This document shows positions 1 to 64,000 of a stretch of 64,000 nt of DNA, in pieces (within the stretch, counting starts at the first letter, position 1; each line of letters begins with the position of its first letter). The DNA comes from Octopus sinensis (lineage: Eukaryota). A model generated the notes under the pieces. That model searched no databases, was not told where the DNA came from, and worked only from the letters and a program-made list of their open reading frames with translations. The stretch covers positions 182,962,001 to 183,026,000 of the forward strand of contig NC_042997.1 of NCBI RefSeq assembly GCF_006345805.1. The letters are read 5' to 3'. The translations under genes and the position numbers were made by a program.

Positions 1-1244
1 TCAGGGTAGAGGAAGAAAGGTAACTGAGAAAACAGGAGGATGTTGTATGTGCTTGTTCTGCTCTCAATTAGCTATTATACATTTATTGCAGTAATTAACA
101 AAATAATTATTTAATAAATAATTAAATAATTAAATAAAATTAAGAAAATATGAAGTATGCCATAATAATAATTTAATAATCTTATATAATTTGAATTTAT
201 AAATACCTTGTAATTTACTCCTCCAGCTGTTTATGGCTGGCCAAGATCATTCTGCCCAGCGTGCAGCAGGACATCAATGTCTTGCTGGGGTTCAGCATCA
301 TGATCAGGCCAACCAAGGTGGGGGACTCCCCTACATGCAGTAGTAGCATGTTGTCAATAAACAGGCCTACAATCCTTCTGTTCACCATAGACTGATGGAC
401 GCCAGTGCCAGCAGTTTGGGCAAATGCCTTATCAATGCTGGGTTGGTGTGCTTTCTTTGCACATGGCTGTGACAACTGACTACTGGCAATGTTACCAGAA
501 GATTGTCTGGTGTTTCCCATAGGAAGAGCCAGCCTTGATCCTCTCCTCAAACTGGAAGGCATGCACTGGGTATTTCTTCTTGACATGCTATTTCAAGTTG
601 TAGAGACTCATCACTTGTCCTTTGATGATGGTCTCCTTGGGCTGGCACATGATGCACCGGAAGTGCAAGATATTGGCATTCCTCATATCCCTTGACATAA
701 GGACAAAGTAGTCCTCCATGTGGGGCCATGGGTTCTGAAACTCCAGGCTTTCAACCTGAGCAACCTCTGCCTCACCCACAGCTGTTGCAGACTCCTAAAC
801 AGGCCCTTCATCCTCAGATCAAACAAAAATGTCTTTACCTTCCATAACAAAAACTGATAACTTAATAAGCTGATAACGTACACTACTATCGCTGACACTG
901 TAAGACTGTCTTTAGTGTGACAACGTCGTGAGTGAACACAACTCAAAACTGCAGAATTACACAATGTTGCTCAGCTAGCTGCTACTGCATTAACCAATCA
1001 CATTTTGTCATATGTACACATAGTCAGCCAATAGCATGCCTGATGGACTTTTCAAGACATGCCCACAACAGATGGGAACAAATGTATGAATTTTGTTAGA
1101 GGACTTACAGTTAATGGAACTAAAATTAGCGGAAGCTAATTGGTCTGCTAATGGTTTCCAAATTTAGTGAAAACGCTAATCCGCTATATGCAAAGGTAGC
1201 TTCATTAATTAGCTGTTAGCAGATTAGCAGAACTGTGCCCACCA

Positions 1245-1247
<3 letters not shown>
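1..1247 (-). mobile_element. hAT-superfamily DNA transposon, 5' part (decayed), running off the window start
   Basis: Minus strand begins (TA)TGGTGGTGGGCACAG..., followed by repeated GCTAA/TTAGC subterminal motifs and a BED zinc-finger transposase exon; it abuts a (TA)n tract. Confidence 0.7.
215..779 (-). pseudogene. hAT transposase N-terminus (BED zinc finger) relic
   Basis: NPWPHMEDYF...FRCIMCQPKETIIKGQVMSLYNLK*HVKKKY resembles the BED finger (W..F, CxxC, NL..H). It is followed by MVNRRIVGLFIDNMLLLHVGESPTL...LMSCCTL, like the hAT 'D..P...VE...F' region. Stop and frameshift present; ends at a GT-like intron boundary. Confidence 0.7.
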
Positions 1248-1280
<33 letters not shown>

Positions 1281-1284
<4 letters not shown>

Positions 1285-1578
1285 CATCCGAACGTGGCCA
1301 ATGCCAGCACTGCCTTGGCTGGCTTCCATGCCAGCGGCACATAAAAAGCACCAACTGATCATGGCTATTGCCAGCCTCCTCTGGCTCCTGTGCTGGTGGC
1401 ACGTAAAAAGCACCAACTACACTCACAGAGTGGTTGGCATTAGGAAGGGCATCCAGCTGTAGAAATACTGCCAGATCAGTCTGGGCCTGGTGCAGCCTCC
1501 TGACCTCCCAAAACCTGGTCGAACTGTCCAACCCATGCTAGCATGGAAAACGGACGTTAAATGATGATGATGATGATG
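1281..1578 (+). mobile_element. RTE-LINE 3' UTR (5'-truncated copy or derived SINE) with (GAT)n tail
   Basis: Contains GGTTGGCATTAGGAAGGGCATCCAGCTGTAGAAA...CCAACCCATGCTAGCATGGAAAACGGACGTTAAATGATGATG. The same sequence directly follows an RTE ORF end at 11271-11746. Confidence 0.75.
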
Positions 1579-1759
1579 TACAATACTTTCCAGTATTTAC
1601 TCAGACACATTGAGGTTGGTTCATGCCTGGTCAACTTCGATTTTTCTTCATCCTTGAATAGTTAACAAAATAAGTATCATTAATATATTGGAATCAATAT
1701 ATTTGACAATATCACCCATCTACCCCCATTAACCTAAATACACACACACACACACACAT

Positions 1760-1797
<38 letters not shown>

Positions 1798-2226
1798 TTC
1801 CAACATTTGTCCATCTGGCAATTCAAAAAGTAATGTTGTACTGCAGTGCATTACACATGAATATACATCAATTTGGTCATGCCTTACTATGCTGACCTTT
1901 ACTAAGAAAATGACGATGATGGTGATTGAGGTGCTGGTGACGTGGTTCTGGTGATTGTAGTGATGGTGATAGTGGTGGTAGTGGCAGTGTTGGAAGGGGC
2001 AGCTGTGGAGGCAGTGGCAGTGGAATATTGGGCAGGGGAGTCTCATGTGTGGGGTGGAGGAGTGGTAGCGAGGTGAATAACAGTGTTAGTGGTGGTACCA
2101 GTGACAGTAGTGGCAATGGTGGTGACAACAATGACAATTATGATAATGAGTATGTTGATGATGATGATGCTTTCTATTCATTTTTCTATGCCTGCATGTG
2201 CATCCACATATGCTTATATGTTCATA

Positions 2227-3368
2227 CAAGGGTGGGCTGAAACGGTCATTGGCCAACTATGAAGGAGTGATGCTAGAGCTGTGAAATCTTGCATGTATTC
2301 ATTTCAACCCTTCTTATTAATAACTGCATTGTTTCTTTCCATGTAAACCGACATCTGACTGTTCAAAGAAGACTTCACAAGTAACTGGTAGTGACTTCTC
2401 TTGAAAATCACTAAAAATTGGTATTGTGGCATTATCAAGCACCTGTAGAAAAAGGGCTTAGCCCCTAACAGCATTCATGCTGACATGGTTGCTACATGAA
2501 ACTCCAGTTTTATAAATAGTGCAAAAGTAGGCAGCTGAATTTAGGAGAAGAGCACAATCTTGAAAATGTCTGGATATCCTGAAGCTACCATCACTGAAGA
2601 AAGCATTGATAGTATTCAACAAATGGTGATGGATGATAGATGATTGACTATAAATCAAATAGACATGCTATTACCAGATTCTGTGAAAGAGTTGAGAATA
2701 TTCTGCACAATGAACTTGGCAGGATGAAGGTTTCTGCTCAGTGGGTTCCATGTCTTCTGACACCTGATCAAAAGTGCACCAGGCTGTTCACATCACAGGA
2801 AAATGACACCGTTTCAGGCAGATCCAGCTGGTTTCCTTGAATGTTTCCTAAGTCGGGATGAGTGTTGGGTTCATCTCTTTGAGCCAGAGAAAAAAAAGAC
2901 AGTCCATGCCGTGGAAACACCCATACCTCACCAGGTCCAAAGAAGGCCAAGGTCATTTCATCTGCAGGGAAGATGATGGCCTCAGTTTTTTGAGATACAA
3001 AAGGCATTGTGTTTATTGACTATCTTCAAAAGGGCCACACTATCAATGGCATCTCCTGTGCCAACTTGCTGAGGTAGTTATGAAAAGCTATCAAGACCAA
3101 ATGCCCAGGAAAACTGACAAAAGGGGTCTTGTTTCATCAGTCCTTGGTTTCAATGGCTACTGTGTATGACTATGGCTTTGAACTGGTTGATCACCCTCCT
3201 TTTTCTCCTGATTGGCCCCATCTGCCTATCATCTGTTCCCCAACAGGAAAAAACACTTGACTGGGAACCAGTATTGCATTGATGATGACATTGTATCTGC
3301 TTTCGATGACTTTTTTGACCAACAGGATGAAAGCTTCTTCACCAATGGGACCCGAGTATTGCAACACC
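2227..3368 (+). mobile_element. mariner (DD34D-type) transposon relic, 3'-truncated
   Basis: TA|CAAGGGTGGGCTGAAA terminus. Translated motifs: WVPCLLTPDQK, SRDECWVHLFEPE, GKMMASVF*DTKGIVFIDYLQKGHTING, DHPPFSPD. Many frameshifts. Confidence 0.9.
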
Positions 3369-3645
3369 AATGAACATTGGCAAACTTCTTTTCCGCTTCA
3401 CTCTTGGCTATGTATACCTGCCACCCAGCCTCCCTTTTGGCTACCTGGTACAGTTCCCTGCTACCCCCACCCTTCCAGGCTTTCCAGGCCTGTTTCTTTG
3501 CTCTAATGGCTTTGTCTACCGTACTATTCTACCAATACGTACCTCTTGGTCTGGAAGGGACTTTGCACCATCCACAGACTTGGTCTGTGTCACTCTGCAA
3601 GCTGTCCCGTAGGAATTTCCAGCTACCTTCTATGAATAGTACATA
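3369..3645 (-). mobile_element. RTE LINE ORF fragment (EN-RT linker)
   Basis: Minus-strand translation IEGSWKFLRDSL...VCGWCKVPSRPRGTYW*NSTVDKAIRAKKQAWKAWKGGGSRELYQVAKREA matches the typical RTE linker pattern. Confidence 0.75.
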
Positions 3646-3654
3646 GTACCTTCT

Positions 3655-3783
3655 CGGTACTATTCATTTTTACCAGCTGAGTGGACTGGAGCAACATGAA
3701 ATAAAGTGTCTTGCTCAAGGAATTGAACTCACAACTTTATGATCATGAACCAAATACCTTAACCACTAAGCCACGTACCTTCA
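3655..3783 (-). mobile_element. tRNA-derived SINE 5' fragment
   Basis: Minus strand has an A box (TGGCTTAGTGG), a B box (GAGTTCAATTCC) and CCTTGAGCAAGACACTT. A related copy lies at 5189-5325. Confidence 0.7.
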
Positions 3784-4943
3784 GTCTAAAGGTATATCTT
3801 GTCTTTTAGCCAATACAGTAAGGTAAATGAAAACAGATATTTGGTTTGTGAAGTGTTCATTGACAAATAAAGCAACTTCAATTTATTCAAATTTGCTATT
3901 GAGTGCATTAATAATTAATTAATTGAATAAGTCCTCAGCATTGTAAGAAAAACACTTATGCAAATTAAATTTACCAGTTTAGCATTGCCATATAAATTGC
4001 TGTTAGCTATATTCTTTTTATGAATAAAAGAGACAGGTACTGGCTTCTGAAGAAAGTCCCAAAAAGTATTGAAACCAGGCCTTTTCTGTCCTCAAAAAAT
4101 CTTGTGCTCTTCTACAAAGGCAATCTGTTGCCACTCCTCCCAAGAAAAATCTAGTGTACTAGCATTCTGGTCTACTAGAAACTCTTAACCAACAATGCTA
4201 TTGTGCACCAATTGTCATAAGTAATAACAAGTGAGTGTGTGTGTATGTATGCATGTATGCATGTGTGTATGTATGTATTGTATGTATGTATGTATGTATG
4301 TATTGTATGTATGTATTGTATGTATGTATAAGTTTATGTGTGCCTGTCTGTTTATTTTTACAAGAGTTGCTTAGTTACTTAACAAGTTAGTATGTCCTGT
4401 ATTTTAAATAGCTCCAGGATATTATGCTTTTGTATGACAAATAACATTTGATCACACTGGAAATGTTATTTAACTAAACAAAGCCTCTTCATGAATAGCA
4501 TGTTCTTCAAGGAATGGTGTGGCAAAGTTCAAGTCAACATAAGATTTGAAAGGAAATTCCGTTAGCCAATCTGTTACATAAAGTAATTTGAATTGTGATT
4601 ACAATGTTTTATTGTATGAATGAATGTATAAAAAGTAACAGAACACCAATCCCACACATTACTGGTGGCAGTAGCAGTGATAGCAACACCAGCAGAAGAG
4701 GAAAGGAAGAAAGGGAACTTGAGAGAGGGGGAAAATAAAGGAACATTTATAGCACACAGCTACTACTCTATTGTTGCTTAGCCTCAAATCAACAATAACC
4801 CAGCAGCCCCTGATCTAAAGTGTTTTGTTGGTAATTTTTTTTTTTTTGTATTCAGCCATAGTGTATCTAGGGCTATAGTATTAATGTCTTTTATAAGATG
4901 ATAGGGTATGGCTTATGGGAGATATGGCTGCTATTTCTTGTAT

Positions 4944-5176
4944 AAGGCGGCGAGCTGGCAGAAACGTTAGCAGGCTGAGTGAAATGCGTAGCAGTATTTC
5001 GTCTGCTGTTACGTTCTGAGTTCAAATTCCGCCGAGGTCGACTTTGCCTTTCATCCTTTTGAGGTCGATAAATTAAGTACCAGTTTCGCACTGGGGTCGA
5101 TGTAATCGACTTAATCCCTTTGTCTGTCCTTGTTTGTCTCCTCTATGTTTAGCCCCTTGTGGGTAATAAAGAAATA
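4944..5176 (+). mobile_element. tRNA-derived SINE with Nin-like central domain
   Basis: AAGGCGGCGAGCTGGCAGAA head, GAGTTCAAATTCC B box and GCCTTTCATCCTTT..GGTCGATAAATTAAGTACCAG. Near-identical copy at 63196-63431. Confidence 0.85.
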
Positions 5177-5188
5177 TATTTCTTGTAA

Positions 5189-5325
5189 AGGTGCATGGAC
5201 TAATAGATAGGGTGTTCAGTTCATGATCATATGATCGTTAGTTCAATTCCTGGACCAGGCAGTGCATTGTGTCTTTAAGCCAGACACTTCACTTCATGTT
5301 GCTCCAGTCCACTCAGCTGTAATGA
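5189..5325 (+). mobile_element. tRNA-derived SINE fragment
   Basis: Degenerate A/B boxes and TTGCTCCAGTCCACTCAGCTG, shared with 3655-3783. Confidence 0.6.
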
Positions 5326-5423
5326 ACACCATCTAGGTACAGGTACAACCCCCTCTCCTTTCATCAGTCACATTCTGGGTGATCTACTGAGTCAAAAGTG
5401 AGGAGCTGAGAAGGTGTTCAAAT

Positions 5424-5733
5424 ATTGTTTGTTTGTTCCTTCTCGAGCCATCCCTGGCTCATTAGGGCTGGTTTCCCAGTTTCCTTGGTGTATAGGTTCC
5501 CCACCTGGATGGGACACCGGTCCATCGCAGGTGAGTTGCAAGATGCAGGAGGAAAGAGTGAGAGAAAGTTGTGGTGAAAGAGTCAGCAGAAGTTTGCCAT
5601 TACCTTCTGCCAGAGCTGCATGGAGCTTAGGTGTTTCGCTCATAAACACACACATTGCCCGGTCTAAGATTCGAACCTATGATCCCTCGACTGCAAGTCC
5701 GCTGCTCTAACCAGTAGGCCATGTGCCTCCACT
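5424..5733 (-). mobile_element. tRNA-derived SINE (V-domain-like core)
   Basis: Minus strand: GGAGGCACATGGCCTACTGGTTAGAGC...GGTTCGAATC head, CCTGCGATGGACCGGTGTCCCATCCAGG core, (ACAA)n tail. Confidence 0.8.
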
Positions 5734-6603
5734 GTTCAAATATAACAAGCATCTAAAATAATCAGTGAAAGCATGGTACATGTTATCAAGCTTACAGTAC
5801 TGTAAAGATAGCTGAACTGTACTGTACTTTACTAGTTACTTTTCCTAGAAAATTGAGTAACATTAAGGAGGGACCCTCAAATGTGGCATCTGAGTATTGC
5901 TCAGTTCTGTAACAGCTAGTGTCCCATAAGTAGGGAAGCATTTGACATTATATTAAAGCTTTAGATACTGCCTTACTTGTGAGACACCTAGTCTATAAAG
6001 ATCACACTCCAAAGCTGGACAAAAATGACATTCTGAACCAATAAAATATTGTTAGGTTTCTTTCAGATCTAGAAAATATGTTATTCTGGGTAGAGAAAAG
6101 AAACTGGTTCCACTTATTCAATCATTGATAATTAAGGATGATGCTCATTAGTTACAACTCAATAGCAGAATGAACAACACAACATAACCACTTTGTGTAC
6201 CAACTGCTTCATTACTATGTTAGTAACAACATAACATAAACACACACTTCTTTTGTGGACAAAAGTATCAACAAACTTCTACATGAATTAGGTTAACTTC
6301 ACTCTATGACTACACACACACACACAACGGACATGCCTCTCCTGCTCTTTCCTTTCAAACTTTCTTTAAGCATCTACTTAAGTGCTATAAGAAATATGCA
6401 AATGCTTGATAGATATTTTTTTGCAGATGTCAAATGATTAACAGCTAAGCTACAAATAGGGATTGCTCTTTATAAGATCAATACTCTCCTTTGTATAGAG
6501 AAACTTCACAGACACTTTAAAACATATGTGTAACTCAAAAAAATTATTGCTTACTTAAGCTCATTTAGCCACAGAACCCTGTAGAATTGATGACTTTAAA
6601 TAG

Positions 6604-7700
6604 ATTAGATTGTTCTGAAAATAATGGCCAATTTCAGAAACAAATATTCTGGAAAAATTGACAATAGAATTGTTTTGATTAGTCAAAGTATGAGCCATGA
6701 ACATCTATGCATCTCTGCCATTGACCAATGAGATTATTTATGCTTTGTCGATAAAAACTGATTGGCTTTGATGCTAAGAAATCTTTGAGAGCTGATTCCA
6801 CCTCTGGTGTGGACTTGAATGTTTTATCTCTTAAAAATGTGTTTAAATGCTTTAAAAAATTGTAGTCAGCGGGTGAAAGATCAGGAGAATATGGAGGATG
6901 TGGTAAAATCTTGTATCCCAAGTCTATGAGCTTCTGCAGTATCATTCTTCCAACATGTAGCTTTGCATTATCATGGAGCTGAATTGGGCCATGCCGATTC
7001 ACCAATACAGGTCTCGTTTTTTGCAAGTAAGTATGCATTTCAGCGAGTTGATTGCAGTAAACCTCCGTTGTAATGTTCTGATTGGCTTCCGGAAAGCTGT
7101 AATGGACAACACCAATTGCAGACCACCAGACAGTCATCATAATCTTTTACTGATGCAACTTTGGCTTTGGGAAATGTTTAGGGGGCTCATCACGATCAAG
7201 CCATTGACCTGATCATTAATGCTTTTCATCACAAGTGACTATTCAGTCAAGAAAAGGATCAAGTGAAGCACACTTCAAAACACTGGACGTTTTGATTTTC
7301 ATTGAGCTAATGTGGTATCCATTTATCAAGCTTTTTTCCCTTACCAATCTTCCATAGATTGCGTGAGACTGTTGCTATACCAACACCAAGTACCTGAGAC
7401 ATTTCTCTGACACTTTGACGTGGATTTTGTTCAACAATTGCTTTCGATAGTTTATTGTCAAGACTCATGACCATCCTCTACTTTCTTCATCTTCAAGGCT
7501 CTCATCACTACTACGGAATTTCTGAAACCGCCTTCATACTGTGTGATCACTTGTGGACCCCTCTCCTCATGCTCTGTTAATATTGGCAGTAGTTTGAGAG
7601 GCATTATGCCCAAGCTTGAACTCATGCAAGAAAATAAGCGATGGTCCTTTTTTGTCATGTTCATAATTAAGGGTGCCTATGATTCAAGAATGTTTTCTGT
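6604..7700 (-). mobile_element. mariner transposon relic (Hsmar1/cecropia-like); transposase C-terminus open at 6679-7140
   Basis: MMTVWWSAIGVVHY...HDNAKLH...HPPYSPDLSPADYNFLKHL...WQRCIDVHGSYFD*. The frameshifted N-terminus starts near 7664. TIR-like TTAGATTGTTCTGAAAATAAT near 6605. Confidence 0.92.
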
Positions 7701-8978
7701 CTGAAATAAGTAGAAAATTATTAAAGAGCATACATCAATTATTAAGTATGTCAAAATATAATTAAAATACTATGATAAAATTGTGTTTCAAAAACAACAT
7801 TTGTTTGTCCCCTCTGTGTTTAGCTCCTTGTGGGTAGTAAAGAAATAGGTATATATTGACACGGTGTAGGTGATTGATGGTGCCATAGAAGTAGTAATTA
7901 AAGACTATTGTAGTGGCAGTAAGAGGAACAGAATGATGAGTTATTGTATGAAGACTTTTTTCTGTGAGCATGGGTTTGCTGGCAATTAAACAGAACAAAT
8001 ATTCAAGAAATCAGATCTTCTGAAAGTGAGGGATCTGTTTCTTATGAGTTCTTCTTCATTTATTATTTTGTAGATAGTTAATAATTAAAACCCCTTTGAA
8101 AGAAGCTTAGTTAAAGCTTGTTCTATCACGAACAATCCAATAATTGTCACTTGACTTAACACCTACTCTTGGCTTTTAAGAGTCTTTAGCAGACTTCACA
8201 CTATGGCAAGCATTCAGACTTGATCTCCAGTTTCAGGGTAATTTTCTCCTTCTTAGCATCAGTTTTGGAGGTCACTAGTCTCAGATTCCTGGACATTGGC
8301 CTTCCACTTCTAACAATGCCATAAAATTTTGACAAAATACAAATATATTTTACAAGTTCTTCTTTGTCTACTTTGCAAAGAAATTTCCCATGCATGCTCT
8401 CTCACTGGGTCAAATAAATCAATATAAACAAGATTCACACTGAGACATGTAATTCATTAAGCAATGCCTCAACTATAAAATATTGAATATTCAAAAAATA
8501 GGCCAGTGTCCTACCTTTGAATTTCTCTTTAATGATTAACCTTATTGCTCAGCTTTCTAACCAAGGACAATTCCGTTTTTGTTGAGTGTGTTTTGCTAAA
8601 TTTTTAGGGTAAGCAAAATGTGAGGAAAATTATGGGAGTCCCCATAATTAGCATATGAATCAATTTGATCAATTGTGGACTTTATTAAACTTCAAATAAG
8701 ACTTGCAATGGTATACTACTCCTATATCTGGACTGTGCTGATAGTTGCTCCACACACAAACAATTGACCCACAATCTAATTGGCAAAGACTCTTCTGAAC
8801 TAGCTTGTGTGTATCACCACTACATACACTCACATAACACAACTCTCTCTCTCTCTCTTTTGTCACTCCTACTGCATTTTATATCCAAGCCCTTCACTAT
8901 CACCTATTTCCAATACTTCCTTTTCAGATATTCTCTGATATTCCCTGCCTCCTGCTTACACACACGCACGCACACACA

Positions 8979-9009
<31 letters not shown>

Positions 9010-9935
9010 CACATGCTGGGGTTCAAGGTTCAAGTTCAAAGTTTACTGCATCCGACCCACCAGTATCCAAGCAGCATGAAATATGAATGCTTCATCTCTT
9101 TTTACAATACTACGAACCAAAGTAAAATGTAAGATAAGATTTTAAAATGGTAGTATAAAAGAATAACTGAATAAAAGAATCCCTTAAAATTTATAGGTGT
9201 TCTGTTATATTATAAAGAGATAACAAACCCGATCGCTTTGAACTTTTATGTAAATAATAATCATATCATCTCCACGTAAAGTTTTAAAGTAAAATCTGTA
9301 AAACTTTTTACTCTAAACTAAAGGAAAATGGATCAATTTATTGAAAAAAGAAAGGCAGAGAAGAAAGAAAAAAAAGAATTTGAAGCATTAACAAAATAAA
9401 ATTTTCAAACACGTTGATGAATTATCTCCCTTGCATCTGTCATCATCTCCCTTGTTATTTACTGTACAGTACATGTGGAAACTGTACGGCTATTTTGAAG
9501 TTAGTTGAAAGTTTAGAGAGAACGATGAAATATATAATTTCTTTTGAAAGTGTATTTTGTTTGAGACATTTGATTGTGTTAAAGTCCATATGAGTAGTAT
9601 TGAAAGAGTTGTTTGAGAAAACATGCCGCTGAAATTTACATTATAAAGTGAGCAGTCTTATCTTGGGAACGAAATCAAGGATATAATCTATCTATAAAGC
9701 CATCCACCTCTACTCTTCTAAAACATTCTACTTTTAGTTGTGGGAGCTTTTTCCTATTTCTTTTTTTCCTGTTCCTTTTTTGATGTTACACAGCAACTTC
9801 ACTTGTGCTAGTGGCAGACAGACAGGCAGGTAGGTGGCAGTGGTGGTGGTGGGGATGGCGGTGATGATGGCGGTAGTGATGGCGGTAGTGGTAGGGATGC
9901 GTAGCTATGTTGGTAAAGCTTTAACAAATTTTGTG

Positions 9936-10233
9936 ACACCTTGGGTAAGTGTCTTCTACAATAGACTCGGGCCAACCAAAACCTTGTGAGTGGATTTGGT
10001 AGACGGAAACTGAAAGAAGCCCGTCGTATATACGTGTGTGTGTGTTTGTCCCCTCAACATCACGTGACAATCGATGCTGGTTTGTTTACGTCCCCATAAC
10101 TTAGCGGTTCGGCAAAAGAGACTGATAGAATAAGTACTAGGCTTACAAAGAATAAGTCCTAGGGTCGATTTGCTCGACTAAAGGTGGTGCCCCAACATGG
10201 CCGCAGTCAAATGACTGAAACAAGTAAAAGAGT
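9936..10233 (+). mobile_element. Abundant cephalopod-type tRNA-derived SINE (5'-truncated)
   Basis: CCTTGTGAGTGGATTTGGTAGACGGAAACTGAAAGAAGCCCGTCG...CAGTCAAATGACTGAAACAAGTAAAAGAG. Homologous to 13432-13750, 26795-26965 and 61695-62057. Confidence 0.8.
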
Positions 10234-10365
10234 ATACTGTATTACATCCCGATTTTCATATCAAAGAAAAGTTCCAACCACTATAGCCTAAAGTTGATTA
10301 ATGCTTTCAGTGAAATTTGGTTGACTGAACACTATAGAAGTCCGTATGTGTGTGTATGTGTGTGC

Positions 10366-10444
<79 letters not shown>

Positions 10445-10887
10445 GTGTGTGTTGATGTTGAAATTCCAATGAAGGAGCTTTGAATGTAGGTTAGAAACTG
10501 GCTCTTTCTCTATTGGCAAGAAATCTTGAAATAAAACTGAATAATGACACATTCATAGCACTATTAAAGTATTTGCAAGTAATGTATTGTTAAGTAGATC
10601 TTCATCAATTAACTGGATAGCCTTTTCATAGATGTAGTCATGAATGCAGGGTGTTTTTTTGTGTATGTATGTCTTGTATGTAAGGTGCATCCCCATCACA
10701 TTACTCAAGTGAATATTGCCCTGAAAGTCAGCAAATTATCAGGAATTCAGTAATTTTTGGCCTTGAGGAAGCCTTAGTTTTGGGGTTACAGTTCTGACAG
10801 TATATGACATGTTTTGCCACTCTGAGAGATGACAAGAAATTGTGAGACATATCATTTGTAACATCTTTGAATGTTGTAACCTGTGTA

Positions 10888-11081
10888 TTTGCCAGTACCG
10901 CTGACTGGGTCTTGTGCTGGTGGCATGTAAAAGCACCCACTACACTCTCAGAGTGGTTGGCTTTAGGAAGGGCATCCAGCTGTAGAAACTCTGCCAGATC
11001 AGATTGGAGTCTGGTTCGTCAGACCTCAGTCAAATCGTTCAACCCATGCTAGCATGGAAAGTGGACGTTAAACGATGATGA
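10888..11081 (+). mobile_element. RTE 3' UTR copy
   Basis: Same AGGAAGGGCATCCAGCTGTAGAAA motif and (GAT)n tail. Confidence 0.75.
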
Positions 11082-11105
11082 ATATTGAAAAATTGGCTTT
11101 TGCTT

Positions 11106-11266
11106 CCTCATCATTATCATTTAACATATGTTTTCTATGCTGGCATGACTTTGATGGTTTGATGGGAGCTGGAAAGCTGGGAAGTTGCATCAGACACCTA
11201 GATACCTCTCTGATTTGGCATGGTTTCTACAGCTAGATGCCCTTCCTAATGCCAACCACTTTACAG
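11106..11266 (-). mobile_element. RTE 3' UTR copy (inverted)
   Basis: Reverse complement TTTCTACAGCTAGATGCCCTTCCTAATGCCAACC with an (ATC)n-type tail. Confidence 0.7.
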
Positions 11267-11270
11267 ATCT

Positions 11271-11746
11271 TCAAACGCTGGGCCTCATGGAGGCAATGAC
11301 TAGTGATTGAGACCTTTGGTGATATTCTGTGCTTGAGAAGACCCATCGAGCCAAATGTTATCATAGTTGTGGCCGATGCTGGTGTCATGTAACTAGAACC
11401 CATGCCAGTGACACACAAAAAGCACCTTTCAAATTTTGGACATCACGGATGCAATGGGGCATGTAAAAAAAAAGCACCTTTTGAGTGAGGGGCCTCACAG
11501 AGGCATTGTGACTGATGCCAGTATTGCGTAACTAACACCTGTGCCACTGGTACGTAAAAGCATCCATTACACTCTTGGAGTGATTGGCGTTAGGAAGGGC
11601 ATCCAGCCGTAGAAACCATGCCAAATCAGACTGGAGTCTGGCGCAGCCCCTCAGTTTACTAGCCCTGGTTAAACCGTCCAACCCATGCCAACATGGACTA
11701 TGGACGTTAAATGATAACGACGACGACTACGATGACAATGATGATG
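11271..11746 (+). mobile_element. RTE LINE 3' end (ORF terminus plus 3' UTR with internal repeats)
   Basis: Translation LGLMEAMTSD*DLW*YSVLEKTHRAK matches the RTE C-terminus seen at 29150-29353. It is followed by repeated units and the conserved 3' motif. Confidence 0.75.
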
Positions 11747-13190
11747 GATATTTAAAACGCATGTGATATGAGATGTGTTAATAATAACAACTAAATAGAC
11801 CTTGAATCACGGACGAACACTTCTTTTTGTTTTTCATAATCGTATGAATACTCGCGTGTAGAATACAAATTCGCAAACATTTTATGAAAATTCTAAAAAA
11901 TAAAAAAAAGTTATGGAGGCTTATACGACGTGCGTAAAACAGAACTCCGCCGATGTTTCATTTGTTTACAGTTGACATATCACGCACAGAATGACAGCTT
12001 CCAAATCCTGTTTGCTCATAAGTGAAGCACATGCACATTTCTGTGCATGTGTATATGTGTGGGGGTGTTTTCATTCTTTTTTACTTAATTTTGACCTTGT
12101 ATATTATTGAAACAAACTTTTTTTTACAAAAAAAAAAAAGTATGAATAGAAGGGAAGTAACCGTTGCAGGCCTAGCAAGATTAAGACAAATAGAGTTATG
12201 TACCTTCTGTAAGGGACAGAACACTTAGACTGTATCTGTTTGAATACCTATTCCCCTTGCAAGATATTGTCAATTCCGCTTGGTTGCATACTGGTTAATT
12301 ACATAATTCGGGTAATTGCATAACTTCACAAAACCTATCAAAAATTAATCAGTTGTGTATGAAAATAAAGTCGATTTCGGTTATTTGCATAATTTTTTCT
12401 GCTGAATAAAATTTATAGTTATAATTGACCTAATTCCTTGATTCTTTTTTTTTTTTTGTCTGTCTTGAATGTTTCCTTATAATTTTCTTTTCTTTTTATG
12501 TCAATACCCATTTTATGTTGAATTTTTCTTTAAATTGCATTCATTTTGCAATACATTAGCAGTTTTCCAGTTTGAGACAATGAACACCAAGATGTTAGAA
12601 TATTCTTTCATATTTCAATATTTAGAGATAAATATTGCATGCGTGCTATTGCTTCCAATTATTTTTAGTAGAATGCTATTTTCTTTTGGCTAAAATATTT
12701 CTTACAGCAAAGTATTTTTATGAGAAACTGAAACTGAAAATTTGATTGATCAGTACTTTTCAATCAATAATCATATAAATTCTTTGTCCATTGTTCAGTC
12801 GTTAAATTGACTATCACCATCATCATCATCATTTAATGGCCCCTTCCATTCCAGCATGAGTGGGACAGTTTGACAGGAGCTGGCAAGTCAGAAGACTGCC
12901 CCAAGCTCTAGAGATTTTTTCCCTTTTGTCTTTACTCTATGTATTTCCTATAACAGTGCATCTCTCTAAATGCTGGCTTCTACAATGATTATATTTCTTT
13001 ATATATAAATGTTTCAGAGAAAATTTTAATGATTGATTTACATAGGATTACGGAGATGTACTTGCATAGCGAGTGACTTGATCTGAGATCGTGTGCTGGA
13101 ACGGAAACAATTGCAGCGTGGAAGGTGTTTATAAGCCATTTAAGAAACACACAAAAACCATTAGAGTCACTTCAACATTTAAATTTAATT

Positions 13191-13237
13191 AGTCAAAATA
13201 TTTTCGTCACTTTGAGACCGTGGCCTGTTCACTGACA
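13191..13237 (-). ncRNA. candidate minimal type-I hammerhead ribozyme with G3-C8 core
   Basis: Minus: GUCA-GUGAACA-g-GCCAC(ggucucaaa)GUGAC-GAAA-AUAU-UU-UGAC. Stem I, stem II (one mismatch), palindromic stem III AATATT. Confidence 0.55.
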
Positions 13238-13431
13238 AAGCTTCATGTTGCATCTCTTATAATTCTTTTTGAATAACTATTTGCTTTTTCAAGATTTTTT
13301 GGTTCAGTTTTAATGAATTTCACTTTTTCTATTTTTTTCTTTTATTAATACATTCAGTTCCACTTAATGACATACTGGATAATTCCATTAATTGTATAAC
13401 TTTTCAATGAAGTATATCATCTAGCATCCAC

Positions 13432-13750
13432 TCTTTACTCTCTTTTTACTTGTTTCAGTCATTTGACTGCAGCCATGCTGGAGCACCACCTTTAGTTGAG
13501 CAAATCTACCCCAGGACTTATTCCTTGTAAGCCTAGTATTTATTCTATCAGCCTCTTTTGCCGAACCGCTAAGTTACGGGGACGTAAACACACTAGCGTT
13601 GTCTACCAGTTTCCGTCTACCAAATCCACTCATAAGGCTTTGGTCAGCCCAAGGCTATAGCAGAAGACACTTGCCCAAGGTGCCACGCAGTGGGACTGAA
13701 CCTGGAACCATATGATTGGTAAGCAAGCTACTTACCACACAGCCACTCCT
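13432..13750 (-). mobile_element. tRNA-derived SINE (same family as 9936)
   Basis: Minus-strand head AGGAGTGGCTGTGTGGTAAG...GGTTCAGTCCCACTGCGTGGCACCTTGGGCAAGTGTC. Confidence 0.8.
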
Positions 13751-13894
13751 ACTCTATGTAAATTTGACAAATTATATATTCCTAAGATATTTCCAGTTTT
13801 CCATCATCATCATCATTGTCATCACCACTACTGCTGCTGCTACCACTATCAGCAGCAGCAGCAACATAATTGGCTAAACTCAAATAACAGAAGA

Positions 13895-14285
13895 ATATTC
13901 TTTTCTATTTTAGGCACAAGGCCCAAAATTTTGGGGGAGGGGACCAGTCGATTAGTATGCAACTGGTACTTAATTTATCAACCCCAGAAGGATGAAAAGC
14001 AAAGTCAACCTCAGTGGTATTTGAACTTAGAACGTAAAGATAGATGAAATACCTATTTCTTTACTGCCCACAAGGGGCCACACACAGAAGGGACAAACAA
14101 GAACAGACAAATGGATTAAGTCAATTATATCGACCCAGTGCGTAACTGGTACTTATTTAATCGACCCCGAAAGGATGAAAGGCAAAGTCGACCTCGGCGG
14201 AATTTGAACTCAGAACATAGCGGCAAATGAAATACCGCTAAACATTTCACCCGGCATACTAACGTTTCTACAAGCTCGCCACCTT
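13895..14285 (-). mobile_element. Nin-like SINE tandem dimer
   Basis: Two successive CTGGTACTT..TTTA.TC.ACCCC..AAGGATGAAA.GCAAAGTC.ACCTC units; head at ~14285. Confidence 0.75.
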
Positions 14286-14989
14286 TATAACAGAAGAAAA
14301 TTGAAAATTGACATAAGGGAGTAAGTCAAACAATAGTCTGCCAATATGTATCAATAAAAAAATAGTTTAGATAATTGAAGTGATTTATTGAGTAATGAAC
14401 TGAGACCAAACTTATGTTGCATCTTTTGGCCCTTACAAAGAAAAGGTGTTAGAATCATTTTCTTTCATGAGATGCTTTGAAAAAACAGAAGAAAAAGAAA
14501 GGCAGAAATCTTGTTGATTGCTGACCAGTACATAGCAGATCCACATTTAAAGCCATTTTTCACTCTATACAAAACTCAACTGAAACACTGAATGAAGTAC
14601 AGTTTCCACATCTATGATGGTGTTGCTGCTACACATACAAACATCCAGTGTGTTGGATTTTAAACTTGGAGAAGCTCTAAACTATAAAAAGTATGATGGG
14701 CCTTTGTTAAAAGGTTACCAGAAGTCCTTATAAAAATTGGAAATATATATGTCTTTTCATTATATTGAGGAATCTGGAGATTGTGAAGACCTAAGCTGTA
14801 GATTGTTCAGTTGACTACACCTAAAGAAAGGAGTTACTTAACTGATTAGCATGAAGTCATTCACCAACACACACTAATATGCTGACACCTCACTCTGCCT
14901 CTTCTGTTGTGGGTGGAGGAGAAGATATCTTGATCCCCAATTTCTTGAGACAACTCAAGAAAGGAATTCTCATAGTTACAATCAAGTAA

Positions 14990-15385
14990 TTTTCCTTTAC
15001 AGATGTGAAACTTAGATCCTCACTAAGTCCAAGAGTAAGTCCCATGATGACCTACCATCAGCTCATTGCAGAAAATGACCAATGCACAACTCTAAGCCAA
15101 CCTCCTCTTAGGCAACTGGAGGAGGCTACCTTAGAGCTGCTCATTGCCAAATAAGTTAACAGAAAGATGGTTGTACTGGTCAAAGACACCCAGAGTTGAC
15201 CACCTGCCAATTTATTATCTGAATGGATAAACTATGGATGTCCTTCAAAAACCATGTTCAAAACTCAGATGTAAGACAAAGGGCTAAAACTGCTGATACA
15301 GTTAAGACTCATGATCAAATCTGCAATCGTGCATAATAGAAATCCAAATTCTAGCTAACAGATGATGATGATGATGATGATGATG
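14990..15385 (+). mobile_element. possible highly decayed RTE-type LINE 3' fragment
   Basis: Weak resemblance to the post-RT region, with a (GAT)n tail. Confidence 0.3.
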
Positions 15386-16307
15386 GGATAGGGCAGTAAG
15401 AGTGGTGACAGTGGACGCAGATGAAGTAGTGGCAGCAACAGCAAATGCAATGGCAGAAATGAAGATTATGAGGGTGGTGATTGTGGTGGTATTGATGATG
15501 ATGATGATGATGCTGATGGTGGTGGTGGTGGTGGTGGTGGTGAGGGGGGAAGGAGGAGGACGACGACGACAACAACATTCAGTTTAGGAAGTTCTTTTAA
15601 AATCAACTACTAACTTGAGAAATCCATCTGTGCTAACTGGAGAAATTGCTGCAGATCAGAGAGTGCTTCTGCTTAGCAATCCTGAGAAGCCTCGTCATAA
15701 AATACAAGGTCAGATACTAAGAAAGAGAAACAAGTTCAGAAAAGATTCAATGGTATATAGGGCAAGCGCACCTCAGAGAGTCCTCTATGATATCCAGGGT
15801 ATCACAAGGCATTTACTGCATATTATAAGACTCAGAGGAGAGGGAGCAAATTTTTACCACAATAACCATATATCAAGAAGTCCTAGATATATGTGGGAGA
15901 ACCCTTCAAAAAACCCCTTTCAATCCTTTCAATGACCATAGATAACTTTGAAACTTTTCTGATCATCTATAAATTCTCAAGATATGGCAAGCCATAGCAC
16001 CAGTTTTTATCCACTAAGAATTTCAATTTCCAACTAAACTTCTATTTAGTGTGCATACGTGTGTGTGTGTGTGTGTGTATGTGCATGCATTGTGTGTGAG
16101 TGTGCATGTGTGTGTGTGTGTGTGTGTAAATTTAATATACAATGTACGGATTTACATAATCCAGCCATGATAAAAAAAAGGCTCCTTTAGTGGACCCAGT
16201 TACAAACCACATAATAAACCAATATGTAGAAGAGTAATGTAGAGTCCCATGCAGTTGAAATCCAGTAAATCCAATCAGTGAAGATTATCTCATGAGGAGT
16301 ATACTGA

Positions 16308-16735
16308 GTATAAAGAAAGTCAGGAAGTATGAGATATATATTTCACCAGTTGATATGCATAGGATGATAGCCATTTTGCAGCCAACATCATGCAAAAAAT
16401 TAGTTATTTTAGTTATAATAAATTATTTTACATGTCTGCATTACATTATTTACAGTATTTACATTATTTACATTTGATGGATATTTGTCCTCATCTTTGT
16501 TGTTAACATGTTTCGGCTGATATATCCCCCACAGCCTTCATCAGGTGTCTTGGGGAAATTTCGAACTTGGGTTCTCATTCCTAAGGTATTTTTCGATGTT
16601 GTTGTTATTATTATTATTATTGTTGTTGTTGTTGTTGTTGTTATCATTATTATTATCATAATTATTATCATAATTAATTATTATCATAATTAATTATTAT
16701 TATTATTATTATCATAATTATTATCATTATTATTA

Positions 16736-16780
<45 letters not shown>

Positions 16781-16945
16781 TCACTGCTTGGAATTGAACT
16801 CAGAATCTTGGGGTTAGTAGCCCACGCTCTTATCCACTACGCCATATGTCCGTGTATATGGCGTAGTGGATAAGAGCGTATGCTACTAACCCCAAGATTC
16901 TGAGTTTGATTCCAGGCAGTGACCTGAATAATAATAATAATAATA

Positions 16946-16985
<40 letters not shown>

Positions 16986-17498
16986 AACAACATCAAAAAA
17001 TACCTTAGGAATGAGAACCTAGGTTCGAAATTTCCCGAGACACCTGATGAAGGATAAATCATCCGAAACGTGTTAACAACAAACAAGATGAGGACAAATA
17101 TCCATCAAATATAAATAATGTAAATAATATAAATAATGTACATAATTCCTCATCTCTTAAATATAGAACTGTAATGTCTGCATTAGTATGTATGTATGCT
17201 ATAAAATGCAGATATAGAAAGTTAGCTCTTCAGATCAACAGAATATCACAAAAAATTGATGTGACTGTGATATTCTTTTGATCTGAAAAGCTAGCCTTCT
17301 ATATCTGCATTGGTTTGTAAAATGTACAAAAGTACTATGCAATGTATAGCATACATACTAGTGCAGACATGTAAAATAATTTATCATACACTAAAATGAA
17401 TTATTTTTTCATGGATGTTGACTGTAAAATGGCCATCATCCTATTGATTTCAACTGGTGAAATAAATATATTTATCTCATACCTCCTGATTTTCCTTT

Positions 17499-17502
<4 letters not shown>
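16308..17502. mobile_element. ~465-bp foldback (palindromic) MITE split by an HHR-SINE insertion
   Basis: 16308-16443 is the imperfect reverse complement of ~17359-17502. Central hairpin at 17208-17310 (ATGCAGATATAGAA...TTCTATATCTGCAT). Confidence 0.75.
16444..17173. mobile_element. head-to-head inverted dimer of a tRNA-headed, hammerhead-bearing SINE-like element (copy 1)
   Basis: Two divergent tRNA-like heads (A box TGGCGTAGTGG, B-like box) at ~16780-16925, (AAT)n linkers and CTGATGAAGG...CCGAAAC motifs at ~16505-16549(-) and 17039-17074(+). Flanked by the perfect TSD ATGTCTGCATTA (16432-16443 / 17174-17185). Confidence 0.85.
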
Positions 17503-17580
<78 letters not shown>

Positions 17581-17705
17581 CACTAATATTGAACAGTGAG
17601 AATGAGTGCTCAATATTGCATTGATGGATAAATATTCTTTTATTTGTTGATTGACAAGGCTACCATTGGTTTCATGCTGAAACTTCTTAGCAATTATATA
17701 CATAT

Positions 17706-17761
<56 letters not shown>

Positions 17762-17846
17762 TCTGTAAAAAACATAAATCTGAAAGAAGAAGTACACTAT
17801 AAGATGTAGAGCAGTATATATTAAAAATGGGGAAGGGCAGTTAATG

Positions 17847-17905
17847 GGATTACCTTAGGTTTCCTGTCTATAAAGAGCTTAGCTTTATGGCGTATCCTCA
17901 GATCC
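17847..17905 (-). ncRNA. type-I hammerhead ribozyme in PLE pLTR
   Basis: GGAU-CUGAGGA-...-GAAA-CCUAAGG-UA-AUCC on the minus strand. Confidence 0.75.
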
Positions 17906-19078
17906 CAAAAACCTGTTGGCCCCCAAGACCTCTTTAAAATATGGAGGAGGAAAAGCATCACTACTCAAAGGTAACAATTGGGGATTATCTCCCTTAGCTA
18001 TTAGCCATCGACTTCCAGCTGTGCTGCTATCCTGTGGGCTCCAAAAATCCAGCAGGAACCTCCTGAAATGTAAGCATGGCCTGAAAATCTCCGTTCTGGA
18101 GTTAAGGATGTTCTCTGGTTCAAGTGAGTCCTTTAGGATTCTCGTGTGTTCAGCTATGCATAAATTGCAATGCTTCTTCCTGCTGGTGTAGGGGCCTAAG
18201 TTCCAGAGGATTTTCCATCAGATCAAGTATAGAATCCCATTGTCTCTTAATTGCCAGATGTGGCTGGCCAGTGATGTTACGTATATCCTCTCTGGAACTC
18301 TGAAGGAAGACCTGTGGTTGGAAAGACATTGCTTGAAAGAGTTTCCTGAACATCCAATGTATTTGTATGGGCATTGTGTTGTCGGTGCTGTATTTGTATC
18401 TGCTGGTGTTGTTGTTGTTGAAGCTGGAACTGCTGGTGTGGGCATCACTAGAGGTGGTAGTGGCATTGGTAATGCTGGTTATGGTGAAGGTGCTATTGTC
18501 ATTATTGTGGTCCTCATCATTGGTGGGAGAGTTGCCATTTCTTCTAGAGGTGTCATTAGCTGTGGTTCCGCCAGTGTTTCTGCTAGGGCCACTGTTGCTG
18601 CTGCTGTTGTTGTTGTTGTCGTTGTTGTTAAGCAACAAGACAAGTAAGGGTGATTAGGTGATGGTCTAGGGCTTAGGGGCGGGAGACCCCAGACTTTGGA
18701 AAAAAAACTTTGGTTGTCTTTTTGTAGTCGAGGGCTCTTCGTTGACGGCCGACACCACTGGGAGGTGGCCCTCGAAGTCGCTTGAAATGGAGATCTCTAG
18801 GTCCAAGTTCTTGGACGGCTGCTGCTGCTGCTGTTTCTATTGCTGCCATTATTGCTGTTATTGCTGGAGGTGGCATTGTGTCTGGGAACATCCTTAACTC
18901 CAGAACAGAGATTTTCAGGCCATGTTTACATTTCAGGAGGTTCCCGCTGACTTTTTGAAGTCCACAGCTTGAAGTCGATAGCCAATAGCAAAGGGAGATA
19001 ATCTCTAATTGTTACCTTTGAGTAGTGATGACTTTCCTCTTCAATATTCTTAAGAGGTCTTGAGCCAACAGGTTTTTA

Positions 19079-19135
19079 GGATCTGACGATATGCCATAAA
19101 GCATATCTTTATGGACAGGAAACCTAAGGTAATCC
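19079..19135 (+). ncRNA. type-I hammerhead ribozyme in PLE pLTR
   Basis: GGAT-CTGACGA-tatgCCATAAAG catat CTTTATGG acag-GAAA-CCTAAGG-TA-ATCC. Confidence 0.8.
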
Positions 19136-19260
19136 CATAAACTAGCCTTCTCCATTTTTAATATATATATAAAGCATATATATACATAATAATTATTTGA
19201 GGGAATATTATTCCTAACTTACAGGGGAAAATTCAATTTAGAAATACTAAATCAAATTAC

Positions 19261-19295
<35 letters not shown>

Positions 19296-19422
19296 CACAT
19301 ATGCACACTCACCTACACATACATATATATTCTTGTTAATGAAATAGTACTCAATACATAAAGTCTTATAAAATTTGTGTCAACTTGACATTAAAACAAT
19401 AATGTTGATGTTGATGATATAT

Positions 19423-20145
19423 ATCATCATCATCATCATCATCATTTAATGTCTGCTTTCCATGCTAGCATGGGTTGGACGGTTCAACTGGGGTCTGGGG
19501 AGCCCAAAGGCTGCACCAGGCCAGTCAGATCTGGCAGTGTTTCTACAGCTGGATGCCCTTCCTAACGCCAACCACTCCGAGAGTGTAGTGGGTGATTTTA
19601 TGTGCCACCGACACAGGTGCCAGACGAGGCTGGCGAACGGCCACGCTCGGATGGTGTTTTTATGTGCCACCGACACAGGTGCCAGACAAGGCTGGCAGAG
19701 GACCATGCTCGGATGGTGTTTTTATGTGCCACCGACACAGGTGCCAGACGAGGCTGGCGAACGGCCACGCTCGGATGGTGTTTTTATGTGCCACCCACAC
19801 AGGTGCCAGACGAGGCTGGCGAACGGCCACGCTCGGATGGTGTTTTTATGTGCCACCGACACAGGTGCCAGACAAGGCTAGCAGACGACCACGCTCGGAT
19901 GGTGTTTTTTTTATTTATGTGCCACCGACACAGGTGCCAGATTAGGCTGGCGATCGGCCACGATTGGATGGTGATTGTTACGTGCCCACAGCATGGAGGC
20001 CAGTCGGTGCGGTACTGGCTACGGCCACGTTCGGATGGTTTTCTCGTGTGCCACCGGCACTGGTACCACAAAGATACAAATTCCATTGATGTTCATCTAT
20101 TTTGATTTTGTTTGATTTGTTTTGATTTTGATTTTGTTTTGTTTG
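19423..20145 (-). mobile_element. RTE 3' UTR copy with expanded ~61-bp minisatellite
   Basis: (CAT)n tail, conserved 3' motif, then about 7-8 tandem ATGTGCCACCGACACAGGTGCCAGACGAGGCTGGCGAACGGCCACGCTCGGATGGTGTTTTT units. Confidence 0.8.
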
Positions 20146-20858
20146 ATATATATATATATATTTGGATGTGTATCTGTCCCCTTATCATCATCGTTATCAT
20201 TATCACCATTATCATCAATATCATTTTACAGTGACTTTCCATGTTGGCACTGGCTGAACAGCTTTCACAGTCTCTGTTAATTCTTATGTTCTTATTCAGA
20301 GTTACTCTTCTCCGAGAACTCCATTTCACTTCGCTTTTAGTAAATATCCTTTCTAACTCCAACCACTTTGGAGAGTGCACTGGATGCATTTTATCAGAGT
20401 ACCAGTAGCAGAAAATTTGTCAGGTCCTTGATAAGATTAAAGAGTTCTCTTCACTTGTCCACTAACTACTTTATGGAGTGTACTGAGTGTATTTTATCAT
20501 GACACCACATTAGTGAAGTTGTCTTGTAACATGTAAAGCCAAAAAACTCCTTGCTACACTATGGTGTGTACATGTAGACAAGGTAACATGTTCAAGATGA
20601 TGAGTAGGAGAGTGACGACAGTACAGAATGACAGTACTGGTTGGTGAAGGTATGGAAGAAGAGAGTGATGGATAATAATAGAGGCAAAATTAGACAATGG
20701 TAAGAGCTAAACTAGCTGAGGACTGAGGGAGTGATAACTAGTTGTAGAGAAAGGGTGAGGGTATAGATTACTTGGCACTTCCTACATTAATTCACTAGTA
20801 AATAGTAAAAAAAAAATAAAATGAATGTGAATTATGGATGTATAATAAATGGATGGCA

Positions 20859-21158
20859 GAGGCGTAATGGCTCAGTGGTTAGGGCAGCAGACTCGCGGTC
20901 GGAGGATCGCGGTTTCGATTCCCAGACCGTTGTGTGTGTTTATTGAGCGAAAACACCTAAAAGTTCCACGAGGCTCCGGCAGGGGGTGGTGGTGACCCCT
21001 GTTGTACTCTTTCACCCCAACTTTCTCTCACTCTTTCTTCCTGTTTTTTGGGTAACACTGCAATGGACTGGCGTCCTTTCCAGCTAGGGGGAATACATAC
21101 ACCACAGAAACCGGGAAACCCATGAGCCTGGCTAGGCTTGAAAAGGGCACATAAAAAA
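20859..21158 (+). mobile_element. tRNA-derived SINE with TSD
   Basis: GGCGTAATGGCTCAGTGGTTAGGGCAGCAGACTCGCGGTC...GGTTTCGATTCC head; flanking direct repeat ATAAATGGATGG. Confidence 0.85.
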
Positions 21159-21689
21159 ATGATAAATGGATGGAGAAATAGATAATAGGGATATAGGCAA
21201 TAGGGACAGAACCAATAAGAATTTGGTGATAATGAGAAAAGATGAGTTCTAGAAGGATCATAAAATCAAATGCAAGAAAACATTTTAAAGCACAAAAGAA
21301 TCAGAATATCAAAAGTTTGAAAGATCACAAACTCTGAATACTGAATGCTATTATATCAAAATATCATAAAGTCTGAATTCTGAAAGTAATAAAACTTTTA
21401 CTACAGTTTTAAAAGGGAGTTTATTTGAAAACCTTATAATATATTTACTCTAAAATATTTGAAATGTATTACAGGAATACAATATCAAAGATATAAATAA
21501 AAACATAAATAGTATATTTATGGAATACCTTCATTCATTAAGTTCTTTCATATTTGAATGGTTTCTTTCTTTCCTTTCGATAGAAACATATTAAACAATC
21601 AAACATCCAAATTTTGATGGACCACAGCAAAAAAGTGAAGGCAAAGGGAGATAAGCAAGAGCATAAGACTAATTTCTCTCTTGTACGTC

Positions 21690-22140
21690 ACATTTGATTC
21701 CTTTTATACCCAGATATTTCTCTCAGCTCATTTGTACTCAGTTGTTTATACACATTGTTTTTACGTGTTACACATCCAGTGAAGCATACTTGCTTCACTT
21801 CTTTCTAGTCATTGCAGGCCTTATACATTCAGAACCCATGCCTCAGTACTATGCAGTGTCATTGCTCATATACAAGTTCCATACAATTTACTTTTCATCC
21901 CATGAGAGAAATCCTTTGATACCGAGAAAGGTAAAAGTTGCTTGAACTTTCTCCAATCCATTCTTACTCCAGCTATTATACTTTCAGAATTTCCACCTCT
22001 TCTACTAATTAGGTCACCTAGATAACAAAAGTGATTATACTTCAGGGAGCAAGGTATCCTTCTGAGCATTTAACTGACACTGTTTCCCATGTTCTCTTAC
22101 TGTTTTATTGCCCCTATAAATCTGTCACATAAAAATTCTA
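21690..22140 (-). mobile_element. RTE LINE reverse transcriptase C-terminal fragment
   Basis: FCYLGDLISRRGGNSESIIAGVRMDWRKFKQLLPF...KSKLYGTCI. Confidence 0.8.
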
Positions 22141-22629
22141 CTTTATATTTATTTGTTTACTTTACATGTTTTTCCATGTAGCATGGGTTGGCCAAAAACA
22201 TATTACTGAGGCATTTTTTTTACAGCCAGATGCCCTTCCTGTCACTAACCTTTACATATTTTCAAGTAAAAGGGAAGGAAGAAAAAGGTATTTTACATTT
22301 CAAGCAAAGCTCTTCTTCAGAAACAGGAGACAGAGGAAAGTCCAAGAGAAAAGGAAAGCAGAAGGGAAAAAAATCACCAACAATCCACATGTAATTACAT
22401 TTTGGAATGACTGAAATGGAATGGATGAAGAAAAATTATTTTCTAAGACAGGAGAGTGTAAGAGAAGGAGATATCTGTGTGTATGTGTGTGTAATATTTA
22501 TATATATATTACATGCACACACACACGCATATATATATATCGTCCAACCCGTGCTAGCGCAGAGAACGGACGTTAAACGATGATGATGATGATGATGATG
22601 ATATATATATATATAATATATATATATAT

Positions 22630-22661
<32 letters not shown>

Positions 22662-24055
22662 ATATATATATGTATATGTATATGTATATATATATATATA
22701 AATGTGTGTGTGTATGCATGTATGCATGTGTGTATCTACATATGTATGCATGCATTGTGCATGTATGTACATATGTTCATATATATATGCATATGTATGT
22801 ACATATGTCTTGTGTTAGAGTGTGTTTTTCCATGAGTGGACATTTTTTGTGTAGTACCATTGCTTATTACCACTTTAACGATATATATATATATATATAT
22901 ATAAAATAATATATATATATATATCATTCAACTATGGTAGTAGTTGAATATATTCCTAAGTCAACCATTTCGTCAATCGCAGCAGCTTCCAAGCTTCACC
23001 ACTAATTCAGTTCTCAATTAAATTGTAAACTGTTAACAGTTTTAAAGAGGACACCTCCTCCGTTACACTTTAGAATAAATAGTTTGAGATTTGATTCAGT
23101 AGAAAAAAAGTTACATCAAAATATCTGCAACCTCAAGGGGATAGTAAGGCAGATATTCATCTTCAAATAACATAAATTTTTAAATTTTAAATTAAAAGTA
23201 TACTTTTCTTAGGCTTAAATTATAGAAAAATGCATGAGGAATTCAGAATTGTTAGTTGCATTGGACAGATATTAGTAGAAAAACAGTTTTGAAGTAAAAT
23301 ATTGTGAAATTTTATGTCAGTAAGTAAGGGAGTAATGCTTAAGCAATAAGAATAAAGAATATATTTCTAAAATGAATACTTACATTCTAATCTGCGCAAG
23401 GGCTATGTCAGTATACAAACACTTCACTTTATTGAGTACATTTAAAAATTTTTATTCATAAAAAATTCTTTTATAATCATCATGGTTTTATGTTTGTCTT
23501 TTAATTCTGGCTATCACGGATAGCATCAGACTTGTCACTTGTAATCTTCCATCATCTTTATTGTGAGGTCCAGCATTCTGAGATCAGATATCACCACTTC
23601 TTTCCATGTCTGATTTGATTCAATGGTCTACTATAGCAGGACCATAGGGAGTACAAAATTCTTAGGAGTACAAAATTTTTAGCAGTACAAATTTCAAAAA
23701 AAAAAAAAAAAAAATAGTAATGAGAGATAAAAAAGAAATAGTACACCTTTCCTGCAATATTTGCTTTGCCTAGGATGTTGGTAACTGGCACCATGCCATT
23801 GCTTCAGTCTTCTTTTGCAAGTTTTCTGCACATGAATTGCTTGACACATCTTCACCTAACTATCATTACACATATACATTGCGTCCACTTATAATCTCTC
23901 TTATACATTATAGCTGATTCCTCTAATGCTCATTTTTTTACCTCTCAGTTCATTTGTGCCTCATTGCTCACACATGCTTACATTACACGACTAGCAGAAC
24001 GAACCTACTTAATTTCTTTTCAATCTTTGCACATCATCTGCATTCATACCCATGC

Positions 24056-24395
24056 TATAATAATAATAATAATAATAATGAAATTATTGTATACAGTGCT
24101 CAGGTGCACCACAACTTGTCAAAAGTGCATATAAAGCATATGCAGTAATGTACAAATGTCTGGAAAGCGAACAGTGTATGAGTCAGATACATGCTTGCGT
24201 GTGTATGGAGGGGAGAAAATCAGGTGTAGTGTTGGCAAATCTCAGGAAGCATGGAAGTTTTGAAGGATGCAGTGCTCCGACAACTAACAACTGATGCTGG
24301 CAGTTTGTTCCATGCTTCAGCAACTCTTAGCATGAAAAAATGTTTCCGAAAGTCATGGGAGCTGTGCTGTTTTCTGACTTTGTAAACATGTTTCA
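24056..24395 (-). mobile_element. CR1-clade LINE 3' end with (ATT)n tail
   Basis: HVYKVRKQHSSHDFRKHFFMLRVAEAWNKLPASVVSCRSTASFK matches the CR1 'FF..RV...WN.LP..VV....F K' motif. Confidence 0.85.
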
Positions 24396-24776
24396 TTAAC
24401 ATGCAATATCACACTTCATATGCAAGTTTCTGCGAGCAGTACAGTAAATGCATGACTGAAAGTAATTTGAAGCTAGAACCCTTTCACAGTCTGAAGACAG
24501 TTGATATTATTTTACTATTGAATAGGGATCCATATCTACTTGGCTGCAAAAGAGTGATGACATTTAGACATCATCCACACTATCTTTGTTATATTCATTA
24601 TTATCATTGTCATCGTCGTCATCACCATCATTACCACCACCACCACCACCACCACCACTACCACCACCACCACCACCACCACCACCACCATCACCACCAC
24701 CATCATCAACATTATCGTCATTACCACTATCACCACCACCAACAACATCGCAATCATTATCACTATTATCATCATT

Positions 24777-25517
24777 ACTTATTTCTTTACTACCCACAAG
24801 GGGCTAAACACAGAGGGGACAAACAAGGACAGACAAACGGATTAAGTCGATTACATCGACCCCAGTGCGTAATTGGTACTTATTTAATTGACCCCGAAAG
24901 GATGAAAAGCAAAGTCGACCTCAGCGGAATTTGAACTCAGAACGTAACAGCAGACGAAATACCTATTTCTTTACTACCCACAAGGGGCTAAACACAGAGA
25001 GGACAAACAAGGACAGACAAACGGATTAAGTCGATTATATCGACCCCAGTGCATAACTGGTACTTATTTAATCGACCCTGAAAGGATGAAAGGCAAAGTC
25101 GACCTCGGCAGAATTTCAACTCAGAACGTAGTGGCAGATGAAATACCTGTTTCTTTACTACCCACAAGGGGCTAAACACAGAGAGGACAATCAAGGACAG
25201 ACAAACGGATTAAGTCGATTATATCGACCCCAGTGCGTCACTGGTACTTATTTAATTGAACCCGAAAGGATGAAAGGCAAAGTCAACCTCGACGGAATTT
25301 GAACTCAGAACATAACAGCAGACGAAGAGACAAACAATGACAGACAAACGGATTAAGTTGATTATATTGACTCCAGTGCGTAACTGGTACTTATTTAATC
25401 GACCCCGAAAGGAAGAAAGGCAAAGTCAACCTCGGCGGAATTTGAACTCAGAACGTAACGGCAGACAAAATACGGCTACGCATTTCGCCCGGCGTGCTAA
25501 CGTTTCTGCCAGCTCAC
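24777..25517 (-). mobile_element. Nin-like SINE tandem tetramer (~185-bp period)
   Basis: Four successive copies of ACAGACAAACGGATTAAGTCGATT...GGCAAAGTCGACCTC; a single tRNA head at ~25517. Confidence 0.85.
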
Positions 25518-25845
25518 CATCTTCTTCATTGTCCATACCATCATTTACATCATCACCACTATCACCACTACCCACCACCATCATCACATTCATCAGCATA
25601 ATCATCATTGTAATAGTTTCCATCATTATTTCCATAATTGTTGTTATTCCCATTACCATTGCCACCTCATCACTAATCATCACCACACATTTTTTTTCCC
25701 TCCATCAACCATCAACCATCAACTCACACAGCTCCACCTTTACCATCGCTGCTACTATCTCTAATAATCTCTTCTGTGACCATCATCACATTAACGATAG
25801 CTACCATCACATTGCCACCAGCAACTCTTCAATGAAGTACTGATG

Positions 25846-26040
25846 TTACAACAACAACAACAAAAACAACTATAACTACTACTACTACTACTACTGCTGC
25901 TGTTGCTACTATTGCCACTACTGCTATTACTGCTACTGTTGCTACTGCTGCTACAACTACTACTACTACAGCTGCTGCTACTACTAATACTACTACAGCT
26001 GCTGCTGCTATTACTACTACTACAGCTACTTCTGCTGCTG

Positions 26041-26083
<43 letters not shown>

Positions 26084-26620
26084 AGCTGCTGCTGCTACTA
26101 CTACTACAGCTGCTGCTGCTACTACTACTAGTACTACTACAGCTGCTGCTACTACTACTAGTACTGCTACAGCTGCTGCTACTACTACAGCTACTACTAC
26201 TACTACTACAGCTGCTGCTACTACTACTACTACTACTACTACAGCTGCTACTACTACTACTACTACTACACTGCTGCTACTACTACTACACTACTACTAC
26301 TACTACTACTACAGCTGCTGCTGCTGCTACTACTACTACAGCTGCTGCTGCTACTACTACTAGTACTATACAGCTGCTGCTACTACTACTAGTACTGCTA
26401 CAGCTGCTGCTACTACTACAGCTACTACTACTACTACAGCTGCTGCTACTACTACTACTACTACTACTACAGCTGCTACTACTACTACTACTACTACAGC
26501 TGCTACTACTACTACTACAGCTGCTGCTGCTGTTACTACTACTACTACTACAACTACAGCTGCTGCTGCTGCTGCTACTACTACTACTACTACTACTAAC
26601 TACTACTACTACTACTACCT
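25846..26620. repeat. complex (CTA/CTG/CAG)n trinucleotide array
   Basis: About 770 bp of CTA runs punctuated by CAGCTG. Confidence 0.95.
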
Positions 26621-26794
26621 TAACAACATTTGAAAAGAGCCTCACTGCTATCACTTCACAGCCACAATCTATACCACCGTGTATAACACTGAGATTTGTA
26701 TCATTTCCACCACCGCCATCACCACCACAGCAACTACTATTGTTTTAAATATCATTTGCTCCACAGCCACAATCTCATCATCAAGCATCTTCAC

Positions 26795-26965
26795 ACCCAC
26801 GTACACACACAATAGGATTTTTTCATGTACCAAATTCAATCACAAGGCTTCAGTCAGCTTGAGGCTATAACAGAAGATACTTGTCCAAGGTACCATGCAG
26901 TGGGACTGAAACCTAAACCATGTAGTTGAGAAGTAGGCTTTCTAACCTATACAGTCAAGCCTGCA
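26795..26965 (-). mobile_element. tRNA-derived SINE 5' part
   Basis: CACAAGGCTT...ACTTGTCCAAGGTACCATGCAGTGGGACTGAA, as in 13432-13750. Confidence 0.7.
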
Positions 26966-27834
26966 ACTATCTATATATTCAGTTCCTAGATCACTACCAT
27001 CACTAGATTAAATACCATTTCTTCCTCCTTCTGCCCCACTGCAACCAGAGCTGAATCAAATACCATTTCTTCCTCCTTCTGCCCCACTGCAACCAGAGCT
27101 GAATCAAATACCATTTCCTTCTCCAATACAACCATCATTATTACTACCACAAGGCTCAGTATTGCCGCTAATTGTGCAAAACATAATTTCCTCCACCGTG
27201 ATCATCACTATTGCTATACTTAAGTCCATCACTGTATTCAGTAGCACCACTAATTTATTAAATATCATTTCCATTCCCCAGCATTATTATCATGGTAACC
27301 ATAAGTATTAAATACCAACATAGGAGCCTCCTCTACATGGTTGCTTAACTCACTAGAAAGAACAACAAAATCTCCTTTAGTGTGGTTGTGATTTAGTTAA
27401 TGGGTAATTGATAATCAATAAAATTTGTGGACTGCATGTTCAGTTGAGAATTAATAAATAAAACATAATTTGTCATAACAAAATGCTGATATATAATACT
27501 ACAATGATTCATAATTAACAAGGACAGATTAAGTTAAGAATATAAGAACAGCTTACATGAGATTTACCAACAGCTGTGAGATGTCTTCAGCTGTTACTTA
27601 TATTTGAAGATAGAATAGAGGAGCCATTACATAGAGAAAAATATTACCTCCTGTAGACTCTGATAGCTCTCTTTTTAGTTAGATTTTCCCCTTTTTATAT
27701 ACCACCAGAAAAAAAAGTTCAAGAACATTCTATAAACCCTTTGGTGGGAAGATTTCAACTCACCATTTGATCTAATTAGTTGAACCACAATTTTTTTTGT
27801 GAGGTGGGATCCATGGTCTGAAACTGGGAAATAT

Positions 27835-28089
27835 GAATCGAGCGAGGTCGTTGCCAGTACTGCCTGACTGGCCCCATGCCAGTGGCACGTAAAAGCACCC
27901 ACTACACTCTCGGAGTGGTTGGTGTTAGGAAGGGCATCCAGCTGTAGAAACTCTGCTAGATCAAGATTGAAGCCTGGTGCAGCCATCTGGTTCGCCAGCC
28001 CTCAGTCATTCATCCAACCCATGCTAGCATGGAAAGCAGACATTAAACGATGATGATGATGGTGGTGGTGGTGGTGGTGGTGGTGGTGG

Positions 28090-28123
<34 letters not shown>
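27835..28123 (+). mobile_element. RTE 3' UTR copy
   Basis: GTGGCACGTAAAAGCACCCACTACACTCTCGGAGTGGTTGGTGTTAGGAAGGGCATCCAGCTG with a (GAT/GGT)n tail. Confidence 0.75.
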
Positions 28124-28124
<1 letters not shown>

Positions 28125-28929
28125 GTTCCCAATACACTGTCGTCTCACTTTACCCCATCAAAATGCCCCAGTCAGTCATAAAAAAATTAAGTTGGATAAT
28201 GTGGTACAGGGTTCCATTGACAGTATGGTTGGACCTTTAATCATAAATTTACTAGATTAGAGCTAAATTGGTGCTGAACATCAACAACATTTTATCCACT
28301 ACTAACACAGTTAAACACCATTTCCTTCATCACAGACATTACTGTTGTCATTCACATAATTTTCTTCATTTATCTATGAGGGACAAAAAAGTCAAAATAA
28401 GCAATCAATCACCCGTTTTATTAATACTAAACATATTTACATACTAAATTAACTAATTCCATTGTTGTAAGGAGTGCCACCTAATTTTCTAATAACATTA
28501 CTACAAATCATCACACTATATTTTTTGTCAACTCTACAATGAAATGCCTCCACCATGTGGCATAGAAAGCACTTCTACATGGTTATTTGGCCTGCTAGAA
28601 ATAGAAGCCACACCCTTCTGTCTTAAAATAACAAAGTACACATTTGATAATCTTGTCCAAGATCCATTTTGATAAGAAAAAAAAAAGATAGGTTATTCAA
28701 GCTGCGATATGTTTGATTAGACTGATTCAGTTATGGTTGACTTAGGAACAAGCTAAAAGTAGAATACACCAGATAATGTGTTTATACATAAATTCAAGGA
28801 CCTAATAGGATAGGATGCTCATATTTAAAAAGTCAAACATGGTAGAGTTGTTCAATCAGGCTTGGCCTGAGGTTAAACCAACACCATGTAAAAGTAAACA
28901 ACAACAACATCATCATCATGGGAACCAAT

Positions 28930-29353
28930 CAGCAGCCCTGACAATGATCACGCTTGGATGGTGCTCTTAATGTTCCACTGTCACGAGTGTCAATCAGGTG
29001 GTGGTGTCATCGGCCACATCAGCGATTTTGATTTTGATTTCACTTGCCTCAACAGTTCTTCGCAAGCAAAGTTTATTGTCCAATGAATGAGAGGTATTCA
29101 TAAGTGAGCTGGTTACACCCACTGGCATAGGCCATGGGCTATGGTCTCACTTGGCTTGTTGGGTCTTCTCAAGTACAACATATCTCCAAATGTCTCAGTC
29201 ACTAGTCATTGCTTCGGTAAGGCCCAATGTTCGAAGGTCGTGCTTCACCACCTCATCCCAGGTCTTCCTGTGTCTACTTCTTTCACAGGTTCCTTCAACT
29301 GCTAGGGTGTGACAATTTTTCACACAGCTGTCCTCATTCATTTGCAACACATG
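28930..29353 (-). mobile_element. RTE LINE ORF C-terminus and start of 3' UTR
   Basis: HVLQMNEDSCVKNCHTLAVEGTCERSRHRKTWDEVVKHDLRTLGLTEAMTSD. Confidence 0.85.
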
Positions 29354-29390
29354 ACATACATACATACACATGCATACATACATACATACA

Positions 29391-29421
<31 letters not shown>

Positions 29422-30589
29422 GTATACATGCACACGTATATAAACAAAAAGTAGATGGGAGAGGTAAAGTATATTTAATATTTCCGTGGAGATTACAGCT
29501 GTTTCATAATGTACTTCAAGTTACATCATTAAGTTAGGTACATATATATGGATTATATATATTATACATCTGTACATACGCCATATATATATAAATATAT
29601 ATATATATATGCATACATGTCTCTCTCTCTTTAACTCACTCACTCATACAGGCACTGTACAATACATTCGTATATAATACAGAAGAGAGGTTATTAATCT
29701 TTAGACCATATTCCTGATATATGGGATAGATCTTTGAACCTATTTTGATTATATATATAGAAAGAGAGGTAGTGAAGTAGATAAACACAGGATGCTTGTG
29801 TAGATTTACATGGAGCACAAGATACAGATCACGAAATAAAGAAAAACAGACACCAAAACATAATAATTATTATATAAAGTCTTTAATATAAATATCATAA
29901 TCACGTTGATAAATATGCTGTAGTTAACTAAATGCAGTATTTTGGGAGTGGGAGCAAAGCAATTAGCAAAAGAGCTTAATAGAAAATCCAAAAGATTTTG
30001 AGTGATTAACATACGCCATGATATACAGCAATGCTAATAAGAAGAAACACTTGAAAGTAAAATGGGGTCACATATTGAAAATGTATGACAATTTGAAAAG
30101 CTTCGAAGTAACTGTCATTTTCTAAAAAAAGCAAATATTTAACCCATTATTTCATTTCTGTATTGAATTAATGCTTTTTTTAAATTTCTATATATATATT
30201 TAAAAAAAACACACACAGAAACGGAGAGAGGGGTTAGATAGACAGATAGATAGATACATACATACATACATACATACATGCGTACAGACAGACAGACAGA
30301 CAGACAGAGGGAGAGAGAGATATACACGCGTGAGAAATTTAATTTAAACCAATCGGTGGGGAAGGCATACTAAATAGACGGTAAAAAAAAATGTATAACT
30401 GAATTTGACGAACAAAAGGTATGAGTCCCGTTATATTCGAGATCGCCACTGTACTCAAATACCACTCTGTGTGTATGTGTGTGTGTGTGTGTGTTGTGTC
30501 CGTGTGCGTGTGTGTATGTGTTGTATATGTGTATGGGTGTGTGTGTGCGTGTTTATATATACACGTGAATTTGCTAATGGAAGTAAACG

Positions 30590-31212
30590 GGCAAGACTTC
30601 CTTTTGTATCCCCCAACCTCACCCCTTAAATTTTTAAAAATTTTCTACACAAACCCCCATTTTCGGTTACGGAGAATACGAATCTGCAAAATAAAAAACT
30701 GACAAAAATCGGCATTTTCAAATCCCTCCCCCCCCCCCCCCATTTCTTCGTTTTGTAACTTTTTTCAGAAATTATTTTTTTCAAAATATGCGGAAAAATA
30801 CGATACGGAGATTATGATATTCTGAAAAAAATTTCCTAAATTTTTTGTAAAATTTCAATAAAAAAAAATACACCTCCCCCTCCCCTCGAAGTGTACGGCT
30901 ACTTTTTTCAGAATTTTTTTTTTTATTTTTCAAAATATGCGGAAAAATACGGACGGAGGTTATGATTCTGAAACAAATTTCCAAAAATTTTTGTAGTTAG
31001 GGTTAGAGTTGGGGTTTTAGGGTTAGGGTTAAGGTTTTATGGTTAGGGTTACGGTTAGCGAAAAAAGCCAAATATGAAGAAATTGGGGAGAGAACGGGGG
31101 GGAAATTTCAAAATGCCGATTTTTGGCAATTTTCGAGAATCTCCGTATCTGAAAATGGGGGCGTTTAGCAAAAAAAAAAAAAAAATGGAGCGGAAATGGG
31201 AGGAAGTCTTCC
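30590..31212. mobile_element. GG-ended MITE with internal TTAGGG-like tract (Merlin-like)
   Basis: TIRs GGCAAGACTTCCT / AGGAAGTCTTCC; imperfect 8-bp TSD AGTAAACG/CGAAAACG; internal direct repeat; GTTAGGGTTAG tract at ~30995-31058. Confidence 0.7.
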
Positions 31213-31397
31213 CGAAAACGTACTACATGTAGTACAGTTTATTCGTCTGTAGACGATGATTCACTCCGTTGACGAGGCAATGATGAAAAACTCAGTTTCA
31301 GCGGAGTGGCTCAAGACCTTCGAATGAGTACATTCATACATTCACACACACACACATATTTCATTTGAGTATGTACATAAATTTATTTTTATACATA

Positions 31398-31429
<32 letters not shown>

Positions 31430-31626
31430 CATATATGCATATGTATATATGTGTATATGTATTTATATGCATGTGCATATGCGCATATACACATTTTATA
31501 CCTACTCAAACATAGTTGACAGACAGATAGATAGACAGATGGATCAATTTGCGCGTATGTTTGCGCATGTGTGCATATGTGTATGTGTGTGTAAAATGTA
31601 TAGATGTCTATATGTATGTGTGTGAG

Positions 31627-31707
<81 letters not shown>

Positions 31708-33027
31708 TGGTTAATTTCTATCCCCAACTTTTCTCAATGTGAATCCTTTCAGACGATGACTAAATCATTTCCCTATCCGAGGCAACAGCCATGTCTAGAA
31801 ACTTTGAGTAACCGATTAGTTAGACATCCTTTTCGTATCGTGCATCTGATACAATCCTCCATATTTACATTTTTTTTTTTCATATTTTTTAGTATTGGAG
31901 TTCGATAATTTTTCTTTCTCTCGCTAAGTACTTTGAATAGATACTATTTGTTTTACACGAATGTGGAATCATTATATGTCTAGTTAACACCCACACGTAC
32001 GCACAGAATTCATATTTGTTTAGTTAACACACACACACGCACACAGAATCCAAATTTTAACCAACACACACATGACACATACACACGCACATGCATCCCC
32101 ATACACGCGTAACTCTACCATAAATCTGGGCAAACATGAAGAAAAGGAAGGACTCAATACAAAATATAGAGTTCTGCATTTATGGAGGAGGCGGTTTGCG
32201 ACGCGCACGTGTGTGTGTATATTTATATAATATCAGTATGCCGTGTTACTACAATCACTTATATTTTCAGAACACGATCTTTCGATAAAACCCAATATTT
32301 AACTAAAAATAAATATATTTTACAATAATATTGTCTACTATCAGCCTTGAAGGCAGTGCCCCCATAATGGCCGCAGTCCATGGAGACCAGTAATGTGTGT
32401 ATATACACATACATGTTTACATATTTTTTAATATATGTGTGTATGTGTGTGTGTGTGTGTGTGTGTACTTTATTTGTGGGTTAAAAATACGCACGTGTGT
32501 GTGTGTGTGTGTTCGTGCGTGCATGTGTGTCTAGTAATTATATAGAAAATTATGTTGTAACTGTTGTGAAAACGGTTTTGGACAAAGGATTACACGCGAA
32601 AAGATTCAGAGCGATAATGTACGCCGCGTTATATCAAGTTCAGCTAAGACTCGCGAGTCCTCTATTGAAATACAACGATTTGAAAAAGAAAAATCAACTC
32701 TCAGTTTTAAAAAAATAAATAATTTTATATATTCAAGTTGTTTATTCGGTTAATCTTTTTGTTTTCATTATAAAAATAAGCACACACACACACAGAGGCA
32801 CACATATTTACTAACATATATGTGCGCGGTAACGTGGTTTATTCCTTCGAAGCTGATAAATCAGTCCATTTGAATACTCAGTTTTTGTACACAAAAAAAA
32901 TCGTCTTTCATTCGCTTGCGTAATCAAGGAATCGATTATCAGCTACCAACGAATATATATATAATACTCAGAGTTTCACGTTCCCGTTCGTTGGATAGTT
33001 GTGGTTTAGAATGGAACATATATATAT

Positions 33028-33097
<70 letters not shown>

Positions 33098-33932
33098 ATA
33101 AATAATTCAGAAACTTCGAGGGAATATGAACTTATTCTCTTTTAAAACAGTTTATTTAACTCGAAACAAATAAAGCTATGAAAGCTTATGAATATTGGAT
33201 TAATTTCTTCTCAAATTCTTTCAATTTGCAATCTTTCTGACGATGGCAAAATCGTTTTAATGCCCATATAGTAACTGAGCAATCGAGGAGTTAAATATAC
33301 GTGTCTTCTTAAATTCGTTCGCTGTTTTAGTTTTCTCAGTTGAGAACATTTGTTACTCATGAAATATTTTTTTTCTCGCTGAGCATGTAAAACAATACCT
33401 GTATCACACGAACGTGAAATACCGGTTGAGTTATCACACACACGCACACACGCGCGTGAATGAAACTGCATATCGAATTTCGAAATATAATAAATATCTG
33501 TCCATCCATCACAATTTCTAAATAACAATAGACATAATTAAAATATTCATAGCCTTTTCTCAAATTTTCTGTGTTCTGATTTTTTTTTTATAAAATGGGA
33601 TTGGCTCATTTATCTTATGCTAAGGAGCTTTTTCTTATTATCATTATTAATAATAATAATATTAACGAGTTAAAGGAATATGTGTATCTGTGTGTTCTGA
33701 ATTTATTGCTTTTTTTACAAACAATTTCAACGTTTGCAGACGTAACGTTTCTGTGTCCTGTACGTCATCAGCGTACGGTTCATACGTAACGAGAATATGC
33801 AAATGAGGGCGAAGTAATACATACATTCATGCATGCATACACACGTACTACGTATGTGTGTGTGTATTGTGTATACATAAATTCATTATGTATGTATATA
33901 CATATATATATATGTATATACATATATATATA

Positions 33933-33963
<31 letters not shown>

Positions 33964-33966
<3 letters not shown>

Positions 33967-34422
33967 GTTAGTATTATTATTACTATAACCGCAGCAGCAG
34001 TACTAACAATAGCAGTAGTAGCAGCAGCAGCAGTGGTCGTGGTAGAAAAAGAAATAATGGCAGTAATTTATCAAATTTGCGTTACATATCTTGAATAAGC
34101 AAGAGATTATATGTATATGTATCTCTCTCTCTCTCTCTCTCTCTACAACGAAAAAACAGAGTACAAGACATACAACACAAGGAATATTCCACTTCTTCAG
34201 TCGCCCGTTTCGACTACTCATATATAAACGGGCAACTGAAGAAGCGGAATATTCTTTGTGTTGTATGTCTTGTACTCTGTTTTTTCGTTGTTTGAAAAAA
34301 GTCCGTTTCCATGTTTTCGCTTCTCATTGTGTTCTACGTTTTTTTTTTTTTTGGTGTTCTGTACCCATATATGCATGTATATATACATATGTATATATGC
34401 ATATGTTTTATTTATTATTTTG

Positions 34423-34503
<81 letters not shown>

Positions 34504-34622
34504 TACATATAATCTCTTGCTTATTCAAGGTATGTAACCCAAATTTGATAAATTACCGCCATTAGTTCTTTTTCTACCACGACCACTGCTGCTGCGGTTA
34601 TAGTAATAATAATACTAACTAT
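33964..34622. repeat. nested palindrome (inverted duplication)
   Basis: 33964-34144 is reverse-complementary to 34471-34622; inner hairpin 34145-34210 / 34226-34291. Confidence 0.85.
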
Positions 34623-36139
34623 TATAATGTATGCCGATCGCTCGTAACCGGGAGAAAGAGCACTGTCGATTAAACGCACTTTAGTACTCGGCAGGTACTT
34701 TATTTTATCCACTCCGTGCGGGATGAAAGGCGAAATTGACAATAATGTTGAACTATTTTATTATCATTGTCGCAAGGACGGCAAATATATATTTTTTTTT
34801 AAATACCACCCTATTTTTAATAAAGCTACTATTTGATCACAACCATTAGCGTTCATGTCACCATTATGAACTCTACGATCACCATCACCACTACCATCCC
34901 GGCCTTACTACTCCTACTACTACTACTGCTGGTGCCACTACTACTACTGCACTGTTACTACTGCCCCTCCTTCTCTTCCTACTACTACTACTACTACTAC
35001 TACCACATAATAATAATCGTGACTACGGTTATGCTTATTATTATTATCAGTGAAGCTACCATCAGCAAGACTCAAAGATGGAAGCCCTCCGAATGATCGC
35101 TCTATCAACTAGAAATAGCACCGACTAAATTTCCTCCAAATTATATTCTATCGTTAAATAAAGTGAGACTTATTGGAAAATGCAGTTGTAGGTATATAAT
35201 TACAGAGAAACAAAAACAAAAAATAGGAAGGTATGATTACGGATGGAGGGGTTTTCGTCGTAATTAACTCGATCAGAACGGACTTGGGACTAACCAGCGA
35301 CGAAATATGCTTCTACGTTGTCGCTTGATCTGCTTGACAACGGATCAGGTAATCCATTTATAGTCTCTAATAAAAATAGAAATAAAAGCAGATACGATGG
35401 TTACGACTGGTCTATTAGATTAAACTTGAGGCTAAACTACAATATTATCGCCATTATTACAGATAACACTAACCTAATTCAGTGCCTGCTATTTAACACA
35501 ACCATCATCATCACCACCACTATCATTAATGTGTTCGAATCCATCTTCACTACAACTGCTGTATAAAATAGCATGTCCTCACCTATACACCGCCATTATC
35601 TAGATATGCAATACCATCATCACTACCAACACTATATAACCTTACCACTTCCTCTTTTTCCTCTTCCTCCTCCACTTCCTCTTCTCTTCCTTCTTCTTCC
35701 ACCACTGTTGTATTAAAGTACTATTTCCTCCGCCACGATCAATGCATCAAATGCCACTTCCTCGATTTCCATTACCACCAACACCATCGCCTCCACCACC
35801 ACCACCACCAATACCACCGTCTTTGCCATCAACACCGCTGTCGCCACTGTCACCAATGTCACCATCTCCACCACCGCCATCATCAATGACAACAACAACT
35901 GTCTCACCCCTACCACTACTGTATCATATGCTATTTAAATGGCGGGGAGTTAGTAGAATCGCTGGAGTATCAGAGAAAATGCCTTAGTTCAACTTTGCCT
36001 TTTTTTTTCATGCTTTTGAGAGACGATAAAATTAAACTACCAATCAAGTACTAAAGTCGATGGCATCTCTTTAACATTGATGGCCTTATGCTAAAATTAG
36101 AAGCCTTTAAATTAGAAATCTTAAATTAGAAACCTTTCG

Positions 36140-36900
36140 CTAACCACTACTCTTACTGTTAAATACAATTTTTTTCTCTCACTCTTACCACCACCACCAC
36201 CACCACCACCAATTATTTAATACCATTTTCCCCACCATCACCAAAATTAAAACCGTTTTCTCCACTACCACCACTACTATTAAATTCCATCTACTCCACC
36301 ATCATCGCCAATATTAAATACAATTTCACCACCACCGCTATAAGATACCATTTCCCCCACCACTATTAAATACCATTTTCCCCACCACCACCACCACCAT
36401 AAAATACTATTTTCTTCACTGCCACCACTGCTATTAAATGCCATTTTCTCCACCACCCCTATTTTCGTTAAATACCATTTTCTCTACCACTACCAATATT
36501 AAACTATCTTCTCCACTACCGCCATCACCACTAATAAATTTTGGTACGAGACCAGCAAATTCGGAGGAGGAATAAGTCGATACATTGACCCTAGTGTACA
36601 ACCGGTAAGTTATTTTATCGTTCTCCGAAAGGATGAAAAGCAAAGTCGATCCAGGCTGTATTTGAATTCAGTACGTAAAGTCGGTAGAAATGTCGCTAAA
36701 CATTTTCCCGGGCGCGGTAACCATTCTGCCCGCTCGCCGCCTTGATCACCACCAATATTAAAGTACCATTTTATCCACCATCACAACTATTAAATACCAT
36801 TTTCCCCACCACCACCTCTAGTATTAAATACCATTTTCTCCACTATTACCACCGCCACCAATACCATCACTACGACTTTTGTATTAAATTCCATTTCCTT
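36140..36900. repeat. degenerate ~30-bp minisatellite (CCACCACTATTAAATACCATTTTC)
   Basis: Recurrent ATTAAATACCATTTT motif with (CCA)n spacers; interrupted by a SINE. Confidence 0.65.
36520..36743 (-). mobile_element. Nin-like SINE
   Basis: GAAAGGATGAAAAGCAAAGTCG...CTGCCCGCTCGCCGCCTT (reverse complement of the head). Confidence 0.7.
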
Positions 36901-36973
36901 AACAATTACTACAACTGTGTCAAGTAACATATCCTCCACTATCATTATCTCTATATTCAATACTATTATCACG

Positions 36974-37330
36974 GGAGGTGCAATGGCCCAGTGGTTAGGG
37001 CAGCGGACTCGCGGTCATAGGATCGGGCGTTGTGAGTGTTTATTGAGCGAAAACACCTAAAAGCTCCACGAGGCTCCGGCAGGTGATGGTGGTGATCCCT
37101 GCTGTACTCTTTCACCACAACTTTCTCTCACTCTTACTTCCTGTTTCTGTTGTACCTGTATGTCAAGGGGCCGGCCTTGTCACTCTCTGTGTCACGCTGA
37201 ATATCCGTTAAGGGTGCACGTGTCTGTGGAGTGCTCAGCCACTTACACGTTAATTTCATGAGCAGGCTGTTCTGTTGATTCGGATCAACCGGAACCCTCA
37301 TCGTCGTAACCGACGGAGTGCTTCCATCCA
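36974..37330 (+). mobile_element. tRNA-derived SINE with 13-bp TSD
   Basis: GAGGTGCAATGGCCCAGTGGTTAGGGCAGCGGACTCGCGGTC head; flanking direct repeat ACTATTATCACGG. Confidence 0.85.
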
Positions 37331-38005
37331 CTATTATCACGGTAATGAATATAATTTCTTTCATCGTTATCACTGTATCGATGTCACCAATATTACTGTA
37401 TTAAATATCAACTACCGTCGCTATCATTGTATTCAATACTACCACTGCCACAAGCGTACTACTTCTACCACGATCACTATCAAATGTACTACTTCTATCA
37501 CGATCACTATCTTTATCAAATGTCAGTTCTTCCACCATAATGATCAGCGTAGTCAAAATCACCGATGGGTCTTCGTCGTTTCACATAGAAGTCTCACTTT
37601 TTCGATCATCGACTGAATTTCCTACTCCTAAATTAACAAACAAGTGACTAAAAGAGGCATAGGCAACCTTTTTAGAGAAGCGGGCCGCATGACACGTGGA
37701 TCATCATCAGGCGGACTATACTACGAAAATATTTCAAGGTAATTCTTAGTTGGGCGTGTCCAACAAAATTTCACTCACCACTAGTTTCCAGGTTTGATTC
37801 TACTGCGTAGCACCTTGGGCAGATGTCATTTTCTGTAGCCTCGGAGAGACATATTGCCGATATAAACCCAGGCACCAGTTATATTTCACTTTTGTTATTG
37901 TTGTCGTTTTTAACATTAATCAACTACAGTTCTATATTTAAGAGATGAGGAATTATGTACATTATTTACATTTGACGGATATTTGTCCTCATCTTGTGTG
38001 TTGTT

Positions 38006-38051
38006 AACACAACGTTTCGGCTGATATACCCTCCAGCCTTCTTCAGGTGTC
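38006..38051 (-). ncRNA. minimal type-I hammerhead ribozyme (intact core)
   Basis: GACAC-CUGAAGA-a-GGCUG(gagggUAUAU)CAGCC-GAAA-CG-UU-GUGUU; palindromic stem III AACGTT. Confidence 0.8.
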
Positions 38052-38142
38052 TCGGGGAACTTTCGAACCTGGGTTCTCATTCCTGAAGTATTTTTCGATG
38101 TTGCTGTTGTTATTATTGTTGTTGTTATTATCATTATTATAA

Positions 38143-38404
38143 TTCTTTAAATGTCAACGCAGTCCACATTTTTTTATGCGAGATGTCATCTAAGAGCACA
38201 CGGTAGAGAAAAATTGCTATACTTTCTCTACTTAGGGAAAATACACAAAGCTTTTAAGCACTCTTCCCCATGGAGATCTGATGAAGAAAACTACAAATAA
38301 AATTTTAAAATTCCTTTGGAGAAATTTAAAAAAAAAGGATAAAGCGACGAAAGGTGTGACTCGTACAGTTAGAACATAGAAGAAGAAGAAGAAGAAGAAG
38401 AAGA
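38143..38404 (+). mobile_element. unclassified (GAA)n-tailed repeat, truncated copy
   Basis: Reverse complement of ~40516-40824; inserted in the (ATT)n linker of HHR-SINE copy 2. Confidence 0.7.
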
Positions 38405-38601
38405 ATATTATTAATATTATTATTATTATATTATTATTATTATTATTATTATTATTATCATCATCATTATTATTTTTCAGGTCACTGCCTGGAATCGAAC
38501 TCGGAATCTTGGGGTTAGTAGCCCCAAGAGCGCGGGCTACTAACCCCAAGATTCCGAGTTCGATTCCAGGCAGTGACCTGAAAAAAAAAAAAAAAAAATA
38601 A

Positions 38602-38692
<91 letters not shown>

Positions 38693-40515
38693 CAGCGAAA
38701 ATATCTTAGGAATGAGAATCCAGGTTCGAAATTTCCTCCAAGGCACTTGATGAAGGCTGGAGGGTATATCAGCCGAAACGTTGTGTTAACAACGAACAAG
38801 ATGAGGACAAATATCCGTCTAATGTAAATAATGTATCAGTCAACTAGTTAATTAATTAACTACTAAAATGTTTGAACAATTAGTCGGTTCACAAGTATCC
38901 TGTCGACGCCGTCTGTAACTTCATAAATTACCTGCTTTCGTCTACTCTACGCATGAGAGTATATCTTCAATGAGGACACAGGCGGCTGCGAAAGTATTCT
39001 TGAAGTCGCAGACGGCTAGCTACAAAAGGACACCGACTGATTGGTTAACTGATTGATTGAGTGGGTGAAGAAATAATTGGTTAAATGTTGACAAATAAAA
39101 AAAGAAAGAAAAAAGAAGCTAAATATAACCAGTGTGTGTTATCATATTGACAAAATAGCCCTTTCGATTTTCAAAGACTGTTTAACATGCGGTGGTGATG
39201 TAAAAAAGTGTAAGTAAATTGCGATAGATACCAGAAGTAGTGAAATCCCATCATTTCATCATATTTATATAGCATGAAAACATTGCATAGAACGTTCATA
39301 TATTTTTTCACCCTTTTCCCTTATTTATACAGATACGGGATAAATGAAGCAACTCTAGTTTAGCACTATCACCTGAGTTTTGTTCTTGGCAATTATACAC
39401 CACTCTTGAGTAGTCTGTACATAGCAGTTGTTTTCAACTCCATTTCCGGTCACGTGTAAATCGCGAGTCTATCTTGCGTGCAGACCCCATTTCAACCAAT
39501 CAGGAATTTTTTGTTCACGTGATAATTGTTAGAACTTTCCTTCAAAGAAGGACTTCTAGCGCTAAGGACCAGAGGGAATTGGAACCCCATTGGTTACGGT
39601 CTCTGGCGAGTTCCTCTCTCGACCTGTTTTCACAGCTTCATACTCAAACCAGCGCGATTCTCCTAATAGCTGTTCTCACAGTTCTATACCAAACCCGGAG
39701 ATGGATGATGAATCAACGCAACTATACATAATTGCAACAATCTGAAGAATCACTTTAATTATCTCCGGCACCTCAAAACACGATGTTCATACAAGATTAC
39801 TTTGTCATAACCAACTCTACAGATCTTGTTAGATCAACAAAATTTAAAGAATGGTTCGCAACTTCACAATTATATATATGTAACCTAAACTCATATAGGA
39901 AGTCTATCCATCGGATATCAAATGCACCACTCAATAAACACTCACAATACCCGGTCTGGGAATCGAAACCGCGATCCTATGACCGCGAGTCCGTTGCCCT
40001 ACCCACTGGGCCATTGCGCCTCCTGTGATAATAGTATTGAATATAGAGATAATGATAGTGGAGGATATGTTACTTGACAGAGTTGTAGTAATTGTTAAGG
40101 AAATGGATATCAAAACGGAAAAACCGTGTAATAGCTGTGATTTCTGTACACAGTAATCACTTTCACGGCTCTGCAAAGTGTTTATAACTCCAGCCGTGTA
40201 TAAATATTATTGCTTTGTAAATCAATGTATCCTTAACTTTTTCATTACTGTTTTGAGTTCAAATAATGCCGAAGTCAACTTTACATTTCATTCCTCAGAA
40301 GTTGATATAAACTGATTGTTCCCTCTCTCGAAATTTCTGGCCTTGTACCTACGTAGATTGGCAGAAGAGCGGTGGTTTGGCGGAATCGTTAGAACGTTCT
40401 GATATTTTATATTCTGAGTTCACATCCCACTGGGGCTAAGATTGTCTTTCATTCTTCCGAGGTCAATAAAATAAAGTACCAGTCATGTACTGTGTCAATT
40501 CTGGCCTTATCTAAA

Positions 40516-41000
40516 TTCTTCTTCTTCTTCTTCTTCTTCTTCTTCTTCTTCTTCTTCTTTCTTCTTCTTCTTCTTCTTCTTCTTCTTCTTCTATGTTCTA
40601 ACTGGACGAGTCACCTATCGTCGCTTTATTCTTTTTAAAAAATTTCTCCAAAGGAATTTTAAAATTTTATTTGTAGTTTTCTTCATCAGATCTCCATGGG
40701 AAAAAGTGCTTAAAAGCTTAGTGTATTTTCCCTAAGTAGAGAAAGTATGGCAATTTTTCTCTACCGTGTGCTCTTAGATGACATCTCGCATAAAAAAATG
40801 TGGACTGCGTTGACATTTAAAGAGAAAGCAGCCTTGACATATACTTGCGATTCCTCGGAGGCTGACACTTGTCGAGAAAATGTGCTTTTGGTTGAGCAAT
40901 TTTCAGAGAAATTTTGTAGCAATAGAATCACCAAAAACATGCCTGGCAGAAAGAGCATAACAACACCACGTCTTAAGTCGACCGAATACTACAGAAGAAG
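40516..41000 (-). mobile_element. unclassified (GAA)n-tailed repeat, longer copy
   Basis: (TTC)n followed by CTATGTTCTAACTGGACGAGTCACC...; homologous to 38143-38404. Confidence 0.65.
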
Positions 41001-41019
41001 GAAAAACAGCATTATCTTC

Positions 41020-41431
41020 GGATCTTTTCGGTTTGAACGGCAGTTTTTTCTAGCGGAGTCATATGAAAATGTCACCCATAATTATGACCCTAGTATCGAT
41101 CTATTGCATTTCAATCTCTTTTAGGGTTAGGGGTGGGGGGAAGGATATCTTTTTTTTTCAGAAATGTAAATAAACCCAATCTGTTTCTTAAACGAGGGAC
41201 ATATTCATACGGCACAGAATGTTTTTTCACCTCAATAGACGTCATTGATTGGTTGAAATTGCAGAAATTGAAGAAAAAAACAACAAATATCTTACAAACT
41301 ATAGAATTTTCTCAATAAAGCCAAGAGAAAAAGATGTTTCATAAACACATTCTACCAGTATACGAAGTTTAAAAGTGTTTAGTTACGTGGAAAATTATTT
41401 TAAAAAACTGCCGTTCAAACCGAAAAGATCC
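41020..41431. mobile_element. Merlin-like MITE
   Basis: 29-bp TIR GGATCTTTTCGGTTTGAACGGCAGTTTTT; 8-bp TSD TTATCTTC/TAATCTTC; internal TTAGGGTTAGGG. Confidence 0.9.
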
Positions 41432-41589
41432 TAATCTTCATCACCAAAACCATCTCTATCACTGCTCCCACTATGGTATCTAACGACACCAACAACAACA
41501 ACGCAAATATAACTTGCATCAATAACAACTCCTCGCCTGTGACTACTGACTTAGTGAAAGAAAACTGGTTAACATACAGTTCGTCGCCG

Positions 41590-42000
41590 TAAAAAGTGAA
41601 AGTAAATTGTCCTTAAAAAACGGCAATGATATACTAACATTTGATAAAAAGAGCGGGAAGAACTCCATACCCGCTTGCACGCGTGAAGTACTTTGGCCTG
41701 TTACAAGGCATTGGAACACTTTTGATATTCGATGGGTGGCTTCATATGTGGGTCTCAACAACTCCTAAACTCATAAATTTGTCAACCATTCCCTCGATTT
41801 CGTTGTTCCAAACGATGGCTGTATACATACATAGACTACAGAAAGGAGATAAATGCTCGCCAAAAAGAAACTTAAACAACAATGTGGGACTTGTAGTGAA
41901 AAAAGTCTGTCGTCATTTCCATTTTGTAGGACAATTTATTTCCACTTTTTTACGTCGTAAACTGCACGTTAATCGACAGTAACGTTACAACAGTTACTGT
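41590..42000 (+). pseudogene. Merlin (IS1016/ISXO2-like) DDE transposase relic
   Basis: GTLLIFDGW /frameshift/ ASYVGLNNS*THKFVNHSLDFVVPNDGCIHT*TTERR*MLAKKKLKQQCGT matches the Merlin pattern SDGW..Y...H..VNH...FV.P...HTQ.IE..W. Confidence 0.8.
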
Positions 42001-42012
42001 CAACAACATTGC

Positions 42013-42429
42013 GGATCTTTTCGGTTTGAACGGCAGTTTTTAAAAATAATTTCCACGTAACTAAACACTTTTAAACTTCGTGTACTGGTAGAATGTGTTT
42101 ATAAAACATCTTTTTCTCTTGGCCTTATTGAGAAAATTATATAGTTTGTAAGATATTTGTTGTTGTTTTTCTTCAATTTCTGCAATTTCAACCAATCAGT
42201 GACGTCCATTGAGGTAAAAAACATTCTGTGCCGTATGAATATGTCCCTCGTTTAAGAAACAGATTAGGTTTATTTACATTTGTGAAGAAAAAAAGATACC
42301 CCCCCCCCAACCCTAACCCTAACCCTAAAAGAGATTGAAATGCAATAGATCGATACTAGGGTCATAATTATGGGTGACAATTTCATATGACACCGCTAGA
42401 AAAAACTGCCGTTCAAACCGAAAAGATCC
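42013..42429. mobile_element. Merlin-like MITE (same family as 41020, inverted)
   Basis: Same TIRs; perfect 8-bp TSD AACATTGC (42005-42012 / 42430-42437); internal CCCTAACCCTAA. Confidence 0.92.
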
Positions 42430-42932
42430 AACATTGCTTCCACCTAACCCTCCACATTCACACTATCAAATGCAGCACGTTTATCGCTGTTATCCACACC
42501 AACATAAACAAAGCCAAGTCATTTATAAGAGTCACACAACCGTGAATAGAGGATTCGTTTCCCGACAAGGGAGAGTTCAGGTAAAAATATAAATACTACA
42601 TAGTTAAACCTGACTTGCTCGCATTACCAAAAGTGAAAAAGGATGACATACGAAGAAGGGCTACAAATATCAACGGAAAGACTGTAACGGTTGACAGTTC
42701 TACACCCAGTACAAACCGAAAATTATTGTGTAAAGGATATATGGGTTGTATATGCCACACGAGGCAGGAAAAGCAATATGGTTCGATATCTATACTTAAA
42801 TGAAGAATTTAGAGAAATAGCTACAAATACTTGTTCTTCTGATTAGTATTTAATTACTGCCGTCCTAAGGAGGCAAGAAATCGAGGTGACGTTCAGCAAT
42901 GGACCATCTGGAATATATATGTAACGATATTT

Positions 42933-43555
42933 GGATCTTTACCTTTTGACCTACAGATTTAAAAAATAATTTTTTGTAACTAAATACTTTCAAACTTCGG
43001 ACACTGGTAGAATGTGTCATATAAAACATCTTTTACTTTTAGCATTTTTGAGAAAAACTTATATTTACGAAGTTATTTCACGTTAAAGTTGTCCTATTTC
43101 AGTAATTTCAACCAATCAATGACGTGTATTCAGCTGAATAAAATTACTGCTGTTGTTTGTCAACAAGAACTTCCGGTGGTGTATATTTCGTTTGTCACTG
43201 TTATTTATGAAAACCCTAACCCTAAAGCCCTAACCCCTACCCTAAAACCCTAACCCTAACCCTAAAACCTTAAAACCAGTACAAACGCACGAACGATGTC
43301 ATAGATAACAGTGACAAACGAAAAACACACCACCGATAGTTGTTGTTGACAAACAACAGCAGTAATTTTATTCAGCTGAATACACGTCATTGATTGGTTG
43401 AAATTACCGAAATACGAGAACTTTAACGTGAAATAACTTCGTAAATATAAGTTTTTCTCAAAAATGCTTAGAGTATTCTACCAGTGTACGAAGTTTGAAA
43501 GTGTTTAGTTACAAAAAATTATTTTTTAAATCTGTAGGTCAAAAGGTAAAGATCC
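42933..43555. mobile_element. foldback Merlin-like MITE
   Basis: Arms of ~270 bp starting GGATCTTTACCTTTTGACCTACAGATTT; perfect 8-bp TSD CGATATTT; central (AACCCT)n-like spacer. Confidence 0.92.
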
Positions 43556-45685
43556 CGATATTTTAGGTGGAGTGAATGGTCACCATTTGTAACGATATAT
43601 TTTAGGATATGTGTTGGAGTCGGCTGTTACTAATTGTAACGGATATTGATGTTGCAGATGTGCAAGATGAAAGAAGAACAGTGATCAAAGTTGCTGTTGA
43701 CTCCAAATTTTTAATTACCGTTACTTAAAATATTGCCATGCCTCAACGGGCTGGTGTGTGTGTAATAATATAAGTGGAAAAGTATGCGGGGTAAAGAAAG
43801 TAAATTTCGGCTTGCATGTATGTGTAGGCGATCTCATAGTAGTATATATATAGAGAGATGGTAATGTTGCAGAGGAAAGAAATTGAGCTAATGAAAGCAA
43901 GAGGGTGTGGGACGACACAACTTCTGCATTGGTTTAATTCTTTCTAACTCCATAGTTGTCACTCTGACGTTACTTCAGTCGAGACAGCATTTCGTTTGAA
44001 CCGGTCAACTTTCCTTCTATCAGTTGCTCTCACTAACTTTTCCCTGAAGGCTGCTAGAATTTATAAGAATACAAGAAGCAACCAAAACAAAGGATATTTT
44101 GTGGGATCCATTGTTATCTCAATTCACTTATCTGCCGCAGACGAGGTTAGAAGGTCAAGTGGCAAAGACATAAATCGACCTAGCGAAACCATCTGATAAA
44201 TGTAACTGTCATTATTGTTTTCTCTGTGAGAAAAGTGCTGTTGAAATGTTAAAGGAAATTGGCAGATTCAGGTTCGAATCTACTCTATGCCTAAATGAAG
44301 TCACTACATATTCTCTATATATAAAACTGAAATGCATTTCGACCGTTTGTATCGCTTTCAAGGTCACTACATCCCGTCCGATTGACTCCAAAATTTACAG
44401 GGACATGTAAAATGAGGTGACGATGACCGTGGGCTACCTTAGAAATCCCTATCTTAAAAGGTGTCGTTGCTAGGGCCAAAAACCTACTTTGACAAGTCCA
44501 CTGGCGTTCTTTAATGTATCTGTCTTCCTCAACTCACTCTCGCTATTTCCTCTCTTCCCAGCACTTTTTCACTCACTCTATTTCCTACCTTACTACTTTC
44601 ACTTCGTCAAACCGCGTTCTTTTATGTATCTGTCTGCATTCATAGAGAGAAATATCATCGCCATATGCAACGCGTCTATCAACGACAGCCGCAAAATTTT
44701 AAATATTCCTACTTCACCTCTTTCAGAAACGTAACAGATATTATTTTTTGTGGCGGGGTTAAAGGCCACTAGATCCTGTCGGATTCACTCCAAAATTTAC
44801 ACCTTTTCTTTCTACCTCTAACTCCCCTTCAATCATCGCCACCACCACCACCACCAACACACAATCATGACAATCTTTCTCTTAAAACAAATCATGTTTA
44901 CATTGCAAAATATTTCATTTTTCAGTCCTCTCTTTCATATATCACCCTTTCTTTCTCGAGCTCTCTCTTTCCCCCCTTCCATCCCTTTTCTCTCTATCAA
45001 TTTATTTCTATGCTCAAGCCGACCGTCGTTAACAAAAATTTTTCTGTAAGTTTTACAAATTTTTCCAATTTTCATATATTTACATCTTAACTATTTTATT
45101 CGTTTTCTCATTCTAAACAAAATCAACTTTAGGTTTACAAATATTTCATTTTCCAGATTTTATTTTCAATATGCCTAGGCGTAAACACTCCAACTTATCA
45201 AACCACCGAGCTACAGTCAGGAAATTGAAAAGGAGGGAGGCACATGCTCGGGTAATTTTTTGATTACTAAATAGCCTTTTTATCTAAAAGACAAATTTTT
45301 CTAATACGGGCTTTTCACTTGCCTTCTGGTGATAACTTACCGTTAAAAAAAAATTTTTTTTTAACATTTTACTTTACTGAAAATATTAAAATCATTAACA
45401 TAATCCCTCATTCGCTATCTTTTCTGCATTTTTCTAAGCTATACTCAAATCACATTTTTCCAATGTTTTAACTGTCAATTTAAAAAAAAAAGGATTCATA
45501 TTTTATAAGTTCAATGAAAATGAGCTCTTCGTACTTTTAAAATTTACTGAGAAAAACTTACAATATACACCCCTATTTTTCATAATTTTTTAATGCACAT
45601 TGCTTTTTATCCTCCTTTTCTCCATGAAGGATCAATCACATATTTATTCGGTTCATTTATATATGTGTGTGTGTCTGTGTGTGTG

Positions 45686-45730
<45 letters not shown>

Positions 45731-45734
<4 letters not shown>

Positions 45735-46186
45735 TTGTGTTAGTAATACCAGCGATTATAATTATTTTTATTTTATCGCAATTTGATTTGTTTACATATT
45801 TCTCGATAAATTATGAGCGCCAGGCGATATACCAGAATTCCCTAGTGTTGTCGGGACGTTCGGAGTCTGCGCAGTGATATGATTAGTTAGGAAGAGTAAA
45901 TCATTAGACGCACATGCTTCTAGTGAGTTAGGATCCCAGAAAAACAGGGTCTCACTGAAGAATTCTCCCTGGGCAAATAAATTATCTTTATTGCTGAAAA
46001 GAAAGAAACTGCAGTCTGAGAATTTACCGGTTTAGTAAATGTTTTTATCTTCATTTCACTTAATTTATCAAGCTTCTGTATTCCTAGCACATATTTCGCC
46101 TTAATGTACTGATATATGAAAAATATATGGCTTGTGTTAGTAATACCAGCGATTATAATTATTTTTATTTTATCGCAATTTGATTT

Positions 46187-46190
<4 letters not shown>
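45731..46190 (+). mobile_element. retrozyme-like unit: 397-nt monomer plus ~60-nt terminal redundancy, with HHR
   Basis: TGGCTTGTGTTAGTAATACCAGCGATT...TTGTTT occurs at 45731 and again at 46128; hammerhead at 45950-46021. Confidence 0.75.
45950..46021 (+). ncRNA. type-I hammerhead ribozyme
   Basis: TCTCA-CTGAAGA-...GCAAATAAA/TTTATTGC...-GAAA-CTGCAG-TC-TGAGA (GUC triplet, palindromic stem III). Duplicate at 46550-46621. Confidence 0.8.
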
Positions 46191-46222
<32 letters not shown>

Positions 46223-46294
46223 TATTGGATATATGTTATCCCATGGAGGGTTGCATTTACAACCCCTATCTCAATTTCTATATATATATATTAT

Positions 46295-46330
<36 letters not shown>

Positions 46331-46331
<1 letters not shown>

Positions 46332-46786
46332 GGCTTGTGTTAGTAATACCAGCGATTATAATTATTTTTATTTTATCGCAATTTGATTTGTTTACATATT
46401 TCTCGATAAATTATGAGCGCCAGGCGATATACCAGAATTCCCTAGTGTTGTCGGGACGTTCGGAGTCTGCGCAGTGATATGATTAGTTAGGAAGAGTAAA
46501 TCATTAGACGCACATGCTTCTAGTGAGTTAGGATCCCAGAAAAACAGGGTCTCACTGAAGAATTCTCCCTGGGCAAATAAATTATCTTTATTGCTGAAAA
46601 GAAAGAAACTGCAGTCTGAGAATTTACCGGTTTAGTAAATGTTTTTATCTTCATTTCACTTAATTTATCAAGCTTCTGTATTCCTAGCACATATTTCGCC
46701 TTAATGTACTGATATATGAAAAATATATGGCTTGTGTTAGTAATACCAGCGATTATAATTATTTTTATTTTATCGCAATTTGATTT

Positions 46787-46824
<38 letters not shown>

Positions 46825-46875
46825 TATTGGATATATGTTATCCCATGGAGGGTTGCATTTACAACCCCTATCTCA

Positions 46876-46920
<45 letters not shown>
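46331..46920 (+). repeat. 600-bp tandem duplicate of 45731-46330
   Basis: Apparently identical sequence offset by 600 bp, bounded by (TA)n tracts. Confidence 0.9.
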
Positions 46921-46925
<5 letters not shown>

Positions 46926-47189
46926 TATATATATATAAACTTAAATCACATTTTCCAATGCTTTAACTGTCAATTTCAAAATAAAAGTATTCATATTTTA
47001 TAAGTTAAATGTAAATGAGCTCTTCGTTTTTTTTTAATTTACTGAGAAAAACTGACAATATACACCCCTATTTTTCATAATTTTTTTATGCACATTGCTC
47101 TTTATCCTCCTGTTATCCATGAAAACAGTACTAGAAAAACCCCACGTCGCCAGACATTCTACAAAGCCTAATTATCATTCAGAGAAGTA

Positions 47190-48525
47190 TGAACATTTTT
47201 ACACATACAAAATTCATGGACAGTGCTACCATCAAATGGGAAGTCTTCGGCCACTGCCTGGTAAAGAGCCTACATTAATGCAGGTTTTCTTTGTTGGTGG
47301 TCACGATGAGGAACTTGCTATCAGGAAAAAAAATAATCCAAAACTAGAGCAGCATGTTATTGAAGTACTTCAGATGATGCTCCACCAGACTCATCCTTAC
47401 GTTCGTTAGTTCAAAAATGCTATGGATACATTGGATTCTCAACCTCATTTAAAATTGGTGATACATGCCGACAAAACTCCTGCCGGTGAGCACCCTGGTC
47501 GTTTCAACGCTCCAGCTACGAATGAAGTTGCAGCACTCATGGTCGATGAGGTCCATGGAAATCGTGACATAATCCTCCGTCAGCGCGACGAAGACGTGAC
47601 TTTTGTTTCAGAATTACACCGATGTTACGATTGCTTGCAGTACCCTCTCCTTTTTCCTCATGGAGAGGATGGATACCACTTAGAAATTCAAAAGTTTGAT
47701 CCCACAATTCTCACACTTCTTGACAAGAACGTTTCCTGCAAGGCATTTTACGCCTATCGACTCATGCTGCGAGAAAACGATTTCAATTTATTACTAAGGT
47801 GCCATTCTTTGACCAATCAGTTTTTGGTCGACATGTATTGTAAAGTTGAGTCCGAACGTTTAAAATACATTCGTTCTCACCAGGACCAATTGAGAGCGAC
47901 AGAATACGTTAATCTAGAGGATGCAATGCGTCAAGACGGTGATGCAGCCAACGTTGGAAAACGTATTATTCTTCCTTCAACATTTATTGGCTCACCTCGG
48001 TATATGAATAAACGAATGCAGGACGCAATGACATACCTCGGTAAGTTTGGAAAGCCGGATCTCTTCATTACATTTACCTGCAATCCTACCTGGCCAGAGA
48101 TTAAAGAGAATGTGTTCACTGGGCAGCTGTCAGAGCACAGACATGACATTGTGGCGCGCGTTTTTCATGCCAAGTTGAAGAAAATGGTATTTTTACTGAA
48201 GGTTTTGCATATTTTTGGCCCACTGTCTGCTTGGATGTATACTGTGGAATGGCAGAAGAGAGGTCTTCCACACGTTCATATGCTAGCCTGGTGTCAGGAT
48301 AGAATCCACCCTATGGATATTGACAGAATTATATCTGCTGAGTTGCCCGATCAAAATGCTGATCCTCAGCTGCACAGCAGTGTGACAAAGCATATGATTC
48401 ACGGTCCATGTGGTGACCTTAATCCGATAAGTCCATGCATGAAGAATAAAAGATGTTCGAAGCGGTACCCTAGAGACTATTGCGGTCAAACCTGCACTAC
48501 GAATGATGGATATCCCATCTACTGA
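47190..48525 (+). pseudogene. Helitron Rep (HUH endonuclease) domain; open 47422-48525, with premature stops at 47409 and 48525
   Basis: TYKIHGQCYHQMGSL, FNAPATNEVA, LQYPLLFPHGEDGY, ILPSTFIGSPRYM, PDLFITFTCNPTWPEI, VEWQKRGLPHVHML, MIHGPCG, GYPIY*RR. Confidence 0.95.
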
Positions 48526-48549
48526 AGGCGTAACCCTGGAAAAAGAACT

Positions 48550-50110
48550 TAGGATTAGATTTTATATTTTCCACTGCTCGGAGTTCCCTTAGCGAAATTT
48601 CTTATTCATAAGATAGTTTTAAGTCCATTTCGATGTTCTTTATTATTGTTTTTGTTTTGTTTTGTTATGTCTTGTTTTTTTACAATCTCATCTATTGCGT
48701 GAGTTAGTTGTTTTTAGTTGTTTTGTTAGTTTGGTTCTGTTACATATTAATATCCGGCTATCTTGTGGAATCAAGTTCTTGCGGGAAGAAGCGAGTTTAT
48801 GTGGGGCATGCTTTCGACAGACCCTGATTGACTCTTAGTACAGAAACTTCAATCCCTCGTTAACATAAAGGTTGCCAATATCCTGAGACCAGTTTATTTT
48901 GAGGATTTCAGTTTCGATTTCCTTCCACTTGGCCTTCTTGAAATTCAAATTCATGAGGAGTGAGTCACGTTTGATACTATTTGTGTGTGTTACCTTCTTT
49001 GAACCATACACAGATAATTGTACAAACTTGTGATCAGAAATAGCCGCTGGAATAACTTGAACATTGTGAATGAAGTCTGTATTGATAGTAATAACTATGT
49101 CGAATATGTTATTTTCCCTAGTTGGTTGGGTAATGATTTGTTGCATGAGAAGAGCGTTCATATCCAGTTCAGTTTTATAGTTCTTGGTTGGATGTAGCCC
49201 TCAGAACAGCTAAGACTAAGAAAATTAGTCACTTGTTATTGGCCTCACTTTGGGTTTGATTTATGAGCGACAAAGCATCTCTGAAGTGATCTCTGTGGTT
49301 TACTGTGTCAAGAGGACGGTCACATGTACTATTGAGGTCGGTCACATGTACTATTAGTGTATTGCACACTGTGTTGAAATGGGAGAGGCGGACATCTTTT
49401 GACAGATCTTCACGGTTGAAGAGCGCTACTCGTTCTTTCCCTATTCTGCAGTTAATTCTGTTTAGTGCATGACATATGTACTTGCGCATCCAATATGTCT
49501 GGGGTTGGGTGCGCTTCACTAAGTGCTACACATATTGTCTTTTCTCTGTATGCAACGTCTCTAAGATATGATACTTTTGTTCGATTTGCTAAGTGTGGGA
49601 CATTGTACATTTAGTATTATTATCCAGTTGACTTTGTGGGTTTATAACAATAATGATGTTGTGCACTAGAGTAATAGCTGTTATTGGTGTTCTGTAAGAA
49701 CTAAAAGGTTTCTTTATATTTCTTTTGCCAGATTCATCATGACTAAAAAAATTATTTTCTTGTTTTGGGAGGGGTTGTTGTCTGGAGTTGCTATGGTTAT
49801 ACTGTTGAATATTGTTATCGTTATATGGTTTGCAGCTACTGATTTTACTATTGTACCCGATGTATATCTGGGTGACTTCTGGGTTTCGATGAAAGTCTGG
49901 ACCGACACTGCCAATGTAAGGGATTCTTCTGTGGACTTGGTGATGGCTTTGACTCCCGCTTTTAATGGTGCGTCGAGTAGCTGGATGATGAGTGAAGGGA
50001 CAGTCACATTTCAGACATAATCTTTTGCGTTGGGAAAAGCGACAGACTTTAGGATTCCGGGTTACACGTGTAGAAGCTTGTAGAACGACCGTGCGAAAGG
50101 AGAGATGACG
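48550..50110 (-). mobile_element. CR1-clade LINE 5' fragment (ORF1 Cys/His fingers and APE endonuclease)
   Basis: QQIITQPTRENNIFDIVIT...AAISDHKFV...LNFKKAKW is an APE C-terminus. PKVCRFSQRKRLCLKCDCPFTHH is an ORF1-like CCCH motif. Confidence 0.8.
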
Positions 50111-50996
50111 AATGAATGACTCCTTTAAACATCGCACAGTCGCCATACAATAAAAGCCAAAATATGGATAAATGAATATGAGTGCCAGAATGAAATAAGG
50201 AAGACGACACAATCGGAAAATGTTTAAGAGAAAGCTTTTATTTAGATGTTAAAAGAATGTGCCCGTGTGTGCGACATAAGTACATACATAATAAGAACAA
50301 TAATAATAAACAGGCCGTCATGCATATAATAATGTGTATGTGTGTGCAAACAAGGATGTATGCGTGTGAGATAAAATACAGAGCATAGAAATGAGTCTAT
50401 AACAGGACGCTAGAAGTTCAGGCACAAGATGAAGATAATACCAGTTCGTAGTCAGGTATACAATAGTTGGAGTTTTGTACAAGAAGTTGAGGTCACAAGG
50501 CAGAGCCCGTTGAACACATGTCGTGTAAGCGGTTGTGGCTTCTATGCTGTGCCGGGTTACTTGGTAGAGAAGGTACTCGCAGGTTGAGCTTACTGTTAAC
50601 TATGGTGAAGTATTCACAAACTCTGAGAAGTTAAACCTAGGCGAAGTTGCTGTTGGCGTCGTTAAGATGAAGGCGACGGTGGTGGAGGCGACGGAGATGG
50701 AGGTCCTGAAATGCTGCTAGTGTTGTCTATCGTTGGAACTGGCTGTGTCGCTCTGTGGTCAGTAACTAGACCTTAGAAGGTCTAGAACCAAAGACAAAAA
50801 TACTGTTTGTTGATCTAGCTTTTATAGTTACTAGGAGGCGGCTCCAACAGAGAATTTAGAAGACTGTTTCACGGGACCTTATCAGAAGGCTGCAATTGGT
50901 TGGGTCGCACACTGGCGCGTAATAGAACAAGAGACAAATTGCGCCAATACTAACGAAGGTTAGCTGTTATCTGCTACGTCCGTATTTATGTTATAT

Positions 50997-51041
<45 letters not shown>

Positions 51042-51756
51042 TCACTAAGCGTCCGCTACAAGCTATTAAGTGTGATTCAGTATTTAGTGGGTGGTGGTGG
51101 TGGTGTAAGGTGTATGCTTTGGCGTTGGCTGGTGTTGCTTGTACGAATTTTGCGTCTTTTCCCAGGTAAATGGGAAAAGTTGTAGACACTGCATATGCAT
51201 AATCTCTCCCGTTGAGAATATTGGCATATTTCTGTATTTCGTATGTTCCTAAATTTTGTTTATTTACAAATGGCAGATATATCATGGAGCTGTGAGGTAT
51301 ACATTCAGATTGAGGTGGACAGGGTGAGGGAGGAAGGAGTGAGTCTTCACTAATTGGAGTAGTAGTAGTGATAAGTCGCAGGAGAATAGTATGATAATGG
51401 TGATGATGGCTATCTTATGTTATTCTGAGAAAGTGAGGAATTTGAGTGGCCTGACTGTAGAGAAGAGCTGGGGACTGTGTTGTTAGTCGTCAATTGTGCT
51501 TGTCTTGAGGAGTGACTGTGGATGCTGATCTTGTTTAGTTGGGGTAAAGGTAGTAGCAGTAGAACATTATGTTAATGGTAGTCAGTTGTGGTATTCAGAG
51601 GAAATAAGAACGTGGATAGCTAGACTGTGAAGGGCTGTTGATTGTGGAGTTTAATAGGTCATCAATTATGCTAGTATTGAGGAATAGCCATGGCTGCTGC
51701 TGCTTCTGCTGTTGTCGTTGTTGTTGTTGTTGTAGAAATTACATGTATAAGATACA

Positions 51757-52027
51757 TACAGTTCTATATTTAAGAGATGAAGAATTATGTACATTATTTA
51801 CATTATTTACATTCGACGGATATTTGTCCTCATCTTCTTTGTTGTTAACAGAACGTTTCGGCTGATATACCCTCCAGCCTTCTTCGGGTGTCTCGGGGAA
51901 ATTTCGAACTTGGGTTCTCATTCCTAAGGTAGTTTTCGATGTTGTTGTTGTTGTTGTTGTTGTTGTTAGTGTTCAGGTCACTGCTTGGAATCGGACTCGG
52001 AATCTTGGGGTTAGTAGCCCTGAACAC

Positions 52028-52061
<34 letters not shown>

Positions 52062-52062
52062 T

Positions 52063-52093
<31 letters not shown>

Positions 52094-52486
52094 TAATAAT
52101 TATTAATAATAATAATAATAATAATAATTAATAATAATAATAATAATATTAATAATAATAATAATAATAATTAATAATTAATAATTATAATAATCATTAT
52201 TATTATTATTAATTAATAATAATAATAATAATAATAATAATCAATAATTAATAATAATAATAATAATAATTAATAATAATATAATAATAATAATAATAAT
52301 AATATAATAATAATAATTAATAATAATAATAAATAATAATAATAATAATTAATAATAATAATAATAATAATTAATAATAATAATAATATTAATAATTAAT
52401 AATTAATAATAACAATAATAATAATTAATATATAATAATAATATAATAATAATAATAATAATAATAATATTAATAATAATAATAAT

Positions 52487-52517
<31 letters not shown>

Positions 52518-52568
52518 TAATAATTAATAAGAATAATAATAATAATAATTAATAGAAATAATAATAAT

Positions 52569-52612
<44 letters not shown>

Positions 52613-52681
52613 TAATAATTAATAATAATATAATAATAATAATTAATAATAATAATAATATTAATTAATAATAATAATAAC

Positions 52682-52764
<83 letters not shown>

Positions 52765-52903
52765 TAATAATATAATAATAATAATAATAATTAATGATAA
52801 TAATAATTATAATAATAATTATAATAATAATAATAAATAATTAATAATATAAATAAGAATAATAATAATAATAATTAATAAAAATAAAAACAAAAATAAT
52901 AAT

Positions 52904-52986
<83 letters not shown>

Positions 52987-53156
52987 CAACAACAACAACA
53001 ATAATAACATCGAAAAATACTTTAGGAATGAGAACCCAGGTTCGAAATTTCCCCAAGACACCTGAAGAAGGCTGGAGGATATATCAGCCGAAACGTGTTA
53101 ACAACAAACAAGATGAGGACAAATATCCGTCGAATGTAAATAATATAAATAATGTA
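51757..53156. mobile_element. inverted dimer of tRNA-headed HHR-SINE (copy 3) with ~950-bp (AAT)n expansion
   Basis: Left arm carries the tail, HHR and partial tRNA head. Right arm has GACACCTGAAGAAGGCTGGAGGATATATCAGCCGAAACG; its tRNA head is lost. Confidence 0.85.
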
Positions 53157-54713
53157 GAAAATATACGTTGAAGTTTCTCAAAATGCCTGTGAGCTAATTT
53201 AAACGAGATGTGAATATGTTTGATTTATTTTGTATCTGTTTCTCCGATCGGTTATTGAGCAGTTAGAGTGTTGGCAATATAATTCAGACATAAAAGTGTC
53301 TATGTTTAGGGTTTGGGAAAGTCAAAAACTATGCATTTATAAGAATGTTGGTTACATTCTCAGACCACGTTTGTTTATTGTAGACGTATTGTGTAGCCAT
53401 GAGTCCGTGTAACGTTGATATATGGATGTGGAGGCAGAAATGCATGAATGTTTTTGAGTAAATGTGTTCAAACGTATGATATGTGTGATCTATCTATTCA
53501 TTAAATGCTGGAAAAATTTAGTGTCTCGCAAGTCTGTGACTATAGTAACATTAGGTTTCTCAATAAAATTGCACCTATCGTTGAGTTTTAAAACTAATCA
53601 TGAGGTTTTTGCAGCCACTACTAATTTATATTTGCTTCTTCACACGGCATACAAAATCGTGGATTTCGAAGATTTTTCCGTTGAATAGCTGGGTTGAGTT
53701 GAATTCTATTTCTTCAGCTACTGACTGGTCATAGCTATGAAAAACACATCTAGCACGACATAAGTCTCTTGTTTTTCTTGTGGTAATATGATGCGCATCT
53801 CTTGCTTGGGATGATATGATAGACATGGCCGGAATACCTTTAATCATATATTTGGCCAGTCAGACTAAATAATTCTATATTGAACGATTTACATTCCATA
53901 ATATGAAAAAAGTCACGATCAGAACGCTTTTGTTCAAAGGTTCGTTCGATCCGAGGTGACCGGAGCTTGGTATCAACATTTCATTCACCATTACCACCCT
54001 AATTTTCCTTATTTTCTATTTTGTCGTTCACCCACGAGAAACAAAATAATCCAACCTGTATAACACTAGGCATATAGAATAATTTATCTCATTCACTCAA
54101 CGGTGTGCTACGTAATTTTCCTCGTTTCATCAGTACAACTCGCCATTATCTTTATTGCCGTCATCTCTATAAATACCGCCAGTTTGAACCAACAAGAGCG
54201 CGCTTATACTGTCATTTGCCCTACTTGAAAAAGCAACCATATTTGGCGAACTTTCAATTTATAACATGAGTTACACTTTCAGGAAAGCCGTGAAATGATT
54301 TTGTTGAGTATATCTTCTGCCAAGGCTGAAATACAGTTTTTTGCTCTACTTTTATCATGCGACCTGTTCTTTTACTTTCACTTTTGCCACACGGCAGTTG
54401 CATTTTTGTTGCCAGCCTGCAATTACTGTTCACGAGCGATAAGGTGCTAATTCAATCGTTTTTGTTTTCTCTGAAAGAATGAAACTAGTCTTCTGCTTTA
54501 TAAGCACCCCACCTCATTAAGTGAAATAATGTATTCGATATTAATTTTTCTTCATTTTGCGTTACTTTCATTATCGTTCCCCTTATTTATTTGTTGTCGA
54601 TATATATTTTTTCGTTTATTTCTTTTCCCATCTGTTACAGTTTGTTGTTGTTTAAGACGGAAATACAAATTTTGACGATGAAACAGTAAATGTCAATAAC
54701 CTATATAGTACGA

Positions 54714-55190
54714 GGATCTTATCTGTTTGGCTGCCAAGATTTCAAAAATTAAAGTTTATTGAAAATTTTAAAATTTGGTACATTAATATAGTTTTCCAAA
54801 CTGAATTACTGGAGTTATTTCACTTTTATCAAAATTTTTTTTTTTAAGTTATAGGAGTTTAAAGTTTGATTATTTCGACCCAGTCAGGAAATGAGATTTG
54901 GAAGCTGTCATTTGTGCGTGACTGCACATTTTATCAAGATCGTGAAAATAGCACTTGTGTTTTTATATGAAACCGTAAACAAATCAACAGCAGTATAATT
55001 TAGGTTCATCTCCAGTTCTTCAAAATAAAACAGGACTGAAATAAACTCCTTAACCCATGAGTAAAGGAAAAGTACTACAGCCCTAAGAAGGGTGCCACCT
55101 TCAAACCATGTGTCTTTCGTCACTGACACATACTCCATACATCCTTGGCGCATACATCGCCAATAAAAAGGTTTTGGTGCTCTCAATATA
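54714..55190 (-). mobile_element. Merlin transposon relic (terminus plus transposase N-terminal fragment)
   Basis: GGATCTTATCTGTTTG terminus resembles the MITE TIRs. WRCMRQGCMEYVSVTKDTWFEGGTLLRAVVLFLYSW...ELEMNLNYTAVD matches the Merlin N-terminal pattern. Confidence 0.75.
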
Positions 55191-56080
55191 TGTAAATGAT
55201 TCCAAATGTAAACTAAAATAATTTAAAATGTAAACAATAATAAACCATAAAATTATTTTTTATTTTTCAAAATGAAACAAAACAAACAGTAAGATGGAAA
55301 ATAATGTTTATTTTTGTATACTTCCACTTTATTTATATTCAAAAGTTTTCTCCGTTTTTTTTTTTATTTAATTGCAATGTTTTCAATAATATTGTTAAAA
55401 TTAATTTTACGTAAAACGTCTGCTTCTATACTTAGTAGAGATAAGGCATTACTAATATTATTTTAGCAAGTTTAAAGTGATTTCTATCGTGCCGTAAACC
55501 CTTTTCATATCTGTAGTGCCCCCGTCCCTTGATGCCCTAAGCACGTGATTATTTTGCTTAATTGTTAATCCAGCGATGCTTCTACGTGAAGTTCTTCTGA
55601 AATTCCGTGGTCGATCCTCTTTGACGGATGTAATGTTTAAAATATATATGCAAAATAGTATAAATCTCCACAGATATTGAAGAAAACAAGGCAACCTCAC
55701 AAGTACGCACACACATACACACATACACATGTATGTTAATCTATACATGCATACACACACGTATGTAAGTCTATGCATATATGTGTGTATGCATACATAC
55801 ATACGCACTGAGACACACCAGAGAGACCTTGTGATGCTTGTCTTACTACTTCAGCGACGAAATCATTCGTTTGATAATTATTTCCCCGTGACATACCATC
55901 TCTGCTATGAGGGCCACACAACTCGACAACTCTCTGTACTCAGTATAGCTTTACACAGAGGTTCTTCAGAGAACTCACTTTTACTCTTCCTTAACTTCTC
56001 ATTAACTCAGCCACTAAATTTCTACATGCGCATCAGCACCTCACACAATCATGACAAAAAAGCACCATTCTTTCTGCCTA

Positions 56081-56590
56081 CAGTGGTCCCTCGTTTATCG
56101 CGGTAGATTGGTTCCGAGACCGGCCGCGATAGCTGAATTTCCGCAAAGTAGGGACACCATATTTACAGTATTTATTTAACGTGTATTTGGACTTTTAAAA
56201 CCCTTCCTGTACTGTTAACAACCCACCCATTACAGTAGTCTATTAATAACAAGGACAACTGTTAAGCAATAATACTTTAGATTTTAAAAAAATAAAGATT
56301 GTTACTGTACTCAACACGAAAGAAGTTGAAGTAAAATTTGAATGATGATGGTGATGAATTTGCTACGCAGTAGAAATGATGACGATGAAGCTGACGGCGG
56401 TTCCCTTTCCAGGGACACTTCTTCCACTTCTTCCGAAGGTGAAACCGTAGTAGTAGAAGAGCATATACTCGAAATGTCATAAACATTCCTACTTTCTTAA
56501 TAATTTAACTGAGTGTCAGACTTTGTTTTTACTTTGTATTCCTCGTTGTCAAACTCATCGTTGATTCTGAATCTCTGTCTCTCACTTTCA
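56081..56590 (-). mobile_element. pogo/Tigger transposon terminal fragment
   Basis: TA|CAGTGGTCCCTCGTTTATCGCGG TIR; acidic C-terminal relic on the minus strand. Confidence 0.7.
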
Positions 56591-59462
56591 ATCTCTCCCT
56601 ATACATGCGCCTGTGTGTGTATGTGTGTGCATGTAAGGTATCTGTGTGTATATGTGTAATGTATGTATGTATATGTACGTGCGCACGTGTCTGTGTACGT
56701 TGGTGTGGACTGATACGTTGTGTTCCTCCTCTTTATGCAAAGAGTAACTTAGCCATATGATGCTAAATAACAATGTAATGTGTAATAGACTGAAATTAGT
56801 ACAAACGTCAATATGATCCACTAAAAATTCTTGAAGGTGATGGCCATGTATGGCTGTAATCCAATAATGAAATCCAGAGAAAAATATATGCAAATATCAG
56901 TAAACTTATTTCAGTAAAATGCTTATTAGAAGCATTATATAAAGGTATACACACAAGTATCCTCCCCCACACACATTACATGTACATATATACATATGTG
57001 TGTATGTATGACTAGTGAAAGCGAAAGTATTTTTTTATTTGTAAAGCAGTTATCGAGAAAACTCAATAGAAGTATAAATAATCTTTGAAGCGATAATGAT
57101 ATCTGAGTTCATCTACGAGGAAGAAACCTTTGAAAACAAAATCAAGCCATATATAGAAATAAATTTTCTCGTGATAGATTAACGAAACACACACACAGAC
57201 ATTTAAACACACACACACACACACTCATACGTGTACACACACACGCGTGTGCACAAACACGCGCATACGTAAGCAACACACACACACACACACACTCGCA
57301 CGTGTACACACACGCGCGCACAAACACACATACACGCAAACACACACACACATACACACAAACACGCCCACACACATTCAAAGGATTCATTAAGAATCGA
57401 GACATCAATGTGTAAGATGCCTCAATTGGCTAAATAGAATCACACAGAGCAAACGGTGAAGCAATCAATCATTATAGGCATCAGTTATACCCACTGGATA
57501 CAGTTGTTAGGTAATTCTCAATTCCATTTATTTACAAATGATCCAATTCCTCGGTGAAACCTTGGTGCAGCGTAAGTATGTAAAATAACTGACGGCAATT
57601 GCTTCGGTAAAAATTTATTTCATGAAATCGTAAGAGATTACATCATAAATGTCCAACCTCATCAGGCGTTATTTAAACTTAGTCAACCATGACATGTCCT
57701 ACTTATTTCAGCTAATGAAGTTGGGACATTAATATGTAAACAAGTTCAAGAGCTGTCAATCAACAAAGACACAGATTAAAGAATAGAAGAAAAATATTTT
57801 AGTTTATGGTCTCACACAGATATCAGAAAGAAACCAAGACTATTACAGACAAAACGGCGTCAACGTATACATTAATCGCTCATCATAATATGAGGCAGAT
57901 ATTTTGGTCAGTTCAACGAAGACACATTTTATTATATATAAGAGTAGAAACAAGTTGGCATTTTATAAAGTTTAAAGATTGATTTATGAAGTTTGGATAT
58001 TAATGTAGATCTGGTGTTGCTACCTGCATGCAACATAATTATATTCCAATTACTGATACCGTATTAACAATATTTATCCACCACTAGTACTATGTAATTG
58101 TAGAGATAACAGTAAATGCTCTCTTAACAATATATGCCTAAGTAGAAATATTGTTTAGAGATATGATGTCCATACTAGCACAAATACATTTACTTACATA
58201 GGCTACGCATCTCATTCGTGTAAGCGTCGATTATATAACCATTTTCATACTTTTAAGAAAAGGGGTAAAACTAAAGTGACGTCACTAGCTACAAAAATCT
58301 GAGAATTGAAAGATGATAATATTGAATTCCATATTACCTGAAACTTTGTAAAACACGCCATGCCTTATACAAATCATAGGTATGGCAGTAAACTATGTTG
58401 CACCAAATTATTATAAATCCTTGGTGTCCTGGGAAGTTCACAATAAGTCTAATGAATTTGGACTGTAATGGTCACATCACAGTACAAACTAATTTTTTTT
58501 ACCTGTTAGCTAGATCGTTTGCGGGTTTTATGCTATTAGTTTTTCTAGCCTTAGGTATTTTCCCTCTATAAATTTAATTGATTAGGCTACTTCTCATTAC
58601 TGTAGTATTACGAATATTCTAAATTTAGCATTTCCCGTAGCCTTTACACATAATGAATAATGTACACTTTAACTTTAATTCAGATATTCAAAACTATCTG
58701 AATAGTTGCGTCACACACATATACCACTGATTTACCATGGTTCTATCATAGTTTAGATCTAGACAGTCATTTCATAGTATGATACACTGTATCAAACGAA
58801 CATTCCCGATTCTAGTGCTAACTCTTAGTTTGTGGCGTGTGTTCATCAATCTGTGTCGGTTTTTATCATATTGGCTTTATATTAGACGTTTATTAGACCA
58901 GGGTATAATTTCTTCTTTTCTTATGTACGTTTGTATGCTTCTATGTATGTGCGTATGAACGTTTATGTGTGTATGCATGTGTGTGCATATGTATATACAT
59001 ATGTGTGTGTGTAAGAGCATTCTGTCTCTCTGCCTATCTGTCTGTTTGTCTTTCAGTATGCATGTATGTATGTATGTGTATGATTGTGTATATGTATATG
59101 TATGCATATATACATTTATATCTGTGCCTGTGTGTATGTGTGTGCATATGAATATATACGTATATATGTGAGGTTGTGTATATAAGTATCAATGTATGTA
59201 TGTATGTATGTATGTATGTATGTATCTATGTGTATGTATGTATGTATGAATGCGTGTATGAATGTAGATCTATATGTGTATGATTGTGTATATGTATATG
59301 TATGTATGCATACATACATTTATATCTGTGCGTGTGTGTATCTGTGCATATGAATATATACGTATATATGTGAAGCTGTGTATGTATGTATGTATGTATG
59401 TATGTATGTATGTATGTATGTATGTATGTATGTATGTATGTATGTATGTATGTATGTATGTA

Positions 59463-60013
59463 TGTGGTTGTCCTGAAGGTTCCTGCCGATTTATAGTAGC
59501 TTACCTTTCGACTTATTCTAGAACATGGTTGAGTCCATAAAATAGGATTTAACTACACCTCCATTTAGAGCACAGTTTAAGCTATCTTTTCGTGGAAGAA
59601 GATTTATGTTCCTATAACCTGTGTTAATTCTGTAACCCTTTAAAATGGAAGATAAGGAAGTTCATTTTCGGCACTTGATGCTTTGGGAACCAGACAAAAA
59701 TTGCGGCAGCTCGGCTGGGATATGTAACCCCACCCTCCATATTCACCAGATATTGCTCCTTAGGATTTCCACTTATTCAGGTCTCTGCAGAATAGTCTTG
59801 ATGGTAAAAATTTCAATTCCTTGGATGACGTAAAAAGATACCTTGATGAACCACCTCAATTCTGGGAAGAGGGTATTTTCAAGTTAAAGGAAAGATGGAG
59901 ACGCATTGTGTAACAAAATGGTTCATATTTAGTTGATTAAAAATGTAATGGCAAGTATTTATTGACCATTTTCTTTCCTTTAAAAATCGGCACGATCTTT
60001 CCGAACAACCCAA
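59463..60013 (+). mobile_element. internally deleted mariner
   Basis: TIRs GGTTGTCCTGAAGGTTCCTGCCGATTT / AAATCGGCACGATCTTTCCGAACAACC. MEDKEVHFRHLMLW is joined to TRQKLRQLGWD..PHPPYSPDIAP.DFHLFRSLQN. Confidence 0.9.
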
Positions 60014-60376
60014 TATGTATGTATGAGTTTCAATCTAGTGCGTACATGTTAAGTATAGGAGAGTGTGCTTGTGTATGCCAGTGTGTATTTTTATATATAA
60101 TAATATGAATTTATCCCGTTAAACTGACTAAAATATCTGCCCTATATTATGATGAACGTCTAATGTATACTTTGATGCCGTTTTATCTATAATTGTCTTA
60201 GTTTCTTTCTGCTATCTTTGTGTCCGACTATAAACTAAATTATATTTTTCCTTTCTTCAATTTGTGCCGTAGTTGATTGATAGCTCTTTGAACACGCTCA
60301 CTTGTTTATATATTCGTATCACATGTTCACTAGCTGAAATAATTAGGCTATGTGATAGTTGAATAAGTTTGAATGG

Positions 60377-60448
60377 TGCCTGATGAGGTTGGAGCTTACA
60401 TCATAATATGGTGTAATCTTTTATGATATTACCGAAACAATTGTCGCA
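60377..60448 (+). ncRNA. type-I hammerhead ribozyme in a PLE-like terminal repeat relic (~60095-60482)
   Basis: TGC-CTGATGA-GGT...ACC-GAAA-CAATTG-TC-GCA; palindromic stem III, GUC triplet. Confidence 0.75.
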
Positions 60449-60534
60449 AATTTAAATCTCCACTCGTCTGTTATTTCACATGTATATGTATGTATGTGTG
60501 TATGTATGTATATGTGTGTGTCTATATATGTATA

Positions 60535-61690
60535 TAAAAAAATAATACAAAAAAATGGGAGAAGAACTCAAAACATCCAAACAGTTAGATGATACAAAAA
60601 GGGGGCAACAAAACATCCAGATAGATGATACAAAAGAGGGAAGAAAAAAAAACAAGGACGTGTCATCCGGAGTTTTTTTTCGTCAGTCGAGTTCAGATTA
60701 TCTCTGCAATTTTGGCTGGTTATACTCGAGATTGCTCCAATCTGGCCAACCCCAAGGAAAATGTAAGCTAAGAGCATTAGATTCATTGGAAGAAAGCAGC
60801 GAATGTATACGAAAACAAGAGCAGAAAAAAAAACAGAGAAATGGTACACAAATACAAATAATAGGACATTAACAACAGGTGTATTTCGACTAAGGACGAA
60901 TTAAATTAAGCTGGCGTGTGTGGAAGTGAAGCCTTACGGCAGGAACATAAGAGATGACAGGCATGGGAAGGAGTATAGATGTTGCACAGATGGTAGTCGA
61001 ACCAAGAAAGAAAGGTCATGCTTGGCTGAACACCGGTCATGTGGAAGGAGATGGGTCGGCCAAGCCTTACCTCCCTTTCTTGGTTCGACTACCATCCGTG
61101 CAAAATCAGTCAAAGCATGTCTGGAGTTTTTCCGTTGAAGTCTTCTTTAAATATAGTTTGGTATAGAGTTCAAGAGGTAGCGAGAAAGAGAGGGGATGTA
61201 GTTGTCTATTGTCAAAAAAAAATCTCTGTGGATTCCTGTCGAAGGAGTGGCTTGAAAAATTTATTGAATGAATTTTATGTCCAGCTCTGTGTGTGTGTGT
61301 GTGAGGGGGAGGTTGTGTTGAATGTCCTTTCAATATGCCTGGAATGTGATCAGCTATGTGTTATGGGTGTGTATGTTGTGGTGAATGTCTTGTTAAAAAA
61401 AGAATTAAGATTTTCCTTCTATTTGGTGTGTGTGGGTTTGAACTGCGATTTTTTTCTTTTGAGTGTCTCCAGCTACGTGTATGTGTGTGTGTGCGCATGT
61501 GATGTTTTCTTTTGGGTGTCTCTAGGTGCGTGTATGTGTGCGTGTGTCATGTTTCCTTTTGGGTGTTTCCAGGTGTGTGATGTGTGTGGTGTGTGTGTGC
61601 TTTTTTGCAATGTTTTCTTTTGTGTGTATGAGTGCATGTGTGTGTGTGTTTGTGTGTGTGCAAACGTGTGTGTGTCTGTGTTTTCTTGCA
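60535..61690 (-). mobile_element. probable Penelope-like element 3' region
   Basis: Minus-strand relic PLLRQESTEIFF...SPLFL resembles a GIY-YIG C-terminus; structured UTR with a long hairpin. Confidence 0.45.
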
Positions 61691-61694
61691 AATA

Positions 61695-61857
61695 TCGACC
61701 CCAGGACTTATTCTTTGTAAGCCTAGTACTTATTCTATCGGTCTCTTTTTACGGGGACATAAACACACCAGCATCGGTTGTCAAGCGATGTTGGGGGGGA
61801 CAAACACAGACACACAAACATATACACACACATACATACATACATACATACATACAT

Positions 61858-61896
<39 letters not shown>

Positions 61897-62057
61897 CGTC
61901 GGGCTTCTTTCAGTTTCCGTCTACCAAATCCACTCACAAGGCTTTAGTCGGCCCGAGGCTGTAGTAGAAGACACTTGTCCAAAGTGCCACGCAGTGGGAC
62001 TGAACCCGGAACCATGTGGTTGGTAAGCACTTACCACACAGCCACTCCTGTGCCTAT
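61695..62057 (-). mobile_element. tRNA-derived SINE (9936 family)
   Basis: Head TAGGCACAGGAGTGGCTGTGTGGTAAG...GGTTCAGTCCCACTGCG on the minus strand; internal microsatellite. Confidence 0.85.
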
Positions 62058-63195
62058 ACATATAAGAAAATGCACTATTCCTTTTGCTTTGCAGTTAATT
62101 AATTCCAAAGTATATTATTAATTCCAAAATATATTATTACGGTTAAATCATTTCAAAATACAATACTATATTACCACAATCAAATTAATTTAAGATTACA
62201 TTCAAATAATTTCAATATACATTATTAATCACCCCAAAGAATATAATTGCAAAAGGCATAATTAAATATTTCAACGTACATAATTACAAACCAATTTCAC
62301 TTCCTGCAGAAGTTAGTCATTGCAATGCATGTATGTAATTGTTTGCTACTAACTTTCATTTAATATAGTGCCTACCGGAAGCAGGCGCATCATAGACGCA
62401 TAACGAAACAAGGGAGGTAATATATATGTTTGTACTCTCAAATTATATGTTTGTGCACTCAAATTAAGTAGAGATGTTAATTTTTGTTAACTATTCAAAA
62501 ACATGAGGGAAATATATTTTATAAATATTACTAAATGAATTTAAAATAGGTGTGAGCAATTGATTAATAATCTAAACTTGGTTTATATTATACAGTATAA
62601 AATGTTTCTTGAATGGTTTTTTGTTTTGTCATATTTCCGGCACTTTAATGTAATGAGAATTGTTTAAAATTTGGGTGCTGAGTTCTTTCACGTCTATCTA
62701 AATGCTCCGGGTCGAATTCTCTTGTGTTCGGATCATGTAGTTACTGTCAATGAACTGCCATGCATTTTCTAGGTGACACAGGTTTGGCCGATATAATTTT
62801 CCCCAGACCAAGATATGAATTAAGTTTTCTATCTTTTATTCTAGATTCGTCTAGTTTTGTAAGTGGAACTTGGAGCCTTCGGTTATATTAACCTAAATTC
62901 CACAACTCGATGTTCCTTATTTTTTTAACGTCGTCACTCATTAAAAGTTTCTTTAATGAATGTGGTAAGCTGTTTCACAATACATATTTCACATTCCGCA
63001 ACGATTTGATTGTAATGATATACTTTAGAATTAATAAACTCTGTGTGTGTGCGCGCGCGCGCGTATGTAAGTCAATATGCGAGCATGCACGTAAACATTA
63101 CCAATGTCACATACTTAATGCATATCTTTTGTTTATACGGTTATTAACTGCACGATTTCGCCCAGGAAAATACCTTTATGACGTCAAATATTTAA

Positions 63196-63431
63196 AAGGC
63201 GGCGAGCTGGCAGAATCGTTAGCACGCCGGGCGAAATGCGTAACCGTATTTCGTCTGCCGTTATGTTCTGAGTTCAAATTCCGCCGAGGTCGACTTTGCC
63301 TTTCATCCTTTCGGGGTCGATTAAATAAGTACCAGTTACGCACTAGGGTCGATGTAATCGACTTAATCCGTGTGAGTCTGTCCTTGTTTGTCCCCTCTAT
63401 ATTTAGCCCCTTGTGGGTAGTAAAGAAATAA
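63196..63431 (+). mobile_element. Nin-like tRNA-derived SINE
   Basis: Full copy similar to 4944-5176, with more CpGs intact. Confidence 0.88.
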
Positions 63432-63448
63432 ATATTTAAAAGACACTG

Positions 63449-63835
63449 AATACCTCAAAATCAGACGAAACGAATTACCCCATCGGTGTACGAGAATAGT
63501 GGATATCGATATTTCGCTCGGCATAGTATATTCGAATCACCACGAAACGAATTCGAAAAGCTGATCTGAAGTATATATGCAGGTAGTGAAGTATACAAGC
63601 AACAGCGTTGCATAAGTAAACCAAAATTAAAATTTGAATTAGAAATAACTGTAATCATATAAATATTATTAATGTAAATATTATTATTAATAGCTGCGGA
63701 ATTTTATCCGGAGAATCAAGACGTCTAGGTGACTCGAGTATACGGTGCCAATGAGCTGAATTAACAACGAAATATTGATATTCACCGATCTGTTTCACCT
63801 ACGGTGCGATTCGTTTCGTCTGGCTTTGAGGTATT
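63449..63835. mobile_element. palindromic MITE
   Basis: AATACCTCAAAATCAGACGAAACGAAT ... ATTCGTTTCGTCTGGCTTTGAGGTATT imperfect long TIRs. Confidence 0.7.
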
Positions 63836-64000
63836 TGGGATTTCTAAAACTTCACTTAAAAGTACTTTCCCTGAACGAAATACAACAGCTTTAATAAGAG
63901 TATAATAAAATATATACGTTAAATATGTGACATTGGTAATCAATACAGACACATCGGTACATTATTAGAGCTGCTTTTGTTTACATATGTGTGTGAGTAT

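What the first reader, a model, noticed from the sequence alone, without database searches (positions are those of the whole stretch)
16444..17173. Pol III tRNA-headed hammerhead SINE that integrates as a head-to-head dimer: candidate Penelope-mobilised SINE/retrozyme system
Seen: each arm consists of a tRNA-like head with A/B boxes, an (AAT)n linker, ~60 nt, a minimal type-I hammerhead (GACAC CUGA[U/A]GA a GGCUG..CAGCC GAAA CGUU GUGUU) and an AT-rich end. The two arms diverge from back-to-back heads. The whole dimer is flanked by a perfect 12-bp TSD (ATGTCTGCATTA) that splits a MITE, so it inserted as one unit. The same architecture recurs at 37925-38835 and 51757-53156. Known: minimal HHRs with palindromic stem III and inverted terminal repeats are hallmarks of Penelope-like elements, whereas SINEs normally borrow LINE 3' ends; Schistosoma SM-alpha is a partial precedent for a Pol III-type HHR repeat. 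Inference: a non-autonomous Pol III SINE that uses a PLE-type HHR terminus and PLE RT/GIY-YIG machinery.
Basis: partly seen in the sequence, partly recalled or inferred. Interest (0 to 1): 0.88.

Follow-up and report, generated by a model that had tools for sequence, protein, structure and literature searches.

The report
Penelope retrotransposon with a tRNA promoter
This repeat is not a separate SINE but the end-repeat of a protein-coding Penelope-type jumping gene, inserted as a back-to-back pair; unusually, that repeat begins with a tRNA-derived promoter that may let RNA polymerase III transcribe the whole gene, and about one copy in five carries a 3-base deletion at the predicted ribozyme cut site, likely a scar of cleavage inside the cell.

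Summary
The inverted pair and 12-bp TSD are real, but each arm is the pseudo-LTR and first ~55 codons of an autonomous Penelope/Poseidon-type retrotransposon. ORF ends run into the same tRNA head (28 of 28); the tail runs on in frame into the ORF; short and ORF-linked copies differ at none of 264 columns. Pairs are not a preformed dimer: one arm has a 34-nt tail, the other not (57 of 65), the known Penelope signature. About 15,000 insertions. Two things look new. (1) The repeat starts with a tRNA-derived head with A/B boxes; 37 of 48 arms end there, and the 2.3-kb ORF has no shared TTTT terminator, so Pol III may transcribe the whole element (about 40%; no RNA evidence). (2) A 3-nt deletion across the predicted hammerhead cut site occurs in 40 of 220 arms, independently in paired arms: a likely scar of cleavage in vivo. 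This scan noted the element earlier on other genomes (e1-8669850 read it alike).

The parts
16432..16443 (+). Left target-site duplication (12 bp)
17174..17185 (+). Right target-site duplication (12 bp)
16444..16853 (-). Tail-less arm: inverted pLTR copy (head, linker, ORF start, hammerhead), ending at the inner of the two 3' end points
16777..16851 (-). tRNA-derived head of left arm, A box 16844-16834, B box 16801-16790
16846..16859 (.). Palindromic head-to-head junction; the palindrome is native to the autonomous element just upstream of the head
16505..16549 (-). Hammerhead of left arm, with 3-nt deletion across the predicted cut site
16576..16578 (-). Inferred ORF start codon of left arm
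16854..17173 (+). Tailed arm: pLTR copy ending at the outer 3' end point
16854..16926 (+). tRNA-derived head of right arm, A box 16859-16869, B box 16902-16913
16927..16993 (+). (AAT)n/(AAC)n linker; in other copies a target for Dong/R4-like LINE pieces and another repeat
17011..17173 (+). First ~55 codons of the Penelope-like ORF (decayed in this copy; open in L284, L286, L289)
17039..17074 (+). Hammerhead of right arm, stem II rearranged, 3-nt deletion across predicted cut site
17140..17173 (+). 34-nt Penelope 'tail', present on one arm only; coding in the autonomous element
16307..17503 (.). Palindromic host repeat (MITE-like) split by the insert
37925..38835 (.). Second insert: tailed arm on minus strand with intact hammerhead (38006-38051) and a nested insertion in the linker; tail-less arm on plus; both heads 5'-truncated
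51757..53156 (.). Third insert: tailed arm on minus strand, tail-less head-less arm on plus with ~1 kb (AAT)n

Best explanation
The insert is a pair of copies of the terminal repeat of an autonomous Penelope/Poseidon-type retrotransposon, a repeat that runs tRNA-derived head, (AAT)n, ORF start, hammerhead, tail, and it was likely made by the element's own RT/GIY-YIG protein from an RNA that likely starts at the head. Shown: unit structure, identity of short and ORF-linked copies, one-tailed inverted layout with ~9-14 bp TSD, pile-up of 5' ends at the head, recurrent deletion at the predicted cut site. Inferred steps: (1) transcription starts about 5 nt before the head, 13 nt before the A box, by Pol III (about half of my weight) or Pol II; (2) the protein cuts both target strands and starts two cDNAs at the two internal sites 34 nt apart, as Poseidon_Ac does in vitro; (3) when it does so in the 5' repeat of the RNA, only ~300 nt lie upstream, which gives the SINE-like copies, while starts in the 3' repeat give ORF-linked copies; (4) the hammerhead is often cut, the RT jumps the break, and a jump through a 2-nt microhomology drops 3 nt; (5) cDNA ends are joined by microhomology, or fold back and anneal at the 5' palindrome, giving head-to-head junctions.
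For: ORF end followed by head in 28 of 28 loci seeded with ORF DNA, body follows in 26; 19 of 20 loci seeded with a foreign protein whose ORF reaches its end continue into the head. Body or tail directly precedes the ORF in 19 of 27 independent loci seeded with ORF 5' DNA, in frame without stops for 110 codons in 3 of 8 translated; tail residues align to N-termini of full-length relatives (E 4e-19). Near-complete unit in L152, RVT_1 hit 1.3e-7; 551-codon open frame in L467. No column of 264 separates 66 ORF-linked from 127 short copies. 60 of 87 tail-anchored loci have an inverted piece; 46 of 48 inverted bodies end tail-less; 28 of 48 have a TSD match of 10+ nt vs 0.6% in controls. 37 of 48 arms that reach the head start stop within 16 nt, 7.0% per nt vs 0.7% in the head and 0.28% upstream; only 700 of 4645 intact heads keep the native upstream bases, 1196 show the fold-back. 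Deletion in 40 of 220 family A and 5 of 26 family B arms vs at most 5% at 184 like sites; paired arms agree at a subfamily marker (28 of 30, 16.1 expected) but not at the deletion (21 of 31, 21.3 expected). Literature: two internal RT starts bound the tail, both strands cut, ORF overlaps the hammerhead (PMC11167929).
Against: No RNA start, end or strand bias in three RNA-seq runs of a related organism (fragmented libraries have little power). 5' ends are not enriched at the predicted cut site (6 of 131), which cleavage without a jump would predict. Fixed repeat lengths and 5' palindromes occur in Penelope elements without tRNA heads (PMC3846280), so the 5' pile-up does not itself point to Pol III. 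TTTT absence is one evolutionary observation (P 0.01-0.05); 8 of 55 control PLE pieces, among them a tRNA-free family, and two Dong-like pieces also have none. No intact copy was seen (copies 83-91% alike). Poseidon_Ac needed no cleavage in vitro and no reads ended at its cut site. GIY-YIG is called by motif and position only; Pfam gave no hit on our copies.
Confidence: 0.75

Rival explanations
1. Short copies became a true SINE: once inserted they are transcribed by Pol III from their own head and are copied in trans by the Penelope protein, so most of the ~15,000 inserts descend from short masters.
For: Short copies keep A/B boxes at SINE spacing (13 nt from the 5' end, 33 nt apart; consensus in PMC8969392); most heads lack upstream ORF sequence; pLTR reads are about 100-fold above ORF reads; paired arms share rare variants above chance (54 of 807 vs 21.9), which fits many source copies; pLTRs can act in trans (PMC3846280).
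Against: No diagnostic column and similar divergence (6.7% vs 8.2%) between short and ORF-linked copies; common body indels keep the frame; Poseidon_Ac needs ORF sequence to +172, past its RT start sites, and short copies end at the tail; head-started copies that run on into the ORF exist (L284, L289, L495).
Confidence: 0.2
2. The tRNA piece is a fossil SINE head captured in the repeat; the element is an ordinary Pol II Penelope element, and the 5' pile-up reflects a Pol II start or RT arrest at the palindrome.
For: Drosophila Penelope has an internal TATA-less promoter with its start inside the pLTR (PMC2377424); pLTR palindromes are known; a capless Pol III mRNA must still be translated; TTTT-free ORFs occur without tRNA heads.
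Against: A/B boxes are kept in two families about 20% apart; the start lies where a tRNA-type promoter would put it; TTTT and 4-of-5 T windows are low (1.6-3.9 per kb, z mostly -1.2 to -2.4, vs controls z -0.05 +/- 0.74) while TTT is not; nine LINE families of the same genome have 0.9-6.7 TTTT per kb. This rival shares the structure of the best explanation and differs only in the polymerase.
Confidence: 0.4
3. One reading: a preformed head-to-head SINE dimer or retrozyme that moves as one unit through self-cleaved or circular RNA.
For: One TSD flanks both arms; full head-to-head junctions recur at the palindrome.
Against: Only 5 of 87 tail-anchored loci have two near-complete heads joined (my count of the table); arm lengths and junctions vary; 57 of 65 pairs are tailed plus tail-less; the deletion is independent between arms; divergent arms give no tandem hammerhead; retrozymes are head-to-tail tandems without ORF link (10.64898/2026.07.22.740005).
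Confidence: 0.03

Closest known systems
Poseidon_Ac (PAc) of Anolis carolinensis, Penelope/Poseidon PLE (PMC11167929)
   Same: RT then C-terminal GIY-YIG; ORF start overlaps the hammerhead region; tail of 30-40 nt inside the ORF 5' end between two end points; inserts consistent with both strands being extended.
   Different: No tRNA head reported; here the ATG lies before the hammerhead; here a recurrent deletion marks the predicted cut site, whereas no reads ended at the PAc cut site.
Adineta Pen2/Pen2a/Pen3a and Drosophila virilis Penelope (PMC3846280, PMC2377424)
   Same: Inverted pLTR, one-sided tail, 8-10 bp TSD, pLTR holding the first codons, palindrome at the pLTR 5' end, start inside the pLTR.
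   Different: Their promoters are TATA/Inr-like or DPE-like (Pol II type); here A/B boxes of tRNA origin.
TRIMp3 elements Helenus, Ajax, Cassandra (PMC10886601)
   Same: Small-RNA-derived Pol III promoter inside a terminal repeat.
   Different: They are non-autonomous LTR elements of 311-1263 bp; that paper holds that autonomous partners must use Pol II. Here the head is in an autonomous, non-LTR element.
Non-LTR retrozymes and Schistosoma SM-alpha (10.64898/2026.07.22.740005; PMC6765202)
   Same: Type I hammerhead of Penelope pLTR kind in short repeats.
   Different: Those are head-to-tail tandems without ORF; these are dispersed inverted pairs identical to the autonomous pLTR.
Octopus tRNA-derived SINEs (Ohshima and Okada 1994, seen only as cited in PMC4758252, PMC4824008)
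   Same: tRNA-derived heads, probably the same host group.

Membership tests
EN+ Penelope-like element (Penelope/Poseidon type) | Single ORF with PLE-type RT | tested here: met
   RVT_1 1.3e-7; DKG, YGLPKIHK and xxDD motifs in a 551-codon open frame; 56-68% to P0001-P0007. Motif names as PLE hallmarks: DKG from PMC8557442, others recalled.
EN+ Penelope-like element (Penelope/Poseidon type) | C-terminal GIY-YIG endonuclease | tested here: inconclusive
   VYSIP..YKGET, R..EH, LKEA at the C-terminus; Pfam GIY-YIG only weak on relative P0009 (E 0.017), none on our copies; no PDB hit.
EN+ Penelope-like element (Penelope/Poseidon type) | pLTRs from partial tandems, inverted 5'-truncated copy, one-sided 30-40 nt tail, TSD | tested here: met
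EN+ Penelope-like element (Penelope/Poseidon type) | Placement in the Poseidon clade by RT phylogeny | not testable with these tools
   No named reference PLE proteins were at hand; clade inferred from domain order.
PLE minimal type I hammerhead (PMC4209133) | Core, extra base between 9 and 10.1, G10.1-C11.1, palindromic 15.2-16.2, stems I and II | tested here: met
   Intact copy 38006-38051 folds into stems I and II as MFE, -12.0 kcal/mol; features. Not met in the two arms at 16444-17173. Rfam has no hit.
PLE minimal type I hammerhead (PMC4209133) | Self-cleavage (as dimer or protein-assisted) | not testable with these tools
   Indirect only: recurrent deletion at the predicted site; no excess of 5' ends there.
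tRNA-derived SINE | tRNA-derived head with A and B boxes 10-15 nt from the 5' end | tested here: met
   Best match host tRNA-Arg(TCT), z 7-8, among 6 amino-acid types retrieved; relaxed ARAGORN of 30 heads vs 31 of 1000 shuffles; no call at default or by Rfam.
tRNA-derived SINE | Non-autonomous lineage distinct from its partner except at the 3' end | tested here: not met
   Whole arm is the partner's pLTR; 0 of 264 columns differ.
tRNA-derived SINE | Pol III transcription | tested here: inconclusive
   Terminator avoidance moderate; RNA-seq uninformative.
Non-LTR retrozyme | Head-to-tail tandem units each with a hammerhead, no ORF | tested here: not met
   Dispersed inverted pairs and ORF-linked copies.

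The most novel reading that the evidence does not exclude
An autonomous, protein-coding retrotransposon transcribed by RNA polymerase III: a Penelope element captured a tRNA head as its promoter, purged Pol III terminators from a 2.6-kb unit, and makes its own SINE-like copies by starting reverse transcription in the 5' repeat of its RNA; its hammerhead cuts that RNA in vivo and leaves a 3-nt scar in one copy in five.
Probability: 0.35. Interest if true: 0.88.

Novelty: new variant of a known kind. Interest (0 to 1): 0.66.

Why it matters
Autonomous retrotransposons are held to need Pol II (or a Pol I read-through); a Pol III mRNA for an ~830-residue RT/endonuclease would break that rule and raise the question of capless translation. 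It also shows a route to SINE-like repeats without a SINE, which matters for repeat annotation in genomes where most SINE families are unclassified (PMC13282606). The deletion at the predicted cut site speaks to an open question, whether Penelope hammerheads cut in vivo during transposition, and gives a genomic read-out that can be looked for in any high-copy Penelope family.

Tried and rejected
Rfam and default ARAGORN: no tRNA or hammerhead call. A spliced intron in the tail, considered from GT..AG ends: dropped because the frame is open through it and aligns to relatives. Dong/R4 LINE as the partner: pieces sit inside the (AAT)n linker as later insertions; a guess that they also avoid TTTT failed, 3 of 4 further pieces have it. 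B-box-like hits near metagenome PLE ORFs: inspected, not tRNA heads; that family has a T-rich pLTR; ARAGORN found nothing in 40 of the 80 loci given. Enrichment of 5' ends at the cut site: none. RNA: no RNA holder listed; reads of three runs of a related organism showed both strands alike and no start or end pile-up; a second lay fell on ORF interior and showed only presence in three organisms. PDB search empty. DNA around the closest relatives P0001-P0007 could not be obtained, so whether they carry tRNA heads is open. Papers not held: Albertin 2015, Lunse 2017. No fold or complex prediction was run.

Full report
Observation. The insert at 16444-17173 is flanked by an exact 12-bp duplication and splits a palindromic repeat whose far arm shows the unsplit site. 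Two arms diverge from a palindromic junction; each has A and B boxes, an (AAT)n linker and a hammerhead-like body. Only the right arm carries the last 34 nt. Both arms here have lost 3 nt across the predicted cut site, so the quoted ribozyme is intact only at 38006-38051. The two other inserts have truncated or missing heads. The host is a 2.72-Gb genome; I take it to be an octopus from its repeat content (recall) and from earlier notes, which I did not test.

Copy number and layout. A 26-nt tail word occurs 4948 times; 18 of 55 tails in loci picked otherwise match it exactly, which gives about 15,000 inserts; 3 inserts in 400 kb of arbitrary DNA give 4,000-60,000. Of the first 100 tail matches I took 90 and dropped 3 segmental duplicates. 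Of 87, 60 have an inverted piece within 1.5 kb; 46 of 48 inverted bodies end 20-50 nt short of the tail end; 28 of 48 show a flank match of 10 or more bases against 0.6% for swapped flanks. Over all loci held, 57 of 65 divergent pairs are one tailed plus one tail-less arm. Only 5 of 87 have two near-complete heads joined (my count). This is the Penelope signature: inverted 5'-truncated copy and a one-sided 30-40 nt tail (PMC8557442, passages; PMC3846280, passages), explained for Poseidon_Ac by two internal RT start sites and cutting of both strands (PMC11167929, main text). A metagenome PLE family without tRNA head shows the same layout.

The arm is the autonomous element's own repeat. A divergent arm in L014 led to a sister family B; in five of its 20 loci, and in 2 of 30 head-seeded family A loci, a PLE ORF ends about 30 nt before the head. 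Seeding with ORF-end DNA gave 28 independent loci, all followed by the head, 26 also by the body. Seeding with a foreign protein gave the head after 19 of 20 ORFs that reach their end. L152 holds a near-complete unit with TSD-like ends. Seeding with ORF 5' DNA, 19 of 27 independent loci have the body or tail directly upstream; from an ATG before the hammerhead the frame is open for 110 codons in 3 of 8 copies translated, and the tail residues align with N-termini of full-length relatives. L284, L289 and L495 begin at the head and run into the ORF. Between 66 ORF-linked and 127 short copies no column of 264 differs after correction and none has a different majority. Copies are 83-91% alike, so the burst is old.

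The head. It aligns best to a host tRNA-Arg(TCT) (z 7-8) among the few tRNA types retrieved; relaxed ARAGORN draws a cloverleaf for 7 of 30 heads against 31 of 1000 shuffles; default ARAGORN and Rfam do not. Of 72 head-bearing arms in 86 tail-anchored loci, 48 reach the head start and 37 stop within -7..+8; the rate is 7.0% per base, against 0.7% inside the head and 0.28% upstream. Genome-wide, 700 of 4645 intact heads keep the native upstream word and 1196 show an inverted-head word, often a short fold-back at a palindrome native to the element. Paired heads share rare variants (22 of 169, 5.4 expected; bodies 54 of 807, 21.9 expected). I read this as an RNA 5' end at the head with some self-priming; pLTR palindromes and self-priming are already described.

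Pol III test. Over 98 ORF segments from 80 loci (65 kb) there are 415 runs of 3+ T but 20 of 4+ T, none shared by more than 3 of 28 copies; so the source had none in 2.29 kb (expected 2.6-4.5; P 0.01-0.05). Controls: 55 of the 80 metagenome PLE loci (short and duplicate rows left out) have 190 runs in 72 kb, but 8 have none; nine LINE families of this genome have 0.9-6.7 per kb; two Dong-like pieces have none, three of four others have some. Windows with 4 T of 5 are low in 8 of 9 long copies (z -1.2 to -2.4, one -0.1) against 23 controls at -0.05 +/- 0.74, lowest -1.9. This is one lineage, so the support is moderate. RNA-seq of a related organism gave equal strands and no start or end pile-up. 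Drosophila Penelope uses an internal Pol II-like promoter in its pLTR (PMC2377424, passages); Kojima 2024 describes Pol III promoters only in non-autonomous LTR elements and says autonomous partners must use Pol II (PMC10886601, passages).

The hammerhead. The intact form meets the Penelope minimal-hammerhead features (PMC4209133, passages) and folds into stems I and II; stem III has no loop and would need a dimer or protein (PMC6765202, passages). Of 220 family A arms with a readable site, 40 carry the same 3-nt deletion across the predicted cut, as do 5 of 26 family B arms. At 184 ORF sites with the same 2-nt microhomology the rate is at most 5%, median 0. The deletion is independent of a subfamily marker (P 0.26). 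Paired arms agree at that marker in 28 of 30 (16.1 expected) but at the deletion in 21 of 31 (21.3 expected). So it arises anew per arm, which also rules out a master dimer and full fold-back copying. An RT jump from the 3' to the 5' cleavage product through the repeated dinucleotide gives exactly this product (inference). Against: 5' ends are not enriched at the site (6 of 131), a DNA slippage hot spot is not excluded, and Poseidon_Ac showed protein-assisted cleavage in vitro but no read ends in vivo.

Mechanism and verdict. An RNA starting at the head carries the protein's two RT start sites near +270 and +300; starts there give SINE-like copies, starts in the downstream repeat give ORF-linked ones; the two cDNAs meet by microhomology or at the palindrome. 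Structure and PLE origin: about 95%. Short copies mainly from the autonomous RNA: about 75-80%. Pol III for the whole element: about 40%. Cleavage scar: about 60%.

Novelty. The layout is known. A tRNA head in an autonomous PLE and the deletion scar were not found in ten full-text searches. Octopus repeat surveys list Penelope and unclassified SINE families without such detail (PMC13282606, PMC8967140, passages); I read no supplements, and their libraries, Repbase or Dfam may hold the family. The retrozyme preprint (parts 1-3 of 5; supplements closed) covers tandem units only. PMC4758252, PMC4824008 and PMC8969392 were seen as passages. This scan met the element on other genomes: e1-8669850 reads it as I do, four notes read it as a SINE; these are unchecked notes, not support.

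Noticed in passing
L071-L090 (e.g. G000:C3:73807634-73807817): Sister family B, about 80% alike in the ORF, with the same tRNA head, an in-frame insertion before the hammerhead, a short linker and the same 3-nt deletion; 2795 first-look candidates.
   Followed up: partly
L006, L024, L093, L101, L114, L123: Dong/R4-like LINE pieces (RT or C-terminal nuclease part; label recalled) inserted in the (AAT)n linker, in the same orientation as the head.
   Followed up: partly
L005, L092, L094, L109: A ~500-bp non-coding repeat also sits in the (AAT)n linker; possibly a short element that borrows the Dong/R4 targeting.
   Followed up: no
L014:1501-1955: One insert joins a family A arm to a family B arm, suggesting two RNAs or a template switch in one event.
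   Followed up: no
window:36881-40116 and 38144-38335/40632-40823: Long inverted repeats (145 nt, 94%; 192 nt, 96%) around the second insert; one arm lies inside the linker of its tailed arm.
   Followed up: no
window:52018-53000: The linker is expanded to about 1 kb of degenerate (AAT)n.
   Followed up: no
body positions 133-157 in all copies: A 9-nt in-frame repeat varies from 1 to 5 units at the tail-less end point; could be slippage at RT initiation.
   Followed up: partly
L318, L329, L333, L338, L355: A metagenome-held PLE family with minimal hammerhead, inverted tail-less arms, T-rich pLTR and no TTTT in most ORF copies, without tRNA head.
   Followed up: partly
window:24776-25469, 4939-5176, 14049-14286, 63195-63374: A ~184-bp repeat in a short tandem array and dispersed copies.
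   Followed up: no

What the first reader, a model, noticed from the sequence alone, without database searches (positions are those of the whole stretch)
17141..17173. Asymmetric ~33-nt tail on only one arm of every HHR-SINE dimer
Seen: in all three dimers one arm ends with CATAATT(C/T)CTCATCTCTTAAATATAGAACTGTA-like sequence (17141-17173; reverse at ~37925-37960 and ~51757-51790). The other arm stops just before it, at ...AATAATGTA. Known: Penelope insertions carry a short 3' extension (tail) on one terminal repeat. Inference: a stereotyped integration mechanism (priming at the tail, then fold-back or template switch) rather than chance inversion.
Basis: partly seen in the sequence, partly recalled or inferred. 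Interest (0 to 1): 0.7.

Follow-up and report, generated by a model that had tools for sequence, protein, structure and literature searches.

The report
One-sided Penelope tail on retroposon dimers
A short octopus jumping-gene family inserts as two back-to-back copies of which usually only one keeps a 33-base end piece, a known signature of Penelope-type retrotransposons, here carried by a small tRNA-like element that could be used to test how such insertions are made.

Summary
Confirmed. All 3 head-to-head dimers carry the 33-nt tail on one arm (33/33, 33/33, 32/33 identical); the other arm stops at the same junction within 0-4 nt, although the 9-nt repeat before it varies (3, 1, 2 units, equal in both arms of each dimer). 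Dimer 1 has a perfect 12-bp target-site duplication with a readable empty site, so the dimer is one insertion. A related family seen through chance ORFs uses the same two end-points (26 and 92 of 140 stretches); 11 of 12 scorable dimers have one tail and 1 has two, so 'every' is too strong. The tail on one inverted repeat is a published hallmark of Penelope-like elements (PLEs) and maps between two reverse-transcription start sites. What looks new is the carrier: a non-coding octopus element with a tRNA-like head, a minimal hammerhead and no LINE-type tail. Best model: a PLE enzyme nicks both strands 10-12 bp apart and primes twice, once at each start site; the two cDNAs join at variable centres. 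Fold-back is the main rival. No autonomous partner was found, and the tRNA origin is weakly supported.

The parts
16432..16443 (+). Dimer 1, left copy of 12-bp target-site duplication (last 2 nt also match the short-arm end)
   Evidence: 12/12 match, null fraction 0.0013; single copy at the matching place of the host palindrome's other arm
16442..16851 (-). Dimer 1 short arm: full tRNA-like head (A and B box), (AAT)n linker, hammerhead-like body, 3 nine-nt units, no tail
16852..16855 (.). Dimer 1 centre: 4-nt spacer between the two 5' ends (boundary inferred from the tRNA alignment)
16856..17173 (+). Dimer 1 long arm: head, linker, broken hammerhead, 3 nine-nt units, tail
17086..17094 (+). 5' strand of the 9-bp RNA stem that pairs with tail positions 7-15 (17147-17155)
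17141..17173 (+). 33-nt tail (the finding)
17174..17185 (+). Dimer 1, right copy of 12-bp target-site duplication
37915..37926 (+). Dimer 2, left copy of imperfect duplication (10/12; overlaps tail end by 2 nt)
   Evidence: null fraction 0.024
37925..37957 (-). Dimer 2 tail (33/33)
37925..38524 (-). Dimer 2 long arm, 5'-truncated head, 1 nine-nt unit; linker interrupted by a later insertion at about 38144-38400
38006..38051 (-). Best-preserved minimal type I hammerhead: 5-bp helix I, intact core, helix II, palindromic 4-mer in place of helix III; predicted cut 53 nt before the short-arm end and 86 nt before the tail end
   Evidence: MFE fold gives helices I and II; not found by Rfam
38526..38835 (+). 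Dimer 2 short arm, starts about 7 nt further 5' in the head than the long arm, 1 nine-nt unit, no tail
38835..38846 (+). Dimer 2, right copy of imperfect duplication
51757..51789 (-). Dimer 3 tail (32/33; the one change keeps the stem as a G-U pair)
51757..52020 (-). Dimer 3 long arm, head truncated at the same place as in dimer 2, 2 nine-nt units
52019..53156 (+). Dimer 3 short arm, almost no head, 2-nt microhomology at the centre, about 970 bp expanded (AAT)n linker, 2 nine-nt units, no tail; target duplication uncertain (10/13)
   Evidence: null fraction 0.067

Best explanation
The element is a non-autonomous passenger of a Penelope-like (PLE) reverse transcriptase with GIY-YIG endonuclease, and the tail is the stretch between two fixed reverse-transcription start sites. 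Shown in sequence: one insertion event per dimer, a 10-12 bp target duplication in AT-rich DNA, two fixed 3' ends 33 nt apart, variable 5' ends meeting head to head, a PLE-type minimal hammerhead upstream, and a 9-bp stem formed by the tail with the short end in its loop. Inferred: (1) the tRNA-like head drives a Pol III transcript that runs past the tail; (2) a dimeric PLE protein binds the stem-loop and nicks the two target strands 10-12 bp apart; (3) one nick primes at the distal site (arm with tail), the other at the proximal site in the loop (arm without), on the same RNA or on sister RNAs of one source; (4) the two cDNAs stop in or near the structured head and are joined there bluntly or by 2-4 nt microhomology. 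Confidence about 0.85 that this is a PLE-type tail from a stereotyped reaction, about 0.5 for double priming as the route.
For: Fixed short end despite 3/1/2 repeat units, with equal unit number in both arms of each dimer. Target duplication and empty site. Linker type agrees within dimers, and the by-dimer tree needs 24 steps against 27-30 for long-versus-short trees (best 23 of 105 trees). The short arm of dimer 2 holds head sequence absent from the long arm, and the three centres differ. Hammerhead fold fits the minimal PLE type (PMC4209133). Tail stem in 3 of 3 long arms, 20 of 1000 shuffles as good. No T4 run in 5 of 6 arms; the six runs in the sixth lie in the later insertion. Related family: ends at columns 41-42 (26) and 51-53 (92) of 140 stretches, only 10 between; 11 of 12 scored dimers one-tailed, Fisher p 0.018. 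In vitro, the anole PLE protein cuts and extends both strands, starts at two internal sites that bracket the tail, and is predicted dimeric (PMC11167929).
Against: No autonomous partner found: no RT or GIY-YIG domain in 122 window ORFs, and no PLE-type protein among the listed hits of four searches (the last two list only 150 of 224 and 120 of 886 hits). Arm identity within dimers (92.2%) is hardly above that between dimers (91.6%), and one CpG site splits long from short arms 3:3. On substitutions alone the by-dimer tree (19 steps) ties with the best long-versus-short tree (19). Dimer 3's arms differ at two linked characters, and its centre fits fold-back equally well. Two related dimers read as two-tailed (P0068, P0004). 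In the second protein set the short-end peak is weak (8 at columns 41-42 against 6 at 43-50 and 67 at 51-53, of 85). The whole-region fold is unusual only in dimer 2 (z -2.0, -0.3, -0.7). The tRNA match is weak (11.8 bits, E 4.2). In the anole study start sites did not differ between strands, so why the two primers should usually pick different sites is unexplained.
Confidence: 0.55

Rival explanations
1. Fold-back: one priming at the tail end; the first cDNA snaps back or switches template at the head and copies itself, and the endonuclease or a bound protein stops or cuts the second arm at the tail boundary (an 8-bp palindrome sits there).
For: Explains equal unit number and linker within dimers without two RNAs. 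Dimer 3's centre fits a 2-nt snap-back, and dimer 2's centre has 5 nt that fit a short snap-back. The short end falls at the centre of an 8-bp palindrome. Self-priming and endonuclease resolution are the published suggestions (PMC3846280; PMC8557442).
Against: The short arm of dimer 2, and probably dimer 1, has head sequence that the long arm lacks, which needs a second template or a later central deletion. It does not explain two-tailed dimers or why direct tandem units end at the same two sites.
Confidence: 0.27
2. The asymmetric palindrome is itself the unit that is copied (from one or a few master dimers, through a read-through or antisense transcript), so the asymmetry is inherited and the arms are homogenised by conversion.
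For: One CpG site separates the three long from the three short arms; within-dimer identity is not above between-dimer identity. No monomers in the window.
Against: Three different centres; unit number and linker follow the dimer, not the arm type; long-versus-short trees cost 3-6 steps more than the by-dimer tree on all characters.
Confidence: 0.12
3. A fold-back DNA transposon or MITE with inverted ends, or two independent SINE insertions, or a chance inversion followed by deletion of one end.
For: The window holds many palindromic elements, and dimer 1 sits in one.
Against: Ends are unequal by a fixed 33 nt, 5' ends are variably truncated, one duplication flanks the pair, the hammerhead and tandem units are retroelement traits, and the same two end-points recur in a related family.
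Confidence: 0.06

Closest known systems
EN+ Penelope-like elements with an inverted 5' pLTR and optional tail (Penelope of Drosophila virilis; Adineta vaga Pen2a_Av; Poseidon PAc of Anolis)
   Same: Head-to-head inverted copy, 30-40 nt tail on one end (31 bp in Pen2a), 8-10 bp target duplications, hammerhead upstream of the tail, AT-rich targets, partial tandems in the related family (passages and sections of PMC3846280, PMC8557442, PMC11167929).
   Different: No ORF or RT; a tRNA-like head and (AAT)n linker replace the body; the insertion consists of nothing but the two inverted arms; no partner identified.
Non-LTR (animal) retrozymes and non-autonomous PLEs such as MRC1
   Same: Non-coding, type I hammerhead, proposed PLE derivation (bioRxiv 10.64898/2026.07.22.740005; PMC8557442). 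The related family has head-to-tail units of about 45 codons.
   Different: Retrozymes are direct tandem repeats; the window's copies are inverted pairs with an asymmetric tail and a tRNA-like head.
Schistosoma hammerhead SINE-like repeats
   Same: Pol III promoter plus hammerhead in a short repeat (review PMC6765202, passages).
   Different: Described as tandem repeats released by cleavage; no inverted dimer or PLE tail in the passages read.
tRNA-derived SINEs, including octopus OK, OR1, OR2 (Ohshima and Okada 1994)
   Same: Short, tRNA-like head with A and B boxes, octopus host.
   Different: No LINE-derived 3' end or simple-repeat tail. Identity with OK/OR1/OR2 could not be tested: paper not held, SINEBase supplements unreadable; OR2 is cited as a CORE-SINE; the names OK and OR1 are recalled.
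L1 twin priming (recalled, not read here)
   Same: Both target nicks prime; inverted 5' part; microhomology at the junction; target duplication kept.
   Different: In L1 the two cDNAs copy different parts of one RNA from variable internal sites; here both copy the same segment from two fixed sites 33 nt apart.
TRIMp3 (Helenus, Ajax, Cassandra)
   Same: Precedent for a small-RNA-derived Pol III promoter on a non-autonomous element of a class other than LINE/SINE (PMC10886601, passages).
   Different: Those are LTR elements with PBS, PPT and 4-5 bp duplications.

Membership tests
Penelope-like elements (EN+), non-autonomous derivative | 30-40 nt optional 3' tail on one end | tested here: met
   33 nt, 3 of 3 dimers; 11 of 12 related dimers
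Penelope-like elements (EN+), non-autonomous derivative | Inverted, 5'-truncated copy head to head | tested here: met
Penelope-like elements (EN+), non-autonomous derivative | Minimal type I hammerhead in the terminal repeat | tested here: met
   Intact core and both helices in 1 of 6 arms, C3-to-U in a second, damaged in 4. The descriptor also gave 1 unrelated site and 0-1 per shuffle in 20 shuffles; Rfam gave no hammerhead; activity untested.
Penelope-like elements (EN+), non-autonomous derivative | Short target duplication (8-10 bp in A. vaga) in AT-rich DNA | tested here: met
   12/12, 10/12 and uncertain 10/13; flanks 70-80% AT
Penelope-like elements (EN+), non-autonomous derivative | Own or partner PLE RT plus GIY-YIG ORF sharing the pLTR and tail | tested here: inconclusive
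   None in the window or among listed protein hits; no eukaryotic genome or repeat library could be searched as DNA
SINE (SINEBase definition) | At least 60% identity to a tRNA over 60 nt | tested here: inconclusive
   Rfam tRNA 11.8 bits (cut-off 29), E 4.2; ARAGORN none; A box in 2 arms, exact B box in 3 and one-mismatch B box in 2; likeness to tRNA-Arg is recalled only
SINE (SINEBase definition) | Pol III transcription from the internal promoter | not testable with these tools
   Indirect only: no T4 run in the element's own sense sequence
SINE (SINEBase definition) | 3' tail of simple repeats and dependence on a LINE | tested here: not met
   Arms end at fixed unique sequence; the simple repeat is internal
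SINE (SINEBase definition) | Short, interspersed, at least 100 copies | tested here: inconclusive
   3 dimers in 64 kb; close relatives in two Octopus species; copy number not measured
Non-LTR retrozyme | Direct tandem repeats each with a type I hammerhead | tested here: not met
   No direct tandem in the window; present in the related family
Octopus OK/OR1/OR2 SINEs | Sequence identity to the published consensus | not testable with these tools

The most novel reading that the evidence does not exclude
An abundant octopus 'Penelope-SINE': a Pol III, tRNA-headed passenger of a PLE enzyme that integrates as a ready-made hairpin because both published RT start sites are used in one event, one from each nicked target strand. 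That would extend the SINE strategy to PLEs, explain in one step the tail and the inverted pLTR of PLEs, and supply many long double-stranded RNA substrates in a genus with extreme A-to-I editing.
Probability: 0.35. Interest if true: 0.78.

Novelty: new variant of a known kind. Interest (0 to 1): 0.52.

Why it matters
How PLEs make their tandem and inverted ends and one-sided tail is described as unresolved (PMC8557442); the only in vitro study gives two start sites but no full integration (PMC11167929). A short, high-copy element whose every insertion records both ends, the target duplication, a template barcode (repeat number and linker type) and the central junction lets double priming, fold-back and inheritance be told apart by counting alone. 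It also suggests that part of what is annotated as octopus SINE is PLE-mobilised (O. vulgaris: SINE 11.6%, PLE 6.83%; PMC13282606). Self-folding dimers would add to the high dsRNA and hyper-editing load reported for octopus (PMC5625713); that link is inference.

Tried and rejected
Rfam at gathering thresholds gave 0 matches; at E up to 5 it gave 129 matches, nearly all microRNA models on simple repeats, and no hammerhead; none on the best arm either. ARAGORN found no tRNA. Head against phage records gave 2 chance 21-nt hits. The 52-codon open frame through the tail was considered as the start of a partner ORF: no Pfam domain, and the hits are short chance ORFs or one octopus gene model; the only RT-related domain among them is an LTR-type RNase H piece in flanking sequence (P0131). 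Not taken as coding. A first script had an off-by-one error (redone), and one crashed part-way (rest in 69). By eye I first read P0068 as one-tailed and P0011 as tail-less; the scored test reversed both. Two 14-nt motifs were absent from the PLE supplement of PMC8557442. Organism names for the related family could not be obtained, so its host is unknown. Not in print as far as searched: no description of a tRNA-headed PLE passenger or of this family in the listings of searches. Repbase, Dfam, SINEBase files, bioRxiv supplements and the 1994 octopus SINE paper were not available and may already hold it.

Full report
Observation. The window holds six arms of one repeat, arranged as three head-to-head pairs, with no monomer and no solo tail. 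One arm of each pair ends in the same 33 nt: 17141-17173 (+), 37925-37957 (-), 51757-51789 (-), identical at 33, 33 and 32 positions. The partner arms end at 16442, 38835 and 53156, and the following 33 nt match the tail at 10, 11 and 10 positions. A point it missed: the tail is preceded by a 9-nt unit present 3, 1 and 2 times, the same number in both arms of each dimer, and the short arm always stops after the last unit. The stop is therefore tied to a sequence junction, not to a length.

One insertion per dimer. Dimer 1 is flanked by a perfect 12-bp direct repeat (16432-16443, 17174-17185; 4 of 3000 random flank pairs score as well). It sits in an older palindromic element whose other arm shows the uninterrupted site with a single copy. 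Dimer 2 has a 10/12 repeat (null 0.024); dimer 3 is uncertain (10/13, null 0.067). One to four end bases are shared between arm and duplication. Flanks are 70-80% AT and unrelated apart from simple repeats.

Anatomy of an arm. A roughly 73-nt head has an A box (2 arms) and a B box (exact in 3, one mismatch in 2). Rfam aligns it to tRNA from 16851, but at only 11.8 bits and E 4.2, and ARAGORN finds nothing, so tRNA origin is likely but unproven. An (AAT/AAC)n linker follows, then a body with a minimal type I hammerhead. In the long arm of dimer 2 the core is intact and the MFE fold gives helices I and II with a palindromic 4-mer in place of helix III, the design described for PLE ribozymes (PMC4209133, first quarter read). 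Four of six arms, including the one in the finding, are damaged there, and Rfam does not detect it. Tail positions 7-15 pair with nine bases upstream in 3 of 3 long arms (20 of 1000 tail shuffles do as well); the single tail change keeps a G-U pair; the short end lies in the loop at an 8-bp palindrome. The fold as a whole is unusual only for dimer 2 (z -2.0 against -0.3 and -0.7). The element's own sense strand has no T4 run, as a Pol III transcript would need.

Centres and arm relations. The centres differ: a 4-nt spacer between nearly full heads (dimer 1); a junction where the short arm starts about 7 nt further 5' than the long arm (dimer 2); and a 2-nt microhomology with almost no head on the short arm (dimer 3). 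The long arms of dimers 2 and 3 stop at the same place in the head. Unit number and linker start follow the dimer. On 12 informative characters the tree pairing arms by dimer costs 24 steps (best of 105 trees 23) against 27-30 for trees separating long from short arms. On the 10 substitution and indel characters alone it is 19 against 19-22. Identity within dimers is 92.2%, between 91.6%, and one CpG site splits long from short arms. De novo formation is thus favoured, modestly.

Relatives. The frame open through the tail was used as a probe. It hits an Octopus sinensis gene model at 86% and an O. bimaculoides entry at 81% including the tail, which places the family in Octopus. phmmer gave 224 hits, 150 listed, nearly all short chance ORFs. 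Of 166 anchored stretches in 149 of 151 proteins, 140 belong to a related family of unknown host and 26 were set aside as other. Their homology ends at columns 41-42, the short-arm point, in 26; at 51-53, the tail end, in 92; between them in 10; before in 12 (per protein 26, 78, 10, 11 of 125). A profile search gave 886 hits, 120 listed, 91 new; among 85 scored last units the counts are 8, 67, 6 and 4, a weaker short-end peak in a list ranked for long matches. Fifteen ORFs cross a head-to-head pair with a clear inverted core; 3 had too little flank; of 12 scored, 8 have the tail only on the direct arm, 3 only on the inverted arm (one marginal, p 0.04), 1 on both, 0 on neither (Fisher p 0.018). 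Two of the 12 share 3-4 residues outside both ends, as a 9-12 bp duplication would give (permuted mean 0.09); P0125 shares 4 by eye. Outside that count, P0004 reads as two-tailed, P0146 as one-tailed and P0142 as tail-to-tail. The family also forms direct tandems (pattern count 17 in 15 proteins, one a false positive). All of this is read at peptide level from hits selected by similarity, so it supports a strong bias, not an absolute rule.

Mechanism. Published: a 31-bp tail optionally on one of the inverted pLTRs with 8-10 bp duplications (PMC3846280, passages and Discussion); a 30-40 bp tail often at one end with an inverted 5'-truncated copy (PMC8557442, passages); and, in vitro, cutting and extension of both target strands from two internal start sites that bracket the tail, in a stem-loop downstream of the hammerhead, by a predicted dimer (PMC11167929, parts 1-2 of 4 read; its figure supplements gave only labels). 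Joining these to the anatomy, the simplest reading is double priming: one nick starts at the tail end, the other 33 nt upstream, and the two cDNAs meet in the head. That step is inference (about 0.5). Fold-back with a cut or block at the junction remains plausible (0.27) and explains dimer 3 equally well; inheritance of a master palindrome is less likely (0.12).

Membership and novelty. It works like a PLE terminus: tail, inverted copy, hammerhead and duplication are met. A partner RT was not found in 122 window ORFs or the listed protein hits, so membership is probable, not shown. It fails the SINE criterion of a simple-repeat, LINE-type 3' end. The asymmetric tail is already known. A tRNA-headed, non-coding carrier that inserts as a bare inverted pair did not appear in the listings of ten searches, but repeat databases, SINEBase files and Ohshima and Okada 1994 were unavailable, so it may be a known octopus repeat whose ends were not interpreted. 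Other papers seen as passages only: PMC13282606 (with supplement), PMC3531059, PMC4758252, PMC6765202, PMC6962438, PMC5625713, PMC12910113, PMC8969392, PMC10886601; the retrozyme preprint as part 1 of 5 plus passages (17, 78). L1 twin priming, the names OK and OR1, and the tRNA-Arg likeness are recalled and come from no call.

Verdict. Real and stereotyped; the feature is a known PLE hallmark on a new kind of carrier. New variant of a known kind, interest 0.52.

Noticed in passing
window 16307-17503: Dimer 1 is inserted in an older, roughly 460-bp palindromic (MITE-like) element whose arms are about 74-83% alike; it supplies the empty site.
   Followed up: partly
window 38144-38400 and 40560-40823: A 234-bp repeat ending in (GAA)n, 94% identical to an inverted copy 2.2 kb away, is inserted in dimer 2's linker; it looks like the 3' end of another retroposon.
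   Followed up: partly
window 52030-53000: The (AAT)n linker of dimer 3's short arm has expanded to about 970 bp.
   Followed up: no
window 38524 and 52020: The long arms of dimers 2 and 3 are 5'-truncated at the same place, the base of the anticodon-like hairpin: a possible RT stop or deletion hotspot.
   Followed up: partly
window 37925-38080 (-) and 51757-51921 (-): A frame from an ATG stays open through the tail end (52 and 55 codons; tail = 11 codons, unit = 3 codons). An O. sinensis gene model (LOC115224785 isoform X2, P0003) begins with this peptide, suggesting exonisation or a model artefact.
   Followed up: partly
proteins P0006-P0244: A related family of unknown host has direct tandem units of about 45 codons with one hammerhead-like segment each (retrozyme-like), as well as inverted pairs and one tail-to-tail case (P0142).
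   Followed up: partly
window 47410-48525 (+): 371-aa frame with a Helitron Rep/helicase N-terminal domain (PF14214, E 7e-60).
   Followed up: partly
window 6679-7146 (-): Mariner-type transposase fragment (PF01359, E 3e-14).
   Followed up: partly
window 17815-19167, 34035-34584, 41020-42429, 42927-43561, 57627-60427, 63097-63940: Several other long inverted-repeat elements; the window is rich in potential hairpins.
   Followed up: no
window 4935-5182, 13953-14295, 24776-25518, 63193-63437: A second SINE-like family, with a tandem of about 184-bp units at 24776-25518.
   Followed up: no
window 45732-46751: A 420-bp, 100% identical tandem duplication at 600-bp spacing: very recent or an assembly artefact.
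   Followed up: no
window 19591-20068: Tandem array with a period of about 62 bp next to a dispersed repeat also found at 1283-1578, 10889-11726 and 27839-28064.
   Followed up: no
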